Assembly (NCBI RefSeq): GCF_006345805.1
Contig: NC_043009.1
Location: forward strand, 25,730,001 to 25,794,000
Length of the DNA: 64,000 nt
Source of the DNA: Octopus sinensis
Lineage: Eukaryota
Direction of reading: 5' to 3'
A program made the translations under genes and the position numbers. Every line of letters begins with the position of its first letter. Positions within the stretch are counted from its first letter, which is position 1. The notes under the pieces are model-generated. The model was not told where the DNA came from and did not search any database. It saw only the letters and a program-made list of their open reading frames with translations. This document shows positions 1-64,000 of the stretch, in pieces.

Positions 1-498
1 TCAGTGATTTAAATTACAGTAATGTTGATGAAATTTTTAACTACTTAATTTAAAAAAAATTTTACTTAGAAAGAAAGGAAACCAATACCGTTTGAACTGT
101 ACAATAATTTTGCTTACGACCATTGTGCAACATACAAGTCAATCTAATGATATCCTGATTGTTATTATTCATTATCAGCGTAAATTTATAACAACAAAAA
201 AAAAACTTGTAGAAGTTTACGAAAGTATTATTACTAAAATAGAAGGCAAACATTTTCATCGAAATAACCAAATCTATACTTTTGAAAACATGTACTTTAA
301 GAAATTCGCGAAGAAGGAAGAATTAAGTTGTCAAAAATATCAGTAAGAAACAAAGTCGTGGGGCCGTAAAGTGTAGATGTACCTTTAGTGTTATTAGTAA
401 TGCGATGCCATGTGTTATTTATGAGATATGAATTGATATTTGAATTTCTGTGAACGACAAACCCAGACTGTTTAAGTTTAACAAAAGCATTAAGAATA

Positions 499-539
<41 letters not shown>

Positions 540-844
540 GCTATGCTGATGGAAATACATATTCAGGGCCTAGGTATTGCCGTCTGTATAAAAGCTTGTT
601 TTGCACCACGTGGTTTAAGTTTCAGCTCCATTGCGCGGCACGTTAGTCGAGTGGGACTGGGCACTGAACCATGTGGCTGGGACGCAAACTTTTTACCACA
701 GTCCTGTATATGTATGTATGTTCGTATCCCAAAACAAACAAACCACCAGAAAATGTCCAGTAACAACTTAAACAACACAATAACTGAATACTGGTTTCAA
801 ATTTTGGTACAAGGCCAGCAATTTCGATGGAGGGGTACAATCAA

Positions 845-1072
845 GTATCTATTTCTTTACTGCCCACAAGGGGCTAAACACAGAGGGGACAGACAAACGG
901 ATTAAGTCGATTACATCGTCTCCAGTGCGTAACTGGTACTTTATTTATCGACCCCGATAAGATGAAAGGCAAAGTCGACCTCGGCGGAATTTGAACTCAG
1001 AACGTAACGACGTACGAAATGCCGCTATGCATTTTGCCCGCCGTGCTAATAGTTCTGCCAGCTCGCCGCCTT
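845..1072 (-). mobile_element. tRNA-derived SINE family B (young copy)
   Basis: Reverse complement AAGGCGGCGAGCTGGCAGAA...GAGTTCAAATTCC (B box)...GCCTTTCATC...GTAAAGAAATAG; copies at 17503-17723(-), 37385-37615(+), 53376-53645(+), 57289-57519(+). Confidence 0.85.
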
Positions 1073-1509
1073 AAACACTAACTGAATATTAATCGATTAA
1101 GCAAGTATATATGATTGGTACAGATTTTTATCGCCCATTCCCCACTCCATAAGGACGCAACTGGAGGTTGACCTTTATAGCTTAGCGCTTTTTTCTTCTT
1201 GTTACGGTCATTGGACTGTGGCTAAGCTGGAACACCGCTTGAAAGGGTTTTAGTCGAATAAATCTACCTCTGTATGGTACTTATTTTATCAATCCCTTTG
1301 CCGGACCACTAGTTACGAGGACATAAACAAAACAGCACCGGCTGTCATGTGGTGGGTGTGTTAAACACAAAGCCACAAAAACCATGCTTGAAAAAGTCTT
1401 TTCGACTCTTAATTATTTGTAATAAAACTTCACTGAGCCTCAGTCTATTCGCTGTGTACATCTAGTTGACCTTCGCCCCCCCCCTGTTATATATACTTTT
1501 ATTTATATT

Positions 1510-1533
1510 CAGCGGAAGTAACAGAGTGACTCA
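1510..1533 (+). promoter_or_regulatory. Putative promoter motifs (ETS-like CGGAAGT, AP-1-like TGACTCA)
   Basis: cagcggaagtaacagagtgactca just before the candidate first exon; motif match only. Confidence 0.25.
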
Positions 1534-1587
1534 TGGTCCGAGAGCTTCGTGCGGTGGTATTTATGTACACGCTTATGCATTTTTTGG
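1533..1587 (+). CDS. Candidate first coding exon of the N4BP2-like gene (speculative)
   Basis: ATG at 1533, MVRELRAVVFMYTLMHFL+G then gtaaga; the phase-1 donor fits the phase-1 acceptor at 27492; preceded by CGGAAGT (ETS-like) and TGACTCA in CpG-rich DNA. Confidence 0.3.
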
Positions 1588-1801
1588 GTAAGATTCTTGA
1601 TATGTAATCGAGTGTTGAAACAGACGGTTAAATGGAATAATCAGGACGAGAGGAGATACGTGGGATATAGAATCACCGAAGAGGTCGCTAAAATAACCAT
1701 AATAATAAAGCAGCTGAAATGGAGACCAAATGTATAGAGTGTATGTTTAATTGGCAAAATACGATCATTGTTATGCTGGGAAATGGTCATATTTTGCCAG
1801 G

Positions 1802-2020
1802 AACTACGTGTGAATTGTTGGCGGTTTTTTTTCTCCGTTTTCCTTTTCTTTTGGACTTTCCTCTGTCTCCTGTTTCTGAAGAAGAGCTTTGCTCGAAACG
1901 TAAAGCTACCTTTGTTTCCTTCCCTGAGCGTCTGTTAAAACTTTGTATGTACCACGTCCTCGCGTTGTTGTTTTTTCTTTTTGTGCTTTTCTTCATTTTT
2001 TTTTGGTTCTCTCTCTTTCT

Positions 2021-2060
<40 letters not shown>

Positions 2061-2281
2061 AGAGAGAGCGAGAGAGAAAGAAATTCCCCACCCCCAAATG
2101 AAGAAAAACAACAACGCGGGGACATGGTACATGCATGCAAGGTTTTAACAAACGTTCAGGGAAGGAAAGAAAGTTAATTTTACGTTTCGAGTAAAGCTCT
2201 TCTTCAGAAACAGGAGACAGAGGAAAATCCAATAGAAAAGGAAGACGGAGGGGAAAAATCGCCAACGATCCACGTGTAGTT
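1802..2281. mobile_element. Inverted pair of about 180-bp Penelope-like pseudo-LTRs around (TA)n
   Basis: 1802-1980 is an imperfect reverse complement of 2098-2281; each arm has a hammerhead-like core. Confidence 0.6.
1872..1906 (+). ncRNA. Minimal hammerhead-like motif in Penelope-like inverted terminus (second copy on - strand about 2177-2211)
   Basis: GUUU-CUGAAGA-A-GAGC(UUU)GCUC-GAAA-CG-UA-AAGC. Confidence 0.6.
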
Positions 2282-2352
2282 ACATTTTGAATACACATAC
2301 ACACATATGTTTGTTTTGCAAGATTCTTGATTTGAAATCGTGTGTTGAAACA

Positions 2353-2618
2353 GATATTGTTGTATTTGGGAATGGTAATGTTGCCAGTTTAGCCAATAAA
2401 AACACACGTACTATATACTTGGTGTTCATTTGCTCCAGCTTTATTTTATATTAATCGTATTTCGGCCAGATAAGAAAGAAGAAAGCAAAGGACCACTGAT
2501 GAGGTCACGGAAGTGTGAGGAAAGAACTCTGATCGAAATACGATTAATATAAAATAAAAAGTGCGTGTGTTTTTATTGGCTAAACTGGCAACATGACCAT
2601 CCCCAACTACAACAATAT
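2353..2618. mobile_element. Fold-back Penelope-like terminus with degenerate CTGATGA...GAAA core
   Basis: 2353-2408 pairs with 2564-2618 and 2439-2464 with 2534-2558; adjoins (TA)n. Confidence 0.5.
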
Positions 2619-2635
2619 ATATATATATAAAGACT

Positions 2636-3110
2636 CAAGAGATTGAGACTCTATTCCTTAGAGCGTAGGCAAGAAAGATATGCCATAATATACATCTGGA
2701 AGATCCTAGAAGGACTTGTTCCAAACTTTGGCATCGAGAGTTACACAAATGCCAGAACTGGGCGCCACTGCATAGTGCCAAGGACTCCAAATTTGCCATC
2801 AAGATGTAGGACAAGATACTGTGATAGCCTGGGCTTCCGAGGCCCACAGCACTTCAATATCCTCCCGAAGAACCTAAGAGACCTGCATGGGGTGGATGCA
2901 GATGTCTTTAAAATGAAACTGGATCTCTTCTTGTCAGGTATCCCAGATGAACCAACTTCACGACAGGAGGTGCAGATGAGGGCAGCTGCATCGAACTCTC
3001 TCATGCACCAAATGGCAATTGCTAAAAAGCATTTGTGAAGTAAAATCATGCAGCAACATCAAATGGCGGTGCCCCAGCATGGCCACAGCTTGTGAGCTGA
3101 AACTAGATAA
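2636..3110 (+). mobile_element. 5'-truncated CR1-group LINE, ORF2 C-terminus and 3' UTR
   Basis: LYSLERRQERYAIIYIWKILEGLVP...GPQHFNILP...FKMKLDLFLSGIPDEP, typical CR1-like ORF2 tail; flanked by (TA)n. Confidence 0.85.
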
Positions 3111-5379
3111 TATATATATATATATATATGTATATTTATGGCCTTTTTCTAAACAGTATCCGTCTACAAATTCACTTTCAGGGTATTAGTCGACCCAGAG
3201 CTACAGTAGAAGATATTTGCCCAAAGTGGGACTTGAATGGAAACAATGTGGCTGCGAAGCGAACTCTTTCAATCACAGTCATGCTTGCTTCTTTGTAGTT
3301 TATTTATAGCTTTGATTAACTAATTATAATTCTTGTATTGGGTGGATTGTTTAAAGCGCGGGACAGAAAACCCAGACGGTATTTAGCAAATGACCTTTGC
3401 ATTCTGAGTTCGTATCTTGCCAGGCGGGGTCGACTTTAATTGTCCTCATTCCACAGGGCGGGGTGGGAGGGTCGATGGAACAAAGTAATCAGGGAAGTAC
3501 TTCTAGGTTCAATTTAAGATAATATAATTCTTATAAAGCAGACTCCGTGTGAATGGAATGTGGCCTTTGGCCAGCTCACCATTGACCTGCACAAAAGTGA
3601 GTTGGTTCATTGACAAAATGCTTAGCTATTCTAAACCAATCACCTCAGGCTCGCTACCTCCCCACAAAAGCCTTTTAGACGGGCAGCAACTGTGTTCCCT
3701 GCTGCGATCTGTGTCGCATGCATGCCTCTATTTATTGTATCTTTTACTTGTTTCAGTCATGTTTCAAACTGCAGCTATGCTCGGGCTGCACCATGAAAAA
3801 ATTTTTTAGTCTATCTACGTCTTTTACCGAACCGCTAAGTTGAGAGAGCGTAAACACACACACACACACACACACTATATATATATCGACCAAAGGTTTG
3901 AGACGATCCGAGGCTATAGTAGAAGATACTTGCCGAAGGTGCCACGCTGTGAGGAACCATGTGGTTAGGAAACAACTTTCTTACCACACAGCCACGGTAC
4001 ATTTGTTCTAATGTATTTCGTATAAAACATCTGACATAGTTTTTAACTACCCTTAGAGCATCATCGCCTGACAGTGTTTAGTCGAATAAATCAACTGCCG
4101 TATCAAGCCTGGTACTTATTATATATCGGATACTTTAGCCGAACCGCTACTTTACGGAGACGTAAACAAACGAACACAAGTAGCCAAGCAGTGGTGGTGG
4201 TGGGGGCAGTGCTGTCGTAAAGACGTGGGCAGACTGGGCCTTACGGGTGTGTGTGTGTGTGTGTTGCTATTTCTGATCTCTGTATGCCGTGTCCTGCTGT
4301 CAATAAATAAATACTATTGGACCCTCTGCATTTATTTGCCCGGGGGACTAATGCTGCTTCGACGGTCCTGGATATGGGCGCACATATACACATAAATTAG
4401 CTCTTCATTTAATACTAAGCATGGTGGCTCTTTTTGGGTAAATATATTCTGGCTGCTCACTATTAATAGTTAACCTGTTCATGAACAGTGTTTCATGGAT
4501 TACATTATCCAAAGTGATTTTTTTTTTCTTTTTAGGTCGGTAGATTGCTACCTGAGCGAAACTATGAGCCACTATTGGCAATACTTGGCCCCCCCCACAA
4601 AAATAAAAACTACCCTTAAAAAATTTTTTTTTTCGATACAAACCCCACTTTTCGGCTACGAATCTGCAAAACAATTGGCAAAAATCGACATTTCTAAATT
4701 ACCACCCCATTTACTTCATTTTTAAACTTTTTTCACGATTTTTGTTTCCAAAATATGCGGAAAAATACGGAGATTATGATTCTGAAAAAAATTTCCAAAA
4801 ATCTTTGTAAAACATATTTTAAGAATTTTTTTTCTTCTAAATATGCAGAAAAATATGGACATCATAATTCGGCCGAAAATTTCAAAACATTTCTGTACTT
4901 ACAATTACGATTTTAGGGTTAGTGTTGGGAAAAAAAAATGTCAAAATTGAATTTTCACAATGCCGATTTTTGGCAATTTTCTGGAACCTCCGTATCTGAA
5001 AAAATTACAAAAATAAGAGAAAATGGGGGCGGAAGTCTTTCCCTACTATTTTTATTACAAGTCGTTGGTTCTGTGTTAATATGGTGTATATCAGCTGAAA
5101 TGTTGTGTTAACAACAAACAAGATGACAAATATCTATCAAATGTAAATAATATACATAATTCCTCATCTTTTAAATATAGAACTGGATGATGATGATGTT
5201 CTACATTTATATAATAAAAACATTTTCCTTTGTTAGTTATGACAAACTCCTACAAATAAAGGACTTCATTTATTTCTCTCTGTTTCAAGTTTTTTTAAAA
5301 AAAAAAGTCACTTATGAGAGTTATCCAATTTCAGTCAGACAGTTAGCCCCATTATTCGTTACTCAATCAGGATTATAAA

Positions 5380-5418
<39 letters not shown>

Positions 5419-6777
5419 AATTTGTATTTCTTCTCATCTTTCCATTTGTTCTCTTGTTTTTAACAGCAGTTTTGCTAACAGTATTTGAACAGGGTCATTT
5501 GCTTGCTGTCCACCACAAAAGCATGTCCACACTTCTTGATATGCTCTTGATACGTTCCATGATCTTTGTTAAAAAAAAAGGCTCAGTTAGGTGGCGTTTC
5601 TTCCCAGTTCCCTGTGTAGTCATGTCCGGCTGTTTATTATTACTTCACTTGGAAACCAGTGGGGGTTGACATTTGGAAGAGTGTCCAGCTGCAGAAAACT
5701 GATCTAATGTTCTCTCATCTGACCTATGCAAGCATGGAAAAGTAGATGTGGTTGTGTGGTAAGAAGTTTGCTTCTCAACCACGTGGTCCTGGGTTCAGTT
5801 CCACCGTGTGGCACCTTGGACAAAGTGACTTCTACCATAGCCTAGGGTTGACCAAAACCTTGTGAGTGAATTTGGTAGATGGAAATTGAAAGAAGCTTGT
5901 CATATATACACACATATTTGTGTGTGTGCGTTTGACCTCCATGACGGCTTGTCAACTGGTGTTGGTTTGTTTATGTCCCTGTAAGTTAGCACTTTGGCAG
6001 AAGATACCGATAGAATAAGCGCCAGATTTTTAACAAAATAGTACTGTAGTCAATTCATTTGACTAAAATTCCCCAAGTCCAATGACTGATAAAAGATAAA
6101 AGATTAAAACAATTATTTTGGTGCTAGCTTAGTGTGTGGTCTGCCATAGAATCCATAGCCTATGCTGTGAAATTATCTGATCTGGGTTAGGATTAGGGTT
6201 AGACTGCAAGCTATAGTGTAAATGGCCAGGTAGACTTGCACACTAAAGTGGCTCTAATTATTTCTTTTCTGGTGTGGGTTGGATAGATTATAACAGTCTA
6301 TGTTATCTTACACTCCTAGGATCAGAGAAAACCACCCAATTTTGGTGTTATATATGTCTCCCTAGTGTAGACTGGGTGTTTTTTGGTGTACCACCAACAC
6401 TAGAGAAGTTCTCCTATGTGGGAGGAGTCCCACATAGTCCCTTCTACTCTGGAAAAAGTCCCTTCTGCTCTGTTTTACTTCTTATTCTTAGCTATTGCTC
6501 TCTGTGATGAATAACCTGTAATGCTTGTGGAGTTCAAGTCTAGCTCGTACGTTTATGTATATTGTGTTGAAGCTGTATATATTGAATATCGTTTCTCTTG
6601 ATCAGACATACATGTGTGTGTGTGTGTGTATGTGTGCACATGCGTATACACACACACACAATGTATACAGCAAAACATTGAAGCCACTTACTGTAGGTTG
6701 CCATGCAGTGGGACTGAACCCATAACCTTATGGCTAGGAAGCCAGCTTCTTACCACACAGCTATGCAGTTGTACGTG

Positions 6778-6994
6778 CAGTAATTCCTCGACTATTGCGG
6801 GCATTACGTTTCAAAACCTCTCACAGAAATAATTAAAATCTAAAAAAATATAAATACCTATTGGCCGTAGAAACCCACGATATACTGTGGAGTCCCTGAT
6901 ATAAATTTACATATATTAGCAAAAAAAAAAACCCCAAAAAACCGTGATGTACTGAGTGCACAATTGTTGAACTGCGATAAGGCGCGGGATTACT
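6778..6994. mobile_element. Tigger/pogo-like MITE
   Basis: TIRs CAGTAATTCCTCG... / ...CGCGGGATTACTG; a 62-bp derivative lies at 24630-24692. Confidence 0.6.
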
Positions 6995-8185
6995 GTGTAT
7001 TGCTTTCACGCAGGAAATAGAAAACCAGTGATAAAGTAAAACTCCAACTTGCGAGAGATATGCGCACACGTACACACACATTAATTACCTGTCACTGATG
7101 TCACTCGTATATATATATGATTGTGTGTGTGATAAATAATTATTGTTTACGTTTATATTCATTGTACTGTTATCAAGATCAATTTTTAGGTCAATTATAT
7201 ATATATTTATACACTTGTCCACTCACCTTTATTTTAAATACATGTGTGTGTGTGGGTTTATTTTTGAGCACCATTATATGACTGCGTAATTCATTATGTT
7301 CTATTTATTTAACTATATTAGACAAATAGATGGGTTTTTTTTTCTATTTCATCTTAAATATTAATTATGTCACAAACGAATACTTGTATTTATTATGAAA
7401 CCAGGTTGCCTTCAATGGGTCTTTTATTCAGTTATTAATTTACTAATTTCACTAGTCGGATTGTGACCATACTGGAGCACCACCTGAAGGATTTCTCTAA
7501 TCAACAGCATTGACGTCGGTGATTATTTTAAGTTTGGTGTTTATTTTGTTGAGTTTTGTTTACTGGGATTGTCGCTTGTGAGACCTGCCTTGGATGTCTG
7601 TTCTGACTCACTGCACTTTGTCACATGAGTGTGTCTCCTTGTCTTGGCATTGCTTACTACAGGTGGTGGCGTGGCTTTGTGGTAAGAAGTTTGCTTCCTG
7701 ACCACATTGTTCTGGGTTCAGTCCACTGAGTGGCACCTTGGGCAAGTGTCTTCTACTATAGTCTCGGGCCGACCAAAGACTTGTGAGTAGATTTGATTGA
7801 TGGAAACTGAAAGAAGCCCATTGTATTTATCCATATATATATATATAGGGTGTGTGTGTCTTTCCATCTGTGTTTGTCCTCTTCCACTGCTTGACAATGG
7901 TGTTGGTGTCCTTATGTCCCCATAAAATAGGGATTTGGCCCCAAAAAAGAAAAAAACTCAGAATAAGTACCAGGCATTAAAGAAAAAGTCCTGGGGTTGA
8001 TTTGTTTGACTAAAATCCTTTAAGGATATCATAGATAATATCTTTCACTATTAATTGAATTACTTAATAGAGATTATTTCTCTTAATTATATACATATGT
8101 TATTTATTGTGAAATTTGATTTACTATTGCTAAATTGAATTTTTCCTTGTAAGTCTGAAATTTTATATTCCCTACTATTATTAAT

Positions 8186-8251
<66 letters not shown>

Positions 8252-8934
8252 TGTGTATCTTGTGTCTGTGTTTGTCCCTCAATACCTCTTGAGAACCGGT
8301 GTTGGGTGTTTATGTCCTTGTAACTAGTAGTTTGGCAAAAGAGACCACTAGAATAAGTGCCAAACTTGCAAAAAAAAAAAGGAATAAGTACTGCTATCAT
8401 TTCACTCGACTAAAACTTCTTCAAAGTGGTGCCCCAGCATGGCCGCAGTCTAATGACTAACATGAGTAAAAGATATAAAGCATGTATACATGTTTCATAT
8501 ATCTCGTAGTTGTGGCCAATGCTGGCGTCATGTAACTGGCACCTGTGCCAGTGGCATGTAAAAGTTACCTTCCGAGTGTTGAACCTCGCAGAGGCAAGGT
8601 GGTCTATGTTGGTGGCTCATAAAAAGCATCGTTCAAGTGTTGGGCCTCAATGAGGAAATGACCAAGACCTTTGGCATTAAGCTGTGCTTGAGAAGAAGAC
8701 CCATCGAGCCAAGTAAAATTGTAGTCATGGCAAATACTCGTCATGAAAATGGCATCTGTGCCAGTGGCACGTAAAAGCACCCATTACACTCAGAATGGTT
8801 GGCATTAGGAAGGGCATCCAGTTGTAAAAACCATGCCAAATCAGATTGGAGTCTGGTGCAGCCTTCCAGCTTGCCATCACAGGTCAAACCAGCCAACCCG
8901 TAGACAATGGATGATGATGGTATACATGCATATA

Positions 8935-9850
8935 TTGGGTCATCCTATAAATAATGCAGTTTTTTTGTACTTCTTTTATTTTTCAAAATTAAGATAAACA
9001 AAGTTCTTTTGTAATCTAAAATATACTCTCCATTTTCTACAATGCTCTTCCATCTATCTGGTAGACTTGCAAGGCCCCTCTTCCAAAATTCATTTGTCTG
9101 TGACAAAAAATACTCCTCCAGCACTCTTCTGACGTTGTCTACAGAATTCATATTTTCTTCATTCAAATGATTTTGAAGACTGCAGAATAACTGATAATCA
9201 GATGGGGCAATGTCTGGCGAATATGGTGGGTGGGGCATCGTTTCCCATGCAAACTGCTCCAGCCTTTGGAATGTCATCCTTGCTGTATGTGGCTGAGCAT
9301 TATCCTGATGGAAGAACGTCTTTTGTCTTGAAACCCAAGATGGTTGTTTTCCTTCTAGTGCTGGCGTTGATGAATGGTTGAATGACCAAATCCAAGCTCT
9401 TTCCTAGTTCCTCAACAGTTATGAAGGGATTTTGTTCCACCAGGGTTTGTAGGACGTCCTCGTCAAGCTCTACAGATCTTCCATGATGAGGCTCATCTTC
9501 TAGGCTATGGTTTCTGGCTCAGAATTTCTGGAACCACCATTGACACTGGCTTATGCTTATTGTCCAATCCCCATATATTGCATTAATATTCCTCGCACTT
9601 TCCATTGCTTTGTTGCCTTTATTGAACTCATAAAGCAAAATTTGCCGAATATGCTCCTTTGTTATTTCCATTATAGCTTTGAAAAAATAACTGTTAAAAC
9701 TGAATTGCACTCTTCAAAACTTTCACTAAGAATAAGCACAAGGTAAAATTACTACCTGCTTTTATAGTAAAATGATTCAGGTAATTTATCCAGTCCCCTC
9801 CAACTTTTAGTTCATGCAATTGAAAAAAAACGTAATATTTACGGGATGAC

Positions 9851-9854
<4 letters not shown>
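8935..9854 (-). mobile_element. Internally deleted mariner (DD34D) transposon, transposase pseudogene
   Basis: TIRs TTGGGTCATCC.../...GGATGACCCAA with TA flanks; minus-strand HIRQILLYEF...QWWFQKF, QDNAQPHTA, PHPPYSPDIAPSDY; only about 920 bp. Confidence 0.92.
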
Positions 9855-9912
<58 letters not shown>

Positions 9913-10076
9913 GTTTCATGCATATATTTTTATATATATATATATAGAAAGAAGTAATTCAGTTGAATTAGGTACTTAAGCTAAGGCACCAAGTCAGTCT
10001 GGTACTATCTGCACAGCTCAAAGTTAGGTGAAGAAAAAGGAAATAAGTAACAAGGATGTCCTCGTTACTTATTTGC

Positions 10077-10117
<41 letters not shown>

Positions 10118-10527
10118 GGATCTTTTCGGTTTGAACGGCAGTTTTTCTAGCAGTGTCATATGAAATTGTCACCCATAATTACAACCCTAGTATCGATCTA
10201 TTGCATTTCAATGTATTTTAGGGTTAGGGGTGGGGGGAAGGTTCCTTTTTTTTTCTTCACAAATGTAAATAAACCCAATCTGTTTCTTAAACGAGGGACA
10301 TATTCATACGGCAGAGAACGTTGTTTACCTCAGTGGACGTCAGTGATTGGTTGAAATTGCAGAAACTGAAGAAAAAAACAACAAATATCTTACAAACTAT
10401 AGAATTTTCTCAATAAAACCAAGAGAAAAAGATGTTTTATAAACACATTCTACCAGTGTACGAAGTTTAAAATTTTTTAGTTACCTAGAAATTATGTTAA
10501 AAACTGCTGTTCAAACCGAAAAGATCC
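10118..10527. mobile_element. MITE inserted in (TA)n
   Basis: About 28-bp TIRs GGATCTTTTCGGTTTGAACGGCAGTTTT / AAAACTGCTGTTCAAACCGAAAAGATCC. Confidence 0.8.
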
Positions 10528-10914
10528 ATATATATATATATATTCTTTTTTTCTTCTATTCTTTTATTTGTTTCAGTTGTTTGACTGTGGCTATGCTGGA
10601 GCATCGCTTTTAGTTGAACAAATCGACTCTAGGACTTATTCTTTGTAAGCCTAGTACTTATTATATCGGTCTCTTTTGCCGAACTGCTAAGTTTTGGGGA
10701 TGCAAACTCACCAACGTCAGTTGGCAAGCAATGGTGGGGGCACACGCACACACACAAGGGCTTCTTTCAGTTTCCGTCTACCAAATCTACTCACAAGGCT
10801 TTCGTCGACCCAAGGCTATAGTAGAAGACACTTGCCCAAGGTAGCATGCAGTGGGACTGTACCCGGAACCATGTGGTTGGTAAGCAAGCTACTTACCACA
10901 CATCCATCCTTGCA

Positions 10915-10984
<70 letters not shown>

Positions 10985-13900
10985 ACGGGAAGCTTTATGA
11001 AAATAAACAAAAGACGAAGGCAGGTGGAAAACAAACGAACAAATATATATATACATATATATATATACATATATATATATACATACTCATAGACATGCAT
11101 ATATGTTTCATATATATTGGAGCCTGGTGCAGCCTCCTGGCTTCCCAGGCCCTGGTCAAACCGTCCAACCAATGCTAGCATGGAAAACAGACGTTAAACG
11201 ATGATGATGATATATATACACATACTCATATACACATGCATATATGTTTCATATATATATATACATACATACATACTCATATACACATGCACATATGTTT
11301 CATATATATATATATATATGTATACACACATACACATGCATATCTGTATATATGTTTCATATATTCTTTTACTTGTTTGTCATTTTCCTGTGGCCATGCT
11401 GGAGCATCGCTTTATATGTGTGTGTGTGTGTGTGTGTTGAAACACCTCTGAATGTAGCATAGCTCTGCTCAATTACATTTGACCTTGGGCTTACAGTGTA
11501 CAACGATCAATGTTAGGATGACATTTTGTTTTGTCTCCTCAATCAATATACAACAACAACAAGGCTTCGCCTTTGAGTTCCTGTGTGGCCTAATTTTATT
11601 TTATTTTTATTTCATAATCATCCTTTGTGAACTTTAATGTCCTTGTTGAGTAAAGTTTCCTACTCTGTCATATTTCTGGATGATACCAGTGATAAGGAAA
11701 AAATCTGTAACACAGCAGGTTTTGTTTGAAGTGTTTTGGTGTCATATTTGCTTTGTGTTGTTGTTTACATTTTTTTAATGCTAGTTGCTGTGTGATAAGA
11801 AGCTTGCTTCTCAACCACATGGTTCTGGGTTCAGTCCCACTGCATGGCACCTTGGGCAAATGTCTTTTACTGTAGCCTTGGGCAGACCAAAGCCTTGTGA
11901 GTAGATTTGGTAGACGGAAACTGAAAGAAGCCCGTCGTGTATGTATGTATTTATTTGTTATTTGTGTCTTCCCCCCACATCTGTTGACAACTGATGTTGG
12001 TGTGTTTACATCCCCATAACTTAGCAGTTCAGCAAAAAGAGATTGATAGAATAAGTACTAGGTTTATAAAGTATAAGTCCTGGGGTTGATTTGTTCGACT
12101 AAAGACTCCAGCATGGCCGCAGTTAAATGACTGAAACAAGTAAAAGATTAAAAGAATATGGTGCAAACTATAAACCTATATATGCAGGAGGTAAGAAGTT
12201 TTCTTCACAACAGTATGGTTTCAGGTTCTGTCCTACTGCACAGCACCTTGAGTAATTATTTTCTTTCTGAATATAAACCCAAGCCAGTTAGTGTTTTGTG
12301 AGTGGAATTAGTTTGTGGAGACTCTATGGAAACCTGTTGTATGGATATTTGTTGTATGGATGTTTTATGTTTGTTTGTTTCCTTGTCTTTTATATCTTTT
12401 TTTCCATGCTAGCATGGCTCAGTGGTTAGAACATCGAGCTTACGATCATGAGGTTGTGAGCTTGAATCCCAGACTGGGCTGCATGTTGTGTTCTTGAGCA
12501 AGACACTTTATTTCACATTGCTCCAGTTTACTCAGCTGTAGAAATCAGTTGTGACGTCACTGGTGCCAAGCTGTAACGGCCCCTTTGCCTTTCCCCTGGC
12601 TAACACTGGTGGCGTGGAGAGCAGAGACCGGTATGCATGGGTAACTGCTGGTCTTCCGTAAACAACCTTGCCCGGACTTGTGCCTGGGAGGGTAACTTCC
12701 TAGGTGCAATCCCATGGTCTGTGTCGTGACCGAAGGGAATCTCAGCATGGGTTAAGTGGACGTATTATGAAGACATTATTTTTCAGCTGGAGTTTTTCTC
12801 ATGAGGGATCTTTTATTTCTGCACGTCTTTAAAAGTGCAAAGCTAACAGACAATTTGTTGATAGAGGACACAAAAACAGTCCCACTGCTTGTAGTTCAGT
12901 GAATTTTCAAGAAGCAAAATTTTGAACATATACAAAGATGTAAAGAAATACATAGGCACACACACACACACTTATTGTTAGCAACATGTAATGTTCATTT
13001 TCCATGCTGATTTGATTTGGACAGTTTCACAAGAATTGGCAAGCCTGGGAGCCACACCAAGTTCCATTGTCTGTTCTGGCATGGTTTCTACATCTGGATG
13101 CCCTTCCTAACATCAACCACTTTACAGAGTGCTCTGGACGCTTTTTTTTATATGGCACCAGCACCAACAGGGTTGCCAAACACCTTTGCAAGATAAAAAC
13201 CCCTCAATTGGCTTCTTTCAGTTTCTGTGTATCAAACCCCAACCCACATGACTTTGTTTGACCGCCACTACAGCGGAAGATATTTACTTAAGGTGCTGTG
13301 CTTTTAGATTGAACCAGAAACTATGGGGTTGGAAAATAAACTTTTTAACCACACAGCCATGTGTATATTTGATTTGTGTGCGTATGTGTGTGTTGACATA
13401 CTGAAACTACACTTGTCATTTTCAGAGTTGAAAAATGTTATGACATTTACATTCCTTATTGACCTTATAACCAGTGGTCACCCTACACTTTAGATGACTG
13501 GCAGAATAAAGAAAAACAACCCCTTATTTAACCCCTTAGCTTTCAGATTACTCTCTTAAATGTCATTTCCATAATTTTGAATTAATAATGTATTATATCA
13601 TAGCTTCAAGATTTCCCTGATGTGATAGTTTGTTTTTTTAGAATACATTGTAGGTAGGTGTGAGAGGCTAGATCTGGCTGATTTGAACATGCAACCAGTA
13701 GAAATGGTGCCTGATACTAGTTTAAATGCTAAATGGTTAAAAAAAAACAAAAAAAAACAGGCAAGAGTTGATCAGAAGAAAGGCATTGTGCAGTAAAATA
13801 CTGCCACACAGTCCCTTTTCAACCCATGCTCACATGGAAAATCATAATCATCAAAATTTAATGTTCACTTTTCCATGCTTGCATGGGTCAGACGGAATTT

Positions 13901-14529
13901 GCTGGGGCAGATTTTCTACTGCTGGATGGCTCTCCTGTTGTCTGCCCTCACTTGTTTCCAAGCAGGATAACATCTCAACACAGCTAAACTTGTTCTTCAT
14001 GGAAGGCTGGCAATTAATAACATCACTTGTATGAAAATGATGTTCATTCATAACCATCATGTGATGTCTAGACAAGGGTACAGACAGACACACATACGCA
14101 TCCACACACACATTTTACATACACATATTAAAAGCACCATTTGAGCATGATCATTACCAGCGTCGCCTTACTGGCACTTGTGCCAGTGGCATGTGAACAA
14201 AACATTCAAGTAAGGTTGTTGCCAGTGCCGCTGGACTGACACCTGTACAGGTGGCATGTAAAAAACACCATTTGAGCGTGGCCGTTGCCAGTACCGCCAG
14301 ACTGGCTCTCATGCTGGTGGCACATAAAAGCACCCACTACACTCTTGAAGTGGTTGGCGTTAGGAAGGGCATCCAGCTGTAGAAACTCTGCCAGATCAGA
14401 TTGGAGCCTGGTGCAGCCATCTGGTTTGCAAGTCCTCAGTCAAATCGTCCAAATGGAAAGCGGACATTAAATGATGATGATGATGTTAGTTCATCTGTTG
14501 TTGTCAATGATGATCAAAGAGATTGCATG

Positions 14530-14835
14530 GGAGAAGAAGACCGAGGCATGATGTGTCTGGCTGTGGTTGCTCAGTCCGATGCATGCTTATAAGGCCCTGC
14601 CACAAGTTGTGCTTTGTTGGGAGTGAAGGCAAGGAGTTAGCTCTGGTCTTGTGCAATTCATGTTTTCTTTTTGCCCCAGCAATCCTGTTCTGTTTGTTGG
14701 AGGTGGCACCTCTATTGGTGCAGATTTGCCAGGCAGGGCAGTCTTGCACTTGCATTTCCCAAGTGTGAGGTTTAATCTCAAAACTCTTCAGTGAAGCTTC
14801 GAGTGTATCCTTGAAAACCCTTTTTCTCTCCACTT
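14530..14835 (-). mobile_element. RTE-clade (BovB-like) LINE ORF C-terminal remnant
   Basis: KRVFKDTLEASLKSFEIKPHTWE...PAW and a frameshifted TCGR zinc-finger tail. Confidence 0.7.
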
Positions 14836-17311
14836 TGCTAGGGCTTGCTCTCCACCTGTTTATTTGTATATTAATGTGTGCATACTTGTGTGTGTGTGTA
14901 TATTTATTTATTTATGTAGGCTTGTGTACATGTCATCATCATTTAATGTCCATTGTCCATGGGTTGGTCAGTTTGACCAGAGCTGGTAGACCGAGGGTTT
15001 TCACCAGACTCCAGTCTGTTGTGGCATGGTTTCTATGGCTGGGTGCCCTTCCTAGCAGCAACCACTCCGAGAGTGTAATGGGTGCTTTTTACATGCCTTC
15101 AGCATGGGTTCCAGTTACATGACTCCAGTATCTGCCATGGCTATGATTTCACTTGGCTTCATGGGTCTTCTTCTCAAGCACAGCATATTGCCAAAAGTCT
15201 CGCTCATTTCTCATTGACTCCATGAGTTTATGTATAATTTATAACAGTGAGTGTGTTAGACTTTTAAGAGTGTTACAACAGTACTAGCTCTGACAGCAGA
15301 TTTACTATTCTCTAACCCAAAAGAATTGAAACTGGTCATATCTAGCCCAAATATCCTACCTCTTTTATGTTCAAACCGGGTAGATCTGACCTTTCACACC
15401 TACCTTACAATGTCATTCTAAGAATAAACAGTCACATCATCAAAATTTATCGTTATGAGATAATGCATGATTTAATTCAAAATAATGTGAGGAGGAGTTC
15501 ATGTTCCTTCCGCTGCTTCCCCGGCTGGCTTCCATGCCGGTGGCACATGAAAAGCACCAACTGATCGTGGCCGTTGCCAGCCTCCTCTGGCCCCTGTGCC
15601 AGTGGCATGTAAAAAGCACCCACTACACACACGGAGTGGTTGGCGTTAGGAAGGGCATCCAGCTGTAGAAACACTGCCAGATCAGACTGGAGCCTGGTGC
15701 AGCCTCCTGGCTTCCCAGACCCCGGTCGAACCGTCCAACCCATGCTTGCATGGAAAACGGACGTTAAACGATGATGATGATGTGAATAAATAAGCATCAT
15801 ATTTGACAGAGTACTCTGAATGTTAAGGTGTTGAATATGAAAATCCTCTAAAATACATACCAGTAATATACTAGTTATCTGAGCTCTATATTGATCTTAC
15901 CAACCTTGCTGTCGATTGGTTGATTGCTGTCTGCAGACATTATTTCCTTTACTTGTGATTGGTCTGAAAAGAGACACTCAAATGTGTTTAATTATAAACA
16001 ACTGAAAGAGTTGATGGTTTAATGGCTGTTATATTGAACAAGGTCAGATGAATTTCAGATAAAAGGCAAGCAACAAATCCTGAATAGATACATAGAAATG
16101 ATTATGAATAAAGGCAAAGCTGAATACAGACACAGAATCAAGCTGAACACATATATACACGTGTACAAACACACACGTACACATAAATTCATACATCCAG
16201 ATATGCGAGTGTATGTGTTGATATGTGTTTGCATGTATGTATGTGTGTATGGTATACGTGTGTGTCTGGATATGGAAAGCAGGTGTTAAATGATGATATG
16301 TATGTGTGTGGATGTATATATATGTATGTGTCTATCTTTGTTTCTGTGTGTGTGTATATATGTATATGAACCTGTTATAGGCTAAAATATAGGTGACATA
16401 TGTAAACATTCTCAGTGGAAAGAATTAAAACGTTTGCATGTTTTTATCAAGTCTTGTTAGACAAAGTGATTTTGTATAATTGAAGTAAATTTGATTCTCT
16501 GTCAAATCTAAATATTTTGTAGTTTGTTTAATTATTTCATTTTATTTTATTTTATTTTATTTAAAAAAAATTTTTCTTGCAAATCATCAAATGTTTGATG
16601 AAAATTATAGAATTATTAAAACAAAAAAAAGCAAAAATTACAGAACAAAACAATTTTATACAGTTGCAGGCATGGGTAAGATGGGTAGGTGTTTAAGAAG
16701 CTTGCTTTGCAACTATGCAGCTTTGGGTTCAATCTCATTGTGTGGCACCTTGGGCGATTGTTTTCTACTGTATCCATAGGCTGACCTTTGCCTTGTGAGT
16801 GAATTTGGTACATGGAAACTGTGTGGAAACCTGTTGAGCATGCAGGACTGGCTCAAGGTATTGGCATCTCTGGTACTGGCTCAAGGTACTATGTGCTCCA
16901 TACAGCCTAAGTGAGGGCATTTATACCTCCATATCTGTGAATGGTTATATTTAATGCTTGTTTTGCTATATATATTTGTTTCTTTTTGCATACAAATACT
17001 GAGAAGAAAATTTGCAGAACAGACATTATTTTAACAAGATGCATCTTGTAATCACCAATGGATACTCCTAAACCAGTTGTTAAGTATCCCATCCATGATG
17101 GGTTGATGCTAGATGTGTCAAAACAATTGTTGTGATTTATGATAAACTCTCCTATCTTCCATCTTCGGTCTCATTAATTAAACATCCAATAAACATGGTG
17201 AAAATGAATGTGATTTACCAGTTAGCTACCAGGTGTATACCATATCTAATAATGAACATATATATAATCTTTTACTCATTTCAGCCATGCGGCTGCAGTC
17301 ATGCTGGAGCA

Positions 17312-18024
17312 TAGGGTGGCCCAAAAGTAGGTTTACAGTTATCATGTAGGCACTTTAAATTTCTTTTAAAACATTTTATTACATTTTAATTTCTATCTTA
17401 CAAACAAAAAAAGGGAGCTTGACAAAATTAACTCAATTAGTATGGAGTAACAGTTTCGTATTGTTTTATAATTAAGATCACCATTCAAGCATGGTCAATG
17501 CCTATTTCTTTACTACCCACAAGGGGCTAAACACAGAGAGGACAAACAAGGACAGATAGATGGATTGAGTCGATTATATTGACCCCAGTGCGTAACTGGT
17601 ACTTAATTTATCGACCCTGAAAGGATAAGTTGACCTCGGCGGAATTTGAACTCAGAACGTAACGGCAGATGAAATACAGCTACGCATTTCACCTGGCATG
17701 CTAACATGTCTGCTAGTTTGCTGTGGTCAATGCCAGTACTGCCTGACTGTCCCTCGTGCTGGTGGCACATAAAAGGCACCTACTGCACTCTTGGCATGGT
17801 TGGCGTTAGGAAGGGCATCCAGCTGTAGAAAGTTTGCCAGATCGAATTGGAGCCTGGTGCAGCCTGCTACCTTGCCAGCCCTCAGTCAAAGCATCTAACC
17901 CATGCCAGCATGGAAAACGGACGTTAAACGACGACGATGATAAGGATGATAAGATCTAAACTGTTAATATATGAATGTGAAGGAGATAGTTGAATAACTG
18001 TGAACCTACTTTTGGGCCGCCCTG
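17312..18024. mobile_element. Tc1/mariner-type MITE hosting a nested RTE 3' fragment and a SINE
   Basis: TIRs AGGGTGGCCCAAAAGTAGGTTTACAGTTAT / ATAACTGTGAACCTACTTTTGGGCCGCCCTG-TA. Confidence 0.8.
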
Positions 18025-18371
18025 TACATATATATTTATCCGCATATTTGCAATGAGGCCATTTAACCATACACCTGTGGCTGTGGCTGAAGTTTTTAGA
18101 AAACTAGGTCAAATGTTCATTTTTTTACATTTTTAAAAATTTTCTTTTGATCTTTTGTTTCTGTTAACTTCTCCATCCTAACACTAACCGCTCAAATGTA
18201 AAGGAGGGTGTGGGCTTTCTCCCACCTCTTTTTTTTTTTTTTTCGTTTCAGACAAACTGAAACTAGTTTATTTGATTGCTTTGTTTAGAAACACAGCAAT
18301 TGCGTCATACATTCAAAGTTGTGTGTTTGTTTGCTTTTTTTTTTTCTCCTGCTAATTGGAGGAACAAGCAA

Positions 18372-18403
<32 letters not shown>

Positions 18404-19020
18404 CATGGTTTTTGAGGAATTATGCAGAGTGAGGTGAGGAGGCTGGATGAGATGGGAGTGTGTGACATGCTATCCCTAGATGGGTTATGCAACATGATTA
18501 GATGGGGAGGGGGGCAGAGGGGGTATGCCATAGGTTATGATGGGTGATGGTGGTAGTAGTTTCAAAGGAGGAGTTGTCACAATCTCTGTAGAGTGAGAGG
18601 GAGGGAGGGAGGGAGTTATCTTGACTACTGTTTAGAGTGTGTTGTTGTTGGATATAGGCTTGCCTTTCAATCTACTATTGTTGTTGTTTAACCCCAGGTC
18701 AAACTTGATGGAACAGACCTATGATCAGGAGTATTCCGACCATGACCATCAACAAGTCTTACGTTTAGACTTCGTATGTCTGGCACTATATTATTTCATC
18801 TATCGTCTTTCTGTATTTTACATGGAGTTTGTGAAGTCTGAGGAAAGTTTGGCTGTTATTTCTAGTAAAGTTGAAAGATCTGTGTTGAGACTCCCACACT
18901 GACTCTTTCAGTCTATAATGTATGTATGTATGTGTGTAATGCATACATTTGTGTGCATCTGGTGGGGCATGAGTAGATTGTCTGGAATGAGTTAGCAGTA
19001 TTCTAGTGCAGAAAATATAA

Positions 19021-19452
19021 ACTCTTCCTTCTCTTTCTCCTCTCCTCCATCTCCTTCCCTTCATCTTCTCCTCTTCTTCTCCCTTTTCCTTCACTTCCTC
19101 CTGCTCCTCTTCTCCCTCCTCTTTTCCGCTACTTCCTCCTTCTCTTCTTGCACCTCTTCCACTTCTTCCTCCTCCTCCTCTTGCTCCTCTTCTACCTCCT
19201 TTTCTTCCTCTACTTTTTCCTCCACTTCCTCCTCTCTTTGTCCCCATTTTTGTCATCCTTCTCCTCTTGTCCTTCTTCCTCCCCTCCTTCCCTCTTCTCT
19301 TTTCCTCCACTTCATCCTCTCTTTGTCCTCGTTTTCGTCATCCTTCTCCTCTTGTCCTGCTTCCTCCCCTCCTTCCCTCTTCTCTTTTCCTCCACTTCTT
19401 CCTCCTCCTCTTCCTCACACTTTTCTTCCTCCCCCTTCTTCCTTCTCCCCTG
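19021..19452. repeat. Polypyrimidine (CCT/CTT) low-complexity tract with internal ~90-bp tandem duplication
   Basis: About 430 bp of almost pure C/T; the block around 19216-19310 is repeated around 19310-19400. Confidence 0.9.
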
Positions 19453-19634
19453 CTCACCCATGGTGTCATGCAGTGGGACTGAACCTGGAACCATGTGGTT
19501 GGGAAGTAAACCTCTTACCACGTAGCCATGCAGACCTTGAATAAAGTCATATGGACTGTTAACCAGTCACAAATAGCTGGATGCAGATGCAAAGTTTTCT
19601 ATGCAGCAGAAACGTGCGTCGAACAAATTTAAAC

Positions 19635-20155
19635 CAATATGCGCTGGTATGGTCATGTGCTGAGAATGGATGAGGATAGCTGTGTAAAAAAGTGTCACAC
19701 CCTATTGGTTGAGGGAACCTCTGGAAGAGATAGACCCAGGAAGACCTAGGATAAAGTGGTGAAGCATGACCTTCGAGCATTAGGCCTCACCGATGCAATG
19801 ACTAGTGACCAAGACCTTTGGAAATATGCTGTGCTTGAGAAGATCAAGCCAAGTGAGACCATAACCCGTGGCCTATGCCAGTGGTGTAACCAGCCCACTT
19901 ATGTGTACCTTTCCTTCATTGGACAATAAATTCTACTTGCAAAGACCTGTTGAGGCAAGTGAAATTGAATCAAATTTGATGACAGCGTCGCATGACTAGC
20001 ATCCGTGCCAGTGGAGTGCTAAGAGCACCATCCGAGCGTGATCGTTGCCAGGGCTGCTGACTGGCTCCCATGCTGGTAGTATGAAAAACGCACCATTCGA
20101 GCATGATCATTACCAGTGTCGCCTTACTGGCACTTGTGCTGGTGGGCACGTGAAG
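19635..20155 (+). mobile_element. RTE-clade LINE 3' end (ORF tail + 3' UTR with subrepeats)
   Basis: MRWYGHVLRMDEDSCVKK...GRDRPRKT*...DLWKYAV followed by GCACCATTCGAGCGTG... subrepeats. Confidence 0.8.
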
Positions 20156-20692
20156 TACCCAAGGAAGCGTGCTCGGGTTTCTTTCAATAACCCATGTAGT
20201 CTTGAACAAATATAGACCCCCTCTTGACCCTTCCCACATTGACTGATAATGTGACAGCTGGTAGAAGGGGTGGGGGTGATATACCTACAACTGGCTGCTG
20301 CTTATTTTCAGCCGATCATACAGGAGTAATGTGAAATGAAGTGCCTTGCCCAAGGACACAACACATAACCCAATTCAGGAATTGAATACACGATCTTAGT
20401 GATTCTCTCACTGTTATTTCAACTAGTAGAGTGAAGTCTATACTTCATTGAGGAGGTCTACTAAGACTGAAATATGTTCTGAGTTGTCTCCCATAATTGC
20501 GAAAATAATTAAAATATTAGTAGTTATCATTAACTGATATTGCCTTTTCTTCTCTGCATAATTATTCCACAGTGGCTTTCTTTTTAAAGCTCACTGCATT
20601 AAGTTAACTTGACTATAGTTTTCTCCTACAGATGTTGTCCTTGAGTGATTTTTCTCTAATGTTTTCTCTAAGTCAGTATAAACTATTGGGTG

Positions 20693-21077
20693 CTGGTGTA
20701 GCTTGTGATCTACAGTAACTTAAATCTAGACACATTGTTTAGCAAAAAACAGGATGGGTTTCACCTTATTTTTCTTTGTTTTCCCACTATTTCTCCTCCA
20801 CATTTGTGGCATGGATCAGTATCTCCATGTTCATCGGAGAAGTTCTATTGCAGCTTCTTCATCTCAAATAACCTGTGTGTAAAATTATTTTGCTCTCATC
20901 ACAACTTTTTTCGATGGGCTCAGAACTAAAAGTGTTTAAATCATAAAAGTGTTTTTGGTTTATTTACCAAATCAACAGAAAGTCAAGTAAATAGATGAAT
21001 TTTAAATGTAGGTCAAAAAGTCAGTGTAAATTACAGATTATACCATTTGAACTAATGTAGATCACAAGCTATACCAG
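20693..21077. mobile_element. MITE-like element
   Basis: Inverted ends CTGGTGTAGCTTGTGATCTACA / TGTAGATCACAAGCTATACCAG. Confidence 0.55.
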
Positions 21078-21557
21078 AAACATGTATGTAGATCGCATAC
21101 TACACTGGGCATTGACTGTTACCCTAAATACACAATGGAACACCTGCATTGGATTTGATTGGTTGACCTTTGATCAAGTCCATTCATTTAAACATTTTGA
21201 TTTTTGTGAATGGGTGTATATATATGTTGTTTAACCTCATGTCCTCCTTGGTGAAGCAGGCATATGATCAAAGGTGCTTAACCTTTGTGTTACAATATTT
21301 GTTAAAATACAATTCTTTGGTTTCAATTAATTTTGAAAATAGTGAGGAATATAGTAATATAACTTTGACATGAATTAAACTGGTATTTGGAACACTAATT
21401 AACATAAAATTTTGACGGAAGATTTTCATTTAGATCACTTTAACCCTTTTGTTAACATATTTCTGTTGAAATACATTGCTTTTATTTCTATTAATTTTGA
21501 AAATAGTGAAGAATTTAGCAAAATAACTTTATCATTAATTGTTTGGTTCACTAATTA

Positions 21558-22747
21558 CCGTATCTTAACGTGTATAAGGAAACACCCAATTTTTTGTGCT
21601 TAAAATTTGGAAAAAAGGTTTTGTAAGGGATTATAATACTATCCATGTATAAGTAACTCTAGTAATTTTTTAACCTACTTTTGACAAAAAAGGGTCCCTT
21701 ATACATGTTAACCCTTTCGTTACTATATTTCTGACCAAAATACACCCCTTATGTGCTTCAATTAATTTCTAACATAATCATAAATTTAGTCTGGTTTCAT
21801 TAAACAACTATAACTTTTTTATTTATCAATATATTAACGTGAATTTTGGAAGATAATTTAATGAAATGTTCTCGACCAATTCTATACTATAATTTTTGTC
21901 ACAAAGTGACTCTAATTGCAGGTAGATACAGGTAAATTCAACAAAATATAAAATTATTATAATTTTGTTCAAATATCGCTATAGAAAATGGGTTATTAGC
22001 TAATATTCAGTTGGGTATACAACAAAATTTTACGATAGAATTTGTTATTCTGGGTAACTTTCTGATACCCATAATAATAAGACCACTTTCTTTTGCTTTG
22101 TTTACATTCAGTGTAAGGGTTCGTTTCCGCCGTAATGATTTCAAATAGGCTCATTCGAAAAAGTAAAAAGAAATAGTCTAAGGCTTTACTCTCCTGGGAA
22201 AGTCTGTGGCTTGGTCCAGTTTCTTCAGAAAAATCACCAAAAGAAACAGTTTTTAAATTTTCACTCCATTCAGGTGCCAATTCATTTTCTTTATCGCTGT
22301 CGGAGCTCTCGGATTCACTGTTTTCACTTTCGGAAAATGAAACATCAGATTCATTATCAAATACCACATGCTTTTTTTTTTCAGTCATAGAGTTAGATTT
22401 ATCAAGGTCTTCAGTAGAAAATCCTTCGAATTCTGACTCGCTGCTTGATATAATGAAATTCGTATCCATTTTTTGTCAGAATTACAAACTTTGAAAACAC
22501 AATAGGAACAAATTTCAGAAAAAATCTCCCAAAATTCACGGTATTAAAATTACACTTCGATTTTTGTACAAAACTGTAGTTGAACTCTTTACGAAGTATA
22601 ATACGTATTTTCACGAATGTACTAAAGAGATTTGCTCTGATATTCTCATTTAAATATGAATAGGTAAGTTCGGGCGGTTTTCGGCGGTTTGGTCACATTA
22701 ACCAAAATTTTTTTTGGCCGGTTTAGTAACGAAAGGGTTAAATACGG
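21558..22747. mobile_element. pogo-like MITE interrupted in its right TIR by a piggyBac
   Basis: TA-CCGTATCTTAACGTGTATAAGG ... CCTTATACATGTTAA[insert]AATACGG-TA. Confidence 0.7.
21712..22737 (-). mobile_element. Internally deleted piggyBac element with N-terminal transposase fragment
   Basis: TTAA TSDs (21708-21711, 22738-22741); TIRs CCCTTTCGTTACT/AGTAACGAAAGGG; ORF 21996-22469 with acidic N-terminus and ALDYFFLLF...IITAETNPY (PGBD-like). Confidence 0.88.
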
Positions 22748-22918
22748 TAATATGAAATTTTGAGGGAAGAGTTTAATTTATACTGATCACTTTAAAACAG
22801 GAAGATTTTATCTTTGTATCTCAAAACCAGGGACAGTTTTAGGCAGGTTCGTTTTAAAAGGAGTAAATCATGACAGTTTTAGGCAGGCTGGTTTTAAAAG
22901 GGGTAAATCATGACAGTT

Positions 22919-23205
22919 TTAGGCCACCTCCTGTACCTTCACCTTAGAACTATCATGGCATCTGATGTGGCTTTTCAAACCAGACAATGTTCTGAAAACA
23001 CACCCATATAGAGCTGCAGATAAGTTCTGATCTTTATTGATCTTAAAATGTCTTTTGAGGCCTCTGTTAGATTTGCAAACCTTCTGGCATAGATTGCATT
23101 CAAAAGTGTGCACAGACATATAGGCAGAATAGTTGGTGGAGGTTCCTTTTTCATGGGTTCGCAAATGAGATTTGAGCCCAGCAAAAGAAAGGCATGGTCT
23201 GTCAC
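22919..23205 (-). mobile_element. LINE (RTE-like) 3' remnant with C2H2 zinc fingers
   Basis: FECNLCQKVCKSNRGLKRHF...FRTLSGLKSHIRCH; isolated, no usable splice context. Confidence 0.55.
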
Positions 23206-23308
23206 AAACTCTGTGTGTGGGTGTGTGTTTGAAAGTGTATGAGAATTACTTAATACAGTTTTTGATGTGTACAGGTGATTTAAAAAAAAATGTTATTTAA
23301 AAAAAATA

Positions 23309-23698
23309 GGCGCAGGAGTGGCTGTGTGGTAAGTAGCTTGCTAACCAACCACATGGTTCCGTTTTCAGTCCCACTGCGTGGCATCTTGGGCAAGTGTCTT
23401 CTGCTATAACCCCGGGCCGACCAATGCCTTGTGAGTGGATTTGGTAGACGGAAACTGAAAGAAGCCTGTCGTATATATGTATATATATATATATGTATAT
23501 GTGTGTGTGTTTGTCCCCCTAGCATTGCTTGACAACCGATGCTGGTGTGTTTATGTCTCCGTCACTTAGCGATTCGGCAAAAAAGACCGATAGAATAAGT
23601 ACTGAGCTTACAAAGAATAAGTCCCGGGGTCGATTTGCTCGACTAAAGGCTGTGCTCCAGCATGGCCGCAGTCAGATGACCGAAACAAGTAAAAGAGT
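23309..23698 (+). mobile_element. tRNA-derived SINE family A (full-length)
   Basis: GGCGCAGGAGTGGCTGTGTGGTAAG (A box)...TTCAGTCCC (B box), internal microsatellite, tail CCAGCATGGCCGCAGTC...GAAACAAGTAAAAGA; copies at 5745-6105, 7664-8030, 11783-12155, 25142-25540 (+) and 10560-10915, 32297-32670, 35575-35985 (-). Confidence 0.88.
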
Positions 23699-24585
23699 AT
23701 TAAATCTATTATGAGGATGTTACTAATCATTTTTGAGAAGAAGTCTTTTTCTAGTGTGTGAGTGCTTTTGTTTAATCTTCTATATATGTATGAGAGAGTG
23801 CATGTTTAAGGAGAAACAGGAGAAATAGAACTCCAGATGGCTAAGTAGATCATATGTATGTATATATATATATATATATATACCATTTAACTTTAAATCT
23901 ACACAAGTGGTTTAAGTTTCACGTGTTACATTTATACAGAACCTCTTAGGACTTGGGTTATATAGATCAACTGGGCAAGTAACAAAAGAAATTTGTATGT
24001 GTGTGTATAAGCATGTATTATATATATGTATACATGTATGAATTATATGTATGCATGTATGTATCTGTGTGCATATGTATTTGTGTATGTATGAATGTGT
24101 ATATATGTACGAATGTGTCTGTGTATGTATGCATGAATATATGTATGCATGATGTATATATTTATGTATATGTATGTGTATATAACTATGTATATATGTG
24201 ATGATGATGATAATAAATATGTTTGTATATACACACACACATATACACTCACATACACACATATTTTAAAATTTTATTTATTTTAACATAAAACTAATTA
24301 CATACAATAATAGTATACACACAGTACTTCTTATATGTCACGGCGACCTTGTTTATTGAGTTGAGCAAAATATTCCGAGCATTTGGGAGAAGGAGAGAGA
24401 GAGAGAGAACTGGGTTAAGTTTTCCCAAGTATAAAATCACAAATTTGAACCCTGTTATTTTTGTGTTTGAATGATTTATTAAGAACTTGCTGATATGCTT
24501 GGTGGTCTTGGGTATGAATTTATATATGGTGCTTGTCGAGTGATTTGTGGGAAAACTCACAATCATTATATGTATGTAAATGTTA

Positions 24586-24631
<46 letters not shown>

Positions 24632-25141
24632 TAGTCCCTCAACTATTGTGGGGTTTACATCCCCCCCTCCTGCAATAGTTGAGGGATTACTGTGTGTGTG
24701 TGTATATATATATATGTATTTATATCATCATCATCGTTTAACGTCCCCTTTCCATGCTAGCATCGGTTGGGTGATTTGACTGAGGACTAGCAAACCAGTT
24801 GGCTGCACCAAGGCTCCAATCTTGATCTGGCAGAATTTCTAAAGCTGGATGCCCTTCCTAAAGCCAACCACTTTGAGAGTGTAGTGGGTACTTTTTTGTG
24901 CCACTGGCACGAGGACCAATCTAGTGGTACTGGCAATGGCCACGCTCAAATGATATTTTTTACGTGCCATCTGCACATGAGCCAATCCAGCGGCCCTGGC
25001 AACGACCTTGCTCAAATGTTTTTTCACATGCCATCAGCACAAGTGCCAGTAAGACGATGCTGGTAACGATCACACTCAAATGGTGCTTTCTACGTGCCAC
25101 CGGCACAGAAGCCTGTTTGCATATATATATATACATATATC

Positions 25142-25540
25142 GGCGCAGGAGTGGCTGTGTGGTAAGTAGCTTGTTTACCAACCACATGGTTCCGGGTTCA
25201 GTCCCACTGCGTGGCACCTTGGGCAAGTGTCTTCTACTATCGTCTCGGGCTGACCAAAGCCTTGTGAGCGGATTTGGTAAACAGAAACTGAAAGAAGCCC
25301 GTCGTATATATGTGTGTGTATATATATATATATATATATGCGTGTCTGTGTTGGTCCCACTAGCATTGCTTGACAACCAATGCTGGTGTGTTTATGTCCC
25401 CGTTACTTAGTGGTTCGGCAAAAGAGACCGATAGAATAAGTACTGGGCTTACAAAAGAATAAGTCCCGGGGTCGAGTTACTCGATTAAAGGCGGTGCTCC
25501 AGCATGGCCGCAGTCAAATGACTGAAACAAGTAAAAAAAA
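25142..25540 (+). mobile_element. SINE family A copy
   Basis: Near-identical to 23309-23698. Confidence 0.88.
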
Positions 25541-25549
25541 GAGTATATC

Positions 25550-25629
<80 letters not shown>

Positions 25630-25960
25630 AACTTTCATTATAATAGTGTAGAAACAATTTAAGTATTCATACACAAAAGAGGTGACCTTTAACAAGAAAC
25701 CTTAATGCTAGAAAGGGCAGTCAAAACCCAAACCACAAATAAAAGCAATTTTATTTGTGGTTTGGGTTTTGACTGCTCTTCCTAGCATGTAAGGTGTTCT
25801 GTCAAAGGTCACCTTTTTCGTATATAAATACTTAGATTGTTTGTAGACTATGAGAATGAAAATATGTTGACTATTGACTTTATTATGCATGCCAGCCACT
25901 GGCATGAAAATTTTTCTAAATTTTTTACCCTTATTATTTTCACAGTATATATATATATTA

Positions 25961-26325
25961 TGGAGGCGCAATGGCCCAGTGATTAGCACAGCGGACTCGT
26001 GGTCATAGGATCGCGGTTTCGATTCCCAGACCGGGCGTTGTGAGTGTTTATTGAGCGAAAACACCTAAAGCTCCACGCGGCTCCGGCAGGGGATGGTGGT
26101 GATCCCTGCTGTACTCTTTCACCACAACTTTCTCTCACTCTTACTTCCTGTTTCTGTTGTACCTGTATTTCAAAGGGCTGGCCTTGTCACTCTCTGTGTC
26201 ATGCTGAATATCCCCGAGAACTACGTTAAGGGTACACGTGTCTGTGGAGTGTTCAGCCACTTACACGTTAATTTCATGAGCAGGCTGTTCCGTTGATTCG
26301 GATCAACCAGAACCCTCGTTGTCGT
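25961..26325 (+). mobile_element. tRNA-derived SINE family D
   Basis: TGGAGGCGCAATGGCCCAGTG...GGTTTCGATTCCC head; related copies at 12410-12745, 26349-26645, 29387-29647, 51790-52040 (+) and 28176-28560, 30445-30740, 44085-44425, 47048-47356, 54440-54730 (-). Confidence 0.85.
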
Positions 26326-26748
26326 ATATTATATATATTATATATATGTGAAGGTGTATGGCTTAGTGGTCAGGGTGTCGCACTCACAGTTGCGAGATTG
26401 TGGATTTGATTCCCAGACCGTGCATTGTGTTCTTCAGTAAATTACATCATTTCACACTACTCTGCGATAATTTCGTTATCTGACGTGTGGCACCCAGTTG
26501 CACCTGTACAGGTAATGTCAATCTGATGGAGGGAGTGAGCTTATATGTACACAAACATTTGATCTCTATAAACAAATCATCTGTGTGGTTGTTCAGCAAA
26601 TAAGTGCCGAACCTTCATGCATCGTCTAACAACAGGAGAGTCCATGATGAAATATGTATGTATATATATATATAATAATATGAGGGAATATTATTCCAAA
26701 CTTACAGGGAAAAATTCAATTTAGAAATACTAAATCAAATTTCACAAA

Positions 26749-26787
<39 letters not shown>

Positions 26788-26912
26788 TAAATGTGTATAG
26801 TGTGTGTTTGTGGGCAAAAGTTATCTTTGTCTATGTTTGTTGCTTCTGTTTATGCATGTTGCGTGTATGTGTATATATTGTCTGTGTTCGGGTATCATGT
26901 GCTTGTGTGGGT

Positions 26913-26947
<35 letters not shown>

Positions 26948-27121
26948 ATAAATATTAGGGAATAAATCCAAATTTACAGGGAAAAATCAGATTTAGGATT
27001 AAATCCAATTTTATAGTAAAATATTATATAATATAATTCGAGACAAAACCACTATTTTGCAAAACAAACAAGGAAAGACTTAATCAATACATAAAAAATT
27101 TTAATATAAAGAAATAAACCG

Positions 27122-27164
27122 CCACTACAATCGTTTCATGTCTTCAATGACATTCGTCAGGTGG
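27122..27164 (-). ncRNA. Minimal type I hammerhead ribozyme motif
   Basis: Minus strand CCAC-CUGACGA-AUGUC(AUUGAA)GACAU-GAAA-C(GAUU)G-UA-GUGG: full core, 4-bp stem I, 5-bp stem II, self-complementary stem III. Confidence 0.75.
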
Positions 27165-27491
27165 ATTTTCGATCTCCTAATCTGTTTTAATTTATATATA
27201 TAAGGGACAGGACCAAGTGGTTAAGGTGTTGCAGTTGTGATCACAAGAACATGGTTTCAATTCTTATGCTGCTAATGTCACTCCTGTCCATTTAGATAAA
27301 TGTGTAACCCTGCAACAGACCAGTGTCCCCTTTCGTGGGGGGGGGAGTCTGCCTGCCTGCTTAGCCCGTGAGATGGCATCATTCGAAAGCTACAACAATG
27401 CAAAGAAGCACATTGTGAGCAGCGATTTATAACATCTGATAATCTGACCGATACAGTGATTTAATGTTTATATGTTTATCTGTCTTTGTAG

Positions 27492-27852
27492 CATGTATCA
27501 AATACGATCCAGTTCCATTGTTTGGATGTCATGGAAAGAAAAGATCAACAGATGTATTCATTCTAAAAGAAAACCTCGGTGGCGTTGCATCACCGAAAGG
27601 TAATTTAAATCCATGCGCTAAAGAATTCAAGCCATCTGCTATGCCAGCATCACTGTATGCCAGTATAGCAGCAACTCAACCAGCTTTGAAACCAAAAGCC
27701 GGTCAGAAAAAGAAGAACAACAGCAGTAGTGTCACAGCTCAAACCAAATCTGACGAAGTTCTTCGGAAGCGAATTCAATTGCTGTTGCAAACAAAAAAAA
27801 TTATTATTTTGATGCGTGGATGTCCTGGGAGCGGAAAGTCTACGTTAGCAAA
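27492..27852 (+). CDS. N4BP2: N4BP2-like exon: PAM2 motif and Walker A
   Basis: ctttgtag acceptor; NLNPCAKEFKP and IIILMRGCPGSGKSTLAK; donor gtaagt, phase 2. Confidence 0.9.
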
Positions 27853-30734
27853 GTAAGTTGTCAAACATTGTCATCGTTTACCCGTAACAACCACCGTGAT
27901 AGCTTTTCATTGCATGTTGTCATGATTAATACTCTTTCTCATTATCGTTAGTTCTAGTAATCTTTTTTTTTAATATAACTTGGCAAAAGTCAGTGTAATT
28001 TTATTTTTAAAAAATCCATTTCATACTCTGATCTGACTGTTCCATTTTTCTTGAATTAATAAGATACATTAAAATGTTGTTTTGAAATGCACAAGATATT
28101 TTTTCATATGTTATAGAAAATGGATTGAGTAAACATTTTATATTGTATCATTTGGTGGAAGAATATATATATATATGGTGGCACTCCATCAGTTACGACG
28201 ACGAGGGTTCCAGTTGATCCGATCAATGGAACAGCCTGCTTTTGAAATTAACATGCAAGTTGCTGAGTACTCCTCAGACGCGTGTACCCTTAACGTAGTT
28301 CTCGGGGAGATTCAGCGTAACACAGAGTGTGACAAGGCTGGCCCTTTGAAATACAGGAACAGCAGAAGCAGAAAGAAAGAGTGAGAGAAAGCTGTGGTGA
28401 AAGAGTACAGCAGGGTTCACCACCACCCACTGCCAGAGCCTCATGGAGCTTTTGGTGTTTTCGCTCAATAAACATTCACAATGCCTGGTCTAGGAATCAA
28501 AACTGCGATCCTACAACCGTGAGTCTTTTGCCCTACCCACTGGGCCATTGCGCCTCCACAAATTATATATATAATTTCAGGAGTATATACAGAAAATAAT
28601 GAAGACAAATTTCATCTTTTTTCAGACACATCTGTATATTTCTGAGATTCCACTAATGTAAATAGAACAAGGGAAAGAAAGTGTATCTTTGAAGGGAGAA
28701 TTTTAGAACTTGATAAAGAGAACTGATGAGGGAGAGAAAAAGACAGTGTGGGAGAATGAAGAAAAGAGAAAGAAGACATAAGTCAAACTATGACTGGCCT
28801 TAAATCTCTTTTATTGTTCTTTTTCCATTTCTTTTTTGTTTTTGTTCTTATTTATTTGAAATTACATTTCAGAAAGCTTCTAGAATGTTTACCAAAGAAT
28901 AAAACAGCAGCCATTTTGTCTACAGATGACTATTTTAAAGATAATCGCAACAATTACTGTTTTTATGTTGAGCGATTATCAGATGCTCATGCCTGGAACC
29001 AGCAGAGAGGTAAATAAAAATATTTCCTCTAGTCTGTGTGTCTGTCTCTCTTTTTTCATTGTTGTATTCCTATTTATGTATGTCTGCCTGTTTATTTATC
29101 TCTCTCACTTGAACCCCCATCAAGCAGGTGTAAACTCCAGCAAGCCAAGTTTGTGAGTCTGTTTTGATTCTCAGTAAGAGAGATGTCTAACTCCATTTAT
29201 GTTACCGATTTACTTAACAAGAAACACCATCATTTCATCTGCTTGAAGATCATGAAAGGGCAAAAGAGCCTAGTCTATAACAGACCAGATTGTTGACCCC
29301 TTGTATGCATTTTAACCCTTTAGCATTGAAACCAGCCATATCCGACCCAGATATTCTACTTGTTTTATGTTGAAGCTATCCAGCTCAAGTGGAGGCGCAT
29401 GGCTTAGTGGTTAAGGTGGCAGCATCACGATCATAAGATTGCGGTTTCGATTCCTGGACTGGGCGACGCGTTGTGTTCTTGAGCAAATCACTTCATTTCA
29501 CGTTGCTCCAGTCTACCCAGCTGGCAAAAATGAGTAACGCTGCGATGGACTGGTTCCCATCCAGCTGGGGAACACATACGCCATTGAAGCCGGGAAACCG
29601 GGCCCATGAGCCTGGCTAGGCTTTAAAAGGGCGCATTTATTTTTATTTATCCAGCTCCGACCTCTCACACCTACCCTATTATGTACATTTAAAAGTAAGC
29701 AATCACCTCTTCAAAATCTCTAAAATACAAGGTAGTTCATGATTAATTTTTAAAAAGGGAATAAATAAGCATCAGATTTGACAGAGTAATGTGAATGCTG
29801 AAAGGTTAATGTATCTCTGTACGTTTTGTGACATTTTTTCCTAGTTCACTTCTCATCTGTAAATTGCTGGAACATTTTGAATGCATTAGGTAGATGATAG
29901 ATAGGTTGTCTGTCATCATTTGTTATGTGATTGTTTATTTGTTCACTTGGGGCTAGCTGTCATTATTCTCTTTCTCTCTCTAAATATCACCATCATCATC
30001 CTTTAATGTCCGCTTTCCATGGTGTCATGGGTTGGATGATTTGACTGAGAATTGGTGAACCAGATGGCTGCACCAGGCTCCAATCTGATCTGGCAGAGTT
30101 TCTACTGCTGGATGCCCTTCCTAACGCCAACCACTTCGAGAGTGTAGTGGGTGCTTTTATGTGCCATCTGCACGAGGGCCAGTCTGGCGGTACTGGCAAA
30201 GGCCACGCTCTAAATGGTGTTTTTTATGTGCCACCTGCACAGGAGTCAGTCCAGCAACACTGGCAACGACCTCACTCGAATGTTTTGTTCACATGCCACC
30301 CGCATAAGCGCCAGTAAGGTGACGCTGGTAACGATCACGCTCAAATGGTGGTTTTTACGTGTCCACCAGCACGTAAATATGTAGACAGAAACTGAAAGAA
30401 ACCTGTTGTATGTATGTATGTATGTGTGTGTGTGTATATATATATCACGTGATCATGTGACCGACCAGTCCATCAGATGTAGTTACACATCGCTCGTCAC
30501 AATGTGTTCGCATTGTTTTAGCCTTTGAATGACGCCACCCCGCTGGCTAAGCGAGCAGGCCAACAGAAGAAAGAGTGGTGAAAGAGTACAGCAGGGATCA
30601 CCACCCCCTGCCGGAGCCTCGTGGAGCTTTTAGGTGTTTTCGCTCAATAAACACTCACAATGCCCGGTCTGGGAATTGAAACTGCGATCCTACGACTGCA
30701 AGTCCGCTGCCCTAACCACTGGGCCATTGTGCTC

Positions 30735-30792
<58 letters not shown>

Positions 30793-33107
30793 CACACACA
30801 CACACACATACATACATACTTTTTTTTATATTAAAGCTGCAGAAACATCTCAAAAAACTGTTTCACATTTCCATTTGTCAGAATCCAGTCTTGATCAGAT
30901 TTGTCTGATGAACGGAAATGTGAAACTCTGAGTAACAATTTTTTGTGATGTTTTTGCAGCTTTAATAAAAAGCAAATCACTCTGCCTTTGGTATTCGAGT
31001 ACTATTTCTTTTCCTCACCTTGTATTGCATTTATATGCTTACTCATGCATGTATGTGTGTGTGTTTGTTTTTGATATCCTGTGGTATTTGTAACTGTTGT
31101 AAATGATTGTCACTATCATACAAAATGTGTCACTCATTTCCAATATTCTGCAAAATCATGTCTGGGTGCGGAGAAATTGGAAAGAGGTGTGGGCTGGTGA
31201 CAGGAAAGGTATTGCAGCTGTAGAAAATCTACCTCAAACTGTCTCGCCCATGCAAGTTTGGAAAAGTGGACTTTAAAATAATGATCACACACATAAAATT
31301 TATTGAATGCCTTTATTAACCAACTTGTCATCTTCTATTGAAAGAACTGAACAGCTGTATAGATGTAAACACAATTTTTTCTTCTTCCTTCTTTCTTTCC
31401 TTCTCTTTTCCATTGACATTCCTTTCAGATACACAGGCACACACACACAGACACACAAAACAAATGCACTCTCTCTCTCTCACTGGACAAAGGTGATGAT
31501 GATAATAAATCCAGACAACTTTTTGAAAAATAACTTTTAATCAAGACCCCCCCCCCCCTCACATTGAGTAGCCACCTGGTTTTGCCCTTTTTAAAGGCCA
31601 AGAATCAACTCATCACTTTCTATTGAAAGAACTGACCAGCTGTATAGATGTTTCTTCTTTCTCTCTTCCTTCTTTCTTTCTCTTTTCCATTGACACTTCT
31701 TTCAGATACACACACACACACACTCTCTCTCTCTCTCCCCATTCCTCACCCTCTTTTACTATCCTATATCTCTCTCCACCCCTACACACTCAATAATACT
31801 ATAAAAAGAGACAAATCCTCCCAAACAAATTCAAATCTGGAGATTCTACCAGAGTAGATGCAAGCGCTAATATATGATTTATAAAAACATGTGACATATT
31901 AAAAATCTGTAAATGTACAACCATCCAGATTTCTGAGTACCTAATTTTTTGTAATATATATATATATATATATAATATATATATATATATGCACACACTA
32001 TATATACACATGATATATATATATATATATATATACATGATGGAAAACTAGCTCAGTAAGGCAGGACGCTACTCCCTGAGAACCCTTTCAGAGCCCCCTA
32101 CCTACATACACAAAGGTGCTAAATTTTAGGGAAAAGAAGGAAGAAATATAACACTGTCCTTAACCGTTTAGCATTTAAACTGGCCAGATCCAGCCTCTCA
32201 CACTTACCTTACATTAAGAAATAATCATCAAAAAATAAACAATCATGTCTTTGAAATCTCACGGCTACATGGTAACACATGGCTAATTCAAATCAATTCT
32301 TTTTCTTGTTTTAGTCCTTTGACTGTGGCCATGCTAGAGCACTGCCTTTAGTTGAACAAATTGACCCCCAGGACATGTTCTTTGTAAGCCTAGTGCTTAT
32401 TCTATTGGTCTCTTTTGCTGAACCGCTAAGGTATGGGGATGTAAACACACCAACATCTGTTGTCAAGTGACGGTGGGGGACAAACACAAACACACACACA
32501 CACGCACATATATGATAGATTTCTTTTAGTTTCCATCTACTAAATCTACTCACAAGGCTGTGGTTGGCCTGAGGCTATAATAGAAGACACTTGCGCAAGG
32601 TACCCTGCAGTGGGACTGAATCTGGAACCATTTCGTTGGGAAGCAAGCTTCTTACCACACAGCCATGCCTGTGAATAAATAAACATTACATTTCACAGAA
32701 ATCTGTATGCCAAAGTGTTAATGCCATTCCCAGTGACATTAACATAACAAATAGAGAGAGAAAAATTCAAAACTATAAACTAAAAACAGACTGCCCTTTT
32801 GGTTTCTAAAATACTCATTTCTTGTTCTGTGAACTCTTCAATTTATCTTCTTGATGCCTTGCTGATATTAATGATGTGTTTCTAATCCCTGGACTTTTCA
32901 ACAGCCCTAAATGCAATGAAAGAGGGAACAGATTTGGTTATTATCGACAACACAAATTTGACCTTATGGGAAATGGAACCCTATGCTAATTATGTGAGTA
33001 TAAATATAATTAGTGCTAATTTTTTTGATGTTTTTTTCTTTTTCTTTGTGAATGTTAAATTGGGTGACCACATGTTGCTGTTAGTTCTCTTTCTCTTTGT
33101 ATGTATG

Positions 33108-33139
<32 letters not shown>

Positions 33140-33208
33140 TGTATGTGTATGTATGTATGTATGTAGTATGTATGTATGTATGTATGTATGTATGTATGTA
33201 TGTATGTA

Positions 33209-33246
<38 letters not shown>

Positions 33247-35027
33247 TGTATATGTAAATATAGGAATGTGTGTGTATATGTATATATTTATATATAGTGA
33301 TTAGACTGCAGTCATGCTGGGGCACTGCCGAGATGAACACCAGGAATCCTAAATAGTAGACCACATTTATATATATAAGATTTACACACATGCATATATA
33401 CATATTTATTTGTATGTATATATGTCATCATCATCATCATCGTTTAACGTCTGCCTTCCATGCTAGCATGGGTTGGATGATTTGACTGTGGACTGGCGAA
33501 CCAGATGGCTGCACTAGGCTCCAATCTGATCTGGCAGAGTTTCTACAGCTGGATGCTCTTCTTAACACCAACCACTCTGAGAGTGTGGTGGGTGCTTTTA
33601 CGTGCCACTGGCATGACGGCCAGTCAGGTGGTACTGGTAACGGCTATGCTCAAATGGTGTTTTTTATGTGCCACCTGCACAGGAGCCAGTTCAGCAGCAC
33701 TGGCAATGACCTCGCTCGAATGTCTTTTCACATGCCACGGCATTTTTACGTGCCACCGACACGGAAGCCAGTAAGCTACTCTGGCAATGATCACACTTGG
33801 ATGGTGCTCTTAGTGCACGGACACCAGTCATCAAATTTGATTTGATTTCAATTTCACTTGCCTCAACAGGTCTTTTCAAGCAGAGTTTAGTGTCCAATAA
33901 AGCAAAGATATGCATAAGTGGGCTGGTTACACCCCTGGCATAGGCCACGGTTTATGGTCTCACTTGGCTTGCTGGGTCTTCCGACGCACTGCATATTTCC
34001 ATAGGTCTCGGTCACTAGTCATTGCCTCAGTGAGGCCTAATGTTCAAAGGTCATGCTTTTGTATGTGGCAGATGCTCAGGAGCAATAAACCCTAAAAAGG
34101 TGCAGAGAACAACTTCTGCCACATTCCAGGGAGTAAAACGAGAAGTAGTTGATAGCCTCCGTTACCTAGGTGACCAAGTCTACCTCTTCCACAGTTTCCC
34201 TCAACTTGCACACCACATCTGATGCTTCTTAGGTCCAACTTTTCTCTCAAGGTACTTACACTCTGTTGAGTATACACACTGACATTACACATCCATATGC
34301 ACACGAGTATACACACTGACATTACACATCCATACTGGCTTCATTCTTTGCGAGCTTATGTACGTCCTCAGCAGTCACGGCCTATTTTCCACTGCCATGT
34401 AGCATGGCTGTTTCTACACATATGTCATACAATCTACCTTTTACTATGAACGAAAGGCCTTTTGTCACCAGCAGAGGTAAGAGCTCTCTGAACTTTGCCC
34501 AGAGTGCACTGTCCCCTGCTACTGACTTGGTCACCTAGGTAACGGAGGCTATCAACTACTTCTCGTTTTACTCCCTGGAATGTGGCAGAAGTTGTTCTCT
34601 GCACCTTTTTAGGGTTTATTGCTCCTGAGCATCTGCCACATACAAAAACTATCTTCTCAGATAGCCTTCCTTTCATATTGTTGCACCTCTTATGTGTCCA
34701 TAGTTTACACTGGGTACATCTTATAGAGTTTCTACCTATGCCTTTTCTACAAATTGAGCAGGGCCATCTACCTGAAGAGATTTGTGGTTTGTTATATGTG
34801 TGTATGTATAAATGTGTGTGTGTATATATATATGTGTGTGTGTGTGTGTGTATATATAAATATAAATCAAAATGAGGGTGAAAAAGTGGATATTAATTTG
34901 ATAACATCAATTTTAACACCAGTAGTCTAGCATATAAAAAACTGAGATTCAGTAAATAGTATTACACACATAAATATAAGAGGGAATTTTTTACCACTAG
35001 TGGTAAAAAAATTCCCTCTTATATTTA

Positions 35028-35072
<45 letters not shown>

Positions 35073-38000
35073 GTTTCCACTTTGCAGGGTGGTTGGTGTT
35101 AGGAAAGATATCCAGCTGTAAAAGTTATGCTAAAACAAACACTGAAGCATGGAAAGCAGACGTTAAACGATGATGATGAAGAAGATGTGTGTGTGTGTGT
35201 GTGTATAAACTTCGTCTATTTATGATGAGGCACATGGTTTTTCTTGAACATTGTTATGGGACAAAAACAGTGACCCAAATGGTAAAATGTTATCAATTAA
35301 TTTATAATTCTTTCAAATTGTCAGGCAAAAGAAAATGGTTATTTTCTTGAAATTGTGGAGCCTAACACAGCATGGAAATTCAAAGCCCGAAAACTAGCTG
35401 CGTAAGTATTTAGAATTATTACATTCAACTTCCCTTTTTCAATATTTGTTTACTATTGTATGTAGAATATTGCTGACAGTTAATTTTCAAGCTGCTGGGA
35501 TTGATGAAATAATTAGCGTTAAAACCTGACTAATTCTTTTGATGCCAAGCCACCTGAGACTGCTTTTGGTCCTATTTACTCTTTACTCTTTTACTTGTTT
35601 CAGTCATTTGACTGTGGCCTTGCTGGAGCACTGCCTTTAGTCAACCAAATCAACCCCAGGATTTATTCTTTGTAAGCCTAGTACTTATTCTATCTGTCAT
35701 TTTTGGCGAACTGCTAAGTTACAGGAATGTAAACACACCAGCACCTGTTGTCTGTTGTCAAGAGGTGTTGGGGGGACAAACACAGACACACACACACATA
35801 TATATATATACACACATATATACAACGGGCTTCTTTCAGTTTCCGTCTACCAAATCCACTCACAAGGCTTTGGTCGGTCCGAGGCTATAGTAGAAGACAC
35901 TTGCCCAAGGTGCCACACTGTGGGACTAAACCCAGAGCCATGTGGTTCGTTAGCAAGCTACTCACCACACAGCCACTCCTATACCTCTTATATAAGCTTC
36001 CTGTCTAAAGTGATCTTAATTAAAACCTTCCACAAAAATTTCATGTTAATTTATGTTCCAAACACCATTTTAATAACAACTATTTTTTGTTTTTAGTAAA
36101 TTTGTCATTTTCAAAATAAATTGAAACAAAAGGGGTTAAAGTAATCGAAATTAAAATCTTCCATCAAGATTTTGTATCACTTTATGTACCAAACACCAGC
36201 TTAATAATGACCATTATTGTTTAAAATTTCTGAATGAAGTGAGAAACATCTGTTGCAATAGAATGGCCATCTGTATCATGTAGATGGCTTAAAGTTGCCA
36301 TAACGATTGTCAGGTTGTAATGAAAGTGCTTTTTAATAGTTGAGCAGATATTGTTAAACAAGATTTAATATAGCTATATCTCTATTTTGATGCTTAATCA
36401 CATCCACATAAGTCAGCCACTACTTTTACTAACATTATATAAAAACATTATACATGGACACCGCTCCAGGCTGATCATTTATCATCTAACAAAAGACACA
36501 TTTAGCATATTATGCTTTGAGTTTCATAGAAAGGTCAAAGCAGGTGCAGTAACTATATTGTGGCTATCATTTTTTACCTATAAACCCCATTAACCCTTCT
36601 GTTACCAACCTGGCTGAAACCGGCCTTCGCTCTGAGTACAAATGTCTTGTCTTCATAAATTTTGAATTAAAATCTTCCGCCAAACCTTAGTCACAATTTA
36701 TGTTCCTAACACTAGCTGAATGATAACTAAGTTATTTTACTAAATTCTTTGTTATATTTAAAGTACGTGAAAGAAACACAGAGCATCTCAAAATAAATAC
36801 AGTAACACAGTAACAAAAGAGTTAAAAATATATAATAGAGAAACAATTCTTAACCCTTTTAATACCATCCTGGCTGAAGCCGTCTCTGGTTCTGTAGTAC
36901 AAATGTCTTGTTTTCATAAATTTTGAATTAATATCTCCCACCAAACCTTAGTCACAATTTATGTTCCTAACACTAGCTGAATGATAACTAAGTTATTTTA
37001 CTTATTTCTTTGTTGTATTTAAAATTAATTGAAAGAAATGGCATCTCAAAATAAATACAGTAACGAAAGGGTTAACTTGTATAGGTTGAACTATGCAAAA
37101 TGTATGAGAAAGAAATCTAGCTGTGTTTTGTAATAAATACTTCTAAAGCAACATTTTTTCATGGTTCCTTAATATACTATTGTGGGTCCCTAATTTTTTA
37201 TTTTGCTTGCATGGACCCCTAAAAATCTTATATGGATCACAAATGGTCATATGGTACCGGGTTATGAACCACTTACCCAGAGCACTTGTGTGGTTGATGC
37301 AGCTTGTAGGAGATGGGTTCTTTTTTGCCTGTTTCAGAAATGGGAATGGTTTCAGTGAAGCATATGCTAAGAAAGGGTCACTTAAGGCAGCGAGCTGGCA
37401 GAAACATTAGCATGCCGGGCAAAATGCTTAGCGGTATTTCGTCTGCCATTACGTTCTGAGTTCAAATTCCGCCGAGGTCGACTTTGCCTTTCATCCTTTT
37501 GGGGTCGATAAATAAAGTACCAGTTACGCACTGGGGTTGATGTAATTGACTTAATCCGTTTGTGTGTCCTTGTTTGTCCCCTCTATGTTTAGCCCCTAGT
37601 GGGCAATAAAGAAATAAGAAAGGGTCACTTGAGTGGACGTGGCACAGAGGCACTGGAAGCAGGTTTTTTCAGAAAATTTTCCCATTGCAGTTAGTTTTTA
37701 GCCATCATGCAAATAGTGTCCTTCATTTCCAGTCTTCTGTGAGAACATGTTCAGTCATGGAGAAATATTAGCTTAACTGGAAACAGATGAGGGTTAGCAA
37801 CAGGAAGGGCATCCAGCTGTAGAAAATTCACCTCAAAAAATTCTGTCTCACTTATGCAAGCATAGAAAAGTGAATGATAAGTGACTGTGATGATGATGAC
37901 ATAACTTGATTGTTTTTTTTTTTTAAAGTTTTTTAATTAAATTTTTGTTTTTTGTTTTAATTTTGTTCCTGTTTGTTTTGGTTTATTGTTCAGTCGAAAC

Positions 38001-41000
38001 ACTCATGGTGTCGGCTATGAAAAGATTGTCGACATGTTGAAGAAATACGAAGAAGTGACAGTCCACCAACTCTTAAGAAATAAAAAGGCACCGAGAACAA
38101 GGTAAGTGTATCAATGATCACCACTACAACTACTGCCAGCACTACAACTGCCACTATGACCGCTACCACTACTACTGTTAAGTCGGGTACTTTATCAAGT
38201 CTCTTTTGCTGAACTGCTCAGTGTTGGGCAGTGGTGACAAACACTATGACACACATTGGCACTCCATTGGTTCTGATGATGACAGTTCCAGTTGATCCGA
38301 TCGACAGAACAGCTTCAAGTTAATGTGCAAGTGGCAGAGTACTCCACAGACGGTGAACCTGTAACATAGTTCTCAGGGAGAGAGTGGACAACAGACATTA
38401 AATGATGATGAAGATGATGATGAAGATGATGATGAATGTGACAAGGTTGGCCCTTGGAATTACTGGTACAACTCGTTTTTGCCAGCTGAGTGGATTGCAG
38501 CAATGTAAAATAAAGTGTCTTGCTCAAGGTCTCAATGCATCATTGGGAATTGAACTCATGACCGTATGATCATGAGCCAAATACCCTAACCACTAAGCCA
38601 CACACATCATCATCTTCATCATCATTTAATGTCCGTTTTCCATGCTGGCATGGGTTGGACGGTTTGACTGAGGAGGCTGCACCAGGCCCCAATCTGATCT
38701 GGCAAGGTTTTGACAGCTGGATGTCCTTCTTAACACCAACCGCTCTGAGAGTGTAGTGGGAGCTTTTTATGTGCTACTGGCACAGGGGCCAGTCAGGCAG
38801 CACTGGCATGGGCCATGGCAACAATTTTACTTGACTCAACAGGTCTTCTCAAGCACAGCATATTGCCCAACGATTGAAGGGTACTTTAAATGGGCCAGTT
38901 ATGTGAGAATACCCACATATATGATAGAGGCTACCTCAAAGTTTCTGTTTACCAAATTCACTGACAAGGCATTGGTTGGCCCAGGCTATAAGATGGCATG
39001 CAATGGGACTGAACCTGAAACCATATGGTTACAAAGTAACCCTCTTAACCACACAGTCATTTATTTTGAAGAATCAGTTCCTGGGACAGGATTTCACTTT
39101 TGCAACTTCAAAATTTTTTGGGTTCGCAATCTTTTATAACCCTTTGGCATTCAAATTATTCCGTCAAAGTTAATGCTACTCTATTCATATTATTTTGAAT
39201 TCATCATATATCATCTCATAGCATCAAGATTTTGGTGATGTGAGTGTTTATATTTAGAATGACATTGCAGGGTAAGAGTGAGAGGTCGGATCTGGCCAGT
39301 TTGAACGTAAAACAAGTAAAATATTTGGGGCAGATGTGGCCTGTTCAAATGCTAATGGCTTACCGCTTTTTTGTATTTGTTTGTTTGTTCTCTTTAGCGC
39401 TCCTGTGATAAATGCTGAGACGAGATCAGTGCAGAAGGAAAGTAAAAGAAACTATAAAAGGAATCGGAAAAGACACCGCTCTGCCAATAACGGTGAAAAT
39501 AAATCGAACAAGAACCATGGCATCAGTGAAAGCAGCGAAACAACCTGTGATGGAAATCTAGACGATGGAATGTATATGAGTCTATCATCACCTCTCAGAC
39601 CAGATTCTTGGGGATCAGATTCTAACTGGGATGAACCACAGCTGCCGAAATTGGGAAGAGTTGAAAATTTATCTGATTCTGAATGTACGGATTCCTCTCA
39701 GAGTAATTCTGTTGAACCATCTTCAGATGAAGAGGACATGGAGCATTTGGCATCATCTTTTAGTTTCGTGGATCTGGGTGAGAATGCCATAAGTTCGGTT
39801 ACAGATTCTGCAGATGTGTGTAGTAGTTTAGAGATGCTAGCATTGAACTGTTTATTAAAAGATGGCATGGATGAAAATTTAGATGTAGCTGACAGAGCCA
39901 TATTAGAAGCATGTCAGAAGAAGGATGATTTCTTGCAACAAATGTTCCAGAAAAGATCTCAAGCTGATGAAATAACACAAAGTGGGACAGATTTGGAACA
40001 GTCTGGGACAGACATTGCTCCTCAGATATCTGACAATTCGGAAGGGGAGCCATGTTTGTCAGACTCGGTTTCAGATGAAGATGGTGCATTTTATATTAAT
40101 TATTCCATAAAAATGGAATTTTTGACGTTATTAGCGCAGTTGTTTGGACCACTTGAAGAACTTGAAAATAAAGGTTAGTTAATTTCATCTTCATTTCTTC
40201 ATTTGTGTGTGTGTCTTTGTTTTCTTTTTTGTGTGAGCTGTTTTGTATTCATTATTTTCCATGTGTATCTGGATTGGGTAAGGTTTTGTATGGAAGCATT
40301 CCATTCTAAAGCTGAATCATCATCGTTGTTTAACACTCATTCTCCATGCTGGAATGGTTTGGGCAGTTTGACAGGATCTAGAAGGTCCATGCACTGCATT
40401 GTGTTCCATTCTCTAGTTTGGTATGGTTTCTACAGCTACATGCCCTTCACAACACCAACCATTTTACAGCTGTACAAGCTTCCATGAAAATATGTCTGGA
40501 CTAAAGGAAAATATCAATATTACCTTGTTTGGAAACAGGTGAGAATTGGTGACAGGGAGAGCATCCAACTGTAGAGAATTCTGTCTCAACAGATCTTATG
40601 TGACTCGTGCACACATAGAAAAGGAGTTATTAAAAGAAAGGCAATGAGGATGTATTTGTATATATACTTGATGTTTGTGTGTGATTAGTTTTTATCACAT
40701 GATTTATTCAAACAGTTGTAATATTATAATTTTGTAATATTTTCTTTTAAACAGTGCCTGATAAAGAAGGGTTTATTAATACGAAACTATCATTAGAGCA
40801 TCTGTCTTCTTTACATAAGACTTTATCAGAAATTTGTCAATCAAAAAAAGGTAAGAACAATTCTATTTCACCTTTATATTTATTGTTTCTGAAGTGTGTG
40901 TGTGCTGTTTTCATAGTTGGTTTAGCTAATATGATAGGAGTGTTGCACAACCAGGTAATGTTTCAGAACAGTTTAGAAGCATCATGATCTGTCCATGACC

Positions 41001-41868
41001 AACACTCTTGACTCTCCTTCAATTCATTTAACTGTAAATAGGTAGTATGATGGATGTACAGTTTACTGATTCGATACCAATAATAATAATAATAACAACA
41101 ACAAGATCACTCAGAGAGTGCAAACCTCTGCCAAGGTAATACCAACATCCTCTCAACAATTAGCCAGAGAGGATTTTTAAAATGAGAATATCTGAAATAA
41201 AGTTGACTGCTCTCACAAATGAGTTTACTAAAAATGAACCCGACCGCTCTCAAGAATTAAGTAAAATAACCGGAAAATTAATCCAGAACCCTTGTCCAGT
41301 ACCAAAATGTAATTAGTTTGTGCCAGTCATGAGGCCAAACATTCCAAAAAGTTTCATGTGAATCCATCCAGTGGTTCTTGAGATATCTTGTCCACAGACA
41401 AACAAACACGACTGAAAACAATATCTCTGCCTCCACTAAAGCGGAGGTAATAATCCTTTCAATTTTGGTGCAGGGCTTAAAATTTTGATGGGAGAGGGCT
41501 GTTCATTACAGTGAATCTTGTACTCGGCTGGTACTTATTTTTATCAACCCTGAGAGGATGAAAGAAAAAGTTGACTTCCACAGGATTTGAACTTGAAATG
41601 TGAAGAGTGGGAAGAAATGCTGCTAAGCATTTGGTCTGACATGCTCATGAATCTGCCTGCAATAATAATAATAATAATTCTTTCTACTAAAGGCGCAAGG
41701 CCTGAAATTTTGTGGGAGGGGACTAGTCAATTACATCAACCTTTATCAACCCCAAAAGGATGAAAGGCAAAGTTGACCTTGGCAGAATTTGAACATAGAA
41801 CGTAAAGACAGATGAAATAACACTAAGCATTTTTCCCGATGTGCTAACAGTTCTGCCAGCTCATCCCC

Positions 41869-41900
<32 letters not shown>

Positions 41901-44900
41901 CCTTTCTTCTACCGACACAAGGCCTGGATTTTGTGGGGAGTGGGACAGTCAATCACATCAACTCCAGTATGCAACTGGTACATTTTCATCATCCCCAAAA
42001 GGATGACAGGCAAAGTCAACCTCAGTGGAATTTGAACATAGAACATAAGGACAGATGAGATGCCACTAAGCAGTTTTCCCAAAGTACTAATGGTTCTGCC
42101 AGCTCACCACCATAATAATAAGAAGAATGGTTTCAAATTTTGGCACAAGGCTGACAGTATAGGAGTAGGGTGGGGGTAGGTGGTGGAGTAAATCAATTAC
42201 ATCAAAGCCAGTGCTCAACTTGGTATTTACTTTATCAACCCCCAAAATGAAGAAAGACTGTCAACTTCAGCAGAATTTGAACTTGGAACTTAAAGAGAGA
42301 TGGAATGCCGCTAACCATTTTGCCTGGTGTGCTAATGATTCTGTCAGCTTGCAACCTTCATGATGATCATAACGGAGGAGGGGATCAGTACGCAATGGAT
42401 ACTTAATTTATTGACCCCGAAAGGACAAAGGCATAGTCAACCTCGGCAGAATAATAATCCTTTCTACTATAGGCAGAAGGCCCAAAATCTTTGGGGAGGG
42501 TCCAGTCAATTAGATTTACCCCACTACGCAACTGGTACTTAATTTATCGATCCCAAAAGGACAAAAGGCAAAGTTGATTTTGGCGGAATTTGAACTCAGA
42601 ACATGAAGACAGAGGAAATACCGCTAAGCATTTCGCCCAGTGTGGTAATCATTTTACCAGCTCACAGCCTTAATAAAATATTAAATATCAGTCATGTACT
42701 GGGGTTGATGAGATCAATTTACCCCTTCCCCTCAGATTTCTGACCTTGTCTCAGTATTTCAAACTATGTACTAGTTATTGTTTTTTTTTGTCTTTCTCAG
42801 AAGCTAAAAATAGACGAAGTGATAATTTACCACTTTCGGAGTTTGTGGATGATACAACAGACTTCCAGGAAGTGCCAAACATACCATTATCATCATCATC
42901 TGCCACACCTGACTCACTTTCGCAAATCATGAGGGAACAACAGGAGGGTCAGATTGAACTCGAACTAAAGGTTTGTTTTGTTTTGTTTTTTGTTTATTCT
43001 GTTAATTGCATTTTATTTATGCCAAAACCTTGTGGGTAGAATTGGTTGACAGAAATCAAAAAGAAGCCCACTGTGTGTATGTGTGTGTGTGATTGTATCA
43101 CCTGTATTGACCAGACTATTAGATGTTATACATCACTGATCACAATGCACTTCCAATTCTTAATATTTACCCCTTTCGTTACTGTATTTATTTTGAGATG
43201 CTCTGTAGTTCTTTCAATTGATTTTAAATATAACAAAGAATTTAATAAAATAACTTAGTTATCATTAAGCCAGTGTTAGGAACATATATTGTGACTAAGG
43301 TTTAATGAAAGATTTTAATTCAAAGCTTATGAAAACAAGACATTTGTACCACAGAATCAGAGTCGGTTTCAGGTGGGTTGGTAACGAAAAGGTTAACACA
43401 CACACTGGTTCAGTTTCCATTCATTTACTTCTTTATTTTTTTCTAAAATTTTCGTTGTGTCTTGCAACCTTTTCAGACTATTGAAAAGGTTGCAAGATGT
43501 AATGAAAATTTTAGAAAAAGATAAAGAAGTATTTACCTGCCATTCTGAGTTCAAACCCAACAAGGAATCACTTTGTCATAGTCTTCTGGGGCTGTTAAAA
43601 TAAATGTTGATCAAATACTGGCATTGATTTAATTAATTATTCCCAGCCATGAAAATCTGTGTGTGTTTGTGTGTGTGTTAGCCTCATCCTTTTCATCATG
43701 TCCTCCTTCTTTGCTGGCTTGGACTGGACTGGACTGTTTGACAAGCTTTTTTTGGTCAGGGGACTGCGTTGTGCTCCAATGTCTGTTTTCATATGGCTTC
43801 TATAGCTGAATGCCCATTCTAATGGCCACCACTTTAACCCTTCAGAAATTAAATATATCTGGCCCAAATTTTCTACCTGTTTTATGTTCAAACCAGCCAG
43901 ATCCAGCCTCTCACACCTACCCTACAATGTCCCACTAAAAGTAAATAATCACATCATCACGATCTCAAATCTTAAAAACTAATGCATGATTAATTCAAAA
44001 CAGTGTGAATAAATATTCATTACATTTGACAGAATAAACTGGATGCTAAATGGTTAAAGAAAGTACTAAGTGCCTTTTTTTTGTGATACCGGAGACCCCC
44101 TTCAGTCACAAATGACCATGGGATTGCACCTAGAAAGTTACCCTCTGAGGCACAAGTCCAGGCAAGGTTGTTTATGGAAGACCAGTAGTTGCCCATGCAT
44201 ACCAGCCTCCCCTCCCCACACCACCAGTGTTATCCAAGGGAAAGGCAAAGTCCAATAGAGCTTGGCACCTGTGACGTCGCAACTCATTTCTGCAGCTGAG
44301 TGAACTGGAGCAACATGAAATAAAGTGTCTTGCTCAAGAACACAACACGCAGCTTGGTTCGGGATTTGAACTCACAACCTCACGACCGTAAGATTGACAC
44401 TCTAACCACTGAGCCCTGTGCCTTTTGTGATACCAGTACTACACAAATGAGGTTGCTGTGTAGCTTTCAAGACAGAGATTGTCTTTAACTGAGAGAAAGA
44501 GGCACTTCTTTTTTTAGGTGATGAAAGGTTAAAGTATGACAGAAGGAGCCAAATCAGGTTTCTTGCAGTAGAAGAGATACATGGAGTCTAAGGGTACAAA
44601 ACATTTGCTTTAAAGTGTTCAGCTTTATTTATATCCCAACATCAATCCAAAATTAATTCAATAATCTTTAAAGATAAAGTTTAATTAGTTATCTAATCTG
44701 CTGTTTCCAAGATACCAGATTAATTGATGTGAACTAAAGTTACTTTATTTTAATAAATCTTGCAAATTTTTTATTGTTTTCAAAATTAATTAAAACATCA
44801 TCATCATCATCATTTAACGTCCGTTTTCCATGCTGGCATGGGTTGGACGGTTCAACTGGGGTCTGGAAAGCCGGGAGGCTGCACCAGGCCCCAATCTGAT

Positions 44901-47900
44901 ATGGCAGTGTTTCTACAGCTGGATGCCCTTCCTAATGCCAACCACTCCGAGAGTGTAGTGGGTGCTTTTTGTGTTCCACTGGCACAGGGGCCAGAAGAGC
45001 TGGCATCGACCACGATCAGATGGTGCTTTTTACGTGCCACCAGCATGGAAGCCAGTCAAAGTGGCACTGGCATCGGCCAAGTTTGGATGGTGCATTTTAC
45101 GTGTTACTGGCATGGGGCTTACAACTACAATTTCCATTTGATTTGATATTGATGTTGATGTACTTGACTCAATAGGTCTCCTCAAGCATGTCATGTCGCT
45201 CTACAATCCAAGGTACTTTTGAGTGGGCTGGTTATGTGACACTGGTGTAGGTTACAACTGTGGACTCACTTTATTTGCTGGGTCTTCTCAGTCACAGCGT
45301 ACCTCCAGAGGTCTTGGTCTTTTGTCATTGCCTCTGTGAGGGCCCAACGTTCAAAGGTCATGCTTCACCACCTCATCTCGTGTCTTCCTGGGTCTACCTC
45401 TACCTCAGATTCCACCTAAGAATAATATTTGTTTGTTAAGAATATGATCATAAAATGTTAAATAAAATAAAATTTCATATAAAACAATAATTTACAAAAA
45501 AATTCTGTATTCCAAATAAAAATATTGGGGAAGACTTTTTTGTGTGTGAGTGTCTGCATATGATGAAATGGAAAAAGATAGGGATGGAAACGCTAATGTT
45601 ACTTTATTCTGATGAGACTAACTGGAGTCAGCTGTCATATGCCAGAATCCAAGAAACCTGTGGTAGAGGGTGGGGAATGGCAGAGTAGTATTAATTCTGT
45701 TTCCTGTTCCCTCCCTTGATTTTAGGAACACTGTTGTTTTTGCTCATGTTGTTATCGTACCTTGTAGCTGTATTATTCAGTTACTATTGGAAACTTGTAC
45801 TACACTAGGAACCCTTCTTTTGAATATATTGCTGTTGTATAAGGTTGAGTTTATGGAAAACAGAAAGAATTGGTGAGGAACACAAGACAAAAAACCCCAA
45901 GAAACAAAATGGAGGTCTCTTGGTTTGGATGTCTATACATTATATATACATCCACACAAATACATTCAAGAGCACTTGTGTTAGAAAATTACTTAATAAA
46001 TAAAATAATTGTTGCTATTTTCATTTTCAGCTTCAGAGAAATGATCCAGTTACTGTGGGCAAACTGCGGAAGCTTTGTTCCGAGTTTCCTGGTTATGATC
46101 CCAACATCATTGAAATCATTTTTCAGGAGAATGAGTGAGTATTTTGTTATTGGAGATTCCTAGTTGAAAGATGGGTTGTGGTAGGATTTGGTCTTTGACC
46201 ACATGGTCACAGTAGTGTTGTTGTTGATGGTCATGGCTGGAATGCTTTTCATCATAGGTCTGCTTGATGAAGGTAGGCTGAAGGCTAAACTGAAAGAAAA
46301 ACAAATGGCCGAGTGTCTTTGATTATTGGTCTACATGATCAGGTTAAAAAGCAATAACAAAATCACATGATGGTCACTGTTGGAACACCTTTGATCACAG
46401 GCCTGCTGAAGGAGGGTAAGTCTTGGCCTAAAAATATTGGGTTAGTCAGGGATGAATTGCTTGTGGCCATAGGTTCACTTCATCAGGACTGACCTGAGAT
46501 TAAACAGCAACAACAAAAAACCCCAGTAAATTAATTAAAATATGCAGAGTCTTGATCAAACTGTCTCTTCCATTAAATATACATTCTATAGTCATTTTAC
46601 CTACTGGCATATATTCTGGCATATAAGTTGATGTATATAGTGTAAACATGTAGTGCAAACATTTAAACATCTTCACTATCTTTCCAAAACCTGATGCATT
46701 TCATATGGAATTTTTGTTCCCCCAAAGTTGTTTTGGTGTAAATCTTGGTTTGAAATATTCAACTTGTATTCTGGAAAATATGATAAAATCCTCTTAATCA
46801 AGAATTCACCCATTGATATCCTTTAATTACAGCTCTCTATACATTCTATAGTTGTTGTATCTGTATCTCTCCCTCCCTCTCTCTTCCAGTTACAATTACA
46901 CAACAACTCTTGCTTTCTTAAATGGTGTCCCAGATAAGACAGGCTTGGATAATAAAGTATTTTCAGATTCACCACAGCAGTGTGTTGTAAGACGAACGGT
47001 AAGTTGTTTATGCACATGTATATAATATATACAGCAGGGTGTAAAAGTAGGTTGTTCGTTCCTTCTTGAGCCATGCCTGGCTCATGAGGGCCAGTTTCCT
47101 GGTTTCCGTGGCGTATAGGTTCCCCACCTGGATGGGACGTCGGCCCATCACAGGCGAGCTGCAAGATGCAGGAGGAAAGAGTGAGAGAAAGTTGTGGCGT
47201 AAGAGTCAGCAGAAGTTCACCATTATCTTCTGCCGGAGCCACGTGGAGCTTAGGTGTTTCGCTCATAAACACACACATCACCTGGTCTGAGATTTGAACC
47301 CGTAATCCCTCGACCGCTAGTCTGCTGCTCTAACCACTAGGCCATGTGTTTCCACAAAAGTAAGTATATAGTTATGAAAAAAGAAAACATGTACAATACT
47401 CCTTTATTTTTATCAAAAAGATTAAAAGTTATGATCAATGTTTTATTATGATTAATGACACTGAAAATATCAAAAAAGAGGCTGATTTTTTATTATTTTC
47501 ATAAAAGTAAATGAGCATTGTGCTTTCTTTTTTCATGAACGTGGCCAATGCCAGTATTCCTCTGACTGGCTCCCGTGCCGGTGACACATAAAAAGCACCC
47601 ACTATACTCTTGGAGTTGTTGGTGCTATGAAGGACATCCAGCTGTAGAAACATTGCCAGATCAGATTGGAACCTGGTGCAGCCGCTGGCTCTCCAGACCT
47701 TTTTACATGTCAAACCATCCAGCCCATGCTGGCATGGAAAATGGACGTTAAGCGATGGTGATGATGATGGTAACTGTATACCTACTTTTGCACCCATCAT
47801 ACCATCATCATCATCATGAGTGTATGTATGATAGTCTGTCATCATCATCGTTTAACGTCTGCCTTCCATGCTAGCATGGGTGGGACGTCTTTACACAAAA

Positions 47901-48237
47901 TGTGAAGATGGACAAAATGACAATCAGCATTTTAGGTTGACTTTACTTTTCATCCTTTTGTGTAGCATTGATAAAATATGTATCAGTTGAGTTCTAGGGT
48001 TTATGTAACTGGCTTATCCGTCCCCTAAAAATTGCTGGCCTTATTTCAATATTTGAAACTATTATTATTATTATGCTGTTTGGGTCAACTTTACCTTTCA
48101 TCCTTTTGAGGTTGATAAATTAAGTACCAGTTGCATACTGGGGGAGGGGATGTAATCGACTTATCCCCTTCTTTGAAACTGCTGGCCTTGGGCCAAAATT
48201 TGAAACCATTGTTATTATTATCATCATCATCATTATT

Positions 48238-48272
<35 letters not shown>

Positions 48273-49652
48273 TAAGGAGTTGAAGATGGTGAGCTAGCAG
48301 CATCATTAGCACACCAGACAAAATGTTTGGTGGCATTTCATCTGGCTGTATGTTCCGAGTTCAAATTTCACTGATGTCAACTTTGCCTTCCATCATTTTG
48401 GGATTGATAAAGTATTAGTTGAGCATTGGGGTTGACGTAATCAAATAGCATCCTCTCCTAAAAGTTCAGACCTAAAGCCTATAGTAGAAAGAATTATTGG
48501 CTCTTGTGCAGGTGGCACATAAAAAGCACCATTTGAGCATGGTCGATGTCAGTACTGCCTGACTGGCCCTTGTGCCGGTTGCACGTTAAAGCACACACTA
48601 CACTCTCAGAGTGGTTGGCATTAGGAAGGGCATCCACCTGTAGAAACTTTGTCCAGATTGAACTGGAGCTTGGTGCAGCCTTCTGGCTCACCAGCCCTCA
48701 GTCAAACCATCCAACCCATGCCAGCATGGAAAGTGGACATTAAACAACAATGATGATGATGATGATGATTATCGTTATTCTTATTATGAAGGCGGTGAGC
48801 TGGCAGAAATGATAGCACACTGGACGAAATGCTTAGTGGTATTTCATGTGCTGTTATGTTCTGAGTTCAAATTACACCAAGGTCGACTTTGCCTTTCATC
48901 CTTTCAGGGTCGATAAAACAAGTACCAGTTATGCACTGGGGTCGGTGTTATTGACTTAATCCCTTCCCCCAAATTTGAGGCCTTGTGCTTCCAGTTGAAA
49001 GGATCATTATTATTAAGGCGGTGAGGTGGCTGAATCGTTAGCACACTGGATGAAATGCTTAGCGGTATTTCACTCATTGCTATGTTCTGAGTTCAAATTC
49101 CATCATGGTTGACTTTGCCTTTCATCCTTTTGAGGTCGATTAAATAAGTACCAGTTATGCATTGGGGTTGATGTAATCAATTGAAATAATAATTATTATT
49201 GTTATGAGGGTGACAAGCTGGCAGAATCGTTAGCATGGTAGATGAAATGCTTAACGATATTTCATCCATCGCTATGTTCTGTGTTCAAGTTCTGCCATGG
49301 TCAACTTTGTCTTTCATCCTTTTGGGGTCAATAAATTAAGTACCAGTTGAATACTGGGGTTGATGTAATTGACTCATCCCCTCTGCCAAAATTGTTGTCC
49401 TTGTGGCAAAATTTGAAACCTTTATTATTATTATTATTAAGGTGGTGGGCTGGCAGATTTGTTAGCATGGTGGACAAAATGCTTAGCAATATTTCACCCG
49501 TTGCTATGTTCTGAGTTCAAAACTCACCGAGGTCAACTTTGCTTTACATCCTTTCAGGGTTGATAAATTAAGTACCCGTGAAACACTGGGGTTGATGTAA
49601 TTGACTAGTCCCCTCCCCACAAATTTCAAGCCTTATGTCTAAAGTAGAAAGG

Positions 49653-49685
<33 letters not shown>

Positions 49686-51204
49686 TGTAGCTATTCTTTT
49701 TCGTTATTTATATTTTCTTTATTTTTATATTTCAGAATACACCAAAAATCTATTCTAGAAACCGTTTCCTCAACTGGATCCAGGTTCCTAAAGTAGATTA
49801 TCAAAACCAAATTGCCTTTTATAAAAAGCGTCTTTCTGATTCTACTGTTAAGAAACACCTGTACAACACACAATGTTTATCGTTAGCCAAAGAATATAAT
49901 CAGTCGCAAGTAAGAAATACTGTTTCCTCTATCCTTCTTTAATGGTGGTCATTTCATTTTTTTTTTTTATTGTTGTTAGTTTTTCATTTTGAGCATCAAA
50001 TATCTCAGGGAACAGGATTTACACCAGAGTATTCAGCATCATAGGTCTGCCTTACAATGTGCACCCTTTTATTCCAGCCCTTCAATGTGTACCCTGCCTT
50101 CTCTCCCTTAGATGTAAACCCCATCTTCTCCCAGCCCAGCAGTGTGTGCCTCCTCCTGCCACCCTACAATATGCTCCCCCTTTTTCCAGCCTTTCTCATG
50201 AGCCTTCTTTTTTCATCCCTGCAATGTGTGTTCTTTTCTCCCTGCACTACAATGGGCACCCCCTCCTTCTCCCAGCCCTGCAATAAAATCTTCTCCTCCC
50301 ACATTTTTTCTACATCTTTCAGATTTCACCCTCCTGTGCTGGAGTTATTTTAAACCCCTCTTTCTTTTAATGTATATATAGTCCATTCTGCTGGCTGGTT
50401 GGTGTCAGGAAGGGCATCCAGCTGTAAAAATCCTGCCAACACAGTCACAGAAGTCTGGTGCAGGCTTCAGCTTGGCCGGCTCTTGTGATACCATTCCAAC
50501 CATGGTAGCATGCAAGGCTTTCCATGCTATCATGGGTGGGATGGCATTTGCACCAGAAGCTCCTCTACAAACATTTCAGAGTGTTTGGGTATCAATCTGA
50601 GGACAGTGCAACCTGAGGACATGTACTCAGAGTGATAAAAATCAAACATCCAGTCAACATGTGGTGTTTGGAGTGATCACTAGTGATGGCGATGTTATGC
50701 CTCCATTCATCTTCCCACACGGCCTCAGACTCAACAAGAGGCCTACATCAAGTGCCTGGAGAAGGTAGTTCTGCCCTGGGTCGAGAGGGTGGATGCTGGA
50801 AGGCTATATGTTTGGCAACAGGACTCTATCCCATGCCATACAAGCAGAAAACACATCACCCTAACATTTGGCCACCTAACTCCCCTCTTGATTATTATGT
50901 GTGGGCGCAGTTGAGTGAGAGACCAACCAACTCCTTGTTACACCAAAGATGAACTGAAGGCAAGGCTTATGGCAGCATTCATGAATATAAACAAGGAGAC
51001 TGTTCAGAAGAGTTGCAGGAGATTCCGAAGTCGTTTGGAGGCTGTAGTTGAAGCCAATGGCGATTTTATTGAATAAATTTATTCTTTAGTTTCTCAAAAT
51101 ATTTTTGTTTAATTTTGGTAAATCTATCTGTTAAAATGAGATGACAGTGTTATTTTCATTTTTTGCGTAATTTAGATGAAAGTTTATTCACCGCATCCTG
51201 TATG

Positions 51205-51246
<42 letters not shown>

Positions 51247-54200
51247 CATACATACACACACACACACACATATATATGTGCACACACAACACAGCTCTCC
51301 ATCAGGGATCATCATCCTGTCTTCTCTATATTTATATAAGAACTGTTTTGCCTAAGATGTCCCTTTTTAAATTAAGGTGTGATGTGTTACAATAAGGCTG
51401 CTATATCTAGCAGATCATTGATCACATAAAGAATTCCCCTCCCTCCCACACCAGCCCTTAAAGTATGTGATGTCAGATTATCTCCTGCACTGCAATATAA
51501 TATAATTTACATGTGGCCTACATTTCATATCCTTTTAGGCTAGCATGTATAAAAAGGAGCTGTTGAAAGCAGAGTTAGGATTGTTGAAGCAAGAAGTTGC
51601 AGATCAGTAAGTAAATTGCTGTTATTTGCTGTTGTTGTTAGTTTCTTTTTAATCATCATTTGCATCTACTTTTTCGTGCTGACAAATGGATCTGATGGCA
51701 ACTCAACACTTGTCATAATCTTTGCCATTTGGCACACACAAAACCACAGAAAACTGCCCGGCTTTATTCCCGTGTATATTGTATATTGCGTGAAGGTGCA
51801 TGGCCTAGTGGTTTGGGTGCTACACTTGTGACTGTGAGATCGTGGTTTCAATTCTTACACCAGGTGGTGCTTCGTGTTCTTCTGCAAAACACTTCATCTC
51901 ATGTTGATCTGCGATCTCTTCAACACCTGACATGTGGTACACCATGCACCTGTTCAGACAATGTTGATTTGATGGAGGTTAGAGTACTAATGTGCAACAC
52001 AAACATTTGGTCATTATAAACAAATCATCTGTTCAGGTTCATCACCATCATCGTTTATCGTCCGCTTTCCATGCTAGCATGGGTTGGACAGTTTGACTGA
52101 TGACTGGCAAGGTTTCTACAGCTGGATGCCTTTCCTAACGCGAACCACTCCGAGAGTGCAGTGAGTACTTTTTACATGCCACTAGCATGGGAGCCAGTCA
52201 GGGGGCACTGGCACCGACCACGTTTGGATGGTGCTTTTTACGTGCCACCGGCACAGGAGCCTGTCAGTTCAAGAAATTGCAGAACTGTCATTCTCAGACT
52301 CAAGGGACTACCTTTAAATAGTGTATATTGTGGACTGACTGATGGTGGCTACAGAATATCAAGGGCAAAGTAGTATTTCTGATTTTGGTCCCTGCACTGT
52401 ATTACTGCCAGGTGGGCTGGCAGCAGTGATGACATTCAACAAAATGAATGCTTGGCAACCAACTGCAGTTGATGGTACTTCATACATCATTGCAGATTCA
52501 TCTGTGCCATGGAATTAGGCTAGGATCAGGTCTCTCCAATCCTATCTGCCAGTTTTAATGGATCTGTCTATGGTATTGTTCCACCAACATCTCATCTTAG
52601 TTGGAACTTTGCACCTTAAGTTGTTGTGCTTCAGAGGCCACTGTCATTTCCTGCAGTCCTGTAGGTAATACCTGTTGACTTAAATTCTTATCTGAGAGTC
52701 CAGGAAGATGAATCTCAGGAAGATGAACTGAAAGCAATTAAAAGAAGCAGGACAATTTCTCTGATCAAGAAAAGCCAAGATGATGATAGTTTGAACTAGG
52801 TGTATTTTACTGTGTCACCAATACTTGTAAGATTGTCTGTGGATGGACTACGGTGTCCTCTTTTCTTTGTATGAGATCTTGGAGTTAATCCTCGTCTGGT
52901 CAGCTGTGACATCACTTACCGAGACCATCTCTATTGGCCCTCCATTGTATCAATTCTGTTGTAGTTGACTTTGCCATTCATGTCTTTTAGGGTCATTAAA
53001 ATAAGTATCAGTTAAACACTGATGTTGATATAATCGACTTCTCCTTCCCCCCAAAATTGCTGGCCTTGTGCCAAAATTTGAAATCGGTCTTCCAGCTGAT
53101 AATCTGATAATGGCTTTAACCACTACTCTAGCTCACTTCCTACCATGCCCCGAGTCAGAAATTGTCATTCCATCACAGTTTATTTATTATAATATTTTGG
53201 TTCCTTTTTATCTGTCCACAGGTTGACTCCTGAATATTACAATGTTGTGGATTTACATGGAATGAAGATCCATGAAGCTGTTAGCATCACAAAACAATGT
53301 TTACAGGATTATAAAAGAGGTAATACAGTGTTCTTGGCTTTTTTTGTTTCGTTTTTATTATTGTTGTTGCTACTAAGGTGGCAAGCTGGCAGGATCGTCA
53401 GCAGACCGAGCGAAATGCTTAGTGGCAGAAACGTTAGCAGGCCAGGCGAAATGCTTAGCAGTATTTCGTCTGCCGCTACGTTCTGAGTTCAAATTCTGCC
53501 GAGGTTGACTTTGCCTTTCATCCTTTTGGGGTCAATAAAAAAAGTACCAGTTTCGCACTGGGGTCGATATAATTGACTTAATCTGTTTGTCTGTCCTTGT
53601 TTGTCCTCTCTGTGTTTAGCCTCTTGTGGGTTGTAAAGAAATAGGTATTTCACCCTTGATATATTCTGAGTACAAATTCCTCCAAGGTAAACTTTACTTT
53701 TCATACTTTCGGGGTTGATAAAATAAGTATCAGTTGCGTACTGGGGATTTATGTAATTAACTTCCTTCCTCCCCCAAATTTCAGGCCTTGTGCCCATAAC
53801 AGAAGGGATTATTATTGTTGCTATAGATGCTGTCAATGTTGCTATAGATGCTGTCAACACTTGCCTGTTTAGATGTATATGCTATGATACTACTGCCCTC
53901 ATTTGCATATTCTTATCATGATGTGGGTTTGTAAGGGGCATCACATCTTAGAACAGGCACAGGCATGGCTGTGTGGTTAAGAGGTTTGCTTTGTAACCAT
54001 GTGTTTTGGAGTTCAGTTCCATTGCATGGCACCTCAGAAAAGTGTCTTTTGCAGTGGCCATGGGTTGAACACTATCTTGCAAATAAATTTGGTGGACCAG
54101 ACCTGTACAAACCCTTGTGTGTGTGTGTGTGTGTGTGTGTGTATGCTTACATTCTGAGTTATGTGAAAAATAAAACAAAACCTCACTGAGTTATAGTGTG

Positions 54201-57200
54201 TGTCTGTTGATATTTTCCCCATCAACAAATTGCTCTGTAGCTCTATACGTTTGAAGATAAGTGTGATGGAAATATCTTTTACTTGATGACCAGATGAGGG
54301 TTAGTAGCAAGAAGGGCATCTGGCTGTAGAACAATGTCCCGATGTGTGTATTCGTATGGCTGTGAAATTGAACTTGGAAGCACATTGTTGCAAAGTGAAG
54401 CTTACGACACACACTCACACACACACACAGAAAGAGAGAGCTATCATGTGGTCGACTAGGCTCTCTGATGTTATACATTGCTGGTCACTATGTGCTTTGC
54501 ATTGTTTTAGCTTTTGAATAATGTCATTGCACTGGATAAGCAAGCTGATCAACATTTTCTCTGCTCGGCAATCTCTTCCATTGCAGGGTTGTCCATTTAT
54601 AGGTAGGTGGATTGGAACAACATGAAATAAAGTGTTTTGCACAAGAACACAACCTGCAGCTGGTCTGAGAATTGAACCCATGATGTCATGATCATGAGTG
54701 TAACACAATCACTTGGGCACATGTCTCCACATTATATATATGTAGGCCATGTCGGTGGCACGTAAAAAGCATCATCCAATTGTGGTTGATGCCAGCTCCT
54801 CTGGCCCCTGTGCTGGTGGCACGTAAAAAGCACCCACTACACTCTCGGAGTGATTGGCATTAGAAAGGGCATCCAGCTGTAGAAACACTGCCAGATCAGA
54901 TTGGGGCCTGGTGCAGCCTCCTGGCTTCCCAGACTCCAGTCGAACCGTCCATCCCATGTCAGCATGGAAAACGGATGTTAAACGATGATGATGATGTATG
55001 TGCAAGAGAAGGAGAAGCATGGTTATGTGGTTGAGAAATATGCTTCAGAAACACGTTATGGGTTTGGTTTCACTGTGTGGATGCCGTAGGCTGGGTTACC
55101 CTGCTATAGCTGTAGATCAACCAATACATTGTGAGTGAAACTGCTTGATGAGAACTGAAAAAGCCTATTTATGTATATTGTTGCTATTATGTTAAACTGT
55201 CGTATGTCCAAATTTGACCAAATGTGTTTTTTTATCAATATTTATTTTTGCTTGCAGTAGCTGGTTCTTTTAGTCAAACTGTCATATCTCCAGCTACTTC
55301 AGATGCCAAAATATCAAAAATTGTCAAAGTGTAGTGCAACAGTTTTGCTATGGAATGGTGAAACTATTTTTTCGTTTTCTGAAAAAGTTACGTTTTGGAC
55401 TTACGATACTTTTGCATAATAGCAATAATATATATATATATATATAAATAAATAGGAAAAAAACCAATTGAAGGCATTAAAACGTTCGAACAGATATACG
55501 ACACAAAGGTGGACAAGAGAAACAGCAATTAGGACAGCAAAAAAAAAAAGACGGGTCATTCTTGGCTTTCTTTGATGTATATGAGTAGCCATGTAATTCC
55601 TCTAGAACAGGAACTGACTTACACCCCATCCCTTCTCTCATAGCTTGACTTCACCCCCTCATCTCCTAGTGTAACCTACCCAAACCTTAGATTTTGTAAT
55701 CTTGTGGGCTTGCCAGCTCAATGGTGACATTGCTAGTGTTGATGAGATGAAAAAATATCACCCAGTAGACTCTGTAAAGTGGTTGGTGTTAGAAAAGGCA
55801 TCCAGCCATAGAAACCATGTCAAAGCAGAGAATGGAGTGAGCACAATGCAGTCTTAGGACCCATCAATTCCTGTCAAACCATCCAACCCATGCCAGCATG
55901 GAACATGGACATTAAGGGTCTGCAAAGCAAGTCCCAGACATTGTAAAGCATTAGTAGTGACTGAGCTGATCCATGGATAAAGGCATTTTAGACTTAGCCA
56001 TGTTGTCTTGCTCTCATCATCATTTAATGTCTGTCTTCCATGCTCTTATGGGATTGATGGTCCAGCGAAATCGAAGGAGTCTGTTGAGCTCTGCTGTGGC
56101 AATGTTTCTACGGCCGGATGCCCTTCCTGATGTCCACCACCAATTATTTCCAAGTAAGGTAATATCTGCCCTTGAACAGATGGAAGAGACACTGCTTGAA
56201 TGACAGTGGCACTCGTTTACGACTATCAAATGATGTCGAGGCAAGATCTTGTATTACATCATTAAATGTGTTTTATTTTTGTGAAAAGAAAGTTGGCTGT
56301 GGTTTGAGGAAGATTTGGCTGTTGTTTCTTACAGGTTGAGCAAACTATGTGAATGGTCCCTCTCTACTGATAATGTTGATGTTGGGTTGTTGCTAATTGT
56401 TCTGTAAATTTCAGCTTTAGACAATGGTTACATGATGAAGAGAAACCTGACAATAATCACAGGGAAAGGATTGAACAACGTAGCTGGGCGTTCTGTGTTG
56501 AAGCCACCAATTCTCTCCCACATCAAGCAAAATTCATTCCGGTAAGTAGGAAAATGAAAGAAAAATAATATCTTGTGTCATTAGATATCCTACCCCCTTT
56601 GTGCTCTCTTGACTTGGGCCAAGGGACCAAATTCTATCCTTTTGGTAGGGTCCAAATTTCTTAATATTTAATGGTAGTATGATGGCCATATAGTCACTAA
56701 TCTAAAATCTACCTTTACCGATTGTCATCATTATTATTATTATAGATTTGTGGTGAATTGCTTAAATGGTTAAAGCCATGGGTTAAAATTATTAGCACAC
56801 CAGGCAAAAAATGTTTAGTGGCATTTCATTCATCTTTATGTTCAGAGTTCAAATTCTGCCGGGGTCGACTTTGCCTTTCATCCATTCGGGGTTGATAAAA
56901 TAAGTACCAGTTACACACTGTGAGAAGTCTGTGGGGAAAATCACTCACAGCATTCTGCCAAGACAAGCTTCTTTTTCTTTGAAAGAATATGGTTGCCGAG
57001 GGGTCTGGAAGTGAAGTAGTGAACCAGAGACTGGTCTGTTGGAATCCTTTAACCAACAATGCCAATCCTTAAGGTGCACAATATAAATAAAGGAGTGGAT
57101 TATCTGCAGCCAGGAATCAAAACCAGTTCAAAGATTCTCTTCTCGTGGAGCTTATTTCCTCTTGTTCTGCAGTGCTAAAATGATGGTCTTTTACCATTTC

Positions 57201-57597
57201 TCACTATTTGGTTGTGGCCATACTACTTAGAAATGCTACTTTGAATTTCAGTTTCCAAATGTCATATATATATTTGCTAAACATGGATAAGGCAACGAGC
57301 TGGCAGAAACGTTAGCGCGCCGGGCGAAATTCTTAGCAGTCTTTCGTCTGTCGTTACGTTCTGAGTTCAAATTCCGCCGAGGTCGAATTTGCTTTTCATC
57401 CTTTTGGGGGTCGATAAATAAAGTACCAGTTTCGCACTGGGGTCGATGTAATCGACTTGATCCCTTTGTCTGTCCTTGTTTGTCTCCTCTATGTTTAGCC
57501 CCTTGTGGGCAGTAAAGAAATATATTTGCTAAACATGGATTTCTTTTTCTTCTGCAGGTTCATCGAGGACGATGGTTCCATCAAAGTATTTTTCTGA
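27492..57597 (+). CDS. N4BP2: NEDD4-binding protein 2-like (N4BP2/NONU-1 family): PAM2 + P-loop polynucleotide kinase + CUE-like + Smr; 15 coding exons, 5' end incomplete
   Basis: Manual splice reconstruction: 27492-27852, 28873-29009, 32905-32993, 35325-35401, 37994-38101, 39398-40173, 40755-40850, 42801-42970, 46031-46134, 46890-46998, 49736-49909, 51539-51606, 53222-53319, 56415-56541, 57558-57597. All are GT-AG and phase-compatible, with no internal stop and TGA at 57595-57597. Motifs: LMRGCPGSGKSTLA, LSTDDYF, AHAWNQQRA, VIIDNTN, EPNTAWKF, RNTHGV, VDLHG, IITGKG. Confidence 0.9.
28873..29009 (+). CDS. N4BP2: N4BP2-like exon (kinase domain)
   Basis: tttcag acceptor; KLLECLPKNKTAAILSTDDYFKD...LSDAHAWNQQR; donor gtaaat. 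Confidence 0.92.
29314..29808. mobile_element. piggyBac-type MITE (TTAACCCTTTAGCATT...AATGCTGAAAGGTTAA) carrying a SINE D with 10-bp TSD
   Basis: TSD TATCCAGCTC at 29377-29386 and 29648-29657; other copies at 13529-13740, 15312-15830, 32161-32721, 39137-39362, 43834-44056. Confidence 0.75.
30901..30938 (+). ncRNA. Minimal type I hammerhead ribozyme motif (sense, intronic)
   Basis: UUGU-CUGAUGA-ACG(GAAA)UGU-GAAA-CUC(U)GAG-UA-ACAA: full core, stems I, II and III. Confidence 0.72.
32905..32993 (+). CDS. N4BP2: N4BP2-like exon (kinase domain)
   Basis: caacag acceptor; LNAMKEGTDLVIIDNTNLTLWEMEPYANY; donor gtgagt. Confidence 0.92.
33425..34790 (-). mobile_element. Rearranged RTE-clade LINE fragment (late RT region with PHD-type finger, 3' UTR, (GAT)n tail)
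   Basis: Minus strand WPCSICRKGIGRNSIRCTQCKLWTHKRC...FVCGRC...EVVDSLRYLGD; ends in GACGTTAAACGATGATGAT. Confidence 0.8.
34964..35033. repeat. Perfect 70-bp palindrome
   Basis: ACACACATAAATATAAGAGGGAATTTTTTACCACT|AGTGGTAAAAAATTCCCTCTTATATTTATGTGTGT. Confidence 0.95.
35325..35401 (+). CDS. N4BP2: N4BP2-like exon (kinase domain)
   Basis: ttgtcag acceptor; AKENGYFLEIVEPNTAWKFKARKLA; donor gtaagt. Confidence 0.92.
36590..37076. mobile_element. Two tandem ~230-bp piggyBac MITEs
   Basis: TTAACCCTT...AGTAACGAAAGGGTTAA; 36590-36825 and 36850-37076 are near-identical; another copy at 43168-43396. Confidence 0.8.
37994..38101 (+). CDS. N4BP2: N4BP2-like exon (end of kinase domain)
   Basis: gttcag acceptor after T-rich tract; RNTHGVGYEKIVDMLKKYEEV; donor gtaagt. 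Confidence 0.92.
39398..40173 (+). CDS. N4BP2: N4BP2-like large exon (basic stretch then Ser/Asp/Glu-rich linker)
   Basis: Inside the 280-aa ORF; tctttag acceptor, gttagt donor; KRNYKRNRKRHR (possible NLS); ends LLAQLFGPL. Confidence 0.88.
40755..40850 (+). CDS. N4BP2: N4BP2-like exon
   Basis: aaacag acceptor; PDKEGFINTKLSLEHLSSLHK; donor gtaaga; phase 1-1. Confidence 0.8.
41099..41452 (-). mobile_element. Helentron-associated non-autonomous element (HINE/DINE-1-like)
   Basis: Minus strand TTATTACCTCCGCTTTAGTGGAGG hairpin, GTTT/GTCT microsatellite, 3' palindrome CACTCTCTGAGTG, ends CTTGTT. Confidence 0.6.
41450..42672 (-). repeat. Head-to-tail array of degenerate SINE B copies separated by (AAT)n
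   Basis: About 6 units of ~200 bp, each with GGATGAAAGGCAAAGTYGAC...GAATTTGAAC. Confidence 0.85.
42801..42970 (+). CDS. N4BP2: N4BP2-like exon
   Basis: tctcag acceptor; AKNRRSDN...SLSQIMREQQ...ELK; donor gtttgt; phase 1-0. Confidence 0.8.
46031..46134 (+). CDS. N4BP2: N4BP2-like exon (CUE-like domain start)
   Basis: ttttcag acceptor; KLRKLCSEFPGYDPNIIEIIFQEN (CUE FP motif); donor gtgagt. Confidence 0.85.
46890..46998 (+). CDS. N4BP2: N4BP2-like exon (CUE-like domain end)
   Basis: Polypyrimidine tract + ccag; YNYTTTLAFL; donor gtaagt; phase 2-0. Confidence 0.83.
47930..49690 (+). repeat. Head-to-tail array of SINE B copies separated by (ATT)n, with one RTE 3' fragment inserted
   Basis: About 7 units; RTE tail at 48498-48770. 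Confidence 0.85.
49736..49909 (+). CDS. N4BP2: N4BP2-like exon
   Basis: tttcag acceptor; 58 open codons NTPKIYSRN...AKEYNQSQ; donor gtaaga. Confidence 0.75.
50570..51200 (+). mobile_element. Tc1/mariner superfamily (maT/DD37D-like) transposase pseudogene with right end
   Basis: VFGVITSDGDVMPPFIFP, VWQQDSIPCH, WPPNSP-LDYYVW, FRSRLEAVVEANGDFIE*; ends CATCCTG-TA. Confidence 0.8.
51539..51606 (+). CDS. N4BP2: N4BP2-like exon (helical region before Smr)
   Basis: cttttag acceptor; ASMYKKELLKAELGLLKQEVAD; donor gtaagt; phase 0-2. Confidence 0.75.
53222..53319 (+). CDS. N4BP2: N4BP2-like exon (Smr domain, DLHG)
   Basis: ccacag acceptor; VVDLHGMKIHEAV; donor gtaata. Confidence 0.9.
56415..56541 (+). 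CDS. N4BP2: N4BP2-like exon (Smr domain, ITGxG)
   Basis: tttcag acceptor (alternative in-frame AG at 56419-56420); LTIITGKGLNNVAGRSVLKPPI; donor gtaagt. Confidence 0.9.
57558..57597 (+). CDS. N4BP2: N4BP2-like terminal coding exon
   Basis: ttctgcag acceptor; FIEDDGSIKVFF-stop, matching the usual G-x-hydrophobic-x-V end of Smr domains. Confidence 0.85.
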
Positions 57598-60035
57598 AAT
57601 TGCACATTTTGGTTTTTACCTGCTTTCTTGATGGTTCTGATCTTTACACTTACTTGACACCTATACGTTTTGATGGTTGAAACCATTGTATTTACCAAAG
57701 CTGTTTTCCATGACTCTACATGGCACTCTGAGGAAACAATTTCTGGCAGTTCTTTTGGAGTTGCTGTTAGTAGCTCTGAATACGAAACTCACTACAACTG
57801 TTTCCTAATGAGTCTTGAACTTCAGATCCACACAAATGTTACACCTGAAGATCCTTATTAAACTGTTGGAAAATCTCGTTTCTGAGTGTTTTAAACAATA
57901 AATTCTTGGTAACAGTCACTTTTTGATAATCCTTGACATGAAATTCTTGGAAAGAGCACCAAACCTTTGGAAGCTTACTCATGATAGACTTAGACACTAA
58001 AATCTTGGAAACGGTCACAATTATCTCAGATTTTGTGAAACTGTTACACCTGATAAATTCTTCAACCAAATTTTAGGAATATGTTGCTTCTGATAGACCT
58101 CAACAGCAATGGAAATTCTCATTCTGAGAATTCTAAACAATAAACTTTTGGTAGTTGTCACTTTTGATAATCCTTGACATCAAATTCTTGGAAATTGTCA
58201 CCTGTGATATTTTTGGACTTGGAAAACCTTTGGAAACTTCAGCATAATAGGCTTAAACTTCAAAATCTCAGAGACTGGCTGCTCTCAAATGTTCTTGACA
58301 TTAGGCTCTTGAATGTCTTTGATCTCAAACTTTTGGAAACTATCAGTCTCATTGGATTTATAATTCCTGATGATTATAGAAAAAAGCAAAGAAAAAAAAA
58401 AGCAAAGGGAAAAACAGAAATCATGGTCCAAGTTACCAAACTCATTGAAAAACCTTTACTGTGATCATGCTTTAGTCATCAAACATGGAACTGCTTTGCC
58501 ACTCTTAAAGATCATAGATATTTATTCATCTGAGCAATTAATAGGAAAATTCTTAGTTTTGACAGACCTACATTCTAAAACTGCATTATTATTATTACTT
58601 ATTTAATTAATTAATTTATTTATTCTTTAGGCAGCAAACTAGTAGAATGGTTAGCATTGCCAGACAATATGCTTTGTGATATTTCTTCTGTCACTTGATT
58701 TTCTGAGTTCATATTTCACCAAGGTTAACTTCACTTTTCATCCTTTCAGGGTCAATGTAAATGACTGACCCCGCCCCTCAAAATTTCAAGCTGTGTGCCT
58801 CAAGGCATCAAGGCGGCAGAATTAGTCGCATGCTGGACAGAATGCTTAATGGCATTCTGTCAAGCTTTATGTTCAGAGTTCAAAATGCTGCCAAGGTTGA
58901 CTTGGCTTGTCATCCCTTCAAGGGTTGATAAAGTACCAGTTGAGGACGGCTTGATGTACATCGACTAGCTCCCCCCCACACAAAATTTCAGTTCTTATGC
59001 TTATGACAGAAAAAAATTATTACTAAGGCAACAAGCTGGCCAAATTGTTAAGGTACTCGACAGATTGATTGATGACATTGAGTTCAAATACTGCCGAAGT
59101 CAACTCATCTTTTTGGGGTCGATACAATTAGTACCAGTTGAGCACTGGGGTCAATATAGTGGAATTACCCCTTCCATAAAATTACTGGCCTTGTGCTTAT
59201 AGTAGAAAGAACTTATTAATGTCATGTGACCATCATAGTTTTTTTTAAGTTGCTATGATCTCTATCAGCCGTCACTAGGAAAAAACTTTTATAAAATATA
59301 CTTAAGTGGATGGGTTTTTTTTGTATGACCATTGAAACCTGATAAATCTATTTTCTTGACAGTGCTTACTTAAACTACAAACAACAATCACCAAATCAAA
59401 ACTGTTTGATACCCAGATTTCATAAACAACCCCATATATATATATATAACATGTTTTTGCAAAGAATACTTCATACTGTTAAAATATTTAAAGAAAGATT
59501 TTCTTAAAAGTTATTTACTATTTAAATTTTTTTTAGAAAAGCTGAATGATGTACACCTTTTTGAAATGTAATTTTTTGCATTGTAAGTGCTTTCACTTTG
59601 CAAAATTGAACAATGAAAGCACTTTTTGCTCTATATAAAACCTTCCAAAAGGGTTGTCTCATTCTGTTGTTTTGAAAAAAATTTAAATATTTAACTTTTA
59701 GGAAAATCTCTCCTTACATGTGTATATATTATATATATATGCACACACACACACACATACATACACACATATTTTGGTATATTTTTCTATGACCATTTCC
59801 TTTTTTTATCATTTTTTTTTTGTTTTGCATTGGATCTAAGAAGAACATCTTTAAAAGTTCTTTCACCCATGTTGCTTTCTCCCACCTTGTTACATCCAGT
59901 CCATTTCAAGAATATTTTAGTTCCTTCACTGATTTGTTCTTATTGCTGTTGATTTTCTCTTAAACCATTATTTCATCTTTCATGCATACTTATTCACTCG
60001 CTTATATTGTATATACTTTATAATAATAAAAATGT
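57598..60035 (+). other. Putative 3' UTR with AATAAA near 60024
   Basis: Follows the stop codon; AT-rich; AATAAA at 60024-60029; the true end is unknown. Confidence 0.4.
58628..59218 (+). repeat. Three degenerate tandem SINE B copies in the putative 3' UTR
   Basis: Repeated GGCA..GAA..GTTAGCA...GAGTTCAAA...CATCCTTTCAGGGT. Confidence 0.7.
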
Positions 60036-60105
60036 GGTGCAGGGGAACGACCAAGGAACAGAGTAAAACAGAAAGAAATGCACACAGTGGACGCATTCAT
60101 CATTC

Positions 60106-62722
60106 AGCAGTTGTTGGCCAAATATCAAACACACTTTCAACACCTTTCAATTGTATGGTTCAATTTGGCAGTGTTAGCAGTATAACTTGCTGGGGGTAGA
60201 AATGTGAATAGAAATGGGGAGGGGGGATGAGAAGTGCAATAACAAGGAAAAAGATATGAAATATATACAACGAAACAAAAGCAATCATCATCATCGTTTA
60301 ACGTCCGTTTTCCATGCTGGCATGGGTTGGATGGAACGACTGGGGTCTAGGAAGCCAGGAGGCTGCACCAGGCCCCAATCTGATCTGGTAGTGTTTCTAC
60401 AGCTGGATGCCCTTCCTAACGCCAACCACTTTGAGAGTGTAGTGGGTGCTTTATACATGCCACTGGCACAGGGGCCAGAGGAGCTAGCATCAACCACGAT
60501 CGATGGTGCTTTTTACATGCCACTGGCACGGAAGCCAGTCAAAGCAGCTCTGGCATCGGCCACGGAAAGATGGTGCTTTTTACGTGCTACCAGCATGGGG
60601 CTCACGACTACAATTTCCATTTGAGATTTGATATTGCTGTTGATGTTAGTGTACTTGACTCAATAGGTCTCCCCAAGCACGGCATGTCGTCCTATGATCC
60701 AAAGTATTTTTGAGTGTGCTGGTTATGCAACACTGGTGTAGTTTACAACTGTGGACTCACTTTATTTGCTGGGTCTTCTCAGTCACAGCATACCTAGACC
60801 GTCGTGGAAAAATACAAGCGATGGTCAGTACATGGGCGACTAAACATTTTGGCTGGTCGTTGGGGGTGCGTTTTGTGCTGCAACTGATCACTGATAGCTA
60901 GAGAGAAAGAATGGACAGCAAATGTATTAAACCAAATTTATTCACCGCTAATCCAAGTTCGAGTCAAGCCTCAAAAGAATGGAAATAATGGTCCTTGGGT
61001 CTTCTAAAATCAACACTCAATCTTTCAAAGGCTTGAGTAGATTTAATTACTAACGAAACAGAGGTTTTAGTAAAGCGAGGCTTCACCTCACAACATATTA
61101 CACAATTGTTAGTTATATGCTTTATGTCATCTACAGAGTATGGTAAATTCTTAACTCTAATATAATGAAACAATTGTGATCCCAGGATGACACAGCACTG
61201 CATGAACACAGTACAGTTCATTATCAGTCGTAGCCGTGCAAAAGTAACGCGATAAAGCATCAGATTCAGCATTAAACTTGCCTTGGCGGTAAATGATATC
61301 AAATTTATACTGAGCTAGTTCGATTCGCCAACGCATCATCTTTTCGATTTTAGTTTTACTGCGCCTTTGACAAACATAAAAGCAACACTGTTTTGATCAG
61401 TTATTAGTTTGAAGTTGTGTCCGAGAGGAAAATGAGACCATTTTCTCATAGATTCCACAACCTCAGAGAAAAGAGGCTACACGTAGAATAAACTAAATTA
61501 TTCTAGAAGCCTACTTTTTTTTCCAGCAATTACTAGTGGCAGTTTTATTTACCAAGGGAGGTCATTCATGTAAAATCTGCTTAAGGGAGACAACTCTCGA
61601 TGACGTTTAAACATTCTCAACAAACTTTTCCGGTGGTATTACGAAATGAATTTTCAGTTTGAATAAACTTAATTATTTGTTCATAAATATAGAAACTTCG
61701 GAATTGCATTTGTAATATTGTGCGGCATATTTTCTGCTGAGTTGAAGAAATATTGTTAAACATAGAGCAAGGGTTTCTAAGACGAGGTTAGTGATCACAT
61801 ACATGATAAATCCCAGAATTTATGGTTTCAGTCTATTTGAGTGTAGAAACCTGTACACGACTCCTTAATATGCTAGAAGTAGTAGTCAAATTTCTCTTAA
61901 GCTATAGGAATAACAAATTGGTTTAATGTAGAGACGTCCATACATTGTGTCTGGCCTTCACCCAGCCCACCAAAGAGTCGACCGGGTGGTGGTGGTGGGA
62001 ACATTTGCAATATGTTTGCTCAACCACAACGAGACGAGTAATCTATCTAGTTGTCTCGATGTACTAGAACTAGCAGCGAAATAAAATCTACCTTAAATCA
62101 GATTGTACCGGGGGACTTTTTGATTCAGTTGTTGGCCAAACATCAACACCTTTCAAATAGTATGGTTCAATTTGGCAGTGTTAGCAGTATAACCTGCTGG
62201 GGGTAGAAATGTGAATAGAAATGGGGAGGGGGGATGAGAAGTGCAATAACAAGGAAAAAGATATGAAATATATACAACGAAACAAAAGCAATCATCATCA
62301 TCGTTTAACGTCCGTTTTCCATGCTGGCATGGGTTGGATGGTTCGACTGGGGTCTAGGAAGCCAGGAGGCTGCACCAGGCCCCAATCTGATCTGGTAGTG
62401 TTTTCTACAGCTGGATGCCCTTCCTAAGGCCAACCACTTCGAGAGTATAGTGGGTGCTTTATACGTGCCACCGGCACAGGGGCCAGAGGAGCTAGCATCA
62501 ACCACGATCGATGGTGCTTTTTACATGCCACTGGCACGGAAGCCAGTCAAAGCAGCTCTGGCATCGGCCACGGAAAGATGGTGCTTTTTACGTGCTACCG
62601 GCATGGGGCTGACGACTACAATTTCCATTTGAGACATGATATTGATGTTGATGTTAGTGTGCTTGACTCAGTAGGGTATCAAGGTACTTTTGAGTGGGCT
62701 GGTTATGCAACACTGGTGTAAG
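60106..62722 (+). repeat. Local direct duplication of about 600 bp (60106-60740 and 62126-62722)
   Basis: Unique flank plus RTE tail duplicated with few differences; both copies give MGRGDEKCNNKEKDMKY ORFs. Confidence 0.9.
60964..61462 (-). mobile_element. Gypsy/Ty3 LTR retrotransposon pol fragment (RNase H end + integrase zinc-binding region)
   Basis: FKLITDQNSV...MRWRIELAQYKFDIIYRQGKFNAESDALSR; LCHPGI; NCVICCEVKPRF...FERLSVDF; frameshifted. Confidence 0.85.
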
Positions 62723-64000
62723 ATACAGCTTTTTTTGTACCCATGTTGATGGGTACGAGTGTTTAAATCCGATAAAAAATACGCAACCTTGCTTAGACAT
62801 TTTGGCTGGTCGTTGGGCGCGTTTTTGTGCTCCAAACAACGAGAGGTAATCTGCAGCGAAATAAAATCTACCTTAATCAGATTGTACCGGGCTTTTTTGA
62901 TTCAGGAAAAAATTCGGTGGACACGAAATCGGCAAGGATTTGATGTCGCTAATGTATGAAAAGGTGTAGATATGTGTGCATGTGAGAGAGATTATGTTAA
63001 TAAAAACCATTTAAGCCCCATGTACACGCGCTCACATGTAAATAACGTCGCACAACAGCGTACACCCCACCGCCGCTCTCTCCCTGTCTGCGTGTCTATC
63101 TTCAAACTGCTAGAAATTGCAGCCAAATCTCCACACCGTACGAATGAAAGACACAGTCAATGAAAAAAAAAGGAAAGAAAAAGACATTGCCATCTGTAAA
63201 GAAGCCACTACAGGGCGAAACTGCAACACAGTAATCAAAGCCAGAGCTTGTTTATGTGTTTGAAACGTTAGAAATAGCAGTGAACTGCTTCCCAATTTGG
63301 ACCCAAGTGTATAAGAAAAGAAGGACACTTTGTCCGAAGTAGTTCCTGATACACAAAAGACTATTTGAGCGGATTTTATAAGTGGTGTGATGAGCCGGGG
63401 CTAACCAAGTGCTAAGGTACGACAACTAAAGGAACCTCTACACAGTTAGTTGATCTAAAATATTAAAAAAAAGACAACCCAAAACGCCGAAAGGAAGGGT
63501 ATATTAGACAATGTCAGCCTTGATGTACGTAAAGATGAGATGACCATGAGTTCATCGAAAGTCAAATCAAGCTAGAAAGAAATTTTCTTCAAATAATATA
63601 CTAAAATGCCATTGCCAAATACGCTATCTTTAAGATCGCATGTTCGTGCTTGTGTGTGTATATATTCATGTGTGTGCCTCGATTAACGTACGAAAATAGA
63701 CGTGTGTTGCTAGATTTTTATGTGCGTGTATCTATTAGCGAATGAAAATAGCCGCCTGTGTGCTTGCTAGATGCGCTATAAGTAACAACCAAATCTCCTT
63801 TAAATCCTACCGCTTTGTCTATGCGTATATAAGCACTCGCGCACTCATACACACACACTATATAACATACCTGTAATGCAGTTTTATAAATTTAATCGCT
63901 TAACAGCTATGTTACAGTTTTGGTCAAAAAAATTCTCCACAGAATAAGAGAAAAAAATTAAATGATCTTTAGACATCGCTGATCGGATAAGTATAACTTA

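What the first reader, a model, noticed from the sequence alone, without database searches (positions are those of the whole stretch)
26943..27200. Full-consensus minimal hammerhead on the minus strand in a (TA)n-inserted element
Seen: the reverse complement of 27122-27164 is CCAC CUGACGA AUGUC-AUUGAA-GACAU GAAA CGAUUG UA GUGG. Stems I and II are perfect and stem III (ACGAUUGU) is self-complementary with G-U pairs, as expected for dimeric activation. The ~250-bp host lies between TA microsatellites, and its end recurs at 26672-26750 and inverted at 8105-8185. Its stems differ entirely from the 30901 and 1872 motifs while the core is kept. Inference: at least three distinct ribozyme-bearing, microsatellite-associated Penelope/retrozyme-like families occur in this 64 kb.
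Basis: partly seen in the sequence, partly recalled or inferred. Interest (0 to 1): 0.75.

Follow-up and report, generated by a model that had tools for sequence, protein, structure and literature searches.

The report
Hammerhead ribozyme in spliced Penelope retrocopy
A complete hammerhead-ribozyme motif sits in a 250-base non-coding copy of the intron-less end-piece of a Penelope-like jumping gene lodged in a TA repeat; the ribozyme is predicted to cut only when two copies pair, and such elements are already known from many animals, so the find is ordinary though well resolved.

Summary
Minus strand 27164-27122 reads as a complete minimal type-I hammerhead, and chance does not explain it. A strict descriptor hits it once in the window, and 1 of 300 shuffles gives any hit. 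The motif's pattern occurs 3994 times in the 2.72-Gb genome, against 0 for the reversed control.

The ~250-nt host (26945-27195, minus strand) lies between TA tracts. Its sequence equals the intron-less form of the terminal region of a divergent Penelope-like element (PLE). Ten genomic copies carry the same 5' leader followed by GTATGT, a ~1.2-kb intron and ...TTTTAG, then the same ribozyme. 199 copies carry the spliced junction. Other copies are physically joined to an RT plus GIY-YIG-like ORF.

PLE hallmarks are present: (TA)n targets, head-to-head inverted 5'-truncated partners, a tandem junction and intron retention. RNAcofold predicts a double hammerhead. Helix II covaries among 22 subfamilies.

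Self-cleavage in vivo is untested. The 10.1-11.1 pair is A-U rather than G-C, and ribozyme-less sister families also amplified.

This is a new member of a known kind (PLE minimal hammerheads, Cervera & De la Pena 2014).

The parts
27193..27202 (.). (TA)5 remnant of the target microsatellite on the element's 5' side
   Evidence: Read. The 6 of 30 genomic copies without an inverted partner also abut TA tracts at their 5' end.
27174..27195 (-). Leader that equals exon 1 of the master element (..ATAAATTAAAACAGATTAGGAG). It lacks about 4-5 nt of the full CTTCAT.. start.
   Evidence: Ten genomic copies carry the same leader followed by GTATGT. The full leader is seen.
27165..27173 (-). First bases of exon 2 (AUCGAAAAU). 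The exon-exon junction lies between 27174 and 27173. These bases can extend helix I by pairing with CGGUUU.
   Evidence: L171 has ..TTGATATTTTAG|ATCGAAAATCCAC. The junction 23-mer occurs 107+92 times in the genome, control 0.
27122..27164 (-). Minimal type-I hammerhead. Helix I is 27161-27164 with 27122-27125. CUGACGA is 27154-27160. Helix II with its loop is 27138-27153. GAAA is 27134-27137. Helix III with its loop is 27127-27134. The predicted cut is 3' of A17 (27126).
27094..27121 (-). AT-rich spacer that varies between subfamilies
   Evidence: Alignment of 20 subfamily representatives.
27040..27093 (-). Highly conserved block (TATGTATTGA..AATAGTGGTTTTGTCTC) shared by all subfamilies
   Evidence: Its 17-mer occurs 8925+8918 times in the genome, control 1+1.
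27020..27039 (-). UA-rich patch. It is the 3' end of 'short-form' copies and of the inverted partner copies.
26945..27019 (-). 'Module B' tail, ending in (TTA)n. In a tandem PLE copy the same sequence directly precedes the 5' UTR and ATG of the next unit.
   Evidence: L195. Its 28-mer occurs 2485+2544 times, control 0. Searches also bear on it.
26913..26944 (.). (TA)n target microsatellite on the element's 3' side
   Evidence: All 30 genomic copies end in (TA)n.
26661..26764 (-). Diverged, 5'-truncated 3' end (UA patch plus module B) of a related copy, next to a second (TA)n
   Evidence: 77% identity to element positions 166-270.
8066..8196 (+). Diverged block end plus module B of a related copy, in inverted orientation, ending in (TA)n
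   Evidence: 74% identity to element positions 145-268; sequence read.
1872..1906 (+). Min-HHR of a second family. Its partner at 2211-2177 (-) lies tail-to-tail across the (TA)n at about 2025-2060.
30901..30938 (+). Min-HHR of a third, older family, inside a foldback arrangement

Best explanation
Minus strand 27164-27122 is a complete minimal type-I hammerhead motif inside a ~250-nt non-coding element whose sequence equals the intron-less form of the terminal (pseudo-LTR) region of a divergent Penelope-like retroelement inserted in a (TA)n microsatellite; the ribozyme is predicted to cleave only as a dimer and would likely process the element's longer RNAs.

Shown by sequence:
- The motif and its genome-wide family.
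- Intron-containing copies with GT..AG boundaries, and intron-less copies with the exact exon-exon junction 13 nt upstream of helix I.
- Colinearity, in other copies, of ORF, 3' UTR, exon 1, intron, ribozyme, conserved block and UA-rich patch.
- A tandem junction in which 'module B' runs on into the next unit's 5' UTR and ATG.
- TA-microsatellite targets and head-to-head inverted 5'-truncated partner copies.

Inferred:
- Transcription starts at CTTCAT.. in the terminal region. A TATA-like TTTAAAG at about -31 and an initiator-like TTCA|CTTC are read from the sequence only.
- The RNA is spliced and then copied by the PLE's RT/EN into nicked (TA)n. Priming would be on one of two UA-rich patches, which gives the short and long 3' ends.
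- In a more-than-unit-length transcript, the two ribozyme copies pair through the self-complementary ACGAU(U/C)GU. [quoted passage not shown]

The window copy lacks the upstream promoter region and any ORF. It is therefore most likely a dead-on-arrival retrocopy that keeps an intact ribozyme by descent, made from an RNA that had not been cleaved.
For: Motif and chance. The genome holds 3994 pattern matches against 0 for the control.

Family anatomy. 24 of 30 loci carry an adjacent inverted partial copy, and 30 of 30 end in (TA)n.

Splicing: the leader followed by GTATGT occurs in 10 copies. L171 shows exon 1, a 1196-nt intron ending TTTTAG, then the identical ribozyme-to-tail sequence. The spliced junction occurs in 199 copies. 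The same relation holds in the TTGTC subfamily, with CTTCATAATTTGAAACTGACTT|GTAAGTATG. By my reading it holds in two further leader types.

Link to the ORF: L194 has the ORF ending at 4014, exon 1 with GTAAGT at 5678, the ribozyme at 7532 and (TA)n at 7669. L195 has ribozyme, block, module B, ATG and ORF in that order.

The ORF is PLE-like. It has 22 homologues at 33-39% identity, some with precomputed PF26215 or PF00078. The profile of 18 sequences against a canonical 781-aa RT/GIY-YIG PLE ORF of the same genome gives hhalign probability 96.1%, E 3.5e-9, over 588 columns that include RT motifs A, B and C. The nearest Atlas clusters carry HTH_animal, GIY-YIG, DUF8422 and RVT_1.

Ribozyme structure: on 22 subfamily representatives, 85.6% of cells pair, against 76.5% in shuffles (0 of 500 reach it) and 17.5-53.7% when slid. 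All 8 helix II pairs change on both sides.

Unbiased sample: 57 block instances contain 16 complete ribozyme regions, and all 16 keep both core boxes.

Dimer: RNAcofold gives -22.0 kcal/mol against 2 x -8.4 for monomers. The structure is a double hammerhead, with an 8-bp intermolecular helix III and a swapped helix I. The monomeric hammerhead fold is only -3.7.

Literature, sections and passages read: min-HHRs in PLE pseudo-LTRs, dual motifs about 100-700 bp apart on opposite strands, and the intron end at helix I in D. virilis (PMC4209133); inverted 5'-truncated copies, tails and (TA)n targets (PMC8557442).
Against: - No Rfam hammerhead model matches, even at E<=10.
- The monomer fold is no more stable than shuffles (z -0.60).
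- The 10.1-11.1 pair is A-U here, and U-A or a mismatch in sister subfamilies. Only 13 of 3994 copies have G or C at 10.1. There is no unpaired base after A9. Both points differ from the features Cervera & De la Pena list for PLE min-HHRs.
- Those authors found low in-vitro activity for metazoan min-HHRs.
- 39 of 57 sampled copies have no ribozyme, being 5'-truncated or from ribozyme-less sister families. Ribozyme-less Naiad PLEs also thrive (PMC8557442). The ribozyme is therefore not needed for amplification.
- The retrocopies keep about 70 nt upstream of the cut site, so they descend from uncleaved RNA.
- The covariation set was gathered with a pattern that fixes the core, helix III and the GUG strand of helix I. 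Only helix II and one helix I pair were free to vary.
- GIY-YIG is not detected by Pfam in the ORF itself. It is found in 2 of 18 homologues. The motif in the ORF is my own reading.
Confidence: 0.75

Rival explanations
1. The motif descends from a hammerhead but no longer self-cleaves in vivo. It persists because the copies are young, or because the stretch serves another purpose, such as a structure near the splice acceptor or a signal for the reverse transcriptase.
For: A-U instead of G-C at 10.1-11.1, and mismatches there in several abundant subfamilies. Helix I has only 4 bp. Metazoan min-HHRs showed low in-vitro activity (PMC4209133). Ribozyme-less sister families amplify. Copies of this subfamily are 97-100% identical, so their conservation says little.
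Against: Both core boxes are kept in 16 of 16 complete ribozyme regions of an unbiased sample, while the helix III CpG decayed in 7 of them. Helix II varies from 16 to 46 nt yet keeps pairing, with changes on both sides at all 8 pairs. The helix III palindrome is kept.
Confidence: 0.17
2. It is an animal 'non-LTR retrozyme'. The short RNA would self-cleave, be ligated into a ~250-nt circle, and be copied by rolling-circle reverse transcription.
For: It is non-autonomous, AT-rich, 170-400 nt long, carries a type-I hammerhead and coexists with PLEs, as described for retrozymes (PMC7229834, passages; 2026 preprint 10.64898/2026.07.22.740005, abstract and section 14).
Against: Among the first 100 ribozyme sites there is 1 same-strand neighbour pair (406 nt apart). 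By contrast there are 18 head-to-head pairs 77-139 nt apart. The one 'tandem' is a duplicated inverted/direct composite (L077). Copies share a fixed 5' end that equals a spliced leader, not permuted ends. No joints were seen in contigs of 4 runs (weak, because contigs drop rare forms).
Confidence: 0.05
3. It is a SINE moved by a microsatellite-specific LINE (for example an R4/Dong-type element, recalled), and the link to PLEs is coincidental.
For: The tail is a variable (TTA)n followed by (TA)n. Copies are short, 5'-truncated and non-coding.
Against: The same ribozyme, block and tail sequence is colinear with a PLE-type ORF in L194 and L195. It is also colinear in the C2 and C27 loci, which share 1.9 kb from the ORF towards exon 1. 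Complete duplicated inverted partner copies, intron retention and the tandem junction are PLE hallmarks (PMC8557442).
Confidence: 0.02
4. It is a chance match to the hammerhead consensus in AT-rich DNA.
For: The loose core pattern is only modestly enriched: 10 hits against 3.57 +/- 2.17 expected. No Rfam family matches.
Against: 1 of 300 shuffles gives any strict hit. The genome holds 3994 matches against 0 for the control. Covariation is seen, and the context is a PLE.
Confidence: 0.01

Closest known systems
Minimal hammerheads (min-HHR) in the pseudo-LTRs of metazoan Penelope-like elements (Cervera & De la Pena 2014, PMC4209133; parts 1-2 of the text read)
   Same: Type-I topology, a short helix I (4-5 bp), and a short palindromic helix III that implies dimers. 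Thousands of mostly solitary copies fall into consensus families with compensatory changes. Dual motifs lie about 100 bp apart on opposite strands. The motif sits in the PLE terminal repeat.
   Different: No unpaired base between A9 and 10.1. The 10.1-11.1 pair is A-U, U-A or a mismatch instead of the 'highly conserved G10.1-C11.1'. Helix II ranges from 5 bp to long interrupted stems.
Drosophila virilis Penelope: intron in the terminal repeat ending at the 5' end of helix I (as described in PMC4209133; Arkhipova et al. 2003 recalled, not read)
   Same: A spliceosomal-type intron (GT..AG) ends 12-14 nt before helix I. Both intron-containing and intron-less genomic copies exist.
   Different: The intron here is 1.2-1.8 kb and holds internal tandem repeats. 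Intron-less short copies outnumber intron-containing ones 199 to 10 in this subfamily.
Animal non-LTR retrozymes (Cervera & De la Pena 2020, PMC7229834, passages; Li, Clavereau & Pollet 2026 preprint, abstract and section 14)
   Same: Short AT-rich non-coding elements with type-I hammerheads that derive from, or relate to, PLE pseudo-LTRs.
   Different: Not arranged as head-to-tail tandem repeats. No circular RNA evidence is available. The 5' end is fixed by a spliced leader.
PLE insertion architecture (Craig et al. 2021, PMC8557442, section 6 and passages)
   Same: An inverted 5'-truncated copy abuts the 5' end. An extension ('tail') is present at one end only. (TA)n is the preferred target, 5' truncation is frequent, and partial tandems occur.
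   Different: The tail here is about 75 nt rather than 30-40 bp. It can be identified as the first bases of the next unit. The PLE clade was not determined.

Membership tests
Hammerhead ribozyme, type I | Conserved core CUGANGA ... GAAA with a non-G base at the cleavage site (H17) | tested here: met
   CUGACGA, GAAA, U16.1 and A17 are read.
Hammerhead ribozyme, type I | Three helices around the core, with the open ends in helix I | tested here: met
   Helix I 4 bp, helix II 5 bp, helix III 2 bp with a GAUU loop.
Hammerhead ribozyme, type I | Helices supported by compensatory change among relatives | tested here: met
   all 8 helix II pairs change on both sides; covariation score 0.193 against 0.093, with 0 of 500 shuffles reaching it. 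Caveat: helices I and III were fixed by the search pattern.
Hammerhead ribozyme, type I | Match to a curated Rfam hammerhead model | tested here: not met
   No match at gathering scores or at E<=10.
Hammerhead ribozyme, type I | Site-specific self-cleavage | not testable with these tools
   Only a fold prediction is available: the dimer at -22.0 kcal/mol adopts the double hammerhead.
PLE min-HHR (Cervera & De la Pena 2014) | Palindromic 15.2-16.2 and loop 3 (dimeric helix III) | tested here: met
   ACGAUUGU here and ACGAUCGU in most subfamilies.
PLE min-HHR (Cervera & De la Pena 2014) | Highly conserved G10.1-C11.1 pair | tested here: not met
   A-U here. Only 13 of 3994 copies have G or C at 10.1. 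Variants are listed.
PLE min-HHR (Cervera & De la Pena 2014) | [quoted passage not shown] | tested here: not met
   Helix II starts directly after A9. The 1872 family in the same window does have this unpaired base.
Penelope-like element (family level) | Single ORF with a PLE-type reverse transcriptase and a GIY-YIG endonuclease | tested here: inconclusive
   The RT part is met: hhalign 96.1% against a canonical PLE ORF, and PF00078 / PF26215 on homologues. GIY-YIG rests on my reading of VVYK..VYIGST and on 2 of 18 homologues. Pfam finds nothing in the ORF itself. The window copy has no ORF.
Penelope-like element (family level) | Partial tandems forming pseudo-LTRs, with an inverted 5'-truncated copy at the 5' end | tested here: met
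   Tandem junction in L195. Inverted partner in 24 of 30 loci, in L194 and in L141.
Penelope-like element (family level) | Retained spliceosomal intron | tested here: met
   GT..AG intron-containing copies and intron-less copies both exist. Splicing of the RNA itself is inferred.
Animal non-LTR retrozyme | Head-to-tail tandem repeats of a ~170-400-nt monomer | tested here: not met
   1 same-strand neighbour pair among the first 100 ribozyme sites, and it is a composite.
Animal non-LTR retrozyme | Expression as linear and circular RNA | not testable with these tools
   No run is on record as RNA. The contigs show no joints.

The most novel reading that the evidence does not exclude
The ~250-nt hammerhead elements are retrocopies of a promoter-proximal, spliced pseudo-LTR transcript of an active PLE. 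This would be a direct snapshot of how PLE terminal repeats give birth to retrozyme-type non-coding ribozyme elements. The short RNA would still be made today, and part of it would be cleaved in trans-dimers and circularised.
Probability: 0.3. Interest if true: 0.55.

Novelty: new member of a known kind. Interest (0 to 1): 0.35.

Why it matters
It turns an isolated motif into a resolved element. The anatomy covers promoter-proximal leader, splice junction, ribozyme, conserved block, two alternative UA-rich 3' ends, the TA-microsatellite target and the coding master.

It gives sequence-level support, in an invertebrate, for the recent proposal that short ribozyme-bearing repeats of animals derive from PLE terminal repeats. 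It adds one concrete route: retro-copying of a spliced terminal transcript.

It also has a practical side. The conserved block 17-mer alone occurs 17,843 times in this genome. The master ORF gave at least 19,491 first-look candidates yet is invisible to Pfam. Such PLEs and their fragments are therefore likely to be under-annotated or filed as unclassified repeats. The nearest named homologues are from octopods.

A recent octopus repeat annotation that I searched by term (PMC13282606) has no occurrence of 'hammerhead' or 'ribozyme'. Only 3 papers in the library hold 'hammerhead', 'retrozymes' and 'octopus' together.

Tried and rejected
- Rfam gave no match on the window or on the locus.
- Sequencing runs: no RNA holder is listed. 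Contigs of runs X1, X2, X4 and X10 cover the element only in pieces, without joints. This is not informative on expression or circles. The second read-laying run was not used, because the spliced form also exists as DNA.
- First hunt for the coding partner, through Pfam GIY-YIG. The 30 best loci and three 9-kb stretches belong to a different, canonical 781-aa PLE. Its 3' UTR does not hold this element.
- Long relatives L134-L141 are non-coding; their largest ORF is 217 aa. They turned out to be intron-containing copies.
- Search for other carriers of module B: three sites without an exact block nearby were all the same superfamily.
- Pfam on the master ORF found 0 families. BLASTP against the canonical PLE was not significant. 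Only the profile comparison worked.
- Earlier findings of this scan held nothing for this genome or this sequence.
- The PLE clade (Neptune, Poseidon and so on) was not determined.
- No structure was predicted.

Full report
**1. The observation**

The minus strand of 27122-27164 reads CCAC CTGACGA ATGTC ATTGAA GACAT GAAA CGATTG TA GTGG. This is the type-I hammerhead order: helix I 5' strand, CUGANGA, helix II, GAAA, a short helix III (A15.1-U16.1 and C-G closing GAUU), U16.1, A17, then the helix I 3' strand.

A strict descriptor of my own finds this site alone in the 64 kb. Only 1 of 300 dinucleotide-preserving shuffles gives any hit. A min-HHR descriptor that allows one unpaired base after A9 finds four sites: 1872-1906 (+), 2211-2177 (-), 30901-30938 (+) and this one. 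The 300 shuffles average 0.023 hits, with a maximum of 1.

Against this, no Rfam family matches, either at gathering scores or at E<=10 on the locus. The monomer fold is also no more stable than shuffles (z -0.60).

**2. The host is a young, abundant repeat lodged in TA microsatellites**

A 251-nt query gave at least 1062 first-look candidates in the 2.72-Gb genome. The 40 scored full-length matches are 97-100% identical.

In the 30 loci fetched, every copy ends ..CCCTAATATTTATTA(TTA)n(TA)n. 24 of 30 carry a head-to-head inverted partial copy directly at the 5' end. The other 6, the window's among them, abut TA tracts there. The inverted partner has a variable junction-side end (positions 6 to 105 of the query). 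Its outer end is constant and merges into (TA)n at an internal UA-rich patch.

**3. The superfamily**

The pattern CTGANGA-N10-45-GAAACGATYGTAGTG occurs 1988+2006 times, and its reversed control 0+0 times. Aligning 20 subfamily representatives gives this anatomy:
- a variable leader;
- the ribozyme, with a helix II region of 16-46 nt;
- an AT-rich spacer;
- a ~55-75-nt highly conserved block;
- a UA-rich patch, where 'short' copies end;
- in 'long' copies such as the window's, a further ~75-nt module B before (TA)n.

The block 17-mer occurs 8925+8918 times (control 1+1). A module B 28-mer occurs 2485+2544 times (control 0).

I took an unbiased sample of the first 57 block instances on contig 1 (my reading of the rows):
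- 8 have a ribozyme matching the strict pattern.
- 8 have a complete ribozyme with changes outside the two core boxes. In 6 of these the helix III CpG reads CA, and in 1 it reads CC.
- 2 are truncated inside the ribozyme.
- 39 have none, being 5'-truncated or from ribozyme-less sister families.

Among the first 100 ribozyme sites, 36 lie in 18 head-to-head pairs 77-139 nt apart. Six -/+ pairs lie 704-3662 nt apart. Only one same-strand pair exists, 406 nt apart, and it is a duplicated inverted/direct composite (L077).

**4. The element equals a spliced transcript**

The window's leader ..AAATTAAAACAGATTAGGAG is joined to ATCGAAAATCCAC-CUGACGA. Ten genomic copies have the same leader followed by GTATGTATTTT (pattern 5+5, control 0).

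In L171 this is followed by a 1196-nt stretch ending ..TATTGATATTTTAG. After that comes ATCGAAAATCCAC, then the same ribozyme (letter for letter), the block and the module B tail, with a few differences in the spacer, UA patch and tail.

The junction 23-mer of the intron-less form occurs 107+92 times (control 0).

The same relation holds in the commonest subfamily. Long copies have CTTCATAATTTGAAACTGACTT|GTAAGTATG and ..TTGATTTTTAG|ATTGGAAGTCCAC. Short copies have ..GAAACTGACTTATTGGAAGTCCAC. By my reading it also holds in two further leader types.

Intron-containing copies extend upstream of CTTCAT. They share a TTTAAAG..TATAA stretch about 20-31 nt upstream and the sequence TTCA|CTTC. I read these as a TATA-like box and an initiator. 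This is inference.

**5. The coding master**

Following intron-containing copies upstream led to an AT-rich ORF. Its C-terminal 240 aa give at least 19,491 first-look candidates in the genome, with open frames up to 859 aa.

One locus, L194 read in reverse, holds the following in order:
- an inverted intron fragment;
- the ORF, ending at 4014;
- exon 1 with GTAAGT, at 5678;
- the ribozyme, at 7532;
- (TA)n, at 7669.

L195 shows the tandem junction: intron end, ribozyme, block, UA patch, module B, about 50 nt, ATG, ORF. Module B is therefore the beginning of the next unit. The two alternative 3' ends of the short copies are two UA-rich patches.

Evidence on the ORF:
- Pfam finds nothing in it.
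- BLASTP against the genome's canonical 781-aa RT/GIY-YIG PLE is not significant.
- 22 database homologues at 33-39% identity carry precomputed PF26215 or PF00078. The only named ones are octopod proteins.
- The 18-sequence profile aligns with the canonical PLE ORF over 588 columns at 96.1% probability, E 3.5e-9, including RT motifs A, B and C.
- Nearest Atlas clusters carry HTH_animal, GIY-YIG, DUF8422 and RVT_1.
- GIY-YIG in the ORF itself rests on my reading (..VVYKC..AVYIGST..) and on 2 of 18 homologues.

**6. Is the ribozyme a ribozyme?**

For:
- On 22 subfamily representatives, 85.6% of cells pair. Shuffles average 76.5% (0 of 500 reach the observed value), and slid controls give 17.5-53.7%.
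- All 8 helix II pairs show changes on both sides (variants). Helices I and III were fixed by the pattern that gathered the set, so they carry no weight.
- RNAcofold gives the dimer -22.0 kcal/mol against 2 x -8.4 for monomers. The dimer is a double hammerhead, with an 8-bp intermolecular helix III and a swapped helix I. The monomeric hammerhead fold scores only -3.7.

Against:
- The 10.1-11.1 pair is A-U, and U-A or a mismatch elsewhere. Only 13 of 3994 copies have G or C at 10.1.
- There is no unpaired base after A9.
- The published min-HHRs cleaved poorly in vitro (PMC4209133).
- Ribozyme-less relatives amplify.
- The retrocopies keep about 70 nt upstream of the cut site, so their templates had not been cleaved.

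**7. Mechanism proposed (inferred)**

Transcription would start in the terminal region. The RNA is spliced. Full-length, more-than-unit RNAs hold two ribozymes, which can pair and release unit-length RNA. This is the role Cervera & De la Pena proposed.

Short terminal transcripts hold one ribozyme and mostly stay uncut. The PLE's own RT/EN would copy them into nicked (TA)n, primed on either UA-rich patch. A second, inverted cDNA often forms at the other nick.

The window copy lacks the promoter region and any ORF. It is most likely inert.

**8. Comparison and novelty**

Every element of this picture has a published precedent:
- min-HHRs in PLE terminal repeats, opposite-strand pairs and the intron ending at helix I (PMC4209133);
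- inverted partners, tails and (TA)n targets (PMC8557442);
- derivation of short ribozyme repeats from PLE pseudo-LTRs (2026 preprint).

Particular to this case:
- the explicit relation between spliced and unspliced copies, 199 to 10;
- the identification of the tail as the next unit's start;
- the A-U 10.1-11.1 pair;
- a very abundant PLE ORF that Pfam cannot see.

Two earlier notes of this scan from other genomes describe similar PLE-end hammerheads and TA-inserted PLE-type repeats. I took them as leads only.

**Verdict:** a real feature, and a new member of a known kind.

Noticed in passing
window 1872-1906 (+) and 2177-2211 (-): Two copies of a second min-HHR family lie tail-to-tail across the (TA)n at about 2025-2060. 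They have an unpaired A after A9, GAGC/GCUC with G10.1-C11.1, and an ACGU palindrome instead of a helix III loop. The family gives at least 4452 first-look candidates at 82-91% identity.
   Followed up: partly
window 30901-30938 (+), within a foldback at 30815-30975: A third, older min-HHR family (at least 2538 candidates, full-length matches about 75-87% identical). Helix II covaries among copies (ACG/CGT, ATG/CAT, ACA/TGT). The window copy has a C-G to U-A change in helix I relative to the other copies.
   Followed up: partly
L194:4988-7564 (-) and L195 (own genome, contigs 6 and 11): A very abundant AT-rich, N/K-rich PLE-type ORF (at least 19,491 first-look candidates). Pfam does not recognise it, and BLASTP does not link it to the genome's canonical PLE. 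Only a profile comparison shows the RT homology. Its PLE clade is undetermined.
   Followed up: partly
L171:1440-1520 and L169-L178 (own genome): Intron-containing copies share a TTTAAAG..TATAA stretch and TTCA|CTTC just upstream of the point where short copies begin. This looks like a TATA box plus initiator, that is, an internal pol II promoter in the terminal region.
   Followed up: no
L098, L100, L109, L115, L123 (own genome, contig 1): Sister subfamilies share the conserved block and the TA-microsatellite insertion but have a ribozyme-less ~110-nt 5' part (AAAATTTATAAGTTTAAATTATTTAA..).
   Followed up: no
L136, L061, L171 (own genome): The introns hold GT-rich internal tandem repeats of about 300-830 nt. 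Sequence upstream of exon 1 resembles intron sequence (82% over about 360 nt), so the terminal region is itself internally duplicated.
   Followed up: no
window 25904-26297 and 28222-28615: 394-nt inverted repeat arms, 83% complementary, bracket the 1.9 kb that contains the finding. They are probably two copies of another interspersed repeat.
   Followed up: no
window 37396-37616, 48801-49671, 53423-53643, 57302-57522 and others: Several SINE-like repeat families fill much of the window, for example ..GAGTTCAAATTCCGCCGAGGTCGACTTTGCCTTTCATCC.. and ..GGCATCCAGCTGTAGAAAC...
   Followed up: no
L034:2614-2685 (+) and L082:494-548 (-): Other PLE loci of the genome carry hammerhead motifs with different palindromic helix III sequences (CTCGAG, CAGCTG). 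The L034 motif lies about 850 nt downstream of a GIY-YIG match; the L082 motif lies about 3.5 kb downstream of the PLE ORF's end.
   Followed up: no

What the first reader, a model, noticed from the sequence alone, without database searches (positions are those of the whole stretch)
27599..27634. PAM2 (PABP-binding) motif in an animal N4BP2/NONU-1-type nuclease
Seen: GNLNPCAKEFKP matches the PAM2 consensus xxLNxxAxEFxP in a disordered region just N-terminal to the kinase. Known: NONU-1/Cue2/N4BP2 Smr proteins are linked to cleavage of mRNA at stalled ribosomes (no-go/nonstop decay). PAM2 binds the MLLE domain of PABP, and PAM2+Smr is known from plant CID7-type proteins. I do not recall it being described for the animal kinase-CUE-Smr family. 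Inference: the nuclease may be recruited directly to poly(A)/PABP. The motif precedes the exon's first in-frame Met (27641), which argues for an upstream coding exon.
Basis: partly seen in the sequence, partly recalled or inferred. Interest (0 to 1): 0.7.

Follow-up and report, generated by a model that had tools for sequence, protein, structure and literature searches.

The report
Poly(A)-docking motif in animal N4BP2 nuclease
The octopus version of an enzyme family that cuts mRNA at jammed ribosomes carries a short peptide matching the docking site for poly(A)-binding protein, and relatives from clams and worms to frogs keep that peptide or a variant of it, so it likely helps bring the enzyme to mRNA tails (binding untested).

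Summary
Confirmed and wider than claimed. Window 27599-27634 reads GNLNPCAKEFKP in a spliced exon of a 918-aa Octopus kinase-CUE-Smr (N4BP2/NONU-1-type) gene. Three upstream start exons fit its frame. All seven published PAM2 binding positions are optimal. The motif lies in a predicted disordered arm and is its most conserved spot (9/10 identical in a distant cephalopod-like orthologue, flanks 16-23%). A pre-set PAM2 pattern occurs upstream of the kinase in 11 of 12 lophotrochozoan and 7 of 7 rotifer orthologues (0.08 and 0.04 expected). A Trp-for-Leu variant that Pfam misses sits at a fixed place in 35 of 44 vertebrate-clade rows (0.013 expected; pattern chosen after seeing it). It is absent from cnidarians (0/3), N4BP2L2 (0/18) and most insects (1/33). 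Likely role: tethering the nuclease to PABP-coated poly(A), next to ubiquitin sensing by CUE. Binding is not tested, and human and C. elegans were not examined. PAM2+Smr is known from plant CID7; my searches found no paper on it for animal N4BP2.

The parts
27599..27634 (+). PAM2 motif GNLNPCAKEFKP (P0002 111-122: L113, N114, P115, A117, E119, F120, P122 = PAM2 positions 3, 4, 5, 7, 9, 10, 12)
27492..27852 (+). Coding exon (aa 75-194, phase-1 acceptor) holding the PAM2, the disordered linker and the kinase Walker A
27641..27643 (+). Internal Met125; start of the PAM2-less record O. bimaculoides X4; five out-of-frame ATGs precede it inside the exon
19601..19613 (+). Candidate alternative start exon (MQQK, phase-1 GT donor) matching the N-terminus of O. 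bimaculoides X3; 4-residue match only, no reads laid here
28873..38101 (+). Four exons (28873-29009, 32905-32993, 35325-35401, 37994-38101) completing the polynucleotide-kinase-type P-loop domain (aa about 175-325)
39398..42970 (+). Three exons of the middle region (aa 332-679; largely disordered, with helices and a small alpha/beta unit at 564-630)
46031..46998 (+). Two exons encoding the single detectable CUE-like domain (aa 681-730)
49736..51606 (+). Two exons encoding a predicted helical hairpin (aa 772-831) at the place of DUF1771/N-ext; sequence too diverged for profile detection
53222..57597 (+). Three exons encoding the Smr domain (aa 837-918; DLH and GKG kept) and the stop codon

Best explanation
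This is a conserved PAM2 peptide in the predicted-disordered N-terminal arm of the octopus N4BP2/NONU-1-type protein, and it likely docks on the MLLE domain of cytoplasmic poly(A)-binding protein, which would tether the Smr nuclease to poly(A)-bearing mRNA. Shown: the motif, its reading frame and splicing, its match at all seven published binding positions, its conservation across several phyla, and intact PABP genes with the KITGMLLE signature in the same genome. Inferred from PAM2-MLLE structures: L113 enters the helix 2/3 pocket and F120 the helix 3/5 pocket. Inferred from family function: PABP tethering concentrates the enzyme where ribosomes run into poly(A) (non-stop or prematurely polyadenylated mRNA), the CUE reads ribosomal ubiquitin, the Smr DxH cuts and the kinase phosphorylates the 5'-OH end. 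The tether would be an accessory route, since most insects lack it.
For: Exact fit to the structure-based definition (hydrophobic 3, N/S 4, P/V 5, A7, E9, F10, P12; PMC2854688 passages). The only PDB hit of the 32-aa peptide is the PAIP2 PAM2 of 1JGN (E 0.23, weak). pLDDT<50 over 1-113 and 121-152, with only 114-120 rising above 50. 9/10 identity in the core against unnamed orthologue P0011, versus 25/110 and 8/49 in the flanks; P0011 passes the Pfam cut-off (20.9 bits). Pre-set pattern upstream of the kinase in 11/12 lophotrochozoan and 7/7 rotifer rows versus 0.08 and 0.04 in shuffles; the strict pattern occurs downstream in 0/12 and 0/7. The vertebrate variant keeps N4 38/39, A7 34/39, F10 38/39, P12 36/39. 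Glomeromycete CCCH-Smr proteins and one unnamed plant-like Smr protein also carry PAM2, as does plant CID7. Precedent: MKRN1 reaches poly(A) through PAM2-PABP in ribosome quality control. Human N4BP2 depletion stabilises a non-stop reporter, and its recruitment to collided ribosomes was reported as ZNF598-independent and unexplained.
Against: The octopus motif is under the Pfam cut-off (15.9 < 20); only 1 of 22 animal proteins scanned passed it. Absent in 32/33 insect-clade rows, 3/3 cnidarian rows and the sea urchin Lytechinus. Trp at position 3 is outside the published definition (Leu, sometimes Pro or Phe), and loss of that Leu cost Paip2 three orders of magnitude in affinity, so the vertebrate variant may bind weakly or bind something else. 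The cephalopod protein is fast-evolving (long branch) and lacks one CUE. UBR5 also has an MLLE domain (candidate in this genome). None of the 9 papers listed for N4BP2+PABPC1 or the 9 for N4BP2+interactome+PABP announces such an interaction in its title or abstract start (listings seen, three of these papers also searched for passages).
Confidence: 0.72

Rival explanations
1. The PAM2 is real but its working partner is the MLLE domain of the HECT ligase UBR5, so that it controls the nuclease's ubiquitination or turnover rather than its mRNA targeting.
For: Human MLLE domains discriminate between ligands, and UBR5 bound the MKRN1 PAM2-like peptide more strongly than PABPC1 did (PMC11572963 passages). 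A split, UBR5-like MLLE exon pair exists at G000:C3:6429283 (the name UBR5 is my recall).
Against: The octopus motif is the canonical type that binds PABPC1 in solved structures; PABP is far more abundant (established knowledge); the family acts on non-stop mRNA.
Confidence: 0.1
2. The motif binds PABP, but for a job apart from stalled-ribosome cleavage, such as general mRNP or granule residence, deadenylation-linked decay, or RNA-end repair by the kinase; the cephalopod Smr may be weak.
For: The cephalopod Smr loop and DUF1771 are diverged: Ser after GxG is kept in 127 of 132 rows but is Asn in octopus, and no DUF1771 profile match was found. Nuclease activity of mammalian N4BP2 was still unproven in a 2025 review.
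Against: DLH and GKG are kept, and R402K had no effect in yeast Cue2. The motif is kept equally in orthologues with canonical Smr.
Confidence: 0.13
3. A chance or repeatedly re-evolved look-alike with no conserved MLLE binding; the vertebrate Trp motif is an unrelated site.
For: Short motifs arise easily; the distance to the kinase ranges from 56 to 386 residues among invertebrates; lineages are related and so not independent; the Trp pattern was set after seeing the data.
Against: Enrichment is over 100-fold against shuffles with a pre-set pattern. The Trp form was first picked up by a matrix trained only on spiralian motifs. In vertebrates and in 7 lophotrochozoan rows the motif is followed by the same second motif, F-x-[TAVM]-P, which points to one inherited module.
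Confidence: 0.05

Closest known systems
N4BP2 / NONU-1 (animal PNK-CUE-CUE-Smr family; bioRxiv 10.1101/674358) and yeast Cue2 (PMC6598757)
   Same: PNK-type kinase, CUE-like domain, C-terminal Smr with DxH and GxG; best PDB hits are the N4BP2 Smr structures and polynucleotide kinase.
   Different: The described architecture lists a chordate basic stretch, kinase, two CUE, N-ext and Smr, and no PAM2 (figure S3C not visible). The cephalopod form is 918 aa, has one detectable CUE and a diverged N-ext.
Plant class C1 CID proteins (Arabidopsis CID7; PMC4574140)
   Same: PAM2 + CUE + DUF1771 + Smr in one chain, predicted PABP partner.
   Different: No kinase among its listed domains; the paper says class C orthologues were previously identified only in land plants and calls the Smr function an enigma. 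The animal protein was not considered.
MKRN1 (PAM2-bearing RING ligase in ribosome quality control; 10.1101/516005)
   Same: PAM2-dependent recruitment of a quality-control factor to PABP at poly(A).
   Different: MKRN1 is a ubiquitin ligase that stalls ribosomes; this is a nuclease-kinase. MKRN1's PAM2 departs from the consensus, whereas the octopus one is canonical.
Canonical PAM2 ligands PAIP2, eRF3, PAN3, Tob (PF07145; PDB 1JGN; PMC2854688)
   Same: Same spacing and all seven contact positions.
   Different: Host protein class; the vertebrate N4BP2 variant has Trp at position 3 and the bdelloid rotifer variant has Trp at position 10.

Membership tests
PAM2 motif (MLLE ligand) | Hydrophobic 3, N/S 4, P/V 5, A7, F10, usually E9 and P12 | tested here: met
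   L113 N114 P115 A117 E119 F120 P122 against the definition in PMC2854688
PAM2 motif (MLLE ligand) | Lies in a disordered, accessible region | tested here: met
   AlphaFold2 pLDDT<50 over 1-113 and 121-152, no secondary structure before 156 (a prediction)
PAM2 motif (MLLE ligand) | Conserved in orthologues above its flanks | tested here: met
   9/10 versus 16-23% in the flanks; 11/12 and 7/7 rows versus 0.08 and 0.04 expected
PAM2 motif (MLLE ligand) | Translated in frame | tested here: met
   7 of 8 Octopus records include it; upstream exons join in frame without a stop; junction into 27492 inferred, not displayed
PAM2 motif (MLLE ligand) | Physical binding to an MLLE domain, lost on F10A | not testable with these tools
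Pfam PF07145 entry | Score at or above the curated cut-off of 20 bits | tested here: not met
   Octopus 15.9; orthologue P0011 20.9 passes, Mytilus 18.0, Lingula 15.8, Owenia 15.1. Not filed as a curated Pfam hit.
N4BP2/NONU-1 family | PNK-clade P-loop kinase | tested here: met
   AAA_33 E 8.5e-19 at 180-315; polynucleotide kinase 1LY1 E 4e-5
N4BP2/NONU-1 family | Smr domain with DxH and GxG | tested here: met
   Smr 27.9 bits > 25.7; VDLH and ITGKG
N4BP2/NONU-1 family | Two CUE domains | tested here: not met
   Profiles built from 129 homologue rows find one CUE-like domain (681-730, 39 bits) and no second. Filed as a reduced N4BP2-type variant, not a canonical member.
N4BP2/NONU-1 family | N-ext/DUF1771 before Smr | tested here: inconclusive
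   No profile match; confident helical hairpin 772-831 at that place
N4BP2/NONU-1 family | Orthology to N4BP2 | tested here: inconclusive
   Only intact gene of this kind found in G000 under a strict first look; the other close hits are broken intronless fragments and one is a distant kinase at 33% identity. The Pfam Smr search of G000 found nothing, not even this gene. In the FastTree tree the cephalopods form a long branch apart from other molluscs.
N4BP2/NONU-1 family | mRNA cleavage at stalled ribosomes | not testable with these tools
   Shown for Cue2 and NONU-1, not for any mollusc protein
Plant class C1 CID (CID7) | PAM2-CUE-DUF1771-Smr without a kinase, land plants | tested here: not met
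   The octopus protein has the kinase and is animal

The most novel reading that the evidence does not exclude
PAM2-PABP docking is an ancestral, overlooked recruitment arm of the animal no-go/non-stop endonuclease: canonical in spiralians, hidden in vertebrates as a new Trp-3 PAM2 class (W-N-x-x-A-P-E-F-x-P followed by F-x-T-P-V), and paralleled in plant CID7 and glomeromycete CCCH-Smr proteins. It would explain how N4BP2 reaches ribosomes stalled on poly(A) without ZNF598.
Probability: 0.4. Interest if true: 0.8.

Novelty: new variant of a known kind. Interest (0 to 1): 0.62.

Why it matters
How the animal Cue2/NONU-1 homologue N4BP2 finds its substrates is open: it is needed for decay of a human non-stop reporter, yet reaches collided ribosomes without ZNF598. 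A conserved PABP-docking motif gives a one-residue test (F10A) of a ubiquitin-independent route. It also links the animal enzyme with the plant CID7 proteins of unknown function, and proposes a Trp-3 PAM2 variant that the Pfam model did not report in the vertebrate proteins scanned.

Tried and rejected
Complex prediction of peptide with octopus MLLE: not available, so there is no result either way. No run is on record as RNA; splicing is read from the contigs' GT-AG joints. The IQ-TREE run did not finish; the FastTree tree serves only for grouping rows, not for the order of gains and losses. A first greedy exon map failed and was replaced. Pfam Smr search of the own genome gave 0 matches, a false negative caused by introns. 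Rejected: that the motif is 5' UTR; that vertebrates simply lack it (first reading, overturned); that the octopus Smr is dead because it has GKG (R402K is tolerated in Cue2). A second regex column for an 'R402 equivalent' was mis-aimed and is not used. ELM-type hits downstream of the kinase (Hyla P0032, P0118, Mytilus, P0214) were treated as background. N4BP2 appeared in the MKRN1 paper's supplements only in ubiquitin-site and proteome tables (2 of 6 files, one cut when stored): uninformative. Earlier-findings searches returned nothing on this gene or motif. Human N4BP2 and C. elegans NONU-1 were not identified among the fetched full-length rows and were not examined.

Full report

Observation. 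Bases 27599-27634 on the + strand read GNLNPCAKEFKP. The exon piece is 100% identical to P0002, Octopus sinensis LOC115218429, 918 aa. Fifteen GT-AG exons between 27492 and 57597 translate exactly to residues 75-918. Contigs of 4 of 4 laid runs splice the first four of these exons; three contigs begin exactly at 27492 and one carries 226 letters more upstream. The runs are labelled RNA only by guess, but the joints are spliced. Residues 1-74 lie in two exons about 47.8 kb before the motif exon. Joined in a script they give P0002 1-194 without a stop, and there is an in-frame stop before the ATG. Two of 4 runs splice those two exons and run 30 letters past the second; I infer that these letters are the start of the motif exon, but no table showed them. 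Two further start exons with phase-1 GT donors match other isoform records: one 1.4 kb before the window (11 of 11 residues) and one at 19601-19613 (4 residues, weak). Seven of 8 Octopus records hold the motif; O. bimaculoides X4 starts at Met 27641 and lacks it. Five out-of-frame ATGs precede that Met inside the exon, which makes it a poor scanning start (inference).

Is it a PAM2? The structure-based definition has a hydrophobic residue at 3, N/S at 4, P/V at 5, A7, preferred E9, F10 and P12 (PMC2854688, passages). The octopus peptide has L, N, P, A, E, F, P. Its only PDB hit at E<=10 is the PAIP2 PAM2 peptide of 1JGN (E 0.23, weak). Pfam PAM2 gives 15.9 bits, under the cut-off of 20. The model puts residues 1-113 and 121-152 under pLDDT 50, with the motif core just above. 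In shuffles of the 172 upstream residues the recalled ELM-type pattern appears in 0.3%. The genome holds two intronless PABP genes with the KITGMLLE signature.

Conservation. I fetched homologues, kept 132 non-redundant kinase+Smr rows and grouped them by a FastTree tree and source names. Eight rows were left out of the counts: seven with 0-41 residues upstream of the kinase and one multi-kinase row (P0101). Against P0011, an unnamed orthologue whose cluster groups with Octopus and Argonauta (support 100) at 35% overall identity, the core is 9/10 identical while the flanks are 25/110 and 8/49; it is the best 10-residue window of the arm. P0011 passes the Pfam cut-off (20.9 bits), the only one of 22 proteins scanned to do so; Mytilus, Lingula and Owenia score 15-18. 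The ELM-type pattern, fixed before any orthologue was seen, lies upstream of the kinase in 11 of 12 lophotrochozoan rows (0.08 expected; the miss has only 138 upstream residues) and 7 of 7 bdelloid rotifer rows (0.04 expected; these have Trp at position 10). Named carriers are Patella, Batillaria, Nucella, Saccostrea, Mytilus, Pecten, Lingula, Owenia, Adineta and Rotaria. Three more named carriers without a detected Smr (Solemya, Lineus, Tubulanus) are not an unbiased count, since two were looked up because they had the motif. The same pattern gave 0/3 cnidarians, 0/3 invertebrate deuterostomes, 0/44 vertebrate-clade rows, 1/33 insect-clade rows, 1/18 crustacean-and-other rows, 1/6 unplaced rows and 0/18 N4BP2L2. 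Related rows are not independent; the signal rests on about six spiralian lineages.

A hidden variant. A position matrix trained only on the spiralian motifs then found near-matches: Acanthaster RSMNVAAPAFVPR, Branchiostoma SKLSVDVPEFVPK, W[VI]LAPEFV in 5 of 7 rows of the Portunus/Armadillidium clade, and a Trp form in vertebrates. Lytechinus has none. The pattern W[ND]xx[AS]xxFxP, chosen after seeing this, occurs upstream in 35 of 44 vertebrate-clade rows (0.013 expected), downstream in 0 of 44, and in 0 of 18 N4BP2L2. Thirty-nine of 44 have W[ND]x5[FY] 55-110 residues before the kinase, with N4 38, P5 17, A7 34, E9 15, F10 38 and P12 36: PAM2 spacing with Trp for Leu. Pfam reported no PAM2 in the two vertebrate proteins scanned. 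The rows include named frogs and fish-, shark-, bird- and reptile-like sequences; none of the 20 vertebrate rows tested had the sheep fragment among its three best matches, and human was not examined. A second motif, F-x-[TAVM]-P, is found upstream of the kinase in 43 of 44 vertebrate rows (1.28 expected) and 9 of 15 lophotrochozoan rows (0.42 expected) (pattern also set after seeing it). It follows the PAM2 except in cephalopods, where it precedes it. The shared pair suggests one inherited module in the bilaterian ancestor, lost in most insects (inference; not tested on a rooted tree). Outside animals, of 12 Smr proteins picked for a Pfam scan, four have PAM2 hits: Geosiphon (29.9 bits, two copies), two Ambispora (21.6, 17.9) and an unnamed plant-like protein (18.6). 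These were picked partly for having the motif. Plant CID7 has PAM2, CUE, DUF1771 and SMR (PMC4574140, passages).

The host protein. Kinase (180-315) and Smr (840-903) pass Pfam cut-offs and match the N4BP2 Smr and polynucleotide kinase structures. The family description lists kinase, two CUE, N-ext and Smr with catalytic DxH (10.1101/674358, passages and section 11). Octopus keeps DLH and GKG; in yeast Cue2, R402 belongs to the GXG motif and R402K had no effect (PMC11806357 and PMC6598757, passages). Custom profiles find one CUE-like domain (681-730) and no DUF1771, though a confident helical hairpin sits at 772-831. It is therefore a reduced, fast-evolving N4BP2-type protein, probably the orthologue: no other intact copy was seen, but that search was strict and the tree places cephalopods on a long branch.

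Mechanism. Most likely (0.72) the peptide binds PABP's MLLE and tethers the enzyme to poly(A)-coated mRNA, where ribosomes stall on non-stop transcripts; CUE would add ubiquitin sensing, Smr would cut and the kinase would phosphorylate the new 5' end. The motif, frame, conservation and partner genes are shown; binding and every later step are inferred. MKRN1 is a precedent for PAM2-dependent delivery of a quality-control factor (10.1101/516005, passages). Human N4BP2 depletion stabilises a non-stop reporter (10.1101/2022.04.28.489582, passages), had no effect on a signal-peptide reporter (PMC13084044, passages), and its recruitment to collided ribosomes was unchanged without ZNF598, which the authors leave unexplained (PMC7486125, passages). 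Rivals: UBR5 as partner (0.10; PMC11572963, passages), PABP binding for another purpose (0.13), chance or convergence (0.05). The Trp-3 variant is the least secure part, because the position-3 Leu is a major affinity determinant.

Novelty. Searches of the held library found 0 papers for PAM2+N4BP2, NONU-1+PAM2 and SMR+PAM2+endonuclease, and one, the plant CID paper, for PAM2+'Smr domain'. The NONU-1 preprint's only 'pab' hit is a reference. Most subscription papers are not searched; the 2004 PAM2 survey and the NONU-1 architecture figure were not seen, and bioRxiv supplements are closed. PAM2 motifs and PAM2+Smr fusions are known kinds; a PAM2 in the animal kinase-CUE-Smr family, and its vertebrate Trp form, appear undescribed. 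Verdict: new variant of a known kind, interest 0.62.

Noticed in passing
G000:C5:130038193-130052087 (loci L012-L018), - strand: A tandem array of about 25 MLLE (PF00658) matches at a period of about 273 bases, in open frames of up to 685 aa, some copies broken; about 63-73% identical to the MLLE of the intronless PABP on C23. Possibly a poly-MLLE sponge gene or a decaying repeat.
   Followed up: partly
G000:C23:14774984 (L021:811-2739) and G000:C9:95981736 (L019:268-2250): Two intronless full-length PABP reading frames (643 and 661 aa open frames); the C9 copy is divergent (MLLE 46% identical to C23).
   Followed up: partly
window -20.2 kb (L004:1660-1671 joined to 2231-2248; P0002 57-61) and orthologues: A second conserved short motif, F-x-[TAVM]-P-[VKIQ], accompanies the PAM2 (43/44 vertebrate, 9/15 lophotrochozoan rows). 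It resembles the FxxP docking motif of PP4 phosphatase (recalled, from no call); order is swapped in cephalopods.
   Followed up: partly
L009:4911-5190 (C13) and L010:1582-1822 (C16): Intronless fragments of this gene's kinase exons with stops and frameshifts: processed pseudogenes.
   Followed up: partly
P0029, P0052, P0059, P0073, P0074, P0078, P0093 (bdelloid rotifers): All seven rotifer rows have Trp at PAM2 position 10 (LNP[ED]AAEW[VI]P), like the LARP4 PAM2w type (name recalled).
   Followed up: no
P0099 (Lycorma delicatula), P0100: N4BP2-type proteins of about 2,300 aa with several kinase-like repeats.
   Followed up: no
window 27493-27603: Out-of-frame 36-codon ORF starting at the second base of the PAM2 exon and ending inside the motif; it would act as an upstream ORF in any transcript that starts at Met 27641.
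   Followed up: no
window 8945-9403 (-), 21996-22475 (-), 2631-3038 (+), 60964-61314 (-): Transposon-like remnants by eye: mariner-type transposase, piggyBac-like N-terminus, LINE reverse-transcriptase end, integrase fragment (names recalled, not tested).
   Followed up: no

Follow-up and report, generated by a model that had tools for sequence, protein, structure and literature searches.

The closest described relatives of the sequence discussed here are the minimal hammerhead ribozymes (min-HHRs) and the hammerheads of Penelope-like elements (PLEs). According to the available part of PMC4209133, monomeric min-HHRs give no detectable cleavage and dimers cut at a low level, and pairs of min-HHRs on opposite strands, 100-700 bp apart, have already been described. 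The hammerhead of an Anolis PLE cleaves only with the element protein and is dispensable for insertion in vitro, and RNA-seq showed no read ends at its cut site (PMC11167929, in the portion accessible to us). An inverted 5′-truncated copy, a one-sided tail and (TA)n targets are described traits of PLEs, and the features of the Hydra clade (RWK, YRDD, DKT, CxCX5C, CxxC and CxH) are laid out in section 11 of the same partly available source (PMC8557442). With respect to the hammerhead core, the accessible text of PMC3088659 reports that a U4C change makes activity considerably lower in vitro and yet still allows viroid infectivity.

The locus that we compare with these systems lies in a 64-kb stretch of octopus DNA, the whole of which was analysed and is called the window below. 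On the strength of our analysis, positions 30820-31044 of the window are very probably a 5′-truncated, folded-back terminal repeat of a Hydra-clade PLE. Its hammerhead is likely to be an inactive passenger that, by prediction, is locked into a hairpin and does not cut the host pre-mRNA.

The Hammerhead Motif and Its Host Intron

The host intron (29010-32904, plus strand, GT...AG) was delimited by protein mapping and falls within the AAA_33 kinase region of the gene. A 918-aa protein, P0001 (AAA_33, KTI12, Smr), which its source names an uncharacterized Octopus sinensis protein, maps in 14 pieces, all on the plus strand and all within the 64-kb window, with exons 28871-29011 and 32904-33005 flanking the intron. 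We take the gene to be N4BP2-like from its domain layout (AAA_33 plus Smr); a PDB search with the Smr exon returned 0 matches. Because P0001 maps on either side, the initial annotation was right to put the hammerhead on the sense strand of this intron.

Window letters 30901-30938 on the plus strand read TTGT CTGATGA ACG GAAA TGT GAA ACTCTGAGT A ACAA and, by a check of the pairs, are a minimal type I hammerhead motif with a predicted cut after A30934, in a layout like that of Hydra-2_aMil and Hydra-2_aJap in File S2 (PMC8557442, available in part). Stem I has 4 pairs (30901-04/30935-38), the core CUGAUGA occupies 30905-11, stem II consists of A-U, C-G and G-U pairs enclosing a GAAA loop (30912-21), GAA-A follows at 30922-25, the stem III palindrome ACUC-U-GAGU spans 30925-33, and H17 is A30934. 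The ten predicted pairs are all either standard or G-U, and no core nucleotide is missing: C3, U4, G5, A6, N7, G8 and A9, then G12, A13 and A14, the A15.1-U16.1 pair and H17 all agree with the consensus, numbered as in the available part of PMC4209133. All three stems can form, with stem III palindromic and stem II weak (C-G, G-U). The type I hammerhead that had been claimed for this position is thus real in its 4-bp stem I, full core, GAAA loop and palindromic stem III. The GNRA-capped stem II stands in the window as to loop and pairs and gives way in one respect, as its first A-U pair is not kept across subfamilies, where U, G or A is found at that position. The conserved stem II is therefore 2 bp plus the GNRA loop.

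A strict minimal-hammerhead descriptor, run over both strands of the 64-kb window, gave 1 match, at 30901-30938, and it gave 0 matches in 200 of 200 shuffles. A loose core pattern was not above chance in the same window (12 matches against 8.0 ± 4.6 expected). The comparison with Rfam hammerhead models that the initial annotation had proposed came out negative, with 0 hammerhead matches at gathering score in the 64-kb window and no hammerhead model among the 25 matches at E ≤ 10 in 30500-31300. The miRNA-precursor models matched at this site score far under their gathering scores and reflect the hairpin described next.

The Fold-Back Stub

The motif is part of a longer insertion with two arms. 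On the left, a (CA)n/(TA)n microsatellite at 30736-30819 is the likely insertion target, judging from its sequence and from the (TA)n borders of most family copies. Next to it, an inverted, 5′-truncated pseudo-LTR (pLTR) arm without a tail spans 30820-30881 on the minus strand; its core reads CUGACAA, and a 10-nt deletion takes away stem III and the cut site. The inverted partial copy that had been reported beside the motif is accordingly real, with these borders. The sense pLTR arm (30884-30971, plus strand) belongs to an older subfamily, B, recognized by its upstream letters TCCAGTCTTGATC, and ends in AATAAA. That AATAAA, at 30964-30969 on the sense strand of the intron and inside the predicted hairpin, was brought in by the stub and is a potential early poly(A) signal. 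Beyond it, a one-sided tail extension of ~73 nt (30972-31044, plus strand) is homologous, by alignment to locus L308, to the stretch from the pLTR to the ORF start of intact elements, so that the insertion reaches further right than first noted, to ~31044. A short (TG)/(TA)-type repeat at 31045-31064 forms the right border. Both an inverted 5′-truncated copy and a one-sided tail, as found in PLE insertions, are therefore present, and the two arms are diverging and carry the deletion.

Copies of the Family in the Genome

A DNA search of the octopus genome itself gave 1,478 candidates, of which 40 were scored, with 76 matches. The copies are short and often palindromic, with inversion points that vary, and one arm often has an extra tail of ~70 nt; most are bordered by (TA)n, the insertion preference of the Hydra clade. 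Genome-wide, an exact 35-nt pattern of the older motif type matches at least 418 times and one of the younger type at least 3,572 times, both counts being lower bounds, and reversed controls gave 0. Among the first 100 young matches listed, 30 form 15 back-to-back pairs no more than 110 nt apart, and the 3′ end occurs on both strands in 31 of 55 loci, which were partly picked with the palindrome as query. The fold-back is a routine insertion product of this family.

The many short palindromic copies of 140-170 bp could also suggest that a palindromic element of MITE-like or retrozyme-like kind, itself non-autonomous, is mobile as a unit of fixed form. We consider this extremely unlikely, since inversion points and arm lengths vary from copy to copy, the tail is one-sided, and single arms continue into a 3′ UTR and ORF. 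Moreover, the tandem head-to-tail units of non-LTR retrozymes, as described in the accessible part of bioRxiv 10.64898/2026.07.22.740005, are missing. The 64-kb window has no second sense copy of the hammerhead and hence no such units.

Other PLE families have stubs of this family nested in the (TA)n tract at their 3′ ends (L106:5461-5595, L107:3430-3654 and 6699-6923, and L131:954-1195), a habit by which a parent ORF can be falsely suggested. Contigs from four sequencing runs contain family copies and leave 30826-30852 and 30880-30897 uncovered, so they are uninformative on the presence, expression or cleavage of the window locus; another contig comparison for this locus was swamped by repeats. 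In run X19, which we guess to be RNA, a 684-nt contig with a depth of 584 has the family 3′ end in both orientations. It derives from another copy, not from the window locus, and may mark an expressed fold-back.

The Parent Element

The initial annotation had proposed that the stub is the relic of a Penelope pseudo-LTR whose minimal hammerhead is of the dimer type, and had suggested looking for copies beside a Penelope RT/GIY-YIG ORF. Such copies exist in L307-L310, in sister subfamilies, and the proposal can be narrowed to the Hydra clade by the ORF motifs and by the shared end and tail. Intact elements at L307, L308 and L310, and one copy in L309, have the order pLTR (hammerhead plus tail), ORF of 727/728 aa, ~1 kb, hammerhead, AATAAA and (TA)n, and the window arm and tail align to the end of these elements (alignment to L308). 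The ribozyme-bearing pLTR 5′ of the ORF is in the sense orientation in L308-L310 and inverted, with a tail fragment, in L307; a pLTR is also present downstream. In L308, the two sense hammerhead motifs are 3,353 nt apart. Including more than 20 further loci besides L307-L310, a pLTR with hammerhead flanks an RT plus GIY-YIG-type ORF in sister subfamilies. In several loci, an upstream walk from single subfamily A arms met the end of a same-strand ORF ~1.3 kb ahead of the ribozyme, and a protein search with this ORF end led to a younger family with open frames of up to 766 codons.

The motifs of the parent ORF include RWK in 3 of the 3 full ORFs shown, a YRDD-type RT, and DKT in 8 of the 9 instances translated from the loci examined. 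Most copies have a CxCX5C linker, whose second C is changed to F in many young copies, as well as CxxC and CxH around a conserved E and N. Pfam gave 0 families at E ≤ 1 for the Hydra ORF, and fragments gave chance matches only (E 0.12-0.19). The young family (L307:1372-3552, L308:1252-4741, L309 and L310) has intact 727/728-codon frames with proteins 97-98% identical, and CUGAUGA hammerheads of a ribozyme type other than that of Hydra-1_Obim, with at least 3,572 exact motif copies. It looks recently active.

By its upstream letters, the window copy belongs to subfamily B. Upstream walks within this subfamily reached no ORF, tblastn of B loci found stray or opposite-strand fragments only, and the B upstream sequence has no convincing alignment to subfamily A or the young family. 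Subfamily B, for which no ORF of its own was found, thus appears to be linked to the Hydra parent through the common ribozyme, 3′ end and tail. Two other candidates for the parent were rejected. The PLE families with 781-aa and 775-aa ORFs, found by a Pfam GIY-YIG genome search, have arms beside them in L106, L107, L108 and L131 that are nested (TA)n insertions, and relatives of the ORF at L034/L111 end at the junction.

Evolution of the Core among Subfamilies

The core differs by subfamily (loci L031-L060, L141-L200 and L292-L295): CCGACGA in the old, CCGAUGA in an intermediate, and CUGAUGA in the youngest and most numerous. Taking the family core to be simply CCGACGA was rejected, given the CUGAUGA of the youngest family. 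The first 100 listed matches of that family have U4 in 72 cases and C4 in 28. Because the youngest family has the full CUGAUGA core, the motif is a live ribozyme design. Loop II is GNRA throughout the subfamilies (GGAA, GAAA, GCAA), and stem III is palindromic throughout, which suggests that structure mattered in the mobile lineage.

For the old subfamilies, the core was scored in 42 of 60 loci found by upstream sequence, after removal of 3 query loci, 1 duplicate and 14 loci that scored low or had a gap within the core. Positions 4-5 read CG in 26 of these copies, CA in 9, TG in 5 and something else in 2. The initial annotation had made conservation of the core among genomic copies one test of its proposal; in the old subfamilies such conservation is lacking, with CUGANGA intact in 2 of the 42 copies and CCGANGA in 12. 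A similar picture comes from the first 100 of the 418 older-type matches (CG 81, TG 13, CA 6; CUGAUGA in 2). These counts indicate that the old subfamilies were copied with C4 and that, after insertion, G5 and G8 are lost as easily as U4 is gained. The changes follow the pattern of CpG decay rather than that of selection, with no protection of the core in inserted copies.

The window copy fits in here. Across its two arms, 7 of the 8 family CpG sites have changed, in opposite directions at positions 7-8, and its CUGAUGA probably arose by CpG decay from CCGACGA, although U4 may have been present already at insertion, as both arms carry U at position 4. Genome-wide, 77 sites match the U4 old-type pattern, the window copy included, as expected from CpG decay. 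Hammerheads with a U4C core would be missed by descriptors requiring CUGANGA. Our literature search on U4C found one paper on U4C in a viroid and, among the 25 of 268 matches listed, none that by its title concerns PLE hammerheads; the supplement of PMC4209133 may list such variants.

Can the Motif Cut?

Predictions of folding agree with the masking by fold-back that had been suggested. The stub region is predicted to form a hairpin of -65.4 kcal/mol (z = -10) in which the core and stem II are paired with the left arm. Relative to the free ensemble, the hammerhead fold is predicted to cost 28.4 kcal/mol in 30820-31045 and 28.2 kcal/mol in a transcript ending at 30940, under energy models that ignore tertiary contacts and proteins. 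The predicted cost falls to 11.8 kcal/mol in 30890-30950 and to 6.0 kcal/mol in the bare 38-mer at 37 °C, and is higher at 20 °C. The active fold is thus predicted not to be favoured in its native context, and since the masking arm is 5′ and transcribed first, no opportunity for hammerhead folding is predicted during transcription. The proposal that the ribozyme could cut the pre-mRNA finds no support, given the 5′ masking arm, the single sense copy in the window, the routine nature of the fold-back and the poorly conserved core of the old subfamilies.

A more eventful reading is that the motif has been exapted as a gated intronic ribozyme, whose hairpin is opened at times by A-to-I editing, helicases or a PLE protein so that a dimer formed in trans cuts the N4BP2-like pre-mRNA. 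The full core on the sense strand speaks for it, as do the loss of the cut site from the antisense arm and a two-sided change in the end pair of stem I, which is C-G in the family and U-A in the window copy, with pairing kept and the family G retained in the left arm. The palindromic stem III could give a predicted duplex of -7.9 kcal/mol, the thousands of family copies are possible trans partners, and mammals have conserved intronic hammerheads (PMC3088659, available in part). The human intronic examples in that source, however, are kept across mammals, and locus L018 has the same U-A pair despite a broken core, CCAATGA. The 77 U4 sites fit CpG decay, the G-U pair weakens stem II, and a masking arm that is made first imposes a predicted penalty of ~28 kcal/mol. 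We consider such gating highly unlikely, and equally so its specific form, in which the hairpin is opened by ADAR editing or by the protein that the intact Hydra family encodes, and a sister copy then supplies the rest of stem III in trans, which leads to cutting of the N4BP2-like pre-mRNA. If fold-back-gated cutting were true, retroelement activity would tune a host gene.

The same hairpin could instead matter in its own right, as an imperfect intronic duplex of ~50 bp that is edited by ADAR or gives rise to small RNAs, with an effect on the host gene. Cephalopods edit RNA heavily, the predicted fold-back is very stable, and the sub-threshold matches to miRNA-precursor models reflect a hairpin. 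Each palindromic copy of the family folds likewise by construction, however, and incidental editing would not be function. The divergence of the arms together with the deletion indicates that the duplex is not being maintained, and a role for the hairpin is in our estimate very improbable.

We prefer the reading of a truncated, folded-back PLE terminal repeat, whose origin can be sketched from the anatomy of the family and published work on PLEs. In an intact element, the motif is present in both pLTRs, ~3.35 kb apart, and would work as a dimer via the palindromic stem III, possibly aided by the element protein. The GIY-YIG endonuclease of the element would nick a (TA)n tract, and reverse transcription would start at two sites, yielding a tailed arm and a tailless one. 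Synthesis of both would stop early, just 5′ of the ribozyme, and the two copies would then be joined back to back. Later decay of the insertion changed 7 of 8 family CpG sites and removed 10 nt from the left arm. During transcription of the intron, the antisense arm would be made first and pair with the core and stem II as they emerge, and the intron would be spliced out uncut.

Other Elements and Significance

Two more inverted elements were noticed in the window. At 1791-2281, an inverted pair with 85% identity has hammerhead-like cores of the form CTGAAGA...GAAAC at 1876 (plus) and 2207 (minus), and a relative of this sequence, with the core CCGAAGA, is found near a GIY-YIG remnant in L069; a second PLE family is the likely source of this stub. 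A palindromic element at 2331-2620 has arms ~90% alike, a longer stem II and, at 2496, the core CTGATGA; it is probably a third PLE stub. Elsewhere in the genome, an abundant PLE family (L091:674-4374 and L092-L095), with copies 98-99% identical, has a 781-codon frame with RT and GIY-YIG, preceded by an overlapping 479-codon frame without a Pfam match; a core-pattern search of its 3′ end found no hammerhead.

The window locus carries little weight by itself, being one decayed copy among thousands in a class already described, and as modelled here it is an ordinary relic and likely inert. A more useful by-product of following it up is a Hydra-clade PLE lineage in the octopus genome whose intact 727-aa ORFs escape detection by Pfam. 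In addition, the series CCGACGA/CCGAUGA/CUGAUGA offers natural alleles for the open question of whether cleavage by its hammerhead is required for a PLE to be mobile. It is usable for this purpose because hammerheads with U4C are reportedly much less active in vitro (PMC3088659, from the part available).

Comparison with Known Systems

In terms of ribozyme layout, Hydra-2_aMil and Hydra-2_aJap in the available part of Craig et al. 2021 (PMC8557442) share with the family stem I CTGT/ACAG, stem III ACTC-N-GAGT and a cut after A. The parent ORF resembles those of Hydra-clade C-terminal EN+ PLEs in its RWK, DKT, CxCX5C and CxxC/CxH motifs, and insertion into (TA)n, with a truncated copy in inverted orientation and a tail on one side, likewise agrees with the Hydra-clade PLEs in the same partly accessible paper. 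The octopus family that it lists, Hydra-1_oBim, has another ribozyme. Compared with the Hydra PLEs published there, as far as the available sections describe them, stem II here is 2 bp plus GNRA, the 3′ UTR is ~1-1.3 kb, the unit is ~3.35 kb as opposed to "generally <3 kb", and the tail is ~73 nt as opposed to 30-40 bp. The older subfamilies here also have C at core position 4, whereas ctga is found in every one of the 26 rows for Hydra elements in File S2.

Published min-HHRs, in the accessible text of PMC4209133, share the type I form, short stem I, palindromic stem III and unpaired base after position 9, and their copies too are mostly single or truncated and occur as opposite-strand pairs. 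Stem II here is shorter than the 7-8 bp of the trematode motifs, and its opening pair is C-G rather than G10.1-C11.1, and the opposite-strand pair is closer than those of min-HHRs, less than 100 bp apart. Finally, the amniote intronic hammerheads in C10orf118 and RECK, as presented in the available part of PMC3088659, are also of type I, on the sense strand of an intron and probably derived from retroelements. Those hammerheads have been kept throughout the mammals, form tertiary contacts and are active in vitro in cleavage, whereas the window motif is a minimal, decayed copy of a repeat, paired with its antisense arm.
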